This document shows, in pieces, positions 1 to 47,220 of a stretch of DNA of 47,220 nucleotides. A program made the translations under genes and the position numbers. Position 1 is the stretch's first letter. Every line of letters begins with the position of its first letter. The notes below the pieces were generated by a model, which was not told the origin of the DNA, ran no database searches, and saw nothing but the letters and a program-made list of their open reading frames with translations. Source of the stretch: Candidatus Arcanibacter lacustris (lineage in GTDB: Bacteria; Pseudomonadota; Alphaproteobacteria; Rickettsiales; Arcanibacteraceae); NCBI GenBank assembly GCA_000970895.1, contig JYHA01000087.1, positions 1 through 47,220 on the forward strand, given 5' to 3'.

Positions 1-84
1 TATAGTGACCCCCTAAATTAGTACCAAAAAAAATTAGTTAATCCGAGTTAATTTATGTTAAAATTAAATTGCAAGGAGAGTAAT

Positions 85-372
85 ATGGTAATGAAGAAAC
101 AATATGATGCAAAATTCAAGGCTAAAATAGCATTGGAATTATTAAAAGAGCAAAAGAGTGTTATAGAGGTAAGTGCCCAATATAAAGTACCACAAACTAA
201 TTTGCATAGTTGGAAAAATAAGCTGGTTGAATCTGCTGTGGAAATTTTTTTACCAGAGGCTGAAAAAAACAAGCAACTAAAAGCAAAAGAGGAGGAAATC
301 AATTTATTACATAAAATTATTGGCGAAATTACGGTTGAAAATAATTTCTTTAAAAAAAAGTTAAAACAATAG
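85..372 (+). CDS. IS3-family transposase OrfA (helix-turn-helix part)
   Basis: ORF track 55..372. The ATG at 85 follows AGGAGAG (75-81). KKQYDAKFKAKIALELLKE...VSAQYKVPQTNLHSWKNK matches the IS3 OrfA HTH pattern and is followed by a coiled-coil/leucine-zipper-like tail. Confidence 0.85.
   Translation: MVMKKQYDAKFKAKIALELLKEQKSVIEVSAQYKVPQTNLHSWKNKLVESAVEIFLPEAEKNKQLKAKEEEINLLHKIIGEITVENNFFKKKLKQ
354..360 (+). promoter_or_regulatory. Programmed -1 ribosomal frameshift heptamer A_AAA_AAG
   Basis: In the OrfA frame the codons are AAA(355-357) and AAG(358-360), preceded by A354. Slipping -1 reads AAA AAA GTT and continues without a stop into OrfB (KKVKTIDYQLKLAMLDP...). A6G is the classical IS3-family slippery motif. 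Confidence 0.75.
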
Positions 373-392
373 ATTACCAGCTGAAATTAGCG

Positions 393-1214
393 ATGCTAGA
401 TCCCTTAGATGAAGAAGTATCTGTTCGTCATCAAGCGAGGCTTTTAGGGGTATGTAGGTCAAAAATATACTATAAACCAATTATTAGTGATGATAATTTT
501 ATAGCTAATGAGATTTTAGAAATTTATGGTAATTCTGATTGTAGATATGGATATAGAAAAATTCATGCATCATTACTAGTTAAGGGATTGATTATTAATA
601 AGAAAAAAATACAAAGAATGATGAAAAATCTAGGATTGCAGGGCTTGTATCCAAAGAAAAAGATTAATACTACCATTAAAAATGAGCTACATAAAATTTA
701 CCCATATTTACTAAAAAATGTAAATATTACAAGGAGTAATCAAGTATGGTGTAGTGATATTACTTATATTTGGGTAGAAAATAAATTTATGTATTTTATA
801 GCTATTATTGATTTACATAGTAGATATATTGTATCATATGGGTTAAGCTATAGTTTAGAGGCTGATTTTTATGTGGAAATACTTAAAAATTCTCTAGTGA
901 CGGCCCGTCCAGAAATATTTAATACTGATCAGGGGAGTCAATTTACAAGCAATGGATTTATTAATATATTAATTGCTAATAAGATTGCAATCAGTATGGA
1001 TCATCAGGGAAGATGCTTTGATAATATTCATGTGGAGCGCTTGTGGCGTACTGTAAAGCAGGAGGCTGTTTATTATTACAAACCAGAAACTGTAGCAGAA
1101 TTAGAAAAAGTACTTAATGAATTTGTAATATGGTACAATAATGAAAGGATTCATCAAGCTTTATTGTACAAAACACCAAGGGAAGTTTATTATGGCATGA
1201 AAAAAAGTGATTAA
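393..1214 (+). CDS. IS3-family transposase OrfB (rve/DDE integrase core), probably expressed as an OrfAB fusion
   Basis: DDE contexts WCSDITYI, FNTDQGSQFTS and VERLWRTVKQE. This frame is already open from 354, which is -1 relative to OrfA. Confidence 0.9.
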   Translation: MLDPLDEEVSVRHQARLLGVCRSKIYYKPIISDDNFIANEILEIYGNSDCRYGYRKIHASLLVKGLIINKKKIQRMMKNLGLQGLYPKKKINTTIKNELHKIYPYLLKNVNITRSNQVWCSDITYIWVENKFMYFIAIIDLHSRYIVSYGLSYSLEADFYVEILKNSLVTARPEIFNTDQGSQFTSNGFINILIANKIAISMDHQGRCFDNIHVERLWRTVKQEAVYYYKPETVAELEKVLNEFVIWYNNERIHQALLYKTPREVYYGMKKSD

Positions 1215-1216
1215 AA

Positions 1217-1257
1217 AGGGCGGCTCCAAAAAAGATGATCTTTTCTGGAGCCGCCCT
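1217..1257 (+). terminator. Long GC-rich hairpin just after the transposase stop (terminator-like), with a partial second copy at 1266-1298
   Basis: AGGGCGGCTCCA (1217-1228) pairs with TGGAGCCGCCCT (1246-1257). The loop is itself palindromic (AAAAGAT G ATCTTTT) and the hairpin is followed by ATTTTGT. GGGGCGGCTCC plus GGAAAAGATAATCTTTTTTCC recurs at 1266-1298. Confidence 0.5.
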
Positions 1258-1351
1258 ATTTTGTAGGGGCGGCTCCGGAAAAGATAATCTTTTTTCCCAA
1301 AGGTGAAAAAAACGGATTAACTTTTAAAAAATGGTTTGACAAATGGGGTCA

Positions 1352-1678
1352 CTATATAGTGCCAGTGCCACTGCATGCAACCGGTGTGTCGAGGCATCCA
1401 TCCATATATCCGACTTTTCCATTTCCATCTCCATTATTTGCCCCTACTATAAACGAGCTGGCATTGTTAAAATCCCCTGGTATAGCATTGTAACCGTACT
1501 TGCTAGAAAAAATAGTCAATGCCGATCTATAGCTAGAAATTTGATTTACTAAGGATCTAGCGTTAGCCGCTTCTATTAAAGATTGACCAACTAATATTCC
1601 ACCTATTAACAAGCCAATTATAACCATCACTATGGAAAGTTCAATTAAGGTGAAGCCTCCATTTTTTGATCTAAACAT
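1352..1678 (-). CDS. Type IV pilin / pseudopilin-like protein (prepilin N-terminal methylation domain); native 3' end replaced by the IS
   Basis: N-terminus MFRSKNGG/FTLIELSIVMVIIGLLIGGIL is the prepilin peptidase cleavage/methylation motif plus a hydrophobic helix. A C-terminal Cys pair is present (CLDTPVAC). The last sense codon and the stop (1352-1357) lie in or across the right IR of the IS. Confidence 0.8.
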   Translation of the reverse strand: MFRSKNGGFTLIELSIVMVIIGLLIGGILVGQSLIEAANARSLVNQISSYRSALTIFSSKYGYNAIPGDFNNASSFIVGANNGDGNGKVGYMDGCLDTPVACSGTGTI

Positions 1679-3298
1679 TTAAACTGTATCCTTTATAGTC
1701 TGGAAGAAGGTTTTAACCTCGCTATCGAGCGATGTAGATAATTCAGATATGATTTGCACTGCATCGTTTAATTGCTCTGAAGCGCCTTCTACATCGCCAA
1801 AAGAATCGCCCACATCTCTAACATCAGAAGATACTTCTTTGACCGAGGTAGCAAAGCTATCCATGGTTTTAGACATTTCTTTAGTAGCCATCTCTTGTTC
1901 TTTAATTGCGTTGGCAATTTGATTAAATACATCTTTAATGAGATTTACTGAAGTTTTAACAGGATTTAAATAAGTTACCACATCCATACTGGCTTTATCA
2001 ATGGCCCTAACCTGCACGTAAATATTTTTAGTAGATTCTTCTGTCTGGCAAGCAAGATCCTTAATTTCGGTTGCTACAACTGCAAAGCCCTTGCCGTATT
2101 CTCCAGCTCTTTCAGCCTCAATTGCTGCATTTAAGGATAGTAATTTCACATGTTTAGAAATATTATCGATTGCTTCGATAATGGCGGTTATTTTTTTGGT
2201 TTCATTGATTAATTCTTGGATAATTTTATCAATAGCTTCAGTTTTTTTAACCGCATCAACAAAACTCTCGTTACTACTCATCATATTACGATTGATATCT
2301 TGAATTGATGCTGACATCTGAACTATAGCTGATGCTACCATTTGCGTTTCTTGGTTCATTTTATCGGCATTATCAACCGTTCTAACCGATTTTTCAGAAG
2401 AAACCATCACGGTGTTTTTCATACTATCTGAAATACTATCAAGACCCATACAAGAACTACTTAAAGCTTCGAAGGATCTAACAATTTTTTTCTGGAAACC
2501 ACCAATAATTTTATCAATTATCTCTTGTCTTTGTAATTTTTCCTTAGCATCTGCTTCTTTTTCTAATTCTATGCTCTTAATGGCATTGTCCTTAAAGATA
2601 TTTAGTGCATAAGCCATTCTGCCAATTTCATCATCCCTAGTTAAAAAAGGTATTTCAATGTTGGTAATTCCAGATGCTAATTCATTCATAGCATGAGTAA
2701 TTCTTATAATAGGTTTGGTTACGATAATTCTAAGTAATGTACCAAGCAGTATAATCATGAAGCTTTGCATGACTATTACCACCCATAATAAATTACTTGC
2801 GCTTTCGCTAACTTTTCCTAAAACATTCTCCTTGCTCCAAGATATCTCTAAATAACCCACCACATTATTATCTGCTTTGATTTCTTTGATTAATACATAA
2901 TGATCTGGTAAGTCAAATTTTGTAGTATTTTGATCGATGTTTTTAAAATTATTCCATAAGGAGGCTAAATCTGCTTTAGGAAAATTACTAGATTCATAGC
3001 TACTTAATTGATTGTTAGCAGTATCATATATTGTTATAGCGCTGACTATTGAATTTGGATCTTCAACCAAATCCTTATAAGATAATTTAATATTATCAGA
3101 ATTTTTTGTTCTTACTCCGTCAGATAGTTGTTTATCTAGCATAGAAGTTATAGATGTGACATTGGTTGTAAAATCCAATAGCATATCTTTTTTCTGCTGG
3201 TGGATTTGAAATGCACTCAAAATAAAAAAGCCAGTTGCTAAGCTTATTATCAATGCCGTGATAATTTTTGCATTTAAATATTTAATTTTAAATTTCAT
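1679..3298 (-). CDS. Methyl-accepting chemotaxis protein (two TM segments, HAMP, MA signalling domain)
   Basis: The ORF track extends to 3337, but MKFKIKYL at 3298 follows TAAGG and starts the first TM segment. HAMP-like [23 protein letters not shown]...[13 protein letters not shown]. Conserved signalling hairpin [32 protein letters not shown]. The stop directly abuts the pilin ATG (TAAATG). Confidence 0.9.
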
Positions 3299-3374
3299 TG
3301 CCTTATTCGCTTTAACCAAGTTAAATAGACTCAACAAAGATTATTATAAATAGTTTGTATTAAATTTTTATTAA

Positions 3375-3788
3375 TTAAATGATTGCAAAAATCTGATTTT
3401 TCAATAATTCCAACGAATATTTGCCATTAGTTGCAGCAAATATCGTATCATCCCCCGCTATGGTGCCTAAAATCCCTTTAAGTGATTCTTTTTGTCTGTC
3501 TATTTTGGAGGCAATAGCAGAGGCATTGCCTGGTTGGGTGTGGATGATTAGCATGTTGGGAGGGGATAGATCAATATGTTTGATTAAGTTGGATGATGTT
3601 TTTATTGCTAGAATTTGATATTTTCCTTCGCGCTTGATGATATTTAGTTTTTTCAGTCGCCTTGATAGGTTGGATTGGATAAGGCTGATCCCTGCTTGTG
3701 CTAAATATTTGATAATATCTTGTTGCTCATAACAATTTTCTTTTTCTATAATTATTAAAATATTTTTATCAATTTCTATAGATTTCAT
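3375..3788 (-). CDS. argR: Arginine repressor ArgR
   Basis: N-terminal winged-helix pattern (QQDIIKYLAQAGISLIQSNLSRRLKKLNIIK) and the C-terminal oligomerisation/arginine-binding signature ILGTIAGDDTIF. Confidence 0.85.
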   Translation of the reverse strand: MKSIEIDKNILIIIEKENCYEQQDIIKYLAQAGISLIQSNLSRRLKKLNIIKREGKYQILAIKTSSNLIKHIDLSPPNMLIIHTQPGNASAIASKIDRQKESLKGILGTIAGDDTIFAATNGKYSLELLKNQIFAII

Positions 3789-3805
3789 AAATTATCCTTG
3801 ATTTA

Positions 3806-3870
3806 TTGCATATAATCTCATATATTAGCATATATCTATAAATATGCAAGCAACAAAGGAATATATGCAA
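3806..3870. promoter_or_regulatory. Candidate ArgR operator: four phased GCATAT half-sites in the argR/transporter divergent region
   Basis: TTGCATATAA (3806-3815) and TAGCATATAT (3826-3835) are direct copies about 21 bp apart. The inverted copies ATATGCAA lie at 3842-3849 and 3863-3870, exactly 21 bp apart. TGCATATAATCTCA (3807-3820) matches 10 of 14 positions of the E. coli ARG-box core TGAATAAAAATTCA as I recall it. Confidence 0.35.
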
Positions 3871-5250
3871 ATAATAATGAGGGTTATGATCGGGTTGGTT
3901 TTATCTCTATCGGGATGTGGGGAAGAATCTGGCAATAATAATATCATCAAAATTGGAGTGTCGCCTGACTACCCACCTTTTGAATTTAAAAAAGATGGCC
4001 AGTTATCTGGCTTTGATATTGATTTAGCTAGATTAATTGGAAGGGAGCTGGGTAAGGAAGTTAAATTTGCTGAAATGGAATTTAATAGCATTTTGGCTTC
4101 TTTAAATAATGATCATATTGATGCTGGGATTTCTGCAATTACAGTTACTGATGAGCGTCGGAAGAGTTTTGATTTTTCTGATATTTATCATTTCGCAAGT
4201 CTTGCTGCTATTTATAAAAAAGAACATCCTATTAACAATAAAGATGATTTGATGGGTAAGAAAGTAGCATGTCAACTTGGTACTACCATGGAGATTTGGC
4301 TAAAAAACAACGTAACTTCAGCGCGTATAATTACCTTTGATAATAATAATCAAGCTATAGAATCGCTAAAATCTGGCTATTCTCAATCAGTTATTATCGA
4401 TGCTGATCAAGCAAAATCATTTGCTCTGAATAATCCAGAACTTAGCTATCAAATTATTGCCAAAGCTGATGATGGGTTTGTAGTGGCTCTAAAGAAAAAT
4501 TCGGATCTCACTAAAGATATTAATGAGGCGCTTAAAAAACTAATAGCTAATGGTGAGGTAGAAAAGCTAGAAGAAAAATGGTTGAGTGGATCGAAAGAGC
4601 CTAATGAAAGCAGCTTTAGTAAGGAAGATATATTATTTATTGGTTCTGGGATGTTATTGTCCTTAGAGCTTATGTTCGGTGGGATTATAATTGGCATGGT
4701 CTTTGGGGTGATAATTTCAGTATTAAGAGCTAAAAAAATCGCACTAATTGTAATTAATCGTTTTATATCAATAATCAGGGGCACCCCCTTAATCCTGCAA
4801 TTAAGCTTCTTTTTCTTTGCTTTTCCAGGAATTACAGGCATTAAGCTGAGTATTGCCACTGCTGGTATTATTACTTTTGGTCTTAATAGTTCAGCTTATA
4901 TTGCAGAGATTCTTCGTTCAGGAATTGAGAGTTTGCCTAAGGGGCAGTTTGAGGCTGCTAAAACCTTGCAAATCAAAACCATACCAATGTGGCGTGATAT
5001 TATCTTGCCACAAGTATTTCGTAATGTCTTGCCATCTTTAACTAGTGAATTAATTACTTTGCTTAAAGAAACGGCCCTAATCAGTACGATAGGTGGTATG
5101 GATTTGATGAGAAGAGCGCAATCAGTAGCATCAGAACAATTTACTTATTTCCTGCCACTCTCTGTTGCTGCTATTTATTATTATAGCTTGGTGTTACTAA
5201 TTGAATATATTGGAAAAAAAATAGAGGGGAAATATGCTTACAATAAATAA
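3844..5250 (+). CDS. Fused amino-acid ABC transporter: periplasmic binding domain plus permease domain
   Basis: Lipoprotein-type signal (VLSLSGCG). The N-terminal half is a family-3 solute-binding protein (IKIGVSPDYPPFEFKKDGQLSGFDIDLARLIG...). The C-terminal half is a His/Glu/Gln/Arg-type permease (EAAKTLQIKTIPMWRDIILPQ is the EAA loop). An alternative start at 3865 follows AAAGGA. Confidence 0.85.
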   Translation: MQATKEYMQIIMRVMIGLVLSLSGCGEESGNNNIIKIGVSPDYPPFEFKKDGQLSGFDIDLARLIGRELGKEVKFAEMEFNSILASLNNDHIDAGISAITVTDERRKSFDFSDIYHFASLAAIYKKEHPINNKDDLMGKKVACQLGTTMEIWLKNNVTSARIITFDNNNQAIESLKSGYSQSVIIDADQAKSFALNNPELSYQIIAKADDGFVVALKKNSDLTKDINEALKKLIANGEVEKLEEKWLSGSKEPNESSFSKEDILFIGSGMLLSLELMFGGIIIGMVFGVIISVLRAKKIALIVINRFISIIRGTPLILQLSFFFFAFPGITGIKLSIATAGIITFGLNSSAYIAEILRSGIESLPKGQFEAAKTLQIKTIPMWRDIILPQVFRNVLPSLTSELITLLKETALISTIGGMDLMRRAQSVASEQFTYFLPLSVAAIYYYSLVLLIEYIGKKIEGKYAYNK

Positions 5251-5887
5251 TGTTAGTAAGGCTTTTGCTGATCATCAAATTTTAAAAAACATCAATTTAA
5301 CTATTGATACTGGTACTATTGTGGGTCTTGCAGGGCCTTCTGGTGGTGGAAAATCAACATTACTTAGAATCATTCAAAAATTAGAAACCATAGATCGTGG
5401 TGACATTAGTTATGATCATAAAGTTGGTTTTATGTTCCAGGATTTTCAACTTTTTCCTCATATGAATGTTTTTGAAAACTTATCTTATGCTCCTAAACAA
5501 GTAAATAAAAGCACGAGTTATCATGCTGAAATTGATGATCTTTTGAATAAATTGGGGATGATTGATAAAAAATATTTCTATCCTCAAAAATTATCAGGGG
5601 GACAAAAGCAAAGGGTGGCACTTGCAAGAAGCTTAATGATGAAACCTGATTTGTTATTATGTGATGAACCTACCTCAGGTTTGGATGTGGCAACTATTGA
5701 TGATATTGTAGATTTACTAAAATCAGTTTGTAACGATAAAATGACTATGATTATTGCATCTCATGATCTAGATTTTTTAAGCAAAATAGCAGATCGTATT
5801 ATTGTTTTAAAAGATGGGTCAATTGCAGCTGATATTAAAACTTCTGAAGATGAAGATATAGTGGCGAGTTTAAAGAAACTATATTAG
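5234..5887 (+). CDS. Amino-acid ABC transporter ATP-binding protein
   Basis: Walker A GPSGGGKST, signature LSGGQKQRVALARS, Walker B LLLCDEPTSGLD. It overlaps the permease gene by 17 nt. Confidence 0.9.
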   Translation: MLTINNVSKAFADHQILKNINLTIDTGTIVGLAGPSGGGKSTLLRIIQKLETIDRGDISYDHKVGFMFQDFQLFPHMNVFENLSYAPKQVNKSTSYHAEIDDLLNKLGMIDKKYFYPQKLSGGQKQRVALARSLMMKPDLLLCDEPTSGLDVATIDDIVDLLKSVCNDKMTMIIASHDLDFLSKIADRIIVLKDGSIAADIKTSEDEDIVASLKKLY

Positions 5888-5892
5888 ACTTA

Positions 5893-5969
5893 TGGGGCGA
5901 GCGACGGGTCTCGAACCCGCGACAACCAATACCACAAACTGGGGCTCTACCAACTGAGCTACGCCCGCC
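5893..5969 (-). tRNA. tRNA-His (anticodon GTG) with genome-encoded G-1, discriminator C73 and encoded CCA
   Basis: Reverse complement is G-GCGGGCG-TA-GCTC-AGTTGGTA-GAGC-C-CCAGT-TTGTGGT-ATTGG-TTGTC-GCGGG-TTCGAGA-CCCGT-CGCTCGC-C-CCA. It folds into a cloverleaf with anticodon GTG and an extra 5' G opposite C73. Confidence 0.92.
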
Positions 5970-6020
5970 ATAAGCAAACAAGTTAAGACAACCTAGAATA
6001 ATCCTTTCGTAAAGTCAATA

Positions 6021-6575
6021 TTATTTTTTCTTAAAAGCAGATGGAATCTGTAATAAAGCAAAAATCATAGTCAATGGTATCATGCCAAAAACCTTGAACT
6101 TGATCCAGAAATCTTCAGATAAATTGCGCCAAATTAATTCATTTAAGATGGCTAGTGCTAGAAAAAACACCGCCCATCTAAGGGATATTTTTAGCCATTC
6201 TTTATCGCTTAATTCTATCATTTCGCCATAAATATATTTGGCCAAGCCTTTTTTAAATGCCGCCCCTCCAAAAAGAGCTATAGAAAAAATTAAGTTTATC
6301 ACTGTAACTTTCATCTTAATGAAGCTAGCATCTTTGGTGTAGATTGTAATGCCTCCAAAGATGACTAGCAATAAGCATGATACTGTTGAAACAGTGACTA
6401 TCTTCTTTTCATGCTTATATTTAATGCAAGTGGCAATGATAGTGGTGATGACTAAGCTTCCGGTTGCCCAGATCATGCCCTTATATTTATATAGGGCAAA
6501 AAATAGTAAAATTGGTATAATTTCTGTCAGTAATTTTGTAGTTGATTGTTTATCCGCCTGAGGTTGGTTTGTCAC
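6021..6575 (-). CDS. yciB: Inner-membrane septation protein A family (YciB/IspZ-like)
   Basis: About 180 aa with five hydrophobic segments. The start LLTEIIPILLFFALYKY... and the overall layout fit YciB. Recognised by pattern only. Confidence 0.6.
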   Translation of the reverse strand: MTNQPQADKQSTTKLLTEIIPILLFFALYKYKGMIWATGSLVITTIIATCIKYKHEKKIVTVSTVSCLLLVIFGGITIYTKDASFIKMKVTVINLIFSIALFGGAAFKKGLAKYIYGEMIELSDKEWLKISLRWAVFFLALAILNELIWRNLSEDFWIKFKVFGMIPLTMIFALLQIPSAFKKK

Positions 6576-7098
6576 TCTTTGTCTCGTCCTTTATTTCATT
6601 ATTTTCATCTATTGTTTCTTCGGAAGTTTCTAAATATTCTTCACCTAATTCATCTGAAGTTTCATCAAGATTTTCTAAAGATTCATCACTCTCTCCTTCT
6701 GGAGTTTCTAAGAGTTCATCGGTTAATTCTTCAGAATCTTCTAAAGATTCATCACTCAATTCATCCAATGTTTCTTCAGGAGCATCTGTATCTTCTTCTC
6801 CTAATTCTTCTTCTGCATTTTCATCATTTTCCTCTGAAGCTTCTTCAGATTCTTGTTGTTGTGCTGCTCCTAAAGCATATACACATAATTCTTCAAAAGA
6901 AACATTATTTTTTTCAGATAAATCTTTTAATTTTGCTACGCTATCCATCACATTGGCAGGAATTGTTCCACCCCTCTCGCGAGATAACCAATCTGCTTGA
7001 AAATGCAAAGGATGATGCTTTGGCTCTGGATCTCCAATATAAATTGTAAATGGTGATTGTACGCCATTAAAATCACAAGGTATTGAAAATTTTTTCAT
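6550..7098 (-). CDS. DUF2610-like conserved alphaproteobacterial protein with a long acidic repetitive tail
   Basis: The N-terminal 80 aa (MKKFSIPCDFNGVQSPFTIYIGDPEPKHHPLHFQADWLSRERGGTIPANVMDSVAKLKDLSEKNNVSFEELCVYALG) match the DUF2610 pattern as I recall it. The remaining roughly 100 aa are almost entirely E/D/S/L/T. Confidence 0.6.
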   Translation of the reverse strand: MKKFSIPCDFNGVQSPFTIYIGDPEPKHHPLHFQADWLSRERGGTIPANVMDSVAKLKDLSEKNNVSFEELCVYALGAAQQQESEEASEENDENAEEELGEEDTDAPEETLDELSDESLEDSEELTDELLETPEGESDESLENLDETSDELGEEYLETSEETIDENNEIKDETKSDKPTSGG

Positions 7099-7171
7099 AT
7101 AGTCCTCCTGGTCATAATTATATACCCAAAGTCAATCGTGAAGGGTGTAGCTTTCTTATCCTTAAACTCGG

Positions 7172-7426
7172 GGTGGCGCAATTCTAAAAAACAGCCTAAT
7201 AAAATAAAGCGAATATTCTGCGCCGCACGTCATCCTGGAGCGATATTTATCTTTGAAAACGATAAATTGAAGCGATAGGATCCATCTTTAATCTTTTAAC
7301 ACATTGGTTATGCTAGCAATTTTATGGATCCTATCGGTCGATTTTTCTTTTAGAAAAATCTCCCTCCAGGATGACGTGCCACGCGGATGATTAACTTAAA
7401 CGTTCATTATTTAGAAGCGTGCTGCC
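7172..7426. repeat. Composite nested palindromic repeat (family 1, GTCATCCTGGAG type)
   Basis: Core arms CACGTCATCCTGGAG (7226-7240) and CTCCAGGATGACGTG (7364-7378). Inner palindrome CGATAGGATCCAT (7273-7285) and ATGGATCCTATCG (7324-7336). Imperfect outer arms GGTGGCGCAATTCTAA (7172-7187) and TTAGAAGCGTGCTGCC (7411-7426). Positions 7228-7254 are identical to 35748-35774. Confidence 0.85.
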
Positions 7427-7463
7427 CTGTCCAAATTCAAATATATACTATATATTAACATAA

Positions 7464-8093
7464 TTAATAAACTACTAATTTCAAAGAAATCACTAGCAGA
7501 TTATGCGCATTATCTAAAACCTTCTCTTCTATTGTCTCTATATCAACCCCACTTCTTGCTAAATAATCGCTAATAGCTGCTATTCTATCAAGATTTATCC
7601 TTAGCTCAGAATTATTAGATGTTAAGTCGCTTGTTCCTAACATTATTTGAGTGATGATTTTGGTATTTTGTACTTTATGGGACAATAATGTTGCAAGATC
7701 TGACAGAAAAAATTGCTGTAACTCATTAATATCAGAAGATTTATTTGTAAAAAAAGAGCTTGTATCGGTTTTCATTGCTATTGTTAAGCCGTCATTAATT
7801 TCTAATATTTCAAAATTAGTTGGTATGATGTCCAGCATTTTTGTTTTATAAAATAAAGTGATGCCATTGATTGATTGTTGTTTGTTATCCAAAATAATAT
7901 TTTTTGGACGATGACTATTTCCAAAGCTTTGTTTTATGCTTGATATAACTTGAGCTGGATTGCTAGTTTTGTTGGGCTGTACATAATTTAGTAATATAAA
8001 AAATATCAATAAGAAAAAATATAATGATATTTGTAAGGATGAGTAATCCGTCCGGCTTGCTGACTCAATTTCAATGATTTTTTCTTCATGCAT
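7464..8093 (-). CDS. Single-pass membrane protein with MotB/OmpA-like features (divergent)
   Basis: An Asp sits just before the only TM segment (RTDYSSLQISLYFFLLIFFILL), similar to MotB ADFMTAMMAFF. The C-terminal NSELRINLDRIAAISDYLARSGVDIETI resembles the OmpA-like N-x-x-LS-x-x-RA-x-x-V-x-x-YL motif. The call is weak and pattern-based. Confidence 0.35.
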   Translation of the reverse strand: MHEEKIIEIESASRTDYSSLQISLYFFLLIFFILLNYVQPNKTSNPAQVISSIKQSFGNSHRPKNIILDNKQQSINGITLFYKTKMLDIIPTNFEILEINDGLTIAMKTDTSSFFTNKSSDINELQQFFLSDLATLLSHKVQNTKIITQIMLGTSDLTSNNSELRINLDRIAAISDYLARSGVDIETIEEKVLDNAHNLLVISLKLVVY

Positions 8094-8117
8094 GGCAAAT
8101 AGTAAATTTTACATTTA

Positions 8118-8765
8118 CTATTGGTTGAATAAATCATCTATTTGACTTTGCGATGGAGCATCAATTTGTGGTCCTGTAAGCAAATCAGAATCTTTTATTA
8201 CATTAGTATGAACATTTTTTGAATCAATAGGGGCTGCTGCTACTTTTGGTTTGTTCTTAGTAAATGATTTGATTAAAACAGAAATAGTGCCATCAATTTC
8301 TTCAAGTACTTTCAAAGTTTTAGCAATTCTTTGACCTGTTACGTCTTGGAAATTACATGCTTCAAATATCTCTGTCACTTTATCCACTATGATTTGAGAA
8401 GATTCTTTATCAGCCATTTTCAAAGCTGTGTTTTGAATCACTTCAGCAGCATCTAAAATAATATTTGTTGATTGTTCTGTTGCGCGAGTTACTGCATTTA
8501 ATTCTAGCGCAGCACCTGGTATAAAGGTATCGCCAATAGAATTAGGATCTAATTCTACAACTTCTTGTTTTACTTTTTTAATCTGTTCAGCAATTTTCTC
8601 AATTTCATTAAATATTAAAATATCACTTTGAGAAGATATGTGACCTTTGATAGTATCCATAAATCCAGCTATTAATGAGTCAACATCGCTAAGCTCGATT
8701 TTACCATTATTGCTAATTCTTATTTCTTCTAACCTGTCGAATAAAATCTTACCTAAATCATTCAT
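8118..8765 (-). CDS. cheZ: CheY-P phosphatase CheZ
   Basis: Active-site motif ACNFQDVTGQRI (CheZ D-x-x-x-Q in FQDLTGQ). The C-terminal acidic/amphipathic peptide SQSQIDDLFNQ resembles the CheY-binding tail. GGAGAG RBS upstream. Confidence 0.75.
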   Translation of the reverse strand: MNDLGKILFDRLEEIRISNNGKIELSDVDSLIAGFMDTIKGHISSQSDILIFNEIEKIAEQIKKVKQEVVELDPNSIGDTFIPGAALELNAVTRATEQSTNIILDAAEVIQNTALKMADKESSQIIVDKVTEIFEACNFQDVTGQRIAKTLKVLEEIDGTISVLIKSFTKNKPKVAAAPIDSKNVHTNVIKDSDLLTGPQIDAPSQSQIDDLFNQ

Positions 8766-8786
8766 CGCTTCTCTCCAATATTATTA

Positions 8787-9173
8787 TTAAAATGCTCCGA
8801 GCACTGATACAAGCTTTGTTTTTAAAGTCTCTGCATTAAATGGTTTTACAATGTAGTTATTTACACCAGCGGCTTTAGCAGCGACTACATTTTCTGTTTT
8901 ACTCTCAGCGGTTATCAAAATAAAAGGTAAGTTTTTAAAATCAGGATCTGCTCTAACGCTTTTTAATAAATCATACCCTGTCATTTGATCCATATTCCAA
9001 TCAGAAATAATTAAATCAAACTTTTTCTCTTTTAATTTGGTTAAGGCTATCGCTCCACTCGTAGCCTCTTCAACATTATTAAAACCAAGTTGCGAAAGAA
9101 GATTTTTAATAATTCTCAACATAGTTTTATAATCATCAACGATCAGTATGTTCATGTTCATGTCAACGGCCAT
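8787..9173 (-). CDS. cheY: Chemotaxis response regulator CheY (single receiver domain)
   Basis: ILIVDDYKTM (acidic pocket), LIISDWNMDQMTG (phospho-Asp with the CheY-typical W-N-M-P/D context), ITAESK and YIVKPF. GGAG RBS 9 nt upstream. Confidence 0.9.
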   Translation of the reverse strand: MAVDMNMNILIVDDYKTMLRIIKNLLSQLGFNNVEEATSGAIALTKLKEKKFDLIISDWNMDQMTGYDLLKSVRADPDFKNLPFILITAESKTENVVAAKAAGVNNYIVKPFNAETLKTKLVSVLGAF

Positions 9174-9307
9174 AATTCAAGCTCCGAAATAATATAATAT
9201 TGTCAATGTTTAAGCTTTCTAAAAACTAATCACTATTCTAAAATCATAATTCAATATTGTTAATTTTTAATTAAGATACAAAGACATCGCAAGTGATAAT
9301 AAGAAAT

Positions 9308-9778
9308 TTAATTCTTATTGATAACTTCATCGCCCCATAACTCAACCATATCCTTCATTTCTTGTTCTATTTGCACTAGTTTGTGCGCTGACTTGATTTT
9401 AAAAAGGTGTGAAGTAATTTTAGGTAATAACAATAGCATCATACAACCAATAGAAGTTGTTCCATAGATTGAAATCCATACAAAGGGATTAATAATAAAG
9501 GTTTGTGACATCTCATTTATACCTCCGCTTCTCCATAAGGTGAATATATAAGGTGATACTCCCATTAAATTGAAAGCGCAGATAGTACTAGATGCAGATT
9601 TATTTAGTCTTTTATCTATAGCGAACGAAGCAAGGCTTGGTAAGATAGCAATGATAAAAAAGGTAAATGCATAACGTGATATAAGTAAAATAGCGAAACT
9701 AATAATAACTATTAGTAGCCTGATACTATACATCAAAACTTTCGCGCCACTTTTTTTATTAGGTATATTATTAGCCAT
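9308..9778 (-). CDS. Hypothetical integral membrane protein (about 4 TM segments)
   Basis: Long ORF with four hydrophobic stretches and a charged C-terminal tail. It starts 24 nt downstream of the kinase-fold gene. No family recognised. Confidence 0.5.
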   Translation of the reverse strand: MANNIPNKKSGAKVLMYSIRLLIVIISFAILLISRYAFTFFIIAILPSLASFAIDKRLNKSASSTICAFNLMGVSPYIFTLWRSGGINEMSQTFIINPFVWISIYGTTSIGCMMLLLLPKITSHLFKIKSAHKLVQIEQEMKDMVELWGDEVINKN

Positions 9779-9802
9779 TATATATCAACATATTACAAGG
9801 TG

Positions 9803-11872
9803 TTACTTAGTAAGCAGGTAAATAAGCATAATTGAATAAAATAAATATGATACTATCACGCATATTTTTAAACCATACCGATAACCTAGCTCGTCCATTT
9901 TAGCGCCGTCAAACAACTGTTGTTTAGTAAAAAATAACTTTCTATATAGTTTTTTTGCACGATCAAATTCATTTAAATCTTTTTGAAATATACTAGGGTC
10001 GGTAACTACAGATAATAAATTAGTCAAGGTGCTTTTTTGTGACAAATCTGTGATTCTTTCAATTAATTCGGCTCTGGTAGATTTATTACGAATTTGCAGT
10101 ATAACTGGGTCTAAATTAACAATACAAGCCTTGGCCAAATGTTTTAAGACCTTAGTCCCAGTAGTTTTTTGAGCTACAGCTAAAATAGCTAATGATATTA
10201 ATTCTTTCCTTCTTGCTAGCAATGGAAATCTAGCGAGGCTTGGCAATGTCATCTCTTTGTTTATATGTAATTTAGCCAATATAAAAGCAGAGATATGGCG
10301 ATCCATAATTTTATTATTGCCTAAAGATGCCTGAACATCTAGCTCTTGTAAAATCTGATTCACTGTGAAAACCATTTTATCCTTAAAAATTTCGCTCTGA
10401 CATGGAGCATTAGGATTTAATTCATATAAGCATCGTTCCATCCCAAATCCCGCAACGTCTTTATCAAAAAATTCCCTAAGCCTATCCATGATATCATAAA
10501 GCTTATTGTTTAAATTTATCCTTCTATCAAGTGATTTTATTACAAAAAATCTCCAGTAACATCCTTTAAGGATAGTTTTAGCATTCTCTAAATATTCTTT
10601 TTTATTTCTAGCAAAGCCATAAAGAATAAGCAAAGGCATGCTTTCTATAGACATTGAAAAATCCTTAACTCTAAGAGGGCCTGTCGGGTCTAGAGTTGCT
10701 AAATATCTGACTAATAATTCCTCTTGTCCTACTAGTACGGAATTGGTGGATTCGTAGCGACCTATATTGCTGATACGTTCTAATTTTTCAGCAACATCGG
10801 CGTTTCCAATAGCGCGCTCAATCCATCCAACGATCTTATCTTCTAAAATAAATTTTTTAGCTAAGGACCAACTTTTTTGCAAGCCATGAGCAAGATAATG
10901 GCAAGTATAATAATCTTTATCATTAAAGGACAATGATCTTGTTGCTTCGTTAAACATACGAACCACATTCAAAGCTGTAATTTGATTATTATACCACTCA
11001 TAAATCTGTTTGGATCTCCATCGATCTGTCACGATATCATTAAGCAATCCTTTTAAAAGCACTTTTGCTTCATTGGATATTTTCTTAGAGCTGGTTAGAG
11101 CAGTATAAGACCCTTGCTCCATTTTTGATTGTAATAACATTTCTAAGCTATATGATGCTGAGTTATAGTTGCCACTAAGCATCATATAGCAAACTACGCC
11201 TAGGGCGTAGTAATCTGCAACAACATTAGTTGTTCCTCTTGTGATTGGTAGGCAGTCTATAATTTCAAGAGGACAATATACTGTTTTTTGTGAAAAGAAT
11301 GGAGCATCAGAAAAGCATTCTCCAACCATTACAATGTTGTTGGTTGGGTTAATAAATATATTTTCTATATTTATTCTACCATGAGCAGCTCCAATTGCTT
11401 CAAAATTTTGTAAGATCTTAACTACAGGCAATAATATATTTTTTTTAAAAAAACTTAAAGAACAAGGGCCATTAATATCTATATATTCCTTTAGGTTGAT
11501 ACCAGTAGGGTATTCCATGATAGCTACATAATGCTCTTTATTATCAAGAGAAAAATTTGTTACTTCAGCTTCTATTGGTATTACTAAGCGCTCAATAGCA
11601 TTGGTTTTAAAATAATCAATCAAACTTATTCTTGGATTGATATGAGAATCAAACACTAATCCATAGAGCAGCCTATCATCTATTTCGCTTAAATTGATGC
11701 AATTATATGCTTTGGCAAAAGCGCCCCCAAAGGATGTTAGAGGAGCGTCTGGATCTATTTTGTAACGACCAGCTATAAGGTCAATATCATTGTTAATGAT
11801 AATATCTACTATGCTCTCGTGAGTAATAGCATTTTCAACTTTACTAGGATCTGCTGAATCAATACTGGTCAT
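9803..11872 (-). CDS. C-terminally membrane-anchored protein with an N-terminal Ser/Thr-kinase-like fold lacking catalytic residues (pseudokinase)
   Basis: Hanks-type subdomains are recognisable: GRYKIDPDAPLTSFGGAFAKAY (I), HYVAIMEYPTGINLKEYI (V), AHGRINIENIFI in place of HRDLKPENI (VIb), VMVGECFS in place of DFG (VII), VADYYALGVVCYMMLSG (IX) and DRWRS (XI). Terminal TM segment GLKICVIVSYLFYSIMLIYLL. Confidence 0.6.
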   Translation of the reverse strand: MTSIDSADPSKVENAITHESIVDIIINNDIDLIAGRYKIDPDAPLTSFGGAFAKAYNCINLSEIDDRLLYGLVFDSHINPRISLIDYFKTNAIERLVIPIEAEVTNFSLDNKEHYVAIMEYPTGINLKEYIDINGPCSLSFFKKNILLPVVKILQNFEAIGAAHGRINIENIFINPTNNIVMVGECFSDAPFFSQKTVYCPLEIIDCLPITRGTTNVVADYYALGVVCYMMLSGNYNSASYSLEMLLQSKMEQGSYTALTSSKKISNEAKVLLKGLLNDIVTDRWRSKQIYEWYNNQITALNVVRMFNEATRSLSFNDKDYYTCHYLAHGLQKSWSLAKKFILEDKIVGWIERAIGNADVAEKLERISNIGRYESTNSVLVGQEELLVRYLATLDPTGPLRVKDFSMSIESMPLLILYGFARNKKEYLENAKTILKGCYWRFFVIKSLDRRINLNNKLYDIMDRLREFFDKDVAGFGMERCLYELNPNAPCQSEIFKDKMVFTVNQILQELDVQASLGNNKIMDRHISAFILAKLHINKEMTLPSLARFPLLARRKELISLAILAVAQKTTGTKVLKHLAKACIVNLDPVILQIRNKSTRAELIERITDLSQKSTLTNLLSVVTDPSIFQKDLNEFDRAKKLYRKLFFTKQQLFDGAKMDELGYRYGLKICVIVSYLFYSIMLIYLLTK

Positions 11873-11925
11873 ATTTATAATATACCATCAAAAACCAATT
11901 ACAAACTATCTATGGCGATGGTAAA

Positions 11926-11958
11926 GCAAATATATTAATATATTATTAATATATTTGC
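11926..11958. promoter_or_regulatory. 33-bp perfect palindrome in a divergent promoter region (candidate operator)
   Basis: GCAAATATATTAATA-TAT-TATTAATATATTTGC has 15-bp arms with no mismatch. It lies 54 nt upstream of the ATG at 11872 and 113 nt upstream of bamD. Confidence 0.4.
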
Positions 11959-12070
11959 ATGGTGTTTTTTGAAATATTTTTATAAGGAGCTATGCTTTGG
12001 GCGATATTTATATTCTATTTTAATTAGTTTTGTTATATAAAGGAGATTATATACTAATTAATTATAAAAT

Positions 12071-12832
12071 ATGGACTATATGAAAAACTTACTTTCAAAA
12101 CTACTACTATGTTTGGCGATTTTAATTCTTGTCTCTTGTGCTAATAAAAAAGAGGAAGAAGAGCTACCAACCGATCCAAACATATTATTCAATCAAGCAA
12201 GTAACGATTTGAACAAGGGTAGGTATGACTTAGCGGCAGAAAGTTTTGCTAAAATTTATGTGGAACATCCTTATTCCGAATTAGCAACTAAGGCTAAGTT
12301 AATGGAAGCTTATAGTTGGTACGAAAAGCAAGATTTTGATATGACACTTGCTATATTAGATGAGTTTGTAAAGCTTCACCCTGCTTATAAAGATATAGAT
12401 TATGCTTATTATTTAAGGGCGATGTCTTATTACTATCAGATTTCTGATAGTAAGCATGATCAAGAACAAACCTTATTATCTAAAAATGCTATTGGTGAGG
12501 TGATTGCAAGATTTCCAAATAGTAACTATGCAAGAGAGTTGAAATTTAAACTAGACTTAGTAAATGACCATTTAGCTGGCAATGAAATGGAAATTGCTCG
12601 CTTCTATCAAGCTAGAAATGATTTTATAGCTGCAATTAATAGATATGATAAGGTGATAAAAGAATATCAAACCACTAACCATGTAAAAGAAGCATTAGCA
12701 AGATTAGTAGAGTGTTATTTGGCATTGGGAATAGTTGATGAAGCAACTAAATATGCAAGCATTCTAGGCGCTAACTATCCTGCAAGCAGCTGGTATCAAT
12801 ATAGCTATGACTTGCTAAATAAAAACAAATAA
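12071..12832 (+). CDS. bamD: Outer membrane protein assembly factor BamD (ComL/YfiO)
   Basis: Lipoprotein signal LAILILVSC followed by TPR-like repeats (YDLAAESFAKIYVEHPYSELATKAKLMEAYSWY...). Sits immediately upstream of recN, as is common in Alphaproteobacteria. Confidence 0.8.
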   Translation: MDYMKNLLSKLLLCLAILILVSCANKKEEEELPTDPNILFNQASNDLNKGRYDLAAESFAKIYVEHPYSELATKAKLMEAYSWYEKQDFDMTLAILDEFVKLHPAYKDIDYAYYLRAMSYYYQISDSKHDQEQTLLSKNAIGEVIARFPNSNYARELKFKLDLVNDHLAGNEMEIARFYQARNDFIAAINRYDKVIKEYQTTNHVKEALARLVECYLALGIVDEATKYASILGANYPASSWYQYSYDLLNKNK

Positions 12833-14482
12833 ATGCTACTATCATTAAATATTAGAAATTTTCTACTAATTGAGCAGGCCCAGATTAGTTTTGATCAGAA
12901 GCTTTCGGTAATTACTGGGGAGACTGGAGCTGGAAAATCTTTAATTTTGGATAGTTTATTATTTGTCTTGGGTGAAAAGCCACCAAAAATTATCAGAAAT
13001 GAGCAGGCTCAAACGATAGTAACGGCTGAGTTTGATATTAGTAAAAATCTTATTGTACGAGAAAAATTAGTAGAATTATCTATTGAAGTAGAAGATTTGC
13101 TGATTATTAGAAGGGTTATTGAGAAAGATGGTAAAATCAAAAACTATCTTAATGATGTGGGTGTAAGTGCCCCCTTCATAAAAGATATAGCTAATTATTT
13201 GATTGAAATATATTCTCAACATCAGCAGCAATCACTATTATCTTTTGCTTATTATCTAGATATTGTTGATGATTTTGCTAAAACAAAGCCACTGAGATCA
13301 GAATTAAATTCTATTTATCAAGATTATAATGCATCTTCTGCCCATTTAAAAGATATCAAAGAACAATTAACCACTATTGCAAGAGAGCGAGATTATCTCG
13401 AACATGTATTTACTGAGCTTTCCAAGTTAAATGTGTATGAGGGCGAAGAACAAGAGCTAATCGATAAGCGCCTGATACTAATGAATAAGGAAAAATTACT
13501 CGATGTAGTAAATGATAGCTTATCTGAATTAACTAAACATAATGCTGGACTTGCTATTATTAATGCGCAAAAAACTCTAATTAGAAATAATAATTTTTCA
13601 CATGTAAGCTTTGATAAGGCTATTGATTATCTAGAAAAAACTACCATAGAATTAGATGAAGCGACATCTGAGCTTCATAATATCTTAAATTCAATCAATG
13701 ATGAAAATGAACAGCTAGATCAAGTTGAACAGAGATTATTTGCTATTAAGGCAGCCGCTAAAAAACATGGGATTAATGCAGATAATTTTTCTAAATATTT
13801 GAGCGAAATTAAAAATAAATTATCCTCGCTTGATAATCAAGATCAAGAAATTAGCAATGCAGAAGAAAAAGTTATAAAACTCAAATCAGATTATCAGCAA
13901 AAAGCGTCCCAGCTATCTAAGATCAGAGCTGATAATTCTATATTACTAGAGCAGGAAATAACACATGAATTAGTGCAGCTTAAAATGGCTCATATTAAAT
14001 TCAAAATTATCATCGATAGCGATAGGGATTCTATTAAGTTAAATGGTTTTGATAAAATCTCCTTCATGATCAGCCCTAATCCTGGGGTGCCGCTAGCTGA
14101 TTTAGCAAAAATAGCATCAGGTGGTGAATTATCACGCTTTATGTTAGCTGTTTGTGTTGTGCTATCTAGACTTAATCAAGCAACCTCTTTGTTATTTGAT
14201 GAAATCGATACTGGTTTAAGCGGAGCAGTAGCTGATGCGGTAGGTTCTAGGTTATTATTAATTGCACAAAATACTCAAGTTCTAACCATAACTCATCAGC
14301 CTCAAATTGCAAGTAAAGGCAACAGCCATATTAAAGTATTTAAAAGTCAAACAAGTGATGAAACTAATACTAAAGTAATGATGCTAAATTATGAGGAGCG
14401 TATCAGAGAAATTGCCAGCATGATTTCTGGAGAGCAAGTAACAAACGAGGCTATTGAGGCCGCAAAAAAACTAATATCGTAG
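12833..14482 (+). CDS. recN: DNA repair protein RecN
   Basis: Walker A GETGAGKS, long coiled-coil centre, SMC signature ASGGELSRFMLA, Walker B LLFDEIDTGLSG. Confidence 0.92.
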   Translation: MLLSLNIRNFLLIEQAQISFDQKLSVITGETGAGKSLILDSLLFVLGEKPPKIIRNEQAQTIVTAEFDISKNLIVREKLVELSIEVEDLLIIRRVIEKDGKIKNYLNDVGVSAPFIKDIANYLIEIYSQHQQQSLLSFAYYLDIVDDFAKTKPLRSELNSIYQDYNASSAHLKDIKEQLTTIARERDYLEHVFTELSKLNVYEGEEQELIDKRLILMNKEKLLDVVNDSLSELTKHNAGLAIINAQKTLIRNNNFSHVSFDKAIDYLEKTTIELDEATSELHNILNSINDENEQLDQVEQRLFAIKAAAKKHGINADNFSKYLSEIKNKLSSLDNQDQEISNAEEKVIKLKSDYQQKASQLSKIRADNSILLEQEITHELVQLKMAHIKFKIIIDSDRDSIKLNGFDKISFMISPNPGVPLADLAKIASGGELSRFMLAVCVVLSRLNQATSLLFDEIDTGLSGAVADAVGSRLLLIAQNTQVLTITHQPQIASKGNSHIKVFKSQTSDETNTKVMMLNYEERIREIASMISGEQVTNEAIEAAKKLIS

Positions 14483-15052
14483 GTGAAAAAAATTGCTTTA
14501 ACTGGCTCCATTGCCATGGGAAAAACTTTTATTGCAAATATATTCAAGCAATTTTCTGTCGCTGTTTATGATTCAGATTTGGCAGTTAAGGAAATATTTG
14601 AACAACAACCAGAATTAATCGCAAAATTATTTCCAGAATGTTATGTAGATGGTAAAATCGATAAAAATATCTTGAGCCAAATAATCTTTAACGATCCTCA
14701 GAAACGCAAAAAATTAGAATCTATCCTTCATCCTTTAGTTGCTAAAAAACGTGAAATATTTATCAGAAGAGAAAAATACAAAAGAACTAAAATATTAGTC
14801 TGCGATATAGCATTATTATTTGAAAAAAACTATCAAAGATATTTTGACCAGGTGGTGGTTGCTTCTGCTCCGAAATTTATGCAAAATAAAAGAGCTATGG
14901 CTAGAAAATTTATGACTCAAGATAGGTTATCATCAATATTAAAATTACAAATGCCTGATCATAAAAAAAGAATCAAAGCAGATAAGGTTGTTTATACAGG
15001 TGGTAATAGAGGATCAGTATATCGCCAAATAAAATCCTTGCTATATAGCTAG
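14483..15052 (+). CDS. coaE: Dephospho-CoA kinase
   Basis: GTG start abutting the recN stop. P-loop LTGSIAMGKT, then VYDSDLAVKEI. Length and layout fit CoaE. Confidence 0.75.
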   Translation: MKKIALTGSIAMGKTFIANIFKQFSVAVYDSDLAVKEIFEQQPELIAKLFPECYVDGKIDKNILSQIIFNDPQKRKKLESILHPLVAKKREIFIRREKYKRTKILVCDIALLFEKNYQRYFDQVVVASAPKFMQNKRAMARKFMTQDRLSSILKLQMPDHKKRIKADKVVYTGGNRGSVYRQIKSLLYS

Positions 15053-16177
15053 AGCCCTTACTAATCCCAATAATCTGGACTCATTTGCCCAATTAAGATC
15101 ATTGAAGATGGAGGTGAGTAACTCATCTGATTGTAGATGATCATATAATCTTGAAATAGAATGTATCACCTTTACTTCGTCAGATTTGTTGTGGCAAGCA
15201 AGAGCAAGTCTTATAGTTACGAATTTTAAAGAAATAATTGAGATTTTATTATATAAGCTAGCACCAAGACCTGCAAATGGAAATAAATTAGAGGCGATTT
15301 GAGCATATAAATATTTTCTTAAAGCCCCTTCTCCAAGAGAATCATTCATTAACTTCCCATATAATTCAATGCTATTTGGACCATATTGGATAGTTAGATT
15401 TTTTTGGTCAATGGTAATTTCAAGAGATTCTGCAATTGTTGCTAATACTTCATTTAAAATATTATTATTTAATTTAGATGAGTGAATAACTAGCATTAGA
15501 GCATTGATAATATTAAAAGGATCATTAGCTTCTATTTTTGCTGGAATGATACGAGTAGATGCAGTTTCAAGTAAGAATGGAACTGCATCTATCCAAGATG
15601 ATTTGGCAATTGAATCTAAAGATTTAGACACTGTGATTATTTCTGATAATAAACTAACGCTATCTTTATCCTGACTTTGTAAAATATGTTCTATAAAATA
15701 ATTATGAATTAAAAGGGCTGCATCTTCTGTTAATTCTGCCGGTAGGTAATCTTTACAAACAATAGGAATGCGTGCTATATCTGTATCTTCTAGTTCATAA
15801 CCTGCTTCATTTTCAAGCAATATACGAGTTACTTCAGGGCAGGAAAGAGTAGCGCTCATGATATTTTGATTGCCTAGTTTTCTAACAATTCGAGGGTAAA
15901 AATAACAAGCATCTCCTAGAAAATTTTCACCATATTTAGCATGTACGCCACATCTACCGGATTCAAGCTTAACGCAGTAATTATTTGCATCATGCTTCAT
16001 TACATACTGATTGTCTTTTTTAGTTATGGAATCTGATAATAGGGGATCTTTTAAGTAATTATTAGCGCGAGTTACATCGAGTTGCATCTGCCAATTTTGA
16101 CAACAATTATTTGAGCATTCAGCTCCAATGCATTTAAATGAGGTTACTATCTTACTTTGTTTTATTTTGTAAGTCAT
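15041..16177 (-). CDS. fliB: Flagellin lysine-N-methylase FliB-like (Cys-rich)
   Basis: VTSFKCIGAECSNNCCQNWQMQLD, CVKLESGRCGVHAKYGENFLGDACYFYPR and SATLSCPEVTRILL parallel the Salmonella FliB cysteine motifs as I recall them. It is the last gene of the flagellar block. Confidence 0.65.
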   Translation of the reverse strand: MTYKIKQSKIVTSFKCIGAECSNNCCQNWQMQLDVTRANNYLKDPLLSDSITKKDNQYVMKHDANNYCVKLESGRCGVHAKYGENFLGDACYFYPRIVRKLGNQNIMSATLSCPEVTRILLENEAGYELEDTDIARIPIVCKDYLPAELTEDAALLIHNYFIEHILQSQDKDSVSLLSEIITVSKSLDSIAKSSWIDAVPFLLETASTRIIPAKIEANDPFNIINALMLVIHSSKLNNNILNEVLATIAESLEITIDQKNLTIQYGPNSIELYGKLMNDSLGEGALRKYLYAQIASNLFPFAGLGASLYNKISIISLKFVTIRLALACHNKSDEVKVIHSISRLYDHLQSDELLTSIFNDLNWANESRLLGLVRALAI

Positions 16178-16185
16178 TGCTTGAT

Positions 16186-16701
16186 TTAAGTTATTATATG
16201 TTGAGTTTTATATATATCATTATAAAACACATGTTGAACTCCCGTAAAATTAAGACTATCAATTATCAGGGGAGCTTTCATATTTACTGATATTTGAGAA
16301 AATTTATTACCTTCTTCGTCGATTTTTTGGTGCACTGAGGTGATCAATAATATTGATACATTTTCCTTTTCTATATTTAGATAATTAATTGCCTCCAGTA
16401 AATCCACCTCATTAATATAATGAGATGCCTCTTCAATGGAGCCTAGGGGCAAAATAATAAAGGACAGATTATCATCTTCTGTCGATTGCAATACTTTAAA
16501 ATTACCGTAAGTATTTTGAGGAAAATTAGCCAAACAAAAACTCATCTTATCAACCATGCCAAGTAATCCATTATTGAATAAGATGGTTTTGCTTAAATCA
16601 ATTTTGATCAAACCAAATCTACTCATAATTTGTTTTTTATCATTTTCTTCGCAAGCTATGATACGATCAATAACTATGTCAGCAGAGATTATATTTCGCA
16701 T
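16186..16701 (-). CDS. fliW: Flagellar assembly factor FliW
   Basis: ILFNNGLLGMVDKMSF, FKVLQSTEDDNLSFIILP and NMKAPLIIDSLNFTGVQHVF...Y match the FliW pattern (F-x-x-G-L-x-G, LQS-x-x-D, NL-x-APLIIN). AGGAG RBS upstream. Confidence 0.75.
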   Translation of the reverse strand: MRNIISADIVIDRIIACEENDKKQIMSRFGLIKIDLSKTILFNNGLLGMVDKMSFCLANFPQNTYGNFKVLQSTEDDNLSFIILPLGSIEEASHYINEVDLLEAINYLNIEKENVSILLITSVHQKIDEEGNKFSQISVNMKAPLIIDSLNFTGVQHVFYNDIYKTQHIIT

Positions 16702-16712
16702 AAATTCTCCTT

Positions 16713-17633
16713 TTATAAATCGATGTAATTTACCAGAGTCAGTTGACTCATCATGTTTAGTAGTTTAAAAGACGCCATTAAAATATTAGTGTTACTAGAG
16801 GCCTTAATCATAGCGGTTGGAAAATCAGTATCATTAGCCTCGCTTATAATTTGGGTGATAGTTAATTTCTGATTTTGAAAACTAGTATTAGCAGAATTAA
16901 TGGTAACTGTATTATTTGCCATATTAGATCTAAGAGATGTCAAATCTGTCACGATCTTATTAATAGTATCCATAGATTCTGAAAGTGCTTTAGTGTCATT
17001 TTTTTTGTCAGCAGTAATTAAGTTATTGGCACAGGCTATTAAATCCTGAAAAACTTGATTATCGGCAGTAACGCCGTAATTAATATTTATTGTATCAGTT
17101 ACTTGAGCATTGAGAATTGTATCATTGCCTTGATAATAATTGCTAGTAGCAGTTCCATTTAATACATTACTTGTTGTGCTAAGATGTACAACTGGTTCAA
17201 TATTTGTTGCTGTTCCTGAGAATAAATATTTACCTTCAAGATTTATATTCAAAGAATTTTCAATGGTAGGTAAGTAAGTATTTCTAATAAGATTTGTAAG
17301 TTGGATGGAGTCACCAGCAGTACTAAGTCTTGTTGTAAGATCTTTTTGCATGCCTTGGGCCATAGCAAGAACATTATCCATAGATAAAATCATGGTGTTT
17401 AGTCTATTTAACACATTGTGATTGTTATTTGTGTAATTGGTTATTTGTTGTAAATTTTCTTTTAATGCAATATATCCATCTACTGCTCCATTATTATTAT
17501 ATAATCCTAGATAAGTATCGGCTATCTGTCCAGATGAAATTTGCTGCTGTTGTACGGCTAAGCTTGATTGAGCAGCTAATATATTATTAATACTATTTTG
17601 ATAATTAGCATAAGTACTGATTTGGTCTACCAT
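16713..17633 (-). CDS. flgL: Flagellar hook-associated protein 3 (FlgL)
   Basis: Flagellin-like N and C termini (…INNILAAQSSLAVQQQQISSGQ; …DTDFPTAMIKASSNTNILMASFKLLNMMSQLTLVNYI). About 300 aa and immediately downstream of flgK. Confidence 0.85.
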   Translation of the reverse strand: MVDQISTYANYQNSINNILAAQSSLAVQQQQISSGQIADTYLGLYNNNGAVDGYIALKENLQQITNYTNNNHNVLNRLNTMILSMDNVLAMAQGMQKDLTTRLSTAGDSIQLTNLIRNTYLPTIENSLNINLEGKYLFSGTATNIEPVVHLSTTSNVLNGTATSNYYQGNDTILNAQVTDTININYGVTADNQVFQDLIACANNLITADKKNDTKALSESMDTINKIVTDLTSLRSNMANNTVTINSANTSFQNQKLTITQIISEANDTDFPTAMIKASSNTNILMASFKLLNMMSQLTLVNYIDL

Positions 17634-17648
17634 AATAACTCTCCTTTT

Positions 17649-20510
17649 CTATTTAATAGATGAAAGTAACGTATCATATAATCCCATAATGAGGGACATC
17701 ATTTTTGATGATGCTTTATAAGCATTCATATATTGCATACTACTTGCTATTTCTTGATCTAAATTAACTCCGCCAACCGCGTCCATCATAGTGCCTAGAG
17801 TATTATATACAGAATTTTGCTCCGTTAAATAGTCACTTGCATTTTGAGTTTGTACTGTGTTGTAACTAAGTATCAATGAAAAATACCCAAGTACGGTATT
17901 AGTCATTTTTGGCAAATAACCAGCCTGATTAAAATTAACTGCCTGACTTCTTAAAGAAGCAAAAGAATTTATGGATTCATTTGATCCAATAGCAATTCCA
18001 TATGTCCATGGTTGTACATTAACTGTAACTTGATGGTTAGTGCCGCCTGCTAAATAACCATTTGGCGTTATAGAGTAACTTTCATTATTTACACTCACTT
18101 GGGCTGCAACAAAATTACCTGAAATAGCATAATTATTCCCTATTATACCAAGATTTCCATAAGTTATGGTTAATAAATCTATCGCATCTGAAGTATAAGC
18201 AGCTTTGCTTACTGTGCCAGAAGTATAAGCATTAGATGCATTTAATGCAGTTGCAATATTATCTAATGTAATGCCTAAGTTAGCACCAACAGTAATTTCG
18301 GAATTACTAACGGCACTTGCAACGAAACTAAAAACCTGACTATCAATAGTAATAGTATCTCCAATAGATGGGTTGGCATTAAATTGCATAGTTGCTTTTG
18401 CAGCAGTTAAGCCTTGCGAAACTGTTTGGGGAGCAGATGGAGATCGAACTATCTTACCAGTTGATATTAAGATTGGGTTAGCTAATATATCGCTACGTAG
18501 CTGAAGATTAACCGCAGAGCCAGTAACCGCAGCATTAGTAGTTCCAGAAATGGTGTTGGAATTACGTACAAAAAAATCATTTAACTCATAATATGTTGCA
18601 AATCCTTTGTTAGTACCAGTAACTGCATTAACTGAATAAGGAGAACCAGCTCTTAGCCCCTTATCTTTGCTATCTATATCATCCATTATGATGCCATATT
18701 TGCCATTAACAGTGCTGATTTGCAAGAATCCACTATTCCCAGGCGAAACTGGCTTTCCTTTTGCATCTACTATTTGGGCTGTTGCTATTCCATTGATAGC
18801 AGCAGCTACAGTAAATGTTGCATCGCCACTTGCGGTTATTGGTTGATATCTGGTATTTTGAACTGCAGTGGATCCTGGGTTGTCATTTACTTGATATTGT
18901 ATAGTGCCAGATGAAATATTACCATTTGTATCAGTATTCTGTACTGTTACTGAAATAGTATAAGGTCCTCCACTTCCTCCTGCAAAACTAACAGTAAATG
19001 GAGCTCCTGTTCTTGATCTTGATCCTGCAGTGCTTCCTGCTGCTGCAGGAAGTGATGAAGTTAGTCCAGTACAGCCACCTGAGACTGTAACTGCTGTAAT
19101 TTGTACGCTTGAGCTAACTTGGGAATCATTTTGAATATCTAGATCAAAACTCATAATTCCACCAGGCTCTGTAGATAAATTAGAGGCAGCTGCTAATTTA
19201 ACATCATATAAATTGCCAATAGAGGCTTTATTTTGTATGAAGTCATTATGAAAATACTGATTTATTTCATTGACGATTGTTTGAGTAGTCATTTCACCAG
19301 CTAATCCACCGCTTGCAATTTTATCAAAATTAAGTAGCAAAGGAGGGAGTGGAGTCTTATCGGGTCTTAAGATTGGATTGCCATTATTATCTAGAATTGC
19401 TATTCTTGATGTTCCTGTAAAATCTCTACCATCTGTATTAGTAACTGGTCTAGTGCCAGTAAGGCTGGTTGCAGGAGGTATTCCTCCTCCTGAATTATGA
19501 ATAGCATTAAATTGTTCGGTCAAACTAGTTGCTAGCACGTCTAATTCATCAATAATTTGTGGAATTTTAACATCGCGTAATTGTTGAAGTGCTGCTAATT
19601 TTCCAGATAAGATATTTGTAGTAACATTTGATGAGGTGCCGCCTGATTCGCTAACGCCTCCTGAAATATAAACAACGGATAAATCACTAATACTACCATC
19701 ATTATTTAGTCTGGATACTGTAACTGGGCCAAATCTTGTATTGTTAATAATGCCTTGAAGTGAGCTTGATTGAGCATACTGCATGATATATTTACTTTCA
19801 TTAAGTAGCTCTTGTCCTGCTGCTGCACTAATTTGCACTGTACCATTTTGAGCAATATAGACATTAATATCCAATTCTTTTGCTAGTGAATTAAGCAACA
19901 TATCTCTAGTTTCTAATAGATTACTTGTGTCATTGCCAAGATTAAAGCCTATAGCTATTGAATCATTATTATACGATAATTGCCCTAGTAAGCTATTAAT
20001 ATTATTAACACTAGTTCCTATTTGTTGATCTGCATCATAGCGTAATTGATGTAAATTTTTTGCTAGATAATTGATATTTTCAGCGATAACATTAGCCTGA
20101 TTCACTACATTAAGTTTTAAGGAAGAAAGTTGTGGATCTAAAGATAGAGAATCTAGCGATGTAAATAATCCAGTGATATTATTTGCCAATGAATTCGTGC
20201 TATTCGGATCGCCAAATAAATTTTGGATCCTGCTGTAAAATAAGCTAAGAGTGTCGGCATTAGCAACATTTGATTGTTGTTTTCTGGCATCAGCAATAAG
20301 ACTTTCATTGACGCTTCTATAAATAGAGGATACTTCCACACCGATAACGGTGTCGTTTGATGATATGCTGGAAAGTTCGGCTATTCTTCTAGAGTAATTT
20401 GGGTTATTAACATTCGAGATATTGTTTGCAACAACATTTAATACTTGTTGATTAGCATTTAAGGCCGTTAATGAAGAGTTTAATGCGCTATCTAAGCTAT
20501 ATGTTACCAT
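17649..20510 (-). CDS. flgK: Flagellar hook-associated protein 1 (FlgK), enlarged form
   Basis: N-terminal rod/hook motif ALNANQQVLNVVANNISNVNNPNYSR and FlgK-type C terminus VNLDQEIASSMQYMNAYKASSKMMSLIMGLYDTLL. It is 953 aa, with a long G/S/T/N-rich centre. Confidence 0.9.
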   Translation of the reverse strand: MVTYSLDSALNSSLTALNANQQVLNVVANNISNVNNPNYSRRIAELSSISSNDTVIGVEVSSIYRSVNESLIADARKQQSNVANADTLSLFYSRIQNLFGDPNSTNSLANNITGLFTSLDSLSLDPQLSSLKLNVVNQANVIAENINYLAKNLHQLRYDADQQIGTSVNNINSLLGQLSYNNDSIAIGFNLGNDTSNLLETRDMLLNSLAKELDINVYIAQNGTVQISAAAGQELLNESKYIMQYAQSSSLQGIINNTRFGPVTVSRLNNDGSISDLSVVYISGGVSESGGTSSNVTTNILSGKLAALQQLRDVKIPQIIDELDVLATSLTEQFNAIHNSGGGIPPATSLTGTRPVTNTDGRDFTGTSRIAILDNNGNPILRPDKTPLPPLLLNFDKIASGGLAGEMTTQTIVNEINQYFHNDFIQNKASIGNLYDVKLAAASNLSTEPGGIMSFDLDIQNDSQVSSSVQITAVTVSGGCTGLTSSLPAAAGSTAGSRSRTGAPFTVSFAGGSGGPYTISVTVQNTDTNGNISSGTIQYQVNDNPGSTAVQNTRYQPITASGDATFTVAAAINGIATAQIVDAKGKPVSPGNSGFLQISTVNGKYGIIMDDIDSKDKGLRAGSPYSVNAVTGTNKGFATYYELNDFFVRNSNTISGTTNAAVTGSAVNLQLRSDILANPILISTGKIVRSPSAPQTVSQGLTAAKATMQFNANPSIGDTITIDSQVFSFVASAVSNSEITVGANLGITLDNIATALNASNAYTSGTVSKAAYTSDAIDLLTITYGNLGIIGNNYAISGNFVAAQVSVNNESYSITPNGYLAGGTNHQVTVNVQPWTYGIAIGSNESINSFASLRSQAVNFNQAGYLPKMTNTVLGYFSLILSYNTVQTQNASDYLTEQNSVYNTLGTMMDAVGGVNLDQEIASSMQYMNAYKASSKMMSLIMGLYDTLLSSIK

Positions 20511-20525
20511 GATTATTACCCCTGA

Positions 20526-20990
20526 TTAAATATAGTTTTGCAAACTAAATGCGGGTAATTCAGAAGTTGATTTAAATCTATTGCCATAACTTCCCCCACT
20601 ATTATATCCTGATTGTTTCTTTGATTCTTTTATAAAGGCATCTTTCAGACAATCTAAAATTTTATGATTAACTTCGATAGATACAGATAATCTACTTAGA
20701 TTTTCTTGCATTTGAATTTTTAATTCATCTTGTAGTATTTTAGATTGTTCTATTTTTTTTCTGTCGAAGCTCTTACTAAGCTCAGGATTTTGTTTTAAAG
20801 ATTTTTGGCAATTGCTCAAAAAATCAATCAAGTCACTTTTTTGAGGTTGTAATGTTTCTAATTCGCTGATCTTTAGCTCAGATAAGTAATTATTTTCTTG
20901 ACGCAAAAGAGATATTAAAACATTAGTTGATTCAATAAAATCATCTAAATTCATTGAATCATTTTGATCAATAGTATTTGTTTCACTCAT
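20526..20990 (-). CDS. FlgN-like flagellar export chaperone (tentative)
   Basis: Small all-helical acidic protein (LISLLRQENNYLSELKISELETLQPQKSDLIDFL...) directly upstream of flgK, which is the usual FlgN position. No strong motif. Confidence 0.45.
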   Translation of the reverse strand: MSETNTIDQNDSMNLDDFIESTNVLISLLRQENNYLSELKISELETLQPQKSDLIDFLSNCQKSLKQNPELSKSFDRKKIEQSKILQDELKIQMQENLSRLSVSIEVNHKILDCLKDAFIKESKKQSGYNSGGSYGNRFKSTSELPAFSLQNYI

Positions 20991-21354
20991 TTCTTACCAC
21001 TCCCTCTAAAGGTATGTTATTAGCTTTGGTTAATTGCTTTTCAACCATTTTTGCTATTCCAAATGATCCAGATTTACTTATCTCATCACACATAGCATTG
21101 ATCATCATGGTTTTATAAATATCGTTAGCACTGCTTTCCTTATTAACCAATGGATCTATTTGTACATTTGCATAAATCATGCCAACATACTTAGATAGAA
21201 TAAAAGACTCCATTTCTATTGATGCTTTCTTGATTGATACGAGGTCTTTAAACGATTGATTTGAATTGCTTTGTATGTTTTGAATTTTATTATTTTCTTT
21301 GTGCAAAGCTACAGTATTTATCAAATTATTACTTACCGTGTTAAAGTCTGCCAT
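20983..21354 (-). CDS. Rod-binding protein (FlgJ N-terminal domain only / CheL-like)
   Basis: KKASIEMESFILSKYVGMIY and DIYKTMMINAMCDEISKSGSFGIAKMVEKQL fit the Rod-binding domain. No muramidase domain is present. The ATG at 21354 is preferred over the TTG at 21360. Confidence 0.65.
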   Translation of the reverse strand: MADFNTVSNNLINTVALHKENNKIQNIQSNSNQSFKDLVSIKKASIEMESFILSKYVGMIYANVQIDPLVNKESSANDIYKTMMINAMCDEISKSGSFGIAKMVEKQLTKANNIPLEGVVRNE

Positions 21355-21446
21355 GATCAACTTTGTCCTAATTTAAAAATTAACTAAGCAATAATTGCCT
21401 AGTAAATATGTTAACTCTTGCTGTATCAGTCCCTTTTTCTTGAATA

Positions 21447-21643
21447 CTTCCCAGGTTGTCATCCTTCGGCTAGAAGCTCTTTGGCCTTTAGGCCTTAGAG
21501 TTTCTTGACCGGAGGACCCATCAAAAAAATCAATTTAATTTTGATTTAGTTAATTTAAAAATGGGTCCTCCGGTCAAGGGCGAACTAATCTCACCTCTGG
21601 TTCGATAAGTTCTTCTAGCCGAAGGATGACAGCGTGGGGAAGC
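21447..21643. repeat. Multi-nested palindromic element inside the flagellar block
   Basis: Perfect 20-bp arms TGTCATCCTTCGGCTAGAAG (21457-21476) and CTTCTAGCCGAAGGATGACA (21612-21631). Inner 18-bp arms CTTGACCGGAGGACCCAT (21504-21521) and ATGGGTCCTCCGGTCAAG (21561-21578). Also contains GGCCTTTAGGCC (21483-21494) and an AT palindrome at the centre. Confidence 0.85.
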
Positions 21644-21702
21644 CACCTCTTTCTTATCTTGTAATTAGCACGCTTCAGAATCGCAAACTACAATACCCCT
21701 CC

Positions 21703-22800
21703 CTATCTATTCTCTATATCGGCCTGCAGCGCTCCCACCGCCTTAATATTTTGCAAGATATTAATTAAATCTCTAGGGCCAACGCCAAGAGCATTCAAAC
21801 CATCAACTAAATCATGAAGATTAGATTTTCCATCCAATACTTGCATTTTTTTACCAGGATCAGCAACAGACACGCTGGATGTTTGAGTTGTTTTAGTTTT
21901 GCCATGCGATAAAGAATGTGGCTGAGTTACATTTGTTTGTTCGGTAATAGTAACAGTTAGATTTCCTTGCGATATAGCAACAGGGCTAATTCTTACATTG
22001 TCACCCATTACAATAGTACCGGATGCTTCATCGATGATAATCTTAGCTGAAGAATCGGGGTCGATTGTTAGTTGCTCTAATTCTGATAATAAAGTTACGA
22101 TATTTTCTTGTTGATTGCTTGAGATGGATAATTCTACCGTTCCAGGATCTAGTGCTTTAGATAATTTACCGCCTAAATGACGATTAATTACACTTGCGAT
22201 GTTAAAAGCTGTAGTCATATCTGGGTTACGCAAAGATAATTTAATATTATTCATAGAAGAAAAATCAAAATTGATTTCTTTTTCAACTATAGCGCCATTT
22301 GGAATGAAACCATTAGTCGTTACGCCCTTATTGATAGCTGTTCCATTTTTACCAGAAGCTGCAAATCCTCCGAGTGATACTTGTCCTTGTGCCACCCCAT
22401 ATACTTCACCATCTGCACCAAGAAGTGGTGTTGCAAGTAATGTTCCACCTTGTAAGCTTTTAGCATCTCCTAATGTACTAACTGCAACATCAATTTTATT
22501 ACCTTGTCTGCTAAAAGGAGGAAGGGTGGCAGTTAAAGTTACTGCTGCAAGATTTTTGGTTTTTAAATTAGCGCCCCGAGTATTGACACCTAATCTTTCT
22601 AGAAAATCTACAAGACCTTTTTGAGTAAAAGAAGAGTTGCTAAGATTATCTCCAGTTCCATTTAAACCAACCACAAGACCGTAACCAACTAGTAAGTTAT
22701 CTCTAATGCCTTCTACTGTAACAATATCTTTTATTCTGATAGCAGCATGTGCTTCTGTGATGAAAAATAAACCTAATATTAATGAAAGAATTTTATGCAT
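21703..22800 (-). CDS. flgI: Flagellar P-ring protein FlgI
   Basis: Signal peptide MHKILSLILGLFFITEAHA, then RIKDIVTVEGIRDNLLVGYGLVVGLNGTGD and the C-terminal LVDGLNALGVGPRDLINILQNIKAVGALQADI. Confidence 0.93.
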   Translation of the reverse strand: MHKILSLILGLFFITEAHAAIRIKDIVTVEGIRDNLLVGYGLVVGLNGTGDNLSNSSFTQKGLVDFLERLGVNTRGANLKTKNLAAVTLTATLPPFSRQGNKIDVAVSTLGDAKSLQGGTLLATPLLGADGEVYGVAQGQVSLGGFAASGKNGTAINKGVTTNGFIPNGAIVEKEINFDFSSMNNIKLSLRNPDMTTAFNIASVINRHLGGKLSKALDPGTVELSISSNQQENIVTLLSELEQLTIDPDSSAKIIIDEASGTIVMGDNVRISPVAISQGNLTVTITEQTNVTQPHSLSHGKTKTTQTSSVSVADPGKKMQVLDGKSNLHDLVDGLNALGVGPRDLINILQNIKAVGALQADIENR

Positions 22801-22861
22801 AATTTTTATCTATCCTTATATTTTACTATTAAACATCAGTTAGAGTTAAAAAATAGTAAAT

Positions 22862-23779
22862 TTATGGAATAATTTTACTAGGGTCTCCTTGAACTTTCAT
22901 AGACATATCATTTGGTGTTGCTTGCTTTTGGAAAGGAAACAATGAATTACGTAGTAAGGTTAAAGAGATCCTAATGTTAGAAACAGAATTAGGATGATCT
23001 GGATCTATTGGTTCTTGATCTGCTTTTCCTATGATTCTTTCTATTTGCTCCGGATCCAGCCATCCATCTACTAAAAATATCCTTGTTGCATTTGCGCGTT
23101 TTGCTGATAGTTCAAAATTATCTAGAGTGTTGGCCGCTGGTATTAAGTCTTTGCTTGTATAGCCAGATATAGCAACATAATTGGGTAAGAATTTAATATA
23201 TTTAGCAACAAGTATTAGAATTTTTTTAGTATAATCTTGCAAGGTATAAGTGCCTGGTATAAACATCGGTCTTTTATCTTGATCTAATAATTGAATGCGC
23301 AAACCCTCAGGTGTCTCATCTATTTTAACGCTATTTAGCATGTTTTGAGTATCAGGGTTATCATGAATTGCTTTGTATAAGTCTTTTGAAACAGAGCTAA
23401 AATTTTGAGCGTCAATTTTCTCATTATTTTTCTGTGCAGTTTCTGGCACTTTAACAACGGTGCCTTTGTACTCAGAACCATAAATGATGGCATCATTGCC
23501 TTTGGTATTTTGGCTAGTATTAACAGCTCCTGCTGAAGTTGCGGCTTCGAAACCAATGCCTTTCATATCTCTTAAGCCAATACTTGGAGTAAAATAATCT
23601 GCTATTCCTTGTAATTTTTTTTGTGGTTGAGAACTAAGCAACCAAAGAAGCAAGAAAAATGCCATCATTGCAGTTACAAAATCTGCATAAGCAACTTTCC
23701 AAGCTCCTCCATGATGACCATGGCCACCTTTTTTAATTCTTTTAATAACAATAGATGGTTTTAAACCATTATCAGCCAT
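22862..23779 (-). CDS. motB: Flagellar stator protein MotB
   Basis: GAWKVAYADFVTAMMAFFLLLWLL (channel Asp plus TM segment) and a C-terminal OmpA-like region (NFELSAKRANATRIFLVDG). Starts 6 nt downstream of the motA stop. Confidence 0.9.
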   Translation of the reverse strand: MADNGLKPSIVIKRIKKGGHGHHGGAWKVAYADFVTAMMAFFLLLWLLSSQPQKKLQGIADYFTPSIGLRDMKGIGFEAATSAGAVNTSQNTKGNDAIIYGSEYKGTVVKVPETAQKNNEKIDAQNFSSVSKDLYKAIHDNPDTQNMLNSVKIDETPEGLRIQLLDQDKRPMFIPGTYTLQDYTKKILILVAKYIKFLPNYVAISGYTSKDLIPAANTLDNFELSAKRANATRIFLVDGWLDPEQIERIIGKADQEPIDPDHPNSVSNIRISLTLLRNSLFPFQKQATPNDMSMKVQGDPSKIIP

Positions 23780-23785
23780 ATCAAA

Positions 23786-24637
23786 TTATTCCTTATTCAA
23801 TTCTGCTTCCACTTCTTTGAAGCCTGGTCTTTCATGCATTGGCATAGTTTTTCTAATATATTCGACAGAGATGGTAGGTGAGTTGCCTTGTAAATGAGAA
23901 ATTAATCCTGATTTTATACATCTTAAAAATACTCCTTGAGCCTCTGTAAATTTTGACATAAATGAACCAATGGGAGCGATGATACCATAAGATAATAACA
24001 CTCCAGTAAATGTACCAACTAATGCTGCTGCAATTAATCCTCCTAGCACTTCTGGAGGCTCTGAAATACTTTTCATAGTAGTAATAACCCCAAGCACGGC
24101 TGCTACAATTCCAAGAGCAGGCATCGCATCGCCCATGTTAGTTACAGCACCCGCAGCAGTAAGTCCTTCGTGATGATGAACCTCCATGTCTCTATCTATC
24201 ATATCTTCTATTTGGTAATGATCTGCTACTCCCATCACTAAAAGGCGCAAGCAATCACAAATAAAATCTGTCACATGATGATCATGTAATATTAGGGGAT
24301 ATTTTTTAAACAACTCACTTTCATGAGGATTATCAATATGCGCCTCTATAGCTAGTGATCCTTTAGTTTTCATTAGTTTGAATATGAAGAATAGCAAGCA
24401 TAGAGCTTGTAGATAATGTTTCTTATTATATGGCTTGCCTTTGAACAAACATTTAAGACCCTTTAAAGAATCCATGATAGTATCTTTTGGATTAGAAATA
24501 ATAAACGAACCAATAGCAGCGCCAATAATAATCACAAACTCATTTGGTTGCCATAATACACCCATCTGTCCATGATGCATGAGATACCCAGTTACTACAG
24601 AACCAAATACCACAAAAACTCCAACTAAAAATAACAT
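23786..24637 (-). CDS. motA: Flagellar stator protein MotA
   Basis: Four TM segments of the MotA/TolQ/ExbB type: GDAMPALGIVAAVLGVITTM and PEVLGGLIAAALVGTFTGVLLSYG. Confidence 0.9.
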   Translation of the reverse strand: MLFLVGVFVVFGSVVTGYLMHHGQMGVLWQPNEFVIIIGAAIGSFIISNPKDTIMDSLKGLKCLFKGKPYNKKHYLQALCLLFFIFKLMKTKGSLAIEAHIDNPHESELFKKYPLILHDHHVTDFICDCLRLLVMGVADHYQIEDMIDRDMEVHHHEGLTAAGAVTNMGDAMPALGIVAAVLGVITTMKSISEPPEVLGGLIAAALVGTFTGVLLSYGIIAPIGSFMSKFTEAQGVFLRCIKSGLISHLQGNSPTISVEYIRKTMPMHERPGFKEVEAELNKE

Positions 24638-24753
24638 ATGAACCTTATGCCTATCAAAAAAGTTTTTACTTACAATTTAATGACCAAAAGCATATAATGA
24701 AAAGATTAAAAAACTCTTATCTAAAAAAATATTTAATTAGGATCTAATAAATA

Positions 24754-25239
24754 GTGAGTATCAATAGCCTAGAATTTAGAAAAACTTTAGCAAATTTGGC
24801 TTCAAGCGTATGTATTATTAGTACGGTTTTTGAGGAAGAAATACATGGGATTACTATTAGTTCTTTTACTTCTCTTTCCTTAGATCCTCCTATGATATTA
24901 TTTTGTTTGGGAAAACATTCAAAAAAATATCAATATTTTCAAGATACAAAATTGGTAGGAGTTAGTATTTTAAATTCATCTCAAGACTATTTATCAAATA
25001 ATTTTTCTAGAAACCACGAAAATTATTGGGACTCGGTTGATATTATGTTAGGAGAGCAGTCAAAATGCCCTATTATCAAAGATTCTTTGGGTTTCCTTGA
25101 ATGTGGGATCGAGGCTAAATATGATGGGGGAGATCATACAATCTTTACAGCCAAAGTGATAAATCATGGCAAGTTAAATGATTTTAGCCCATTGATCCAT
25201 TTTAGAAGTGAATATTGGGCAATTAATAGCAAAGAATAA
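24754..25239 (+). CDS. Flavin reductase-like (FMN-binding split barrel) protein
   Basis: GTG start. FRKTLANLASSVCIISTVFEEEIHGITISSFTSLSLDPPMILFCL and GDHTIFTAKV fit the flavin reductase domain. Confidence 0.7.
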   Translation: MSINSLEFRKTLANLASSVCIISTVFEEEIHGITISSFTSLSLDPPMILFCLGKHSKKYQYFQDTKLVGVSILNSSQDYLSNNFSRNHENYWDSVDIMLGEQSKCPIIKDSLGFLECGIEAKYDGGDHTIFTAKVINHGKLNDFSPLIHFRSEYWAINSKE

Positions 25240-25446
25240 TCTAACACAGTTCGTGATAAGAGAGGGACGTCATCTAGAACCGTTTTAAACAGACGTAGTG
25301 TCTCTATTCTATATTTAATAATATATCATGAATCATATCTATTATGGAAGTACATGAAAAAATATTTTTTATATATATTGCCTTGAATTGGGTTTTTTTA
25401 TCAGCCTAATCGATAATATATAATTCAGGTAATAATTGCCGCATCT

Positions 25447-25896
25447 TTAAGGAGTGGTAAGTTTAGGAAAGTCATCTCCCATATTACTGATCTCCATAGA
25501 TTCCACTGTATAGATAGCTTGGAAACTCATACCCCTAGAGCTATATTTTTCATTGATGAATTCCTGAAAGCGTTCTGCGAAATCTAATGTTTTATATAAG
25601 TCGTTCCCTGTAATGCCCATCAAGATTTGTTGAGATACCGAAATAGGAAATTCTGGATTATTACTACTATACGATTCTATTAAATTTTCTGACATATCAG
25701 TAACTTCAAAATTGTCCTTAACCTCGCTTATTATCATATTAGAAATAGATTTTAGGTAATTTTCTTTTAATGGATTTAAATTTGTTGCTTCGATAACAAA
25801 TTTAAAAGTCGCAGTAGGATGTTTAAATATGGTGCTAAATAATTTATAAGCCATTAGCTGTTTGTTTTTATACAAAGAAAAGTATTTATTAATCAT
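25447..25896 (-). CDS. Hypothetical protein (orphan, no motif recognised)
   Basis: Uninterrupted 149-codon ORF isolated by spacers of 207 bp and 365 bp. Coding status rests on length only. Confidence 0.4.
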   Translation of the reverse strand: MINKYFSLYKNKQLMAYKLFSTIFKHPTATFKFVIEATNLNPLKENYLKSISNMIISEVKDNFEVTDMSENLIESYSSNNPEFPISVSQQILMGITGNDLYKTLDFAERFQEFINEKYSSRGMSFQAIYTVESMEISNMGDDFPKLTTP

Positions 25897-26027
25897 ATTA
25901 TCTCCTTGGTTATATTTTTATCAGGTTTTTCACAATAAAGAATATTTGTTTACAAGTAAATCTTCTTTTTATATTTGTAAATTTCTCTGCATATATGGTA
26001 AATCAACTTGAATTAGGGAGCTTTATG

Positions 26028-26225
26028 ACCCCAATTTTACTTCCTCTGGCAAGGAGATCTTAGACCTTAGGGATTCCCCTGAAATTTTGTTCCAAAGACT
26101 ATACCACGAACAGCTTTTGCGAATTTTGTATGGGCAAGAATGGATGGGGATCTCTAAGGTCCAAGATTTTCTAAAAGTCCTAAAGGACTAAGAAAATCTA
26201 GCCAGAAGAAGTCAGGATTGGGGGG
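26028..26225. repeat. Nested palindromic repeat (family 2, CCCCAAT..CTGACTTCTTCTG type)
   Basis: Outer arms ACCCCAATTTTACTTCCTCTGGC (26028-26050) and GCCAGAAGAAGTCAGGATTGGGGG (26201-26224). Inner arms AGGAGATCTTAGACCTTAGGGATTCCCC and GGGGATCTCTAAGGTCCAAGATTTTCT. Extra hairpin AGTCC-TAAA-GGACT. GCTTTA occurs next to both ends. Confidence 0.8.
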
Positions 26226-26261
26226 CTTTAGATGTGCCTAATTTAAGGTGAAATACTATGA

Positions 26262-28484
26262 CTACAAATCAAACTTATTATTTTTAGGAAATCCTACTGG
26301 AGGCAACTTACCAACGCTTGCTCTTTTGCCAAGCCAGCCTATTAGCTCTGTTTCTAATCTAGTTTTATTACCAAGAGACCAACTCAAGCCTTCTGCTAAA
26401 TTAAATATCTTGATATCAGATACCATGGCTTCTTTATATTTTTGTAAAGCAACTCCTTGGCCTTTTTTCATCACAGGCAATTCGTCTACTTTAAAGATCA
26501 ATAATTTTCTATTATCGCCAATGATTGCAAGAGCATCACCATCTACGATTTTGCACAAGAATGCTTTATCTTTAGAGCTTAAATTTAATATTTGCTTACC
26601 TGTTTTAGTAGAAGCGATTACATCTTGTTCAGAGACTATAAATCCTTTGCCAGATTTTGATGCAAGCAATAGATTTCTATTATCACCTGCTATAAACATA
26701 GTGATAATTTCATCATCATTTTCTAAATCTATTAGCAGTCTGATTGGATCTCCTTGTCCTTTGCCTCTTGCTATTTTATCGACAAGTATAGTATAGAATT
26801 TTCCTTTTTCTGAGAAAATTATTAGCTTATCAGTAGTATGGGCTTTAATAATGAATTTTTCTTCATCGCCCTCTTTATATTTTGTATCAGATATGTCGTC
26901 ACTATGACCTTTGATTGCTCTAATCCAGCCCATTTTTGAACTTAAAATAGTAACAGCTTCTTTTTCAATGAAATCTTCCGCAGAAATTAGGTTAGTAACA
27001 GGTGCAGCTCCACTAATCTCTGTTCTTCTAGTGCCAAGTGGATTGCTATAACCAAATTTCTTCTGTATCTCTTTAATTTCATCAGTAATTACTTTCTGGC
27101 AAGTTCCATTATCAGAGATAATTAATTCAAGTTTTTCTTTATCAATTAATAGTTGATCCCTTTCTTTGCGAATCACCATTTCTTCAAGCAATCTCAAAGA
27201 TCTTAGTCTCATATTTAAAATTGCATCAGCTTGATTGCTAGTTAGTTTAAATCTTGTTATCAACTCTTCTTTTGGCTCATCTTCTTCGCGGATAATTTTG
27301 ATTATCTCGTCTAAATTAACATAAGCAATAATGAGCCCGTCTAAGATTTCTAAACGATCATTGATTTTATTTAAGCGATAATTAGAACGACGAAGTACTA
27401 CCTTGTGACGATGATCAAGAAATGCTACCAACACCTCTTTCAAGTTCATTACTCTTGGAATACAGTCAGAATCAAGTACGTTCAAATTGAGATTATAGCG
27501 AATTTCAAGATCAGTTAGTTTAAATAAAACCTCCATGATCATGTCTTCACTTGCTGTTCTGTTTTTTGGCTCTAATATTATTCTGATATCTTCTGCTGAT
27601 TCATCTCTAACATTACCAAGCATAGTTAGTTTTTTTTCTTTAAATAAATCAGCTATTTTTTCTATTAACTTAGATTTTTGTACTTGATAAGGTATTTCAG
27701 TGATAATAATTTGATATAGGCCATGATTTAAATTTTCTCTATGCCACTTTGCTCTTAGGCGAAAGCTTCCTCTTCCAGCTTCGTAAGCTGTCTGTATTGT
27801 AGACGGGTTCTCAACAATAATACCACCTGTTGGAAAATCAGGACCTGGTACAAATTTTAATAAATCAGCACAGCTTGCCTCGGGATGTTTTACCAAATAC
27901 AAAAGCGCATCAGATAATTCATGTAAATTATGAGGAGGAACAGAAGTAGCCATACCAACTGCTATTCCTTCTGAACCATTGGCTAGTAAATTTGGAAAAG
28001 CTGCGGGTAATAAAGTAGGCTCACTTTCTTGATCATCATAAGTTAATTTAAAATCAACCGTATCATCATCTAATTCTTTTAATAACAACATGGCAACTTC
28101 ACTAAGACGAGATTCTGTATAACGCATTGCTGCTGCATTATCTCCATCAATTGAACCAAAGTTACCTTGTCCTTGAATCAGTGGGTATCGAACAGTAAAT
28201 TCTTGAGCAAGCCTCACTAATGTTTCATAAACTGCTACATCCCCATGTGGGTGATATTTACCAATCACATCACCAACTACGCGCGCACATTTTTTAAAAC
28301 CATTAGTAGGGTTTAAATTGAGCTGCCTCATAGCATAAAGTAATCTTCTGTGAACCGGCTTCAAACCGTCTCTAACATCAGGTAGAGATCTAGACATGAT
28401 TGTAGAAAGAGCATATGCTAAATATCTCTCACTTAATGCTTGATTAAAGCCAATATTATCAATTTTTTCGTCTAGTTTTTTCAT
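26262..28484 (-). CDS. parC: DNA topoisomerase IV subunit A (ParC)
   Basis: [22 protein letters not shown], catalytic [10 protein letters not shown] and [23 protein letters not shown]. The 740-aa length fits ParC rather than GyrA. Confidence 0.85.
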
Positions 28485-28498
28485 AACCTAAATGTAAT

Positions 28499-29365
28499 TT
28501 ATCTGTTTCTTTCTAATACAAATCTTGCTAATTCTCTTAGAGGATCGGCCTTTTCTTCAAATACATGTAAGTGAGATATAGCTTGGCTAATTAGCATTTT
28601 TGCTTGCTCTTGAGAATTTTCAATGCCAATATTATCAACATTAGTTTTTTTATAAATCTTGCCATTTTCTTGATTATCCGAAGTATTATCCATGATATCA
28701 TCTGTGATTTGAAATGCAAGCCCTAGTGAATGAGCGTAATTTCTAAGAGAGTTACGTAAATTTTTTGAAGATTTACCAAGTATAGCTCCCGTCTCACAAG
28801 CTACTGCAAATAATTCTCCTGTTTTCATTCTTTGCATTCTCATAATTTCATTGACTGAGAATTCACTTTCTTCTGATAAAACATCGAGCATCTGCCCACC
28901 AACCATACCATGACAACCAATAGCTTTAGCTAAAGCGCTAACTAAATCACATCTAACGTTGCTATCTGGATGAGTATCCTTGTCTGACATTATTTCAAAA
29001 GCCAATGTTAACAGGGCGTCGCCAGCTAAAATTGCAGCTGCTTCTCCGAACTTAATATGACAACTTGGTTGCCCCCTTCTTTCATCGTCATCATCCATTG
29101 CAGGTAAATCATCATGTATTATTGAATATGCATGAACGAATTCGATAGCAGAGGCAGCTCTTAGAGCAGATTCTTGACTAACTCCAAATAACGACGCGGA
29201 GATGAAAGTCAAAAAAGGGCGTAATCTCTTGCCAGAAGATAGAGAAGAATAACTCATAGCATCGACCAATTTTCGATCTTTTTCTGAAGAGACAGAAGGA
29301 AGTAGTTCCTTCATTTTCTTTTCCACTAACGAAGAAATTTGATTTAAATTTTGATGAAATGTCAT
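28499..29365 (-). CDS. ispA: Polyprenyl (farnesyl/geranylgeranyl) diphosphate synthase
   Basis: First Asp-rich motif IIHDDLPAMDDDDERRG and second motif FQITDDIMD. Confidence 0.88.
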   Translation of the reverse strand: MTFHQNLNQISSLVEKKMKELLPSVSSEKDRKLVDAMSYSSLSSGKRLRPFLTFISASLFGVSQESALRAASAIEFVHAYSIIHDDLPAMDDDDERRGQPSCHIKFGEAAAILAGDALLTLAFEIMSDKDTHPDSNVRCDLVSALAKAIGCHGMVGGQMLDVLSEESEFSVNEIMRMQRMKTGELFAVACETGAILGKSSKNLRNSLRNYAHSLGLAFQITDDIMDNTSDNQENGKIYKKTNVDNIGIENSQEQAKMLISQAISHLHVFEEKADPLRELARFVLERNR

Positions 29366-29379
29366 AATTTTATCCTTAT

Positions 29380-30369
29380 TTATTGCTTCAAATCAGTTGA
29401 TAATAAGCCGGCCTCTTTAAAATATTTTGCTGCCCCGTCATGCATTGGTTCTAACTTATAATTATTAACCATATATTTGGTATCGAGAGAATAAAACACA
29501 GGGTCTAGCGCTTTTAAATGGTCAAAATCGCCCAATACTGCTTTTGTTATTTTATAAATAATATCACTATCCATATCATCTGTAGTAGTAAGAATAGCGC
29601 TAACTCCAAGTGTTGTTATGTCAGAGGGGTTGCCAGGATAGGTACCTCCTTTAATAGTAGCTTTAGTATAGGATGGATTAGAGGCAATAAAATTAGAGAT
29701 AGTTTTTTCGTCTAATTGCAATATTGCAATATCGCATGAGATAGAAGCTTCTCTAACCGCGCCATTTGGATGGCCAACATTAATAATCATAGCATCTATC
29801 TTAGAGTTGCATAAAGCTTCGGGCTGTGAAGAAAGGTCAATCTCACTAATGCTTGCAAAATCTTTTTTACCTAATCCATAAAAAGCAAATAATTTTTCTA
29901 CTAATGTTTTGCTACCAGATCCATCTACAGCTATTGCAATTCTCTTGCCTTTGATATCTTCGAATTTTGCAATACCTGTATTAGCTCTTGCTACTATTGT
30001 GAGAGCTTCTTGATAAAGAGAAAAGATGCTCCTTAAAGATTTATTAGGAGCTTTGTTAGCATAAGGTCCAGAGCCATTATAAGCGTCATGCAAAGTATCT
30101 GATTGTAAAATAGCAAAATTATTTTTGTTAGAGTATAGATTTTCTAAATTTTCCGATGATCCATTGCTATAGTCAACAGCACATCTAATACCAAGATTTT
30201 TAATATTTTGATTGATAATGCGACATATAGTTCCACCAACAGAATAATATAAGCCAGTAACATCGCCGGCTCCAATCGTCATAGGTTTGTTGCCTAGTTT
30301 TTTATTATCCTCTGCAGCAAAACTACTTAAACTAATAAGCAAAATAAGCAGTATATAGATTTTTTTCAT
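29380..30369 (-). CDS. TAXI-family TRAP-type solute-binding protein
   Basis: Signal peptide MKKIYILLILLISLSSFA, then TIGAGDVTGLYYSVGGTICRII, GSSENLENL, DIKGKRIAIAVDGSGS and the C-terminal PMHDGAAKYFKEAGLL, which is the TAXI (TIGR02122-like) pattern. The ORF track start at 30387 would overlap the upstream gene by 17 nt. Confidence 0.8.
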   Translation of the reverse strand: MKKIYILLILLISLSSFAAEDNKKLGNKPMTIGAGDVTGLYYSVGGTICRIINQNIKNLGIRCAVDYSNGSSENLENLYSNKNNFAILQSDTLHDAYNGSGPYANKAPNKSLRSIFSLYQEALTIVARANTGIAKFEDIKGKRIAIAVDGSGSKTLVEKLFAFYGLGKKDFASISEIDLSSQPEALCNSKIDAMIINVGHPNGAVREASISCDIAILQLDEKTISNFIASNPSYTKATIKGGTYPGNPSDITTLGVSAILTTTDDMDSDIIYKITKAVLGDFDHLKALDPVFYSLDTKYMVNNYKLEPMHDGAAKYFKEAGLLSTDLKQ

Positions 30370-30370
30370 A

Positions 30371-31618
30371 TTAATCATCGCATTCACTTAGATAAAGTTC
30401 TTCGTCTAAAGTTCCTTCTGTTTTATCTATAATTAAAGTAATAGTAACATCGCCAGTAATATTAATCATAGTTCTAATCATATCTGCAATTCTGTCAATT
30501 CCAGCAATTAAAGCTACTGCTTTTAAAGGATCGATTGGTAGATTGACTGCAGAAATTATCATAGGGAGCATCATTATTGATCCCCCGGGAACCCCAGCTC
30601 CACCAATAGAGCCGAGTGTAGCAGTTAGCGCTATGATAATATAATCTTGCATAGTTAGTGCAACGCCTGATATTTGGGCAAAAAATATGGTGCAAAGACT
30701 AAGATAAATAGCCATACCATCCATATTGATAGAAGTGCCAAGAGGAAGTATAAATGAAGTGCTGCTATTAGAAATTCCAAGCTTATTTCTACATATTTGC
30801 ATAGTGGTGGCCAAAGATGCTTTGGTACTGCTCGTAGAAAGAGCTAGTGCCTGATATTCAAAGCTTTTTTTGTAAAAGGGAATAGGGTTTAGGCGACCAA
30901 AGACTCTAATCAATATGCCAAAAACAATATATTGAACTAACATAGCTAGTATAACAGCTCCTAGTAATTTACCAAGAGAGCTCAATACTTCTATGCCCTG
31001 ACTGGTTATTAGCCAGCAAGTAAGGGAGAATACTCCATATGGGGACAAGTTGATTACAATGGCCATCATTTTAAAGACGAGTCTTGACATCATATGAAAA
31101 AAATCTACGATTTTTGTATCTTCATTTTGCATTTTATTAAGCGTAATACCTGTAAATAGTGATATAAACACAATTTGCAGCATCACATTATCATAAAAAG
31201 CCTTAATTATATTGCTTGGAACAACATTTGTAACCATATTTATAAAGCTAAACTCTATTTTTTCTACAAAATCAGAAGTGAGATCGCTTGCTGAAATAGC
31301 AGTTCCAACTCCTGGTTTCATTAAAATTGCAACTGTAATGCCTATGATAATAGCAAAAAATGTGGTGGTAATAAAAGCAGCGGTGGCTTTTAATCCTATT
31401 CTACCCAATGAGGCTGAGTCACTAAAGCTTGTAACGCCTTGAACGAGAGAGAAAAATATTAATGGAGCAACTACCATCATAATTAGTTTGATAAAAATAT
31501 CGCCGATAGGCTTTATATATGTTTCTATTAAAGCAACGTGTTGAGCATCGCCGTTAGCAGCAAATCCCAAAGCTGCACCAGCAGCTAATCCTATTGTAAC
31601 TTTTTGCCAAAGCTTCAT
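30371..31618 (-). CDS. Dicarboxylate/amino acid:cation symporter (DAACS, GltP/DctA family)
   Basis: MKLWQKVTIGLAAGAALG start, STSSTKASLATTMQ, PLGTSINMDGMAIY and GGAGVPGGSIMML match the DAACS re-entrant loop motifs. Confidence 0.85.
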   Translation of the reverse strand: MKLWQKVTIGLAAGAALGFAANGDAQHVALIETYIKPIGDIFIKLIMMVVAPLIFFSLVQGVTSFSDSASLGRIGLKATAAFITTTFFAIIIGITVAILMKPGVGTAISASDLTSDFVEKIEFSFINMVTNVVPSNIIKAFYDNVMLQIVFISLFTGITLNKMQNEDTKIVDFFHMMSRLVFKMMAIVINLSPYGVFSLTCWLITSQGIEVLSSLGKLLGAVILAMLVQYIVFGILIRVFGRLNPIPFYKKSFEYQALALSTSSTKASLATTMQICRNKLGISNSSTSFILPLGTSINMDGMAIYLSLCTIFFAQISGVALTMQDYIIIALTATLGSIGGAGVPGGSIMMLPMIISAVNLPIDPLKAVALIAGIDRIADMIRTMINITGDVTITLIIDKTEGTLDEELYLSECDD

Positions 31619-31814
31619 ATTATTTATTACCTTTATATTATTCTAAGAATATATTTAAATTATTTGTACTTTAAGTTGTCGTATGACGAAAACATACTAT
31701 ATGATTTTTATAAAGCAAATCATACAACAAAAAGTGATAATATAGATTTTTTTAGATGATATTGTTTTTTTTTAAAGAGTAAATAAATATTTTCATCCAA
31801 TTCTCTGGAATTTG

Positions 31815-31844
31815 TTGACCTTGGTAGCTAAAATCGATTATTAT
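31815..31844 (+). promoter_or_regulatory. Candidate sigma70-type promoter for the cytochrome c gene
   Basis: TTGACC (31815-31820), 18-nt spacer, TATTAT (31839-31844), about 64 nt upstream of the ATG at 31908, which has an AGGAG RBS. -10-like hexamers are common in AT-rich DNA, so support is modest. Confidence 0.3.
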
Positions 31845-31907
31845 AAGAGCTATATTTATATTTAAAAAACTATTTTTTTGAAATAATTGCCTGTTAGGAG
31901 ATGATTT

Positions 31908-32507
31908 ATGTCTGGTTTGGAGTTTAATAAAATTGCGGCTTCTGTTCTGGTAGCTGGTGTTGCTGCTATGGCCATAGGAGTTATGACCGATATATTATAT
32001 CATCCCGAAACAAAAGTTGCTGTTAGGGGATTTTCAATTGAAGTAATAGAGACTAGTGATAATAGTGGGGCTGCAAATCTAGTAGAAGTAATTAATATTG
32101 GTCAGTTAATGGCTAAGGCTGACGCTGATAAGGGTAAAGATGATGCTCAAAAATGTGCAGTATGTCACAATTTTGTCAAGGGCGCTGGTGCTAAAGTTGG
32201 ACCAGATTTGTGGGATGTAGTCCAGAGACCAAAAGGATCTATTCAAGATTATACTTATAGTAAGGCAATGAGTAGCAAGGGCGGTAAGTGGGAATATGAG
32301 GATTTGTATCATTTTTTACGCGCTCCTAGAAAATTCGTAGTAGGTACTAAGATGGGATTTGCTGGGTTTAATAAGCCTGAAGACGCAATTAATGTCATAG
32401 CTTATTTACGTACTTTGAGTGATAATCCATTGCCACTTCCTCCTGTAGAAGCAGCAGTGCCAGCTGCAGCAGTTCCTGCGGCTCCACCAGTAGAGCCAAA
32501 GAAATAA
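31908..32507 (+). CDS. Membrane-anchored c-type cytochrome (CycM-like)
   Basis: N-terminal TM anchor AASVLVAGVAAMAIGVM, haem motif CAVCHNF, distal Met region GTKMGFAGF, and a Pro/Ala-rich tail. Confidence 0.85.
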   Translation: MSGLEFNKIAASVLVAGVAAMAIGVMTDILYHPETKVAVRGFSIEVIETSDNSGAANLVEVINIGQLMAKADADKGKDDAQKCAVCHNFVKGAGAKVGPDLWDVVQRPKGSIQDYTYSKAMSSKGGKWEYEDLYHFLRAPRKFVVGTKMGFAGFNKPEDAINVIAYLRTLSDNPLPLPPVEAAVPAAAVPAAPPVEPKK

Positions 32508-33311
32508 GTGCTAAGAGCAAAGAAAGTTAAAATAGCTACCTGGAATGTTAATTCTATTAATGCAAGAATAGAAATAGTAGTTGATTGGATAAATAATAAC
32601 CAGCCAGATATTTTATTGCTCCAGGAATTAAAATGCCAAAATGATAATTTTCCATATCAGCAATTTGAAGATTTAGGTTACAATATTGCTATTTATGGTC
32701 AAAAATCTTACAATGGTGTTGCTATTTTATCAAGATTCCCATTAGAAGATATAGTAATGGATTTTAAAAATAATCCAGACCCATCCCAAGCAAGATATAT
32801 CGAAGCTGTAATTTCTTATGCTAATAATAAAGTAATAAAAGTTGCATCAGTCTATGTGCCAAATGGCAAGGAAGTAGATCACGAAAATTTCCAATATAAA
32901 CTAAAATTTTTAGAAGCGATTCACGATTATTATCAAGATCAATTAAAATATAATGAAGCCTTCTTTATTGGTGGAGATTTTAATGTAGCTCTTGAAAATC
33001 TAGATGTTTTTGACGCAGATAGTTTAGAAGGATCAATTTGCTTCCACAAAGATGAGCGAAAGATCTTTAGAAAATTATTTAACGCAGGATATTATGATCT
33101 ATTCCGCCAATATAACCAAGATAAAGGGGCTTTTTCTTGGTGGGATTATAGAGCTGGTGCTTGGCAAAAAAATCAAGGTATGAGAATAGATTATATGATT
33201 GGCTCGCCTGAGGCCTGTTCTATTACAACTAATTGCTATATTGATGAGACAACTAGGAGTCTTGATAAAACTTCTGATCACGCACCTGTGATAGTGAGCA
33301 TTACTTCCTGA
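32508..33311 (+). CDS. xthA: Exodeoxyribonuclease III
   Basis: GTG start abutting the previous stop. IATWNVNSI, LLLQELK, GGDFNVA, WWDYR and SDHAPV are the ExoIII/EEP motifs. Confidence 0.9.
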   Translation: MLRAKKVKIATWNVNSINARIEIVVDWINNNQPDILLLQELKCQNDNFPYQQFEDLGYNIAIYGQKSYNGVAILSRFPLEDIVMDFKNNPDPSQARYIEAVISYANNKVIKVASVYVPNGKEVDHENFQYKLKFLEAIHDYYQDQLKYNEAFFIGGDFNVALENLDVFDADSLEGSICFHKDERKIFRKLFNAGYYDLFRQYNQDKGAFSWWDYRAGAWQKNQGMRIDYMIGSPEACSITTNCYIDETTRSLDKTSDHAPVIVSITS

Positions 33312-34062
33312 TAGTTTTATCAAGCAATCTCATTGCTACTTTAAATAATACCACAACAAGTAAGCACATAGAAGAAACAACTATCCCAACATTAATATTT
33401 TCTACTTCGAAAAAACATGATCTAAAGATTTGCAAGATATAATATAGAGGATTAAATAACGAGATATTTTGCCATATAGGATCAAGCCTTTCTATTTTAT
33501 AGTATAATCCTGCAAAAAATATCATGGGGGTGAGAATAAAGGAAGAAAACCAGGCAATATCATCAAAATTTTTAGCAAGAAATGCATTGATTAAACCCGC
33601 TATGGCAAAAATAATTGCAGTCAAGAGGCTGATGATTAATAATAGGGGGAAGTTGATGATTGATGTGCTGGTAAAAAACATCGATGCAAGATAAATGAAA
33701 CAAGCAAGGGTAATGCTTCTTGCCACCCCTCCACTTGCATAGGCTAGTATTATAATATAGCTGGGGGTAGGGGAGATTAGAAGCTCTTCGATTGATCTCA
33801 TATATTTTGGTACAAAAAAAGAAGAAACCGTATTTTCATAAGAATTCATTATAATTGCCATCAAAATTAACCCAGGGATAATATAATGAATATATGGTTG
33901 GTTTTGTGAAATTTGTGAGCCTATAAGCTTGCCAAATACCAACATATTAAGAGCAGCAGATATAATAGAGGGGCAAATTGTTTGAGGCCAAATCCTAATA
34001 ATCCTCAATATTTCTCTGCGTAAAATCGAATTATAAGCTATGGTTTTTTGATAAATATTCAT
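33301..34062 (-). CDS. ABC-2 type transporter permease
   Basis: Six hydrophobic segments and about 250 aa. Starts 2 nt downstream of the stop of the cognate ATPase gene. Confidence 0.75.
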   Translation of the reverse strand: MNIYQKTIAYNSILRREILRIIRIWPQTICPSIISAALNMLVFGKLIGSQISQNQPYIHYIIPGLILMAIIMNSYENTVSSFFVPKYMRSIEELLISPTPSYIIILAYASGGVARSITLACFIYLASMFFTSTSIINFPLLLIISLLTAIIFAIAGLINAFLAKNFDDIAWFSSFILTPMIFFAGLYYKIERLDPIWQNISLFNPLYYILQIFRSCFFEVENINVGIVVSSMCLLVVVLFKVAMRLLDKTIRK

Positions 34063-34064
34063 AA

Positions 34065-34970
34065 TTAATTTTTGGTTACCTGTAAAAAAAACTTCTCAAG
34101 TCTATTTATTTTGTTGCTGATGCTTTTAATTTTGATGTTATTTGCAACAAGATCAGCAATAATCTTGCCCAAATTGCTACTTGAAAATACTGATAATTCT
34201 ATAGTTTTGCTATCGGTTAGTTTCATATGCTCATTTGTTAGTTGTGTTTGTTTTGCATCTTCTTGCAAATGTAAGACATATACTTCTTCATCTAGTTTAT
34301 TTAATATATCTGCCACTCTTCCATTTTCAACAATCAAACCATGGTGAATAATTGCAATATTATTACAGAGTCTCTCTACTTCTTCTAAATAATGGGAGGT
34401 AAGAAGAATAGTTTTGCCTGATTTATTTAAATCAGAAAGTAGCTCCCAAATTAGATGTCTGATTTCTATATCAACACCAGCTGTTGGTTCATCTAATATC
34501 AAAATCTTAGGATCGTGCATAAGAGCGCGCGCGATCATTAATCTACGCTTCATACCACCAGATAGGTTTCTTGAAATATTATTTCTTTTATCCCATAGCT
34601 CAAGTAATATGAGATATTTCTCAGCACGTTCTAATGCTATTTTTCTTGGTACTCCATAAAATCCAGCTTGAGTTACCAGTATATCAACTATATTTTCATG
34701 TAATGATAAATTTATTTCTTGAGGTATGATGCCAAGTAGAGATTTTACTTTTAATGGGTCTTTATCGATACTATATCCAAGTACTGATATATTGCCGCTT
34801 GTTTTTGTAATAAGGGAGCTTAAGATATTGATGGTTGTTGATTTTCCTGCTCCGTTTGGCCCCAAAACACCAAAGAAATCACCTTCCTCTATCTTTAAAT
34901 TTATATTATCAACGGCACAATAGCCATTCTGATAGATTTTTTTTAAATTCTCTATTTCTAATGCAAGCAT
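34065..34970 (-). CDS. ABC transporter ATP-binding protein (ABC-2 exporter type)
   Basis: Walker A GPNGAGKST, signature LSGGMKRRLMIARAL, Walker B ILILDEPTAGVD, H-loop TSHYLEE. Confidence 0.9.
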   Translation of the reverse strand: MLALEIENLKKIYQNGYCAVDNINLKIEEGDFFGVLGPNGAGKSTTINILSSLITKTSGNISVLGYSIDKDPLKVKSLLGIIPQEINLSLHENIVDILVTQAGFYGVPRKIALERAEKYLILLELWDKRNNISRNLSGGMKRRLMIARALMHDPKILILDEPTAGVDIEIRHLIWELLSDLNKSGKTILLTSHYLEEVERLCNNIAIIHHGLIVENGRVADILNKLDEEVYVLHLQEDAKQTQLTNEHMKLTDSKTIELSVFSSSNLGKIIADLVANNIKIKSISNKINRLEKFFLQVTKN

Positions 34971-34974
34971 TTTA

Positions 34975-35691
34975 TTATTCTTTATATTTTTGCCATAAAT
35001 CAGGTCTTCTCTCTTTAGTTATTGCCTTAGATTGTTCTTTTTTCCATTCGGCAATTTTTTCATGATTTCCTGATGTTAATACTGGTGGTACTGTTCTTTC
35101 TTTCCAGTTCTCAGGACGAGTATAGAGTGGATATTCTAGTAATCCAGCAATATTATCACTAACAAAGCTTTCTTCTGTTAAGGTGTTGGTGTTTTCAATT
35201 ACACCAGGAAGTAACCTTACGCATGCATCTATCATACTCATACAAGCAATTTCTCCTCCAGATAAAATATAATCTCCCACAGAAATTTCTTCGATATTAT
35301 ATTCTTCGATCACTCTCTCATCAATGCCTTCAAAACGACCACATAAAATTATTATATTTTGCTTCTCTACTAATTTTTTGACTAAAGTTTGATCAAGTGT
35401 TTTTCCTCTAGGAGACATGTAAATAATATTTTTACTCCCTGTCTGCTCGATTGCTTTTTCAATTGCAGGGCCTATTACATCTGCACGAAGAACCATGCCA
35501 CTTCCCCCGCCATAGGCCTTATCATCGATGAGATGTCCTTTGGCGCCAAGAGCATAATCACGAATGTTAATTAGATCTAATTGCCAAATATTATTATCAA
35601 GCGCTCTTTTAGCGAGGGAATAGCCAAGTGGTCCTGGAAACATTTCAGGAAATAACGTAAGGATAGTCGCTTTAAATAAAATATTAGTCAT
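34975..35691 (-). CDS. trmD: tRNA (guanine37-N1)-methyltransferase
   Basis: ILTLFPEMFPGPL, DDKAYGGGSGMVL, CGRFEGIDERV, SVGDYILSGGE and YTRP are TrmD trefoil-knot motifs. Confidence 0.92.
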   Translation of the reverse strand: MTNILFKATILTLFPEMFPGPLGYSLAKRALDNNIWQLDLINIRDYALGAKGHLIDDKAYGGGSGMVLRADVIGPAIEKAIEQTGSKNIIYMSPRGKTLDQTLVKKLVEKQNIIILCGRFEGIDERVIEEYNIEEISVGDYILSGGEIACMSMIDACVRLLPGVIENTNTLTEESFVSDNIAGLLEYPLYTRPENWKERTVPPVLTSGNHEKIAEWKKEQSKAITKERRPDLWQKYKE

Positions 35692-35701
35692 TATAATCCT
35701 A

Positions 35702-35836
35702 CCCCACGCTTTTTTACAAAATGCAAGCTTTGAGATAAGGAAGGGGTCGTCATCCTGGAGCGATATTTATCTTTTTCAAAGACAAAATTCTCTCCAGGAT
35801 GACGACTCTCTGAGGTACCATATAAAAAGTGTGGAG
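35702..35836. repeat. Full-length palindromic repeat (family 1)
   Basis: Outer arms CCCCACGCTTTTTTAC... and ...TATAAAAAGTGTGGAG. Inner perfect hairpin GTCGTCATCCTGGAG (35746-35760) and CTCCAGGATGACGAC (35792-35806). A 27-nt block is identical to 7228-7254. Confidence 0.85.
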
Positions 35837-35848
35837 TAGGATCAGTCA

Positions 35849-36568
35849 TTATTTGCTAAGAGATTGTTTGGATCTAGCATAATCTTTAGAGCTTTTGCCA
35901 AATTTATCTTTGATATCCGAATTTGCTCCCATTGATTTTAAGCTCTGGATAATTGATGAGTTTCCTTTGATAGAAGCTAGATGTAATGGCGTGCTTCCTT
36001 CGGAATCAGCTAGATTTATATTAGCGCCTCTTGCAAGTAATAGTCTAGTTGTGTCTATTTGATTGGCTAATATTGCTTTGATTAGCAAACTATCACCTTT
36101 TTGATCGCGCGTATCAACGTTGATTTTATGATCTAATAATATTCTAAGACAATTAACATCACCCTGGCCTGCACAGTAAAACGCCATTTTCAGGTAATTA
36201 AAACTATTAGTATCGTCAGCTAAATGGACGTTAGTTGGACTGGTAGGATTTAGAATATCAGCAGGATAGGATGCAACTAAATAGTCAATCGACATGATTT
36301 TTTCAATTCGCTTTAGTTTTTTCGAATTGTTTGCCATAATTTCCTTAGATCTTTTCCAGATGATTTTTTCATCAGCACTAAGATTTAAGAGGGATACATC
36401 AATTTCATCTATAGAATATACAGGATTATTATCCGGTTCTTCGCTCAAGAATTTAAATTCTTGTTCTAAAAAATGATCATCATGGGTAATTTCATTATTA
36501 GCAAATGAGCTATTGCACCAACTAGAAATAATGAAGAAATAACTTATGATGAAAACAGAGGCTTTCAT
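35849..36568 (-). CDS. Secreted ankyrin-repeat protein
   Basis: Signal peptide MKASVFIISYFFIISSWCNSSFA. ANK repeats are in GDSLLIKAILANQIDTTRLLLARGANINLADSEGSTPLHLASIKGNSSIIQSLKSMGANSDIKDKFGKSS. Its ATG overlaps the popZ stop (TAATG). Confidence 0.85.
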   Translation of the reverse strand: MKASVFIISYFFIISSWCNSSFANNEITHDDHFLEQEFKFLSEEPDNNPVYSIDEIDVSLLNLSADEKIIWKRSKEIMANNSKKLKRIEKIMSIDYLVASYPADILNPTSPTNVHLADDTNSFNYLKMAFYCAGQGDVNCLRILLDHKINVDTRDQKGDSLLIKAILANQIDTTRLLLARGANINLADSEGSTPLHLASIKGNSSIIQSLKSMGANSDIKDKFGKSSKDYARSKQSLSK

Positions 36569-37254
36569 TAGTCATCTTCTTTAGGAATAAGTTTATGAAT
36601 TTCCTTCTCCACTATTTGCTTAACTATAGTAGGAAGATTTTTATCTAACCAATCTTTTAAATATGGTTTGATCATTTGAATGATTAATTCTTCAACTGTA
36701 TTGTTTTTATAACCAAGTCCATCGCTTGCAGGTCTTGATACTGATTTCATAAAAGATTTGATAGTATTTGATGTATCTTCTGCTGATCTCTCAGAAATTA
36801 ACAAGTCTGGTTTTGATTTATCAGAGCTACTTACATTTTCACTTACAGGACTTTGAGCAAATAGATCATTTTCTGGTTCTGGTTTTTTAGGAGATGTTAC
36901 ATTGCTTGTAGATGGGCTTGCTACTACTACTTTATCAAAATCATCTACTATCGGAGCTGGAGCTACTGTAATAGCTGGAGCTTCTGCTGGAGCTGCATTT
37001 TCTTTTTTAGGTACGATATCTGCAACACTAAAGCCAAATCCATCATCAGCTGCCTTAGAAGGTACTGCGTTATCAATAGTATTTAACACATCAAAATCAT
37101 TGATCATTGATGCAGATGGATCTTCTATTAATTCTTCTGTTAGCTCTAGTGGAGTTTCTTCTTCTTCTGTTATAACACCGCGTATAGTTTGCAAGATCTG
37201 TTCCATTGAAGGATCTTGGGTGGTGGTGTTACTATTATCTTCTTTATTATCCAT
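36568..37254 (-). CDS. popZ: PopZ-like polar organising protein (DUF2497)
   Basis: N-terminal DPSMEQILQTIRGVITEEE, an acidic/Pro-Ala-rich linker, and the C-terminal VEELIIQMIKPYLKDWLDKNLPTIVKQIVEKEIHKL. This is the PopZ tripartite layout. Confidence 0.75.
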   Translation of the reverse strand: MDNKEDNSNTTTQDPSMEQILQTIRGVITEEEETPLELTEELIEDPSASMINDFDVLNTIDNAVPSKAADDGFGFSVADIVPKKENAAPAEAPAITVAPAPIVDDFDKVVVASPSTSNVTSPKKPEPENDLFAQSPVSENVSSSDKSKPDLLISERSAEDTSNTIKSFMKSVSRPASDGLGYKNNTVEELIIQMIKPYLKDWLDKNLPTIVKQIVEKEIHKLIPKEDD

Positions 37255-37360
37255 AATGCTTTTTAATGAAAATTAAAATATAAGCCCTTATAATGGCTTG
37301 TCCTGAAACTATTCTATGACAATAACTATTAAAAACCTATTAATTTTACTGGTTAAACTA

Positions 37361-38734
37361 TCAATTACTTGTCACTACATTAGGCAACACGTTCCATGCT
37401 CTTAAATAATATTTACTTGGATCAAAATATTCTACAGGAAGTTCCAAGCCTTTGGCAGTTAATTTACCAGCAGCTGCATAAATAGCAAAAGCTGCATTTA
37501 ACTTGTTATATTTAGCGGTAGATAGTCCGAGTTTGGATTTAAATAGATCTTGCTCAGCTTTTAAAAGATCAACTAAAGTTTTGATCCCAACTTCAAATTC
37601 TTGTTTGGTGCCACTCAAGGCAGTAGTTGCTGCTTCTACTTGTTCTTGGTAGCTTTTTAGGGATTCGTCATAAGTTTCTAATCCTTGCCAAGCAGAAATA
37701 GCAGTTTGTACTGCTGCATCCATAGCTGAGGCAGCGTCAAATTGTGATTTTTGATAAGCTATCTTGCTTTTTCTAATATTAGAATATTCTCCACCGCCTT
37801 GATAAATTGGAATAGTAAGATCAAGAGTTACTTGTTTTGATGAGCTGCGATTTGGCTGGTAGTTTCCGCCAATTCCTGCGCCATTAGGGGACGCTGTTTT
37901 GCTATTTGTTTTGCTTCCAGAAGCGTTCAAATTAAGGATTGGCGAAATATTGCTAGCTGTGGTTGCCCAGATATTATTGGCGTTATATTCAACTGCTGCT
38001 CTTCTTGCTAACAAAGCAGGATTGTTTACTTTTGCTTCTTCGATCAGGGATTCAAGCGTAGTGTTTGCATTATTTGGCAATTCTGGAATTGCAAGATTAT
38101 CCGCTTCTTGACCAAAATATACTTTGTAGGTAGCTTTTGCATTTATATAATCACCATTTGCTTTTATTTGATCAGCTTTTACTTGAGCAAGATTAGCCTT
38201 GGCAGTAGCAACGTCTGTAAGGGTTAATTGTCCGTATTTAAACTGCTCTTCCACGGAAGCTAAAGTTTGCTTATATACTTCAACATTATTATTATTGATA
38301 TCAAGAGCTTCTTTGGTTTGAAGTGCGCTAACATAGGCATTGATAGCCTTAGTCATGAAATCTTGTTCGCTTATTATTAAATTTTGCACTTGCGCATCAA
38401 ATGCTTTTTTTTGAGCCTTAAGACTTGCAAGACTGGCTCCCCCACGAAATAATTCTTGAGTGACAGTCATGGTATTTGTATAAGCTCTGCTTCCTGGTTG
38501 GGTGCCTGCACCAGTCGATTTTGCTCTGGCTGCAGATCTGTCCCATTTGATATTTGGCATAAAGCCATCTAAAGCCCCAGAAGTGCCTTCTGCAGCATTT
38601 TTTAAATCTTCTCTAGCTGATTGCAAAATTGGATTATTTAGATAGGCATAAGATAAAGCTTCTTTCAAATCGCTAGCGTTTGCTATTGATGTTGCAAATA
38701 TTGTGGTGATTAAGAGAAAAATACGCACGATCAC
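37361..38734 (-). CDS. tolC: TolC-family outer membrane efflux protein
   Basis: Signal peptide IFATSIANA, a start LKEALSYAYLNNPILQSAREDL, and two tandem OEP repeats with coiled-coil segments. Confidence 0.88.
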   Translation of the reverse strand: MIVRIFLLITTIFATSIANASDLKEALSYAYLNNPILQSAREDLKNAAEGTSGALDGFMPNIKWDRSAARAKSTGAGTQPGSRAYTNTMTVTQELFRGGASLASLKAQKKAFDAQVQNLIISEQDFMTKAINAYVSALQTKEALDINNNNVEVYKQTLASVEEQFKYGQLTLTDVATAKANLAQVKADQIKANGDYINAKATYKVYFGQEADNLAIPELPNNANTTLESLIEEAKVNNPALLARRAAVEYNANNIWATTASNISPILNLNASGSKTNSKTASPNGAGIGGNYQPNRSSSKQVTLDLTIPIYQGGGEYSNIRKSKIAYQKSQFDAASAMDAAVQTAISAWQGLETYDESLKSYQEQVEAATTALSGTKQEFEVGIKTLVDLLKAEQDLFKSKLGLSTAKYNKLNAAFAIYAAAGKLTAKGLELPVEYFDPSKYYLRAWNVLPNVVTSN

Positions 38735-38895
38735 AAGAACTCCTTAAATAAATTATAATATATGAATTTAAGGCAAATAACTGTCTCAAGTCAAGTTATT
38801 ATTTGTTAAGGGGCAGTCTATATGAATTTATTATAAAATGGCTGTGGTTTGAGATGAGCAAAATACTTCAGTTTGCAGTTAAGGGATGGCTCGCG

Positions 38896-39122
38896 CCAAG
38901 CTGACTTCTTCTGACTAGAGAATATTAGGGCTTTAGCCCTTAGATTCTCTTGATCAGGAGATCCCCCTCGGCTCTATAACTGATACTCCAACAAAACCCT
39001 ACTAATATATTTTGCAAATTACATAGAGGGGCATAACCGCAGGGGGATCCCCTCAAGTAAGGGCAACCTAAACTCGCCTTTGGCTCATTAAGCTCTACAT
39101 AATCAGAGGAAGTCAGGTGGGG
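38896..39122. repeat. Nested palindromic repeat (family 2)
   Basis: Arms CCAAGCTGACTTCTTCTGA (38896-38914) and TCAGAGGAAGTCAGGTGGGG (39103-39122). Internal hairpin AGAGAATATTAGGGC-TTT-AGCCCTTAGATTCTCT and the pair GATCCCCCT / AGGGGGATC. The arms match those of 26028-26225. Confidence 0.8.
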
Positions 39123-39237
39123 AAGATATATCCTTCTCATCTTCAATCTTGAGACAAAATACAATAATATACTTTAAAATAAAATATTTTTTGATATATT
39201 GTTTAAAAAGATGTTTTTTAACATAAGGAGAAATTTT

Positions 39238-39549
39238 ATGACTAATGATCCAGCTTTGTTGCTTAGTGATATTAAAAATAAATTAGAGGCTCAAAAAGTA
39301 AATATTCTAAGAGGAGAGTCAATTGATTTTGATCAATTGCATAATGATATTGAGCAGTTTCTAAAAATCGCCAATATATCTGGTGATAATTTTAATCTTT
39401 ATCGTGAAGATCTAGATCATATTAGGGCTATTATTACTGGGCTAACTAGTAATTTATCTTCAGAAGCTAATTTTATTAAAACTAAGATTTCCAACTTAGA
39501 TGATAATGTTGCTATAAATAAAGCTTATATGTCGCACCAAGATAAATGA
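39238..39549 (+). CDS. Hypothetical helical protein upstream of fliO
   Basis: The ATG at 39238 follows AAGGAG. The stop overlaps the fliO start (ATGATG). No motif recognised. Confidence 0.5.
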   Translation: MTNDPALLLSDIKNKLEAQKVNILRGESIDFDQLHNDIEQFLKIANISGDNFNLYREDLDHIRAIITGLTSNLSSEANFIKTKISNLDDNVAINKAYMSHQDK

Positions 39550-39815
39550 TGCATGATTTAATTTATGCGAGCATTATGTTGTTATTTGTAGTTGGTTTGA
39601 TTTTTATTACAGCTGCGCTTTTTAAAAAATTCCAACCAACTAATATTTTTAATAAAAATAATCTTGGAAAATCCAAACGTTTGGTTTTGGAAGAAATATT
39701 AATCTTGGACCATCAAAATAAATTAGTACTGATTACAAGAGACGATGTAGGTCATTTGCTTCTAATTAATAAAGATAATTCCATTGTCATTGAAAATCGG
39801 ATATTAAATGAATAG
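39546..39815 (+). CDS. fliO: Flagellar export apparatus protein FliO
   Basis: Single TM segment (ASIMLLFVVGLIFITAALF), then KRLVLEEILILDHQNKLVLITRDDVGHLLLINKD. It overlaps the fliP start. Confidence 0.7.
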   Translation: MMHDLIYASIMLLFVVGLIFITAALFKKFQPTNIFNKNNLGKSKRLVLEEILILDHQNKLVLITRDDVGHLLLINKDNSIVIENRILNE

Positions 39816-40539
39816 AATATTAGCTCTAATAATTTTGCTTTTCTCTAGTAATTTAGCCTTAGCAGAAGCTTTTAATTTTGATATGGGCTCAGCAGGCGAC
39901 ACTAGTTCTCGCATGTTGCAGATGGTTGCAATCATCACGGTGCTAAGTTTGGCTCCATCAATTATTATGATGGTCACATCTTTTACTCGTATTGTGGTGG
40001 TGATGTCATTCTTAAGAAGTGCAATTGGCTTGCAACAGAGTCCACCTAATTCCATCCTTATTAGTCTGTCATTATTTTTGACTTTATTTATTATGAGCCC
40101 CACCATTGAAAAATCTTATCATGATGGGATTTTGCCATTAGTTGAAAATAAAATTAACGAGAAACAAGCTTTTTGGTTAACTGTAAAGCCATTTTCAGAA
40201 TTTATGATAAAACATACTCGAGAAAAAGATTTAGATTTATTTTTATCTATTGCCAAAAAATCAGAAGAAGAAGTAAAAACAGTTGATGATGTGCCATTAC
40301 AGATTCTAATCCCAGCCTTTATGATTAGTGAATTAAGGCGAGCTTTTGAGATTGGCTTTCTAGTATTCGTGCCTTTTTTAATTATCGATCTTTTAATCTC
40401 ATCCTTGCTTATGGCAATGGGAATGATGATGCTACCACCTGTGATGATTGCTCTTCCTTTTAAACTGATATTTTTTGTAATTACCGATGGTTGGTATATG
40501 ATCTGTGGTAGTTTAGTTAAGAGCTATGGGATAAATTAG
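39808..40539 (+). CDS. fliP: Flagellar type III export apparatus protein FliP
   Basis: Cleavable signal, then LAPSIIMMVTSFTRIVVVMSFLRSAIGLQQSPPN and IPAFMISELRRAFEIGFLVFVPFLIIDLLISSLLMAMGMMMLPP. Confidence 0.93.
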   Translation: MNRILALIILLFSSNLALAEAFNFDMGSAGDTSSRMLQMVAIITVLSLAPSIIMMVTSFTRIVVVMSFLRSAIGLQQSPPNSILISLSLFLTLFIMSPTIEKSYHDGILPLVENKINEKQAFWLTVKPFSEFMIKHTREKDLDLFLSIAKKSEEEVKTVDDVPLQILIPAFMISELRRAFEIGFLVFVPFLIIDLLISSLLMAMGMMMLPPVMIALPFKLIFFVITDGWYMICGSLVKSYGIN

Positions 40540-40828
40540 CCTGACACTTATCTGCTATTTGTTGTAATTTTTCGAAATATTCTACAGAGCCTTTGAACAT
40601 AATATTTTTAAAACCCATCCTCATAGCAGCTTGTACAAGCGCTGGATCATCATCGCAATCACAGATGAATTTGATATTTAAGTCCTTATAATTATCACAT
40701 ATAAAATCTTCAAGGGCCTTGATATAACCAAGACCTAAATAATGAATTGATTGGTCAGGGTTTTTGAGCGTTATATTATCCTGAATGATTTCTTTAATCT
40801 CATCGATATTGCTAACTTCAAATATCAT
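40517..40828 (-). pseudogene. Short ORF resembling an internal segment of class II fructose-bisphosphate aldolase (probable relic)
   Basis: It sits where fba follows pgk in many Alphaproteobacteria. YKDLNIKFICDCDDDPALVQAAMRMGFKNIMFKGSVEYFEKL parallels class II FBA ...[43 protein letters not shown], but HLDH is replaced by CDCD. The ORF is only 103 codons long. Confidence 0.35.
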
Positions 40829-41987
40829 TTTGTAAAACTTCTATGCCAGGCAAGTTCATTCCCTCTAGCCATTCTAAAAATGCACCACCAGCAGTTGAGA
40901 TATAACTAAAATCATCAACTACTCCTGCTGCAGTTAGGGCTGATACAATATCCCCTCCGCCTGCAACGCTAATAAGCTGCTTTGAGATGGTGAGTCTTGA
41001 TACTTCTTTCGCTAAATTAATAGTTCCCTGATCAAAAGGTTTATATTCAAAAGCACCTAGTGGTCCGTTCCAGACTAATGTTTTAATTTTTTGTAGCTCA
41101 GATGTTACTATAGCAATAGTCTTTGGACCTAAATCTAATATCATACTATTTGCATCTACATCAGTTGCATTTACAATTTTAGAATTTGAATCATTAATAG
41201 ATGAGGAAATAACCACATCAATAGGCAATATTAATTTACAATTATTCTCATGGGCTTTTGCTATTATATCCTTAGCCACGTCGATTAAATCTGCTTCATA
41301 TAATGATTTGCCAACATCATAGCCACTTGCCTTTAAGAAGCTATTAGCCATTGCTCCTCCAACTACTAGTAAATCCGCTTTTTTAATTAAATGATAAAGC
41401 AAATTAAGTTTGGTGGAGATTTTTGATCCACCAACAATTGCAGCCATTGGATGAGAGGGTGCACTTAAAATTTTTTCTAAATTTAGTAATTCTTCTTGTA
41501 GTAATAAACCAGCAGCACCCGGGAGTAACTTGGCTATTCCCACAATAGAAGCATGGGATCTATGAGAACATGAAAAAGCATCGTTAATATAAATATCACC
41601 ATATGATGCTAATTCCTTAGCAAAATTCCCGTCATTAGCTTCTTCTCCTGGATTAAAACGCAAATTCTCAAGGCAGATCACATCACCATTTTGCATTTTT
41701 GCAATAGCATCTTGTGGATTTGTATCGACGAACTTAACTTGCAAATATTTTGCTATAGGCTCAAGCGACATCTCTTTTACTATTCTTCCCTTAGGTCTTC
41801 CAAAATGGGAGATAATGATAATCTTAGCCTTATGTTCTGTGAGATATTTAATGGTTGGTAGTATTTTGACTATGCGAGTATCGTCTTCGATTTTACCATT
41901 GATCATCGGCACATTTAAATCAACTCGTAAGACTACTTTTTTACCTTCAACAGATAAGTTTTGCATTAGTTTTAGGGTCAGTTTCAT
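40818..41987 (-). CDS. pgk: Phosphoglycerate kinase
   Basis: VLRVDLNVP, ISHFGRPKG, NDAFSCSHR, GGSKISTK and GGGDIVSAL. The start MKLTLK at 41987 is preferred because the longer track start at 42011 runs into a repeat. Confidence 0.92.
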   Translation of the reverse strand: MKLTLKLMQNLSVEGKKVVLRVDLNVPMINGKIEDDTRIVKILPTIKYLTEHKAKIIIISHFGRPKGRIVKEMSLEPIAKYLQVKFVDTNPQDAIAKMQNGDVICLENLRFNPGEEANDGNFAKELASYGDIYINDAFSCSHRSHASIVGIAKLLPGAAGLLLQEELLNLEKILSAPSHPMAAIVGGSKISTKLNLLYHLIKKADLLVVGGAMANSFLKASGYDVGKSLYEADLIDVAKDIIAKAHENNCKLILPIDVVISSSINDSNSKIVNATDVDANSMILDLGPKTIAIVTSELQKIKTLVWNGPLGAFEYKPFDQGTINLAKEVSRLTISKQLISVAGGGDIVSALTAAGVVDDFSYISTAGGAFLEWLEGMNLPGIEVLQNDI

Positions 41988-41991
41988 AATA

Positions 41992-42069
41992 CCCCACAGT
42001 TTTTTACACAAGGTGAAGCTTTGGGATAAGGATGACGAGCTTCTGAGGTATCATATAAAAAGTGTGGGG
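41992..42069. repeat. Internally deleted copy of the family 1 palindromic repeat
   Basis: CCCCACAGTTTTTTTACAC...GCTTTGGGATAAGG|ATGACGAGCTTCTGAGGTATCATATAAAAAGTGTGGGG aligns end to end with 35702-35836 but lacks the equivalent of 35741-35798 (58 bp). Confidence 0.8.
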
Positions 42070-42083
42070 TAGTGTGGAACAAT

Positions 42084-43082
42084 TTATAGATCCTTTAATT
42101 TACTACAAACATCAAGCATTCTAGATGAGAATCCCCACTCATTATCATACCAACTAACAATACGGCATAATTTATGATCGATAACATTAGTTTCAAATGG
42201 ATCAAAGACGCAACTCATGCTACTATGATTAAAATCAATCGATACTAATTTTTCTTTTGCATATCCTACGATATTTTTATAGTGACCTATCGATGCTTTT
42301 TCTACTATTTGATTTATCTCTTCTTTGCTAGTTGCCTTAGTGGCATTAAAACAAAAATCAATCATTGAGACATTAGGAGTTGGAACTCTAATTGCTGATC
42401 CTGCTAATTTTCCTGATAATTCTGGTAGTACTAGTCCAATTGCTTTAGCTGCACCCGTAGATGTTGGAATCATAGACATAGCGCATGCTCTTGCTCTTCT
42501 AATATCTTTATGAGTGCCATCTAACAGATTCTGATCATTAGTATAAGAATGAATGGTAGTCATGAAGCCATTTTCGATTGCCAAATGATCATTGAATATT
42601 TTAGCCAAGGGTGCCAGCGCATTAGTAGTACATGAGCCAACTGAAATTACTTGGTGGGATTTTAAAAGCTTATCGTCATTAACCCCCATTACTACAGTGA
42701 TGTCTGCATTGTCACAAGGGGCTGATACTAGAACAAATTTTGCACCTGATGCTAAATGTACTGAAGAGGCTTCTTTATTGTTAAATTTCCCAGTACATTC
42801 AAATACCACATCAACATCAAAAGAGGCCCAATTAATTTGTGCAGGATCTCTTTGGTTGATAATTTCAATTAGCTGCCCCTGGATTATCAATCCTTTTTCA
42901 TGTAATTTAACCTCATAAGGAAATTTTCCATGAACAGAATCATATTTAATCAGATGGGCGTAATCTTCAAGGGATGCAGATCCTGTTGCTGCTACTATTT
43001 TAATATCGCTTCTATTTTGTTCAAATATAGCTCTAATTACTGCTCTACCTATTCTACCTAGTCCATTAATTGCTATTTTCAT
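42084..43082 (-). CDS. gap: Glyceraldehyde-3-phosphate dehydrogenase
   Basis: INGLGRIGR NAD-binding motif, catalytic SCTTNALAP and WYDNEWGFS. Confidence 0.93.
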   Translation of the reverse strand: MKIAINGLGRIGRAVIRAIFEQNRSDIKIVAATGSASLEDYAHLIKYDSVHGKFPYEVKLHEKGLIIQGQLIEIINQRDPAQINWASFDVDVVFECTGKFNNKEASSVHLASGAKFVLVSAPCDNADITVVMGVNDDKLLKSHQVISVGSCTTNALAPLAKIFNDHLAIENGFMTTIHSYTNDQNLLDGTHKDIRRARACAMSMIPTSTGAAKAIGLVLPELSGKLAGSAIRVPTPNVSMIDFCFNATKATSKEEINQIVEKASIGHYKNIVGYAKEKLVSIDFNHSSMSCVFDPFETNVIDHKLCRIVSWYDNEWGFSSRMLDVCSKLKDL

Positions 43083-45012
43083 TTTTTATCTCCTGTATAA
43101 TTCTATCTACTGTAATGCCAAAATATTGATATAGATCTGCAATCGGTGCAGATGCACCAAAGCCATCCATGCCAATAAATATACCATCTCTTCCTATGTA
43201 TCTATCCCAACCAAGACGAATGGCCGCTTCTACCCCAACTTTAATGCTATTATTATTTAGCAAATGATCTTGATATGATTTGTCCTGCTCTTCAAATAAA
43301 CTCCAACATACCATCGATACAACCCTACATCCTATATTCATTGCTTGAAGCTTGTTTCTCGCCTCAATTGCAAGTTGCACTTCAGATCCTGTAGCAAAAA
43401 TAGTAACTTTGAGTTCGGACGATGATTCTGCTAAAATATAAGCACCTTTTTCGCTTAAATTATTCCTATCATCAGATCTTAAGAGTGGTAGATTCTGTCT
43501 GCTTAATGCTATGATAGATGGTCTATGAGGATTGTTAATTGCTATTTGCCAAGCCTCAATAGTTTCAATTAGATCGCAGGGGCGAAATACTAGTAAATTT
43601 GGTATAGCACGAAGTGATGCTAAATGTTCCACTGGTTGATGAGTAGGGCCATCCTCACCAAGTCCAATTGAATCATGAGTCATTACATAAACCACTCTTT
43701 GTTTCATTAGCGCAGACAACCTAATTGCATTGCGACAATAATCACTAAATACTAAAAATGTGCCACCATATGGAATAAATCCTTTATATAATGAGATGCC
43801 ATTCATGACCCCAGCCATGGCATGTTCTCTAATTCCATAATGAATATATTTAGCTTTTTTATTATTTGTTTTGGTGTTGTTAGACGGTGTTAAATCTGCA
43901 GAACCGCCAACTAATTCTGGTAAAATATCAATTAAAGCTTCCAACACTTTACCTGAAGATTTTCTGGTTGCTTCTTCTTTTATGTCTTGTGCCTTGGTTT
44001 TTAAATCGATAAATACTTGCTCTAATCCTGCTGGTAGTTCATTTTTGATTCTGCGATCAAATTCAAGTTTGTTTGGTAGGTTATTATATAGTTCCATCCA
44101 AGCATCATATGTTTTGCTTGTGGCGATGCTGCGCCAGTCATTTAAAATATTATCAGGAATAGCAAATGGCGTTTGATTTTCCCATCCTAGATTTTTTCTA
44201 GTCAAGGCAATTTCATCTTTGCCCAAACTTGATCCATGAATATCGGATGTGCCAGATTTATTAGGACTACCATAGCCAATGATAGTTCTACATGCAATCA
44301 TGGTTGGTTTGTTGCTTTTTATAGCTTCATTTAGAGCCGATCTTATCTGATTGAAATCATGCCCATCAATAGAAATTACATGCCAATTTGATGCTTTGAA
44401 ACGAGCTATTTGATCATCTGAAGTGCTAATATTTGTTGGTCCATCAATAGTAATTTGGTTGTCATCAAATAATACAATCAGGTCTTTTAGTTTTAAGTGT
44501 CCTGCAAGTGAAATAGCTTCCTGGCTAATCCCTTCCATCAAGCAACCATCTCCTACTATTACATAAGTTTTATGATCTAGGATATTATCAAACTCAGCTG
44601 CCATTAGATCTTTGGCAATAGCCATGCCAACCCCGTTAGCAAGTCCTTGTCCTAATGGCCCTGTGGTGGTTTCAATTCCTGATAGCAGATGATGTTCTGG
44701 GTGACCTGGTGTTTTGGAATTAAGCTGTCTAAATGATTTTAAATCATCAAGAGACATGTCATCATATCCTGTTAGATAAGCAAGAGCATATAATAACATT
44801 GATCCATGTCCTGCTGATAAAATAAATCTATCGCGATTTTGCCAGTCTGGTACTTTGGGATTAAATTTTAAAAATTCAGAAAACAATATAGTGGCAACGT
44901 CAGCCATGCCCATTACTATTCCTGGATGACCAGAATTAGATTTCTCTATTGCATCAATGGCGAGTATTCTAATGGCATTAGCCATGGATTTTAATTTGTT
45001 ATTATCGATCAT
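43066..45012 (-). CDS. tkt: Transketolase
   Basis: SGHPG, GPLGQGLANGVGMA, GDGCLMEGIS and THDSIGLGEDGPTHQPVE. It overlaps the gap start by 17 nt. Confidence 0.93.
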   Translation of the reverse strand: MIDNNKLKSMANAIRILAIDAIEKSNSGHPGIVMGMADVATILFSEFLKFNPKVPDWQNRDRFILSAGHGSMLLYALAYLTGYDDMSLDDLKSFRQLNSKTPGHPEHHLLSGIETTTGPLGQGLANGVGMAIAKDLMAAEFDNILDHKTYVIVGDGCLMEGISQEAISLAGHLKLKDLIVLFDDNQITIDGPTNISTSDDQIARFKASNWHVISIDGHDFNQIRSALNEAIKSNKPTMIACRTIIGYGSPNKSGTSDIHGSSLGKDEIALTRKNLGWENQTPFAIPDNILNDWRSIATSKTYDAWMELYNNLPNKLEFDRRIKNELPAGLEQVFIDLKTKAQDIKEEATRKSSGKVLEALIDILPELVGGSADLTPSNNTKTNNKKAKYIHYGIREHAMAGVMNGISLYKGFIPYGGTFLVFSDYCRNAIRLSALMKQRVVYVMTHDSIGLGEDGPTHQPVEHLASLRAIPNLLVFRPCDLIETIEAWQIAINNPHRPSIIALSRQNLPLLRSDDRNNLSEKGAYILAESSSELKVTIFATGSEVQLAIEARNKLQAMNIGCRVVSMVCWSLFEEQDKSYQDHLLNNNSIKVGVEAAIRLGWDRYIGRDGIFIGMDGFGASAPIADLYQYFGITVDRIIQEIKNENSN

Positions 45013-45219
45013 AATTTGAATGTTTCAAGAATGTTTTATCTTACAACTGTAATAATACTATTTTCCTGTAATTACAATAAAAACTAAAAAAACATTTTGT
45101 AGCTTCTCTCATTTGGTGCCCCAGTAACTTATTATTGTATGTTTATCAAATAGTTGATAGTATGAATAATAAGTTAATTTGAATTAACTACAATATAAAA
45201 AATGAGGGAAGGGGCGTAT

Positions 45220-45840
45220 ATGGTTTTAAGTAAAATTGCTTCAGTAATTCAATCAGATTTAATTCATGACACAATAAAATCGGAGAGATATTTTATTGTC
45301 TATGGATTTTTTTTAAATGCAAATTTTTTATTTTTTGATTTGCTTAAAGTTCCTCCTTCTGGGATGTCATTAAAGAGTAATATATTTCTAAAATCTATTA
45401 TATCGCTTTTAGGCTGTGGCTTGATTTTAAAAGATTTCTGGCTGATTAAATTAAAGAATTTTAAAATTATTTATTGGCATCTAACTCTCCTTATCTCTCT
45501 TTCTTTTTATTTTCCTCTAATGTTATTTAACAACCAATCTTCTAGTTTGTTTAAATTATATAATTTGTTGGCAATTATTATTCTAATTTCTTTTATCAGA
45601 ATAATCTTATTTGCTATTATATATATATTGGGCATTACGGTTGCTTATCTATTCTATCGTTACGTAACTTTAAATCCCAAGATAGATAATGAAATTATTA
45701 TGTTGTTAGTTACTTCTTTTATATTAGCAATGATTTATCAGATTCTTGCCTATCAGTGGCAAATCATAAATTTGATTAAAAAAAACAACTCTAAAATTAA
45801 AATACATAATCATGATCTTGCTAAAAAAATACTGAATTAG
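45220..45840 (+). CDS. Polytopic membrane ORF, probably the N-terminal sensor half of a frameshift-split histidine kinase homologue
   Basis: Five to six hydrophobic segments. It ends (…HNHDLAKKILN*) just after an A7 run at 45823-45829. The ATG at 45220 follows GGGAAGGGG. Confidence 0.55.
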   Translation: MVLSKIASVIQSDLIHDTIKSERYFIVYGFFLNANFLFFDLLKVPPSGMSLKSNIFLKSIISLLGCGLILKDFWLIKLKNFKIIYWHLTLLISLSFYFPLMLFNNQSSSLFKLYNLLAIIILISFIRIILFAIIYILGITVAYLFYRYVTLNPKIDNEIIMLLVTSFILAMIYQILAYQWQIINLIKKNNSKIKIHNHDLAKKILN

Positions 45841-45869
45841 AGCAAATCATAATAACTAAAAATGAATTT

Positions 45870-46532
45870 ATGAGCAATCTAACTTATAGATTGAATAATT
45901 TTATCAATAATTTGACGGCCACTGCTAAGGTGTTATTAAATCTTTGGGAAGATTTATCAGATAATGAACGATATCATCAGTTTTATATTATTGTTAAATT
46001 TTCTGATAAATTGAATTATTCAGTTAATGATATAAGTTTTTTAATCAAAAATACTGCACAAACTATTTCCTTAAACTGTAGTAAAATAAATTTAGCAGAA
46101 TTGATCAATGAAGTTATTGCTCAGTCAAAAATCTTTTACCTAAATAATGGTTTGTGGATTAATAAAGAGATCGCAAATAATGTAGATTACACTATTTTAA
46201 TCGATAAAAAAATGATATCTAAAGTGCTTAAGAAACTTATTGCTTATAGCGTCAATCATTCTGTCTCGCCTAATATATTGATTTCTTTAAAAAAGGTTAA
46301 TTATTTTTTTCAAATATCTATCCAAAATCAAGGATTAGAAATCAAAGATATTGATACGAGAGATCTATTTGTCCCTTTTGAAAGTAATTCATCTTCGTCC
46401 AATAATGATATTGGTGATTTGGATATTGATCTTGCAGTATGTAAAAAAATTATCAAAGCTTATAATGGAAAGATTTGGGTGGAAAATACTTCAGATAAAG
46501 GTACAACCTTTTACTTTACCTTGCCTTGTTAG
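45870..46532 (+). CDS. Histidine kinase-like DHp plus HATPase_c half, with no His in the H-box and degenerate G boxes
   Basis: EFMSNLTYRLNNFINNL aligns with EFLANMSHELRTPLN (Tyr in place of His). N-box-like LKKLIAYSVNHS. The G1 position reads QNQGLEI and G2 reads GDLDIDLAVCKKIIKAYNGKIWVEN. TSDKGTTFYFTLP is a typical HATPase_c end. Confidence 0.6.
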   Translation: MSNLTYRLNNFINNLTATAKVLLNLWEDLSDNERYHQFYIIVKFSDKLNYSVNDISFLIKNTAQTISLNCSKINLAELINEVIAQSKIFYLNNGLWINKEIANNVDYTILIDKKMISKVLKKLIAYSVNHSVSPNILISLKKVNYFFQISIQNQGLEIKDIDTRDLFVPFESNSSSSNNDIGDLDIDLAVCKKIIKAYNGKIWVENTSDKGTTFYFTLPC

Positions 46533-46748
46533 TAACCAAAAGCAAAGGCAATGCCAGATAATTTTGTTGTTGTATTAACCTGAGACTCATGTAGGTATTC
46601 TTGATATCATCTCATGAATGTATCAAAATCCCTGTGAGGGAAGCATTCGTCGAAATAATATTTTGAGACGTGTTCTTCCATGTTATTAAGGACCCTATCA
46701 AATATAAATTTATTAAATATTTTTGTTGGTCCTTCTCTGAGGATGTTT

Positions 46749-47220
46749 TCAGATTCGTATAGAGATATTCTTTTTTACTTCTACTGAATCATAAAACTTA
46801 GAATTTTTTAATGCATTATTTCTCTCTATTCTTCCAGAGCTTCTTTTTATCATATCTACTTTGTCGGCGCCCATTTCTTTTTCTATTCTCTCTTCTCTGA
46901 ATTTGGTAGTTTCATTTGGATTAATATATAATGTATTTTTTTTAGCATCTCCATAATGAGCTGTTCCATCTCTCTTCATCAATTCTGGATGTTCTTCTCG
47001 TCCATGGGCTTCATATACCGATTTATCCCCCATACCAGTCATAAGTTGTGCTGATACAATAGATCTTGCAATGAAATCATTCCAACCATTGTAAGCATTT
47101 TCTTTTATCGCGGCCCTTCTATCAAAAGCTTTTATTCCTGCGCCCTCAGAAAGAGCCTTTCCTAAATTTAAAGAATTTTTCACACCTTGCTCTAATCCCG
47201 TTACTTTATCAATTGCGCTC
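46749..47220 (-). CDS. C-terminal part of a hypothetical protein (ORF open to the window edge)
   Basis: The minus-strand frame is open from 47219 down to the stop at 46749 (…SAIDKVTGLEQGVKNSLNLGKALSEGAG…). The track start at 47183 is only an internal GTG. No motif recognised. Confidence 0.45.
   Translation of the reverse strand, partial: SAIDKVTGLEQGVKNSLNLGKALSEGAGIKAFDRRAAIKENAYNGWNDFIARSIVSAQLMTGMGDKSVYEAHGREEHPELMKRDGTAHYGDAKKNTLYINPNETTKFREERIEKEMGADKVDMIKRSSGRIERNNALKNSKFYDSVEVKKNISIRI

Follow-up and report, generated by a model that had tools for sequence, protein, structure and literature searches.

A 689-aa protein encoded at 9803..11872 (minus strand, stop codon included) has a real bilobal protein kinase fold that has lost the catalytic Lys and the HRD Asp throughout its family, and it is paired with a 156-aa multi-TM protein encoded at 9308..9778 on the same strand. 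Both genes lie in the 47,220-nt stretch of Candidatus Arcanibacter lacustris DNA analyzed here (the window). With moderate confidence, we interpret the pair as an example of an ancient alphaproteobacterial module made up of just these two genes, in which a tail-anchored, non-catalytic pseudokinase would serve as a scaffold or switch together with its membrane partner.

The ORF coordinates, strands, and spacers given in the preliminary description are all correct. A 24-nt spacer (9779..9802, minus strand) separates the pseudokinase gene from the partner gene, and a 134-nt spacer (9174..9307, minus strand), which lies outside the module and marks its boundary, separates the partner gene from cheY. 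The neighbors beyond this boundary are cheY (8787..9173, minus strand; Response_reg 7e-30, NCBIfam CheY 3e-43) and cheZ (8118..8765, minus strand; CheZ PF04344, 42.6 bits, above the cut-off, with the motif FQDVTGQ in the translation). The next ORF, of 209 aa, is located where it had been placed (7464..8093); its label as MotB-like derives from OmpA-type matches only (E=0.01–0.13). This gene order is found again in three independent assemblies, which rules out an assembly artefact, and the 689-aa protein has 100% identical copies in three other assemblies. The window, whose DNA is low in GC, also holds flagellar genes, an ankyrin-repeat protein, and an IS element.

The proposal that the 689-aa ORF encodes a kinase fold is upheld by profile searches and by structure prediction. 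Pfam Pkinase (PF00069) matches residues 110–291 with E=7.9e-6 and 25.9 bits, below the 31.7-bit gathering threshold, and the same family is matched at E≤0.01 by 61 of 67 family members. A profile built from eight homologues matches PDB entries that include titin kinase and Stk1 with E ~1e-10, and hhalign returns probabilities of 97.6% against PKA and 98.2% against PknB. The AlphaFold model of the whole protein has a pLDDT of 81 and a pTM of 0.77; when it was searched against the PDB with Foldseek, the top matches were all Ser/Thr kinases (E ~5e-9, target TM 0.65–0.77, ~290 columns). NCBIfam contributed one more match, 'MADS6 defence kinase', at E=1.6e-4 and 20 bits where the cut-off is 460 bits; it reflects the kinase fold only and was rejected as an identity. 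Together with the AF2 secondary structure and family conservation, these alignments delimit a pseudokinase domain of residues ~30–295 (10988..11785, minus strand), which comprises an N-lobe with β1–β5 and αC, the loop remnant H164-G-R-I-N-I-E-N171, an activation segment, D220-Y-Y-A-L-G, and R284-W285. The closest solved sequences, which also give the best profile-to-PDB and fold matches, are titin kinase and Stk1/PknB/StkP. The landmarks in common with them are the HRD His, the catalytic-loop Asn, the APE Glu, the DxWSxG Asp, and the subdomain XI Arg; these kinases differ in being active, with Lys and Asp intact, and in having neither the helical domain, the tail anchor, nor the partner described below.

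We computed residue conservation over 239 family sequences. As had been noted, HGRINIEN aligns to HRDLKPEN, with R166 in place of the Asp and N168 in place of the Lys; all four alignments (titin, Stk1, PKA, PknB) put R166 on the HRD Asp. Family-wide, the eight commonest residues at the HRD Asp position are A, R, S, N, C, G, K, and T, which together account for 221 of the 239 sequences. The VAIK-type Lys is missing too, its position (PKA K72) being occupied by a gap or by V73 in hhalign; V, I, or L stands there in 228/239 sequences, in an N-lobe register taken from one hhalign alignment and the AF2 strand order. Two further claims hold in part. FGGAFAKAY does occupy the structural place of the glycine loop, but its glycines (G49-G50) are specific to the lineage and the family consensus is D-S-P-S. 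The reading of DFG as GEC is ambiguous in register, since three alignments place M182-V183-G184, G184-E185-C186, or E185-C186-F187 there; the last of these puts E185 on the DFG Asp. We also considered K54 in β2 as a WNK-like rescue lysine and rejected it, as K or R is present in only 147/239 sequences and K54 lies one residue off the WNK lysine position.

A pseudokinase is defined operationally as lacking one or more residues of the Lys/Asp/Asp triad (10.1101/2025.01.12.632604), and the family-wide loss of Lys and HRD Asp fits this definition. With the Gly-rich loop, the β3 Lys, and the catalytic Asp all lost, conventional protein kinase activity is not possible. Structural residues are kept: H164 in 97%, D220 in 100%, R284 in 95%, and W285 in 97% of the sequences. 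The C-lobe is almost invariant, as is the activation segment (Q195 95%, E200 93%), and R81, R/K212, and C186 are further nearly invariant polar residues. The family is marked by the motifs H-[GR]-x-I-[RN]-x-x-N (also H-[GR]-x-I-[RN]-P-[DE]-N), L-[YF]-A-L-[VI]-C, and G-[ED]-C. The window protein and its partner carry all defining family motifs, and the window copy departs from the family at E200C, G192F, G296N, and G614S. The pseudokinase gene is under purifying selection, with a dN/dS of ~0.15 in comparison with a relative of 78% identity.

The kinase fold is followed by a long, unrecognized helical part and a C-terminal TM anchor, as the preliminary description had proposed and as the AF2 model, fold searches, and hydropathy confirm. 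The helical domain (about 360 residues, ~296–655; 9908..10987, minus strand) is all-helical in an AF2 model of this part alone (pLDDT 84.9). It contains near-invariant motifs, namely W350, LDPxGPxR (394–401), GFGxERxLYELNPxxPCQS (475–493), and DRHIxAF (524–530), within which C491, D524, and H526 are invariant. A Foldseek search with the domain alone found no fold match in the PDB (best E=0.5, TM≤0.2), a profile search found no PDB sequence match, and no Pfam family covers the domain in any of 67 family members. The anchor (residues ~660–686; 9815..9895, minus strand) has a hydropathy of 2.24 over 19 residues, corresponds to a helix at 656–688 in the AF2 model, and is followed by only three residues. 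Comparable C-terminal segments are present in 222/239 members, with a median of three residues beyond the segment. No signal peptide is found on the pseudokinase.

The small protein lies directly downstream of the pseudokinase, as had been described; its designation as a 4-TM protein comes from hydropathy, which gives two strong and two weaker segments. These four hydrophobic segments are followed by a C-terminal helix that ends in the invariant W148-G149, and the alignments show P47, D55, and N70 to be invariant as well. The protein has no Pfam, NCBIfam, or PDB match, including in a profile search of PDB sequences, and its gene has a dN/dS of 0.15. The pairing itself is conserved. BLASTP matches the partner with E=1e-15 to the product of the gene downstream of a pseudokinase of only 24% identity, and tblastn finds a partner homologue directly 3′ of the pseudokinase gene in 73 of 83 informative loci. 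In 62/71 related loci the gap between the two genes is –8 to +32 nt, and stop and start codons often overlap. In ten Rickettsiales/Midichloriaceae-type loci no partner was found within 8 kb, although the anchored pseudokinase is kept; in these loci, the partner is dispensable or encoded elsewhere.

The conserved polar residues raise the question of a repurposed enzyme, in which the kinase fold, perhaps aided by the C-terminal motifs, would accommodate a nucleotide or some other ligand in a non-canonical manner and either catalyze a reaction other than protein phosphorylation, as in AMPylation by SelO or glutamylation by SidJ, or work as a ligand switch. Residues at or beside both canonical metal-ligand positions are kept, with N171 conserved in 190/239 sequences and E or D at position 185, at or next to the DFG Asp, in 232/239; this retention is compatible with metal or nucleotide binding and seems to exceed the needs of a pure scaffold. 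R81, Q195, E200, R/K212, and C186, together with C491, D524, and H526 of the C-terminal domain, likewise count in favor of this reading, and C186, C491, H526, and D524 could conceivably make up a Cys/His metal site or a catalytic triad. SelO/YdiU also has a kinase fold without the HRD Asp, and its loop HGVMNTDN resembles HGRINIEN of the window protein (Table 1 of PMC12599244), a resemblance we treat as a lead only. However, elements that bind adenine and phosphate are lost family-wide, with no Gly-rich loop and no β3 Lys, and K54 is too variable to stand in. SelO/YdiU is soluble and keeps the β3 Lys and the DFG/DYG Asp; SelO and SidJ both retain these residues (PMC12599244), whereas the pseudokinase family is without the β3 Lys. 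No SelO or other non-kinase Pfam match was obtained among 67 members. We therefore regard a repurposed enzyme as possible but doubtful. A bolder version is that the degraded pocket, with its two metal-ligand positions, and the Cys/His/Asp-containing helical domain form a novel ligand-binding or catalytic center, which the tail anchor would link to the 4-TM partner with its membrane-embedded Asp/Asn. We think this unlikely; if true, it would represent a new type of transmembrane signaling or enzymatic device, beyond a passive scaffold.

The family is large: grouped at 50% identity, its members (E≤1e-30), all ~670–750 aa long, form at least 1198 clusters. It is widespread in Alphaproteobacteria, in both Rhodospirillales-like and Rickettsiales-like lineages, and its existing annotation is 'protein kinase family protein' only. 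Most often the genes are arranged as hisZ-purA-pseudokinase-partner, facing rpoH and rluD in convergent orientation, and purA/hisZ and rpoH/rluD are the ancestral neighbors. All-against-all clustering of ORFs from 84 loci revealed no recurrent third gene beyond purA, hisZ, rpoH, rluD, and shadow ORFs. In the closest relative (L003, 78% identity), dnaK-dnaJ lies upstream and a methyltransferase gene and an MFS gene lie downstream. The flanks thus differ among the window, this relative, and the purA/rpoH loci around an intact pair, indicating that the pair travels as a unit.

This distribution bears on the suggestion that the 689-aa protein is unrelated to its neighbors and takes part in host interaction, as a secreted or surface effector of an intracellular bacterium. 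The organism of the window does look host-associated, given its low GC, ankyrin-repeat protein, and IS element, and an OspF/SpvC-family gene is present on one related contig. Yet the family is broad in free-living Rhodospirillales such as Thalassospira, Dongia, and Magnetovibrio, where its neighborhood is one of housekeeping genes; the lack of a signal peptide, the tail-anchor topology, and the strong purifying selection also argue against an effector. A role in host interaction is thus extremely improbable.

The position of the pair upstream of cheY-cheZ had suggested an alternative input or localization module for CheY/CheZ, e.g. a scaffold in the membrane to which CheY docks or which takes the place of CheA/CheW. 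Some local features would fit such a role: cheY-cheZ follows the pair on the same strand after 134 nt, this arrangement is repeated in the three assemblies, and an MCP gene (1679..3337) and flagellar genes share the window. The spacer contains no terminator-like site and one promoter-like hexamer pair (9263..9235), in a scan that did not rise above shuffled background (36 sites found in 7000..12200 against 29.9±5.6 expected from shuffled, AT-rich DNA). As the spacer is without a terminator-like site, cheY could be co-transcribed with the pair in this organism. It was also correctly observed that cheA and cheW are not visible, as neither is found among window ORFs of at least 110 aa; the MCP gene is present, though, and points to an ordinary chemotaxis pathway whose genes lie elsewhere.

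We checked the linkage of the pair to cheYZ across related genomes. CheZ homologues are present in 0 of 85 related loci, so the homologues in these loci show no link to che genes and the proposed module fails on this ground. No CheY adjoins the pair in related loci outside the species; the only response-regulator genes near the pair, at two loci (L025, L042), were considered as CheY and rejected, as they are REC-PP2C (RsbU-type). The 13-kb contig of the 78% relative is devoid of che genes, and the conserved neighbors of the family are those of the purA/rpoH locus. Among the loci compared, the pair thus adjoins cheY/cheZ in one lineage only. The missing conserved linkage already largely refutes a CheY/CheZ module, which we consider highly improbable, and the pair is probably unrelated to chemotaxis. 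Its adjacency to cheY-cheZ would be the product of genome rearrangement in a host-associated, low-GC lineage.

Literature searches turned up no description of the family, only a general bacterial pseudokinase atlas and a review, and it does not match any bacterial pseudokinase family published so far, including the seven in a recent kinome atlas. The atlas of O'Boyle et al. was built from PF00069 homologues; the window protein scores below the Pfam cut-off. In the proteobacterial GLW family of that study, G-L-W replaces HRD and β3 reads LLLL/W (PMC12599244), whereas the corresponding motifs of the present family are H-[GR]-x-I-[RN]-P-[DE]-N and L-[YF]-A-L-[VI]-C. ActPs3, the MviN/MurJ-linked pseudokinase of Mycobacterium, offers a likeness in its membrane-associated pseudokinase domain, which does not bind ATP and has a regulatory or scaffolding role; it differs in being actinobacterial, in its fusion to a polytopic flippase, and in the deletion of its activation loop. 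The precedent for our reading is EssB/YukC, a scaffolding membrane pseudokinase of Firmicute type VIIb secretion (PMC12599244). It too has a cytoplasmic N-terminal pseudokinase domain with degraded catalytic motifs and glycine loop and a single transmembrane helix, and it serves, alongside partner proteins in the membrane, as a scaffold without catalytic activity (PMC12599244). EssB differs in several respects, however. It carries an extracellular domain past the TM helix, whereas the present family ends ~3 residues after it; its activation loop is attenuated, whereas the activation segment here is long and highly conserved; and it has no counterpart of the inserted 360-residue cytoplasmic helical domain. 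EssB is encoded in the Firmicute T7SS gene cluster, whereas the present family has no linked secretion genes and only purA, hisZ, rpoH, and rluD as recurrent neighbors.

By analogy with EssB/YukC, the pair is probably a non-catalytic membrane scaffold or sensor. In this two-gene module, the first product would be cytoplasmic and tethered to the inner membrane through its C-terminal tail anchor, with the degraded kinase fold of the N-terminal ~300 residues joined to the ~360-residue helical domain. The second product would have about four membrane helices, with the invariant Asp and Asn within the membrane or at its edge, followed by a C-terminal helix in the cytoplasm. The tail-anchor helix may pack against the partner within the membrane, such that, on its cytoplasmic side, the pseudokinase and helical domains would work without catalysis as a scaffold or as a conformational switch, much as EssB/YukC organizes a membrane complex. 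Both the proposed binding of the pseudokinase to its partner and the scaffold or switch role are inferred from gene order only.

The adjacency to cheY-cheZ in one lineage provides no basis for a new chemotaxis architecture. Bacterial pseudokinases are almost unexplored by experiment, and this family, which is large, has a stable place beside purA/rpoH, and is under clear purifying selection, is a good entry point. It also has a membrane partner of its own and, at the C-terminus, a domain without solved or curated relatives, and its presence in the culturable hosts Thalassospira and Dongia makes it experimentally tractable.

The kinase fold proposed for the 689-aa protein (9803..11872, minus strand) is supported at every level: Pfam, sequence, profile, predicted model and Foldseek. 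The Pfam Pkinase family matches residues 110–291 (E=7.9e-6, slightly below the curated cut-off), phmmer against PDB sequences matched StkP and Stk1, and a profile of eight homologues matched titin kinase, Stk1, MSK1 and CDPKs at ~1e-10. When a 67-sequence family profile was aligned with hhalign, the probability was 97.6% for PKA and 98.2% for PknB. The AlphaFold2 model (pLDDT 81.2, pTM 0.77) shows the canonical order β1–β3, αC, β4–β5, αD, αE and so on, and its Foldseek matches in the PDB are exclusively Ser/Thr kinases (E ~5e-9, target TM 0.65–0.77, ~290 aligned columns).

The catalytic residues are substituted much as the preliminary description had read them. In all alignments H164-G-R-I-N-I-E-N171 falls on HRDLKPEN, with R166 at the Asp, N168 at the Lys and the catalytic-loop Asn retained. 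No VAIK-type Lys is present; hhalign against PKA places a gap or V73 at the β3 Lys position. Among 239 aligned family members, the HRD-Asp position holds A, R, S, N, C or G and the β3-Lys position V, I or L. FGGAFAKAY, described as glycine-loop-like, does occupy the Gly-loop position, but its GG is a peculiarity of the window lineage, the family consensus there being D-S-P-S. The catalytic losses are a property of the whole family, not of a decayed copy, and under the common operational definition the protein counts as a pseudokinase. Other positions are strongly conserved across the same members: H164 (97%), N171 (190/239), D220 (100%), R284 (95%), W285 (97%) and the activation segment G-[ED]-C-x-S-x-P-x-G-Y-S-Q-P-x-x-Y-E-P-x-E-R. 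The window copy and its close relatives carry G192F, E200C, G296N and G614S at positions 86–95% conserved in the family; E200 lies within the otherwise rigid activation segment.

The claim that DFG reads GEC holds for one register (184–186) of the three that the alignments give, the others being 182–184 and 185–187. The PknB register places E/D185, an acidic residue conserved in 232/239 members, on the DFG Asp, so that it is not established that the metal-binding Asp is lost, and judged from the alignments both metal-ligand positions may survive. The main rival to a non-catalytic role, namely a kinase pocket repurposed for ligand binding or enzymatic work, gains support from the retained Asn171 and E/D185 and from polar, Cys and His residues that hardly vary; the complete loss of the Gly loop and β3 Lys weakens it.

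The rest of the protein fits its earlier description as unrecognised helical sequence ending in a TM anchor. Residues ~296–655 form an all-helical domain with two small hairpins (pLDDT 84.9 when modelled alone), with no PDB fold match (best E=0.5, TM≤0.2), no PDB sequence match and no Pfam family in any of the 67 members. This domain holds the protein's most conserved motifs: W350, LDPxGPxR, GFGxERxLYELNPxxPCQS and DRHIxAF. The final ~27 residues form a hydrophobic helix, and a comparable C-terminal segment, with a median of three residues beyond it, occurs in 222/239 members; the tail-anchor architecture is therefore family-wide. After a 24-nt spacer follows the 156-aa partner (9308..9778, minus strand). 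The four hydrophobic segments behind its description as a 4-TM protein are present, two strong and two weaker, along with a C-terminal amphipathic helix. Its invariant residues are P47, D55, N70 and W148-G149, and it has no match in Pfam, NCBIfam or PDB.

A further 134 nt separate the partner from cheY (8787..9173; Response_reg 7e-30, NCBIfam CheY model 3e-43), followed by cheZ (8118..8765; CheZ PF04344, 42.6 bits, above cut-off, with an FQDVTGQ motif in the translation) and a 209-aa ORF with a single TM (7464..8093), all on the minus strand. By their profile matches cheY and cheZ are genuine genes; for the MotB-like label of the 209-aa ORF, the only matches are marginal OmpA-type ones (E=0.01–0.13). 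Next on this strand come a DUF2610 gene (6550..7098), whose product has a very acidic, low-complexity, E/D/S-rich C-terminal tail, and ispA; the long opposite-strand ORFs 6542..7000 and 6546..7049 are probably shadows of the acidic repeat. bamD, recN and coaE lie divergently upstream of the pseudokinase gene. The order from the pseudokinase to the 209-aa gene is the same in three independent assemblies and is therefore no assembly artefact.

The pair had been proposed as an input or localisation module for CheY. Its homologues in other genomes are not linked to che genes, an outcome that the preliminary description had itself named as grounds for rejection, so this idea is unsupported. In tblastn over 85 related loci, CheZ was found at none, and canonical CheY and the 209-aa gene were likewise absent from all of them. 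CheY-like matches near the pair were confined to two loci and are REC-PP2C proteins of 408–413 aa beside STAS and anti-sigma-type genes; the others are PleD/DivK-type receivers several kilobases off. These two loci, from Rickettsiales-type genomes, carry the RsbU-like REC-PP2C regulator after the pair (L025, 10543..11769; L042, 10608..12790); L042 also encodes STAS-like and anti-sigma-kinase-like proteins, an ensemble that looks like a partner-switching module. As stated earlier, the window lacks cheA and cheW, neither being matched among its ORFs of ≥110 aa. It does encode a 552-aa chemoreceptor with HAMP and MCPsignal domains (1679..3337, minus strand), which suggests that an ordinary chemotaxis pathway is encoded elsewhere. 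The matching region of a sister assembly (L086) differs slightly in structure: it has a Peripla_BP_6 gene and, after it, a gene that contains HAMP.

The family itself is large. A word-indexed search returned eight relatives only; an exhaustive profile search at E≤1e-30 brought the number to at least 1198 clusters (50% identity); the 150 best of these are all ~620–770 aa long and align over their full length. Scanning species-representative genomes, we confirmed 198 loci. By record title, most belong to Alphaproteobacteria of Rhodospirillales or Rickettsiales/Midichloriaceae type, and the isolates Thalassospira lucentensis and Dongia soli are among them. In public databases the proteins go by 'protein kinase family protein' or 'hypothetical protein'. 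The partner accompanies the pseudokinase at 72/85 loci, or, with one truncated copy from a relaxed search, at 73/83 with readable downstream sequence, and the intergenic distance is −8 to +32 nt in 62/71 loci. Other neighbours are purA (upstream, 69/85), hisZ (55/85), rpoH (convergent, downstream, 46/85) and rluD (43/85); clustering all ORFs of the loci gave no further recurrent neighbour. In the closest relative (78% identity) the pair lies between dnaK-dnaJ and methyltransferase-MFS genes, and dN/dS against it is 0.15 for pseudokinase and partner alike. At ten Rickettsiales/Midichloriaceae-type loci the anchored pseudokinase is retained, with no partner within 8 kb. At three of these, Midichloriaceae-type, the partner is replaced by an unrelated ORF of 129 aa, which has two hydrophobic segments and whose start overlaps the stop codon of the pseudokinase gene by 4 nt (L026 and L029, 9977..10366; L028, 10016..10405). 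On the contig of one relative (31% identity; L004, 1766..3547), a 593-aa protein carries both pentapeptide repeats and an OspF/SpvC phosphothreonine-lyase domain; the latter is of effector type and suggests that the organism is host-associated.

Elsewhere in the window, a flagellar cluster (15041..24637, minus strand) encodes a 378-aa unknown, FliW, a FlgL/flagellin-like protein (306 aa), FlgK (953 aa), FlgN-like and rod-binding FlgJ-like proteins, FlgI, MotB and MotA, with FliP separate (39808..40539, plus strand). An ankyrin-repeat protein (35849..36568, minus strand), an IS-type integrase (rve; 393..1214, plus strand), ~33% GC and scrambled synteny suggest a Rickettsiales- or Holosporales-like host-associated lifestyle, despite which the organism is probably motile. 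At 45001..46532 (plus strand, GC only 24%), a 212-aa ORF without family match and, directly after it, a 220-aa ORF with a HATPase_c domain only may represent a histidine kinase that was split or truncated.

We found no paper describing this pseudokinase family. A recent Ser/Thr kinase atlas and review list seven bacterial pseudokinase families, ActPs1-3, GLW, CP1, DYD and DLHK (10.1101/2025.01.12.632604; PMC12599244). GLW, proteobacterial and with a C-terminal TM segment, is nearest in taxon and architecture, but the GLW and LLLL/W motifs that define it are absent here; the remaining families are set apart by taxon, motifs or fused domains. Because PF00069 homologues were the basis of the atlas (10.1101/2025.01.12.632604) and the window protein falls below the Pfam cut-off, part of the present family may have escaped it. 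We rate the family as a membrane-anchored bacterial pseudokinase whose C-terminal domain is undescribed and which has a partner of its own. Once the CheY idea is set aside, the two genes make up a self-contained module, moving together and subject to purifying selection. In the best-supported mechanism, which we infer by analogy, the pseudokinase would be a non-catalytic, membrane-tethered scaffold or conformational switch and would associate with the small polytopic partner through its tail anchor, resembling EssB/YukC of type VIIb secretion (PMC12599244).
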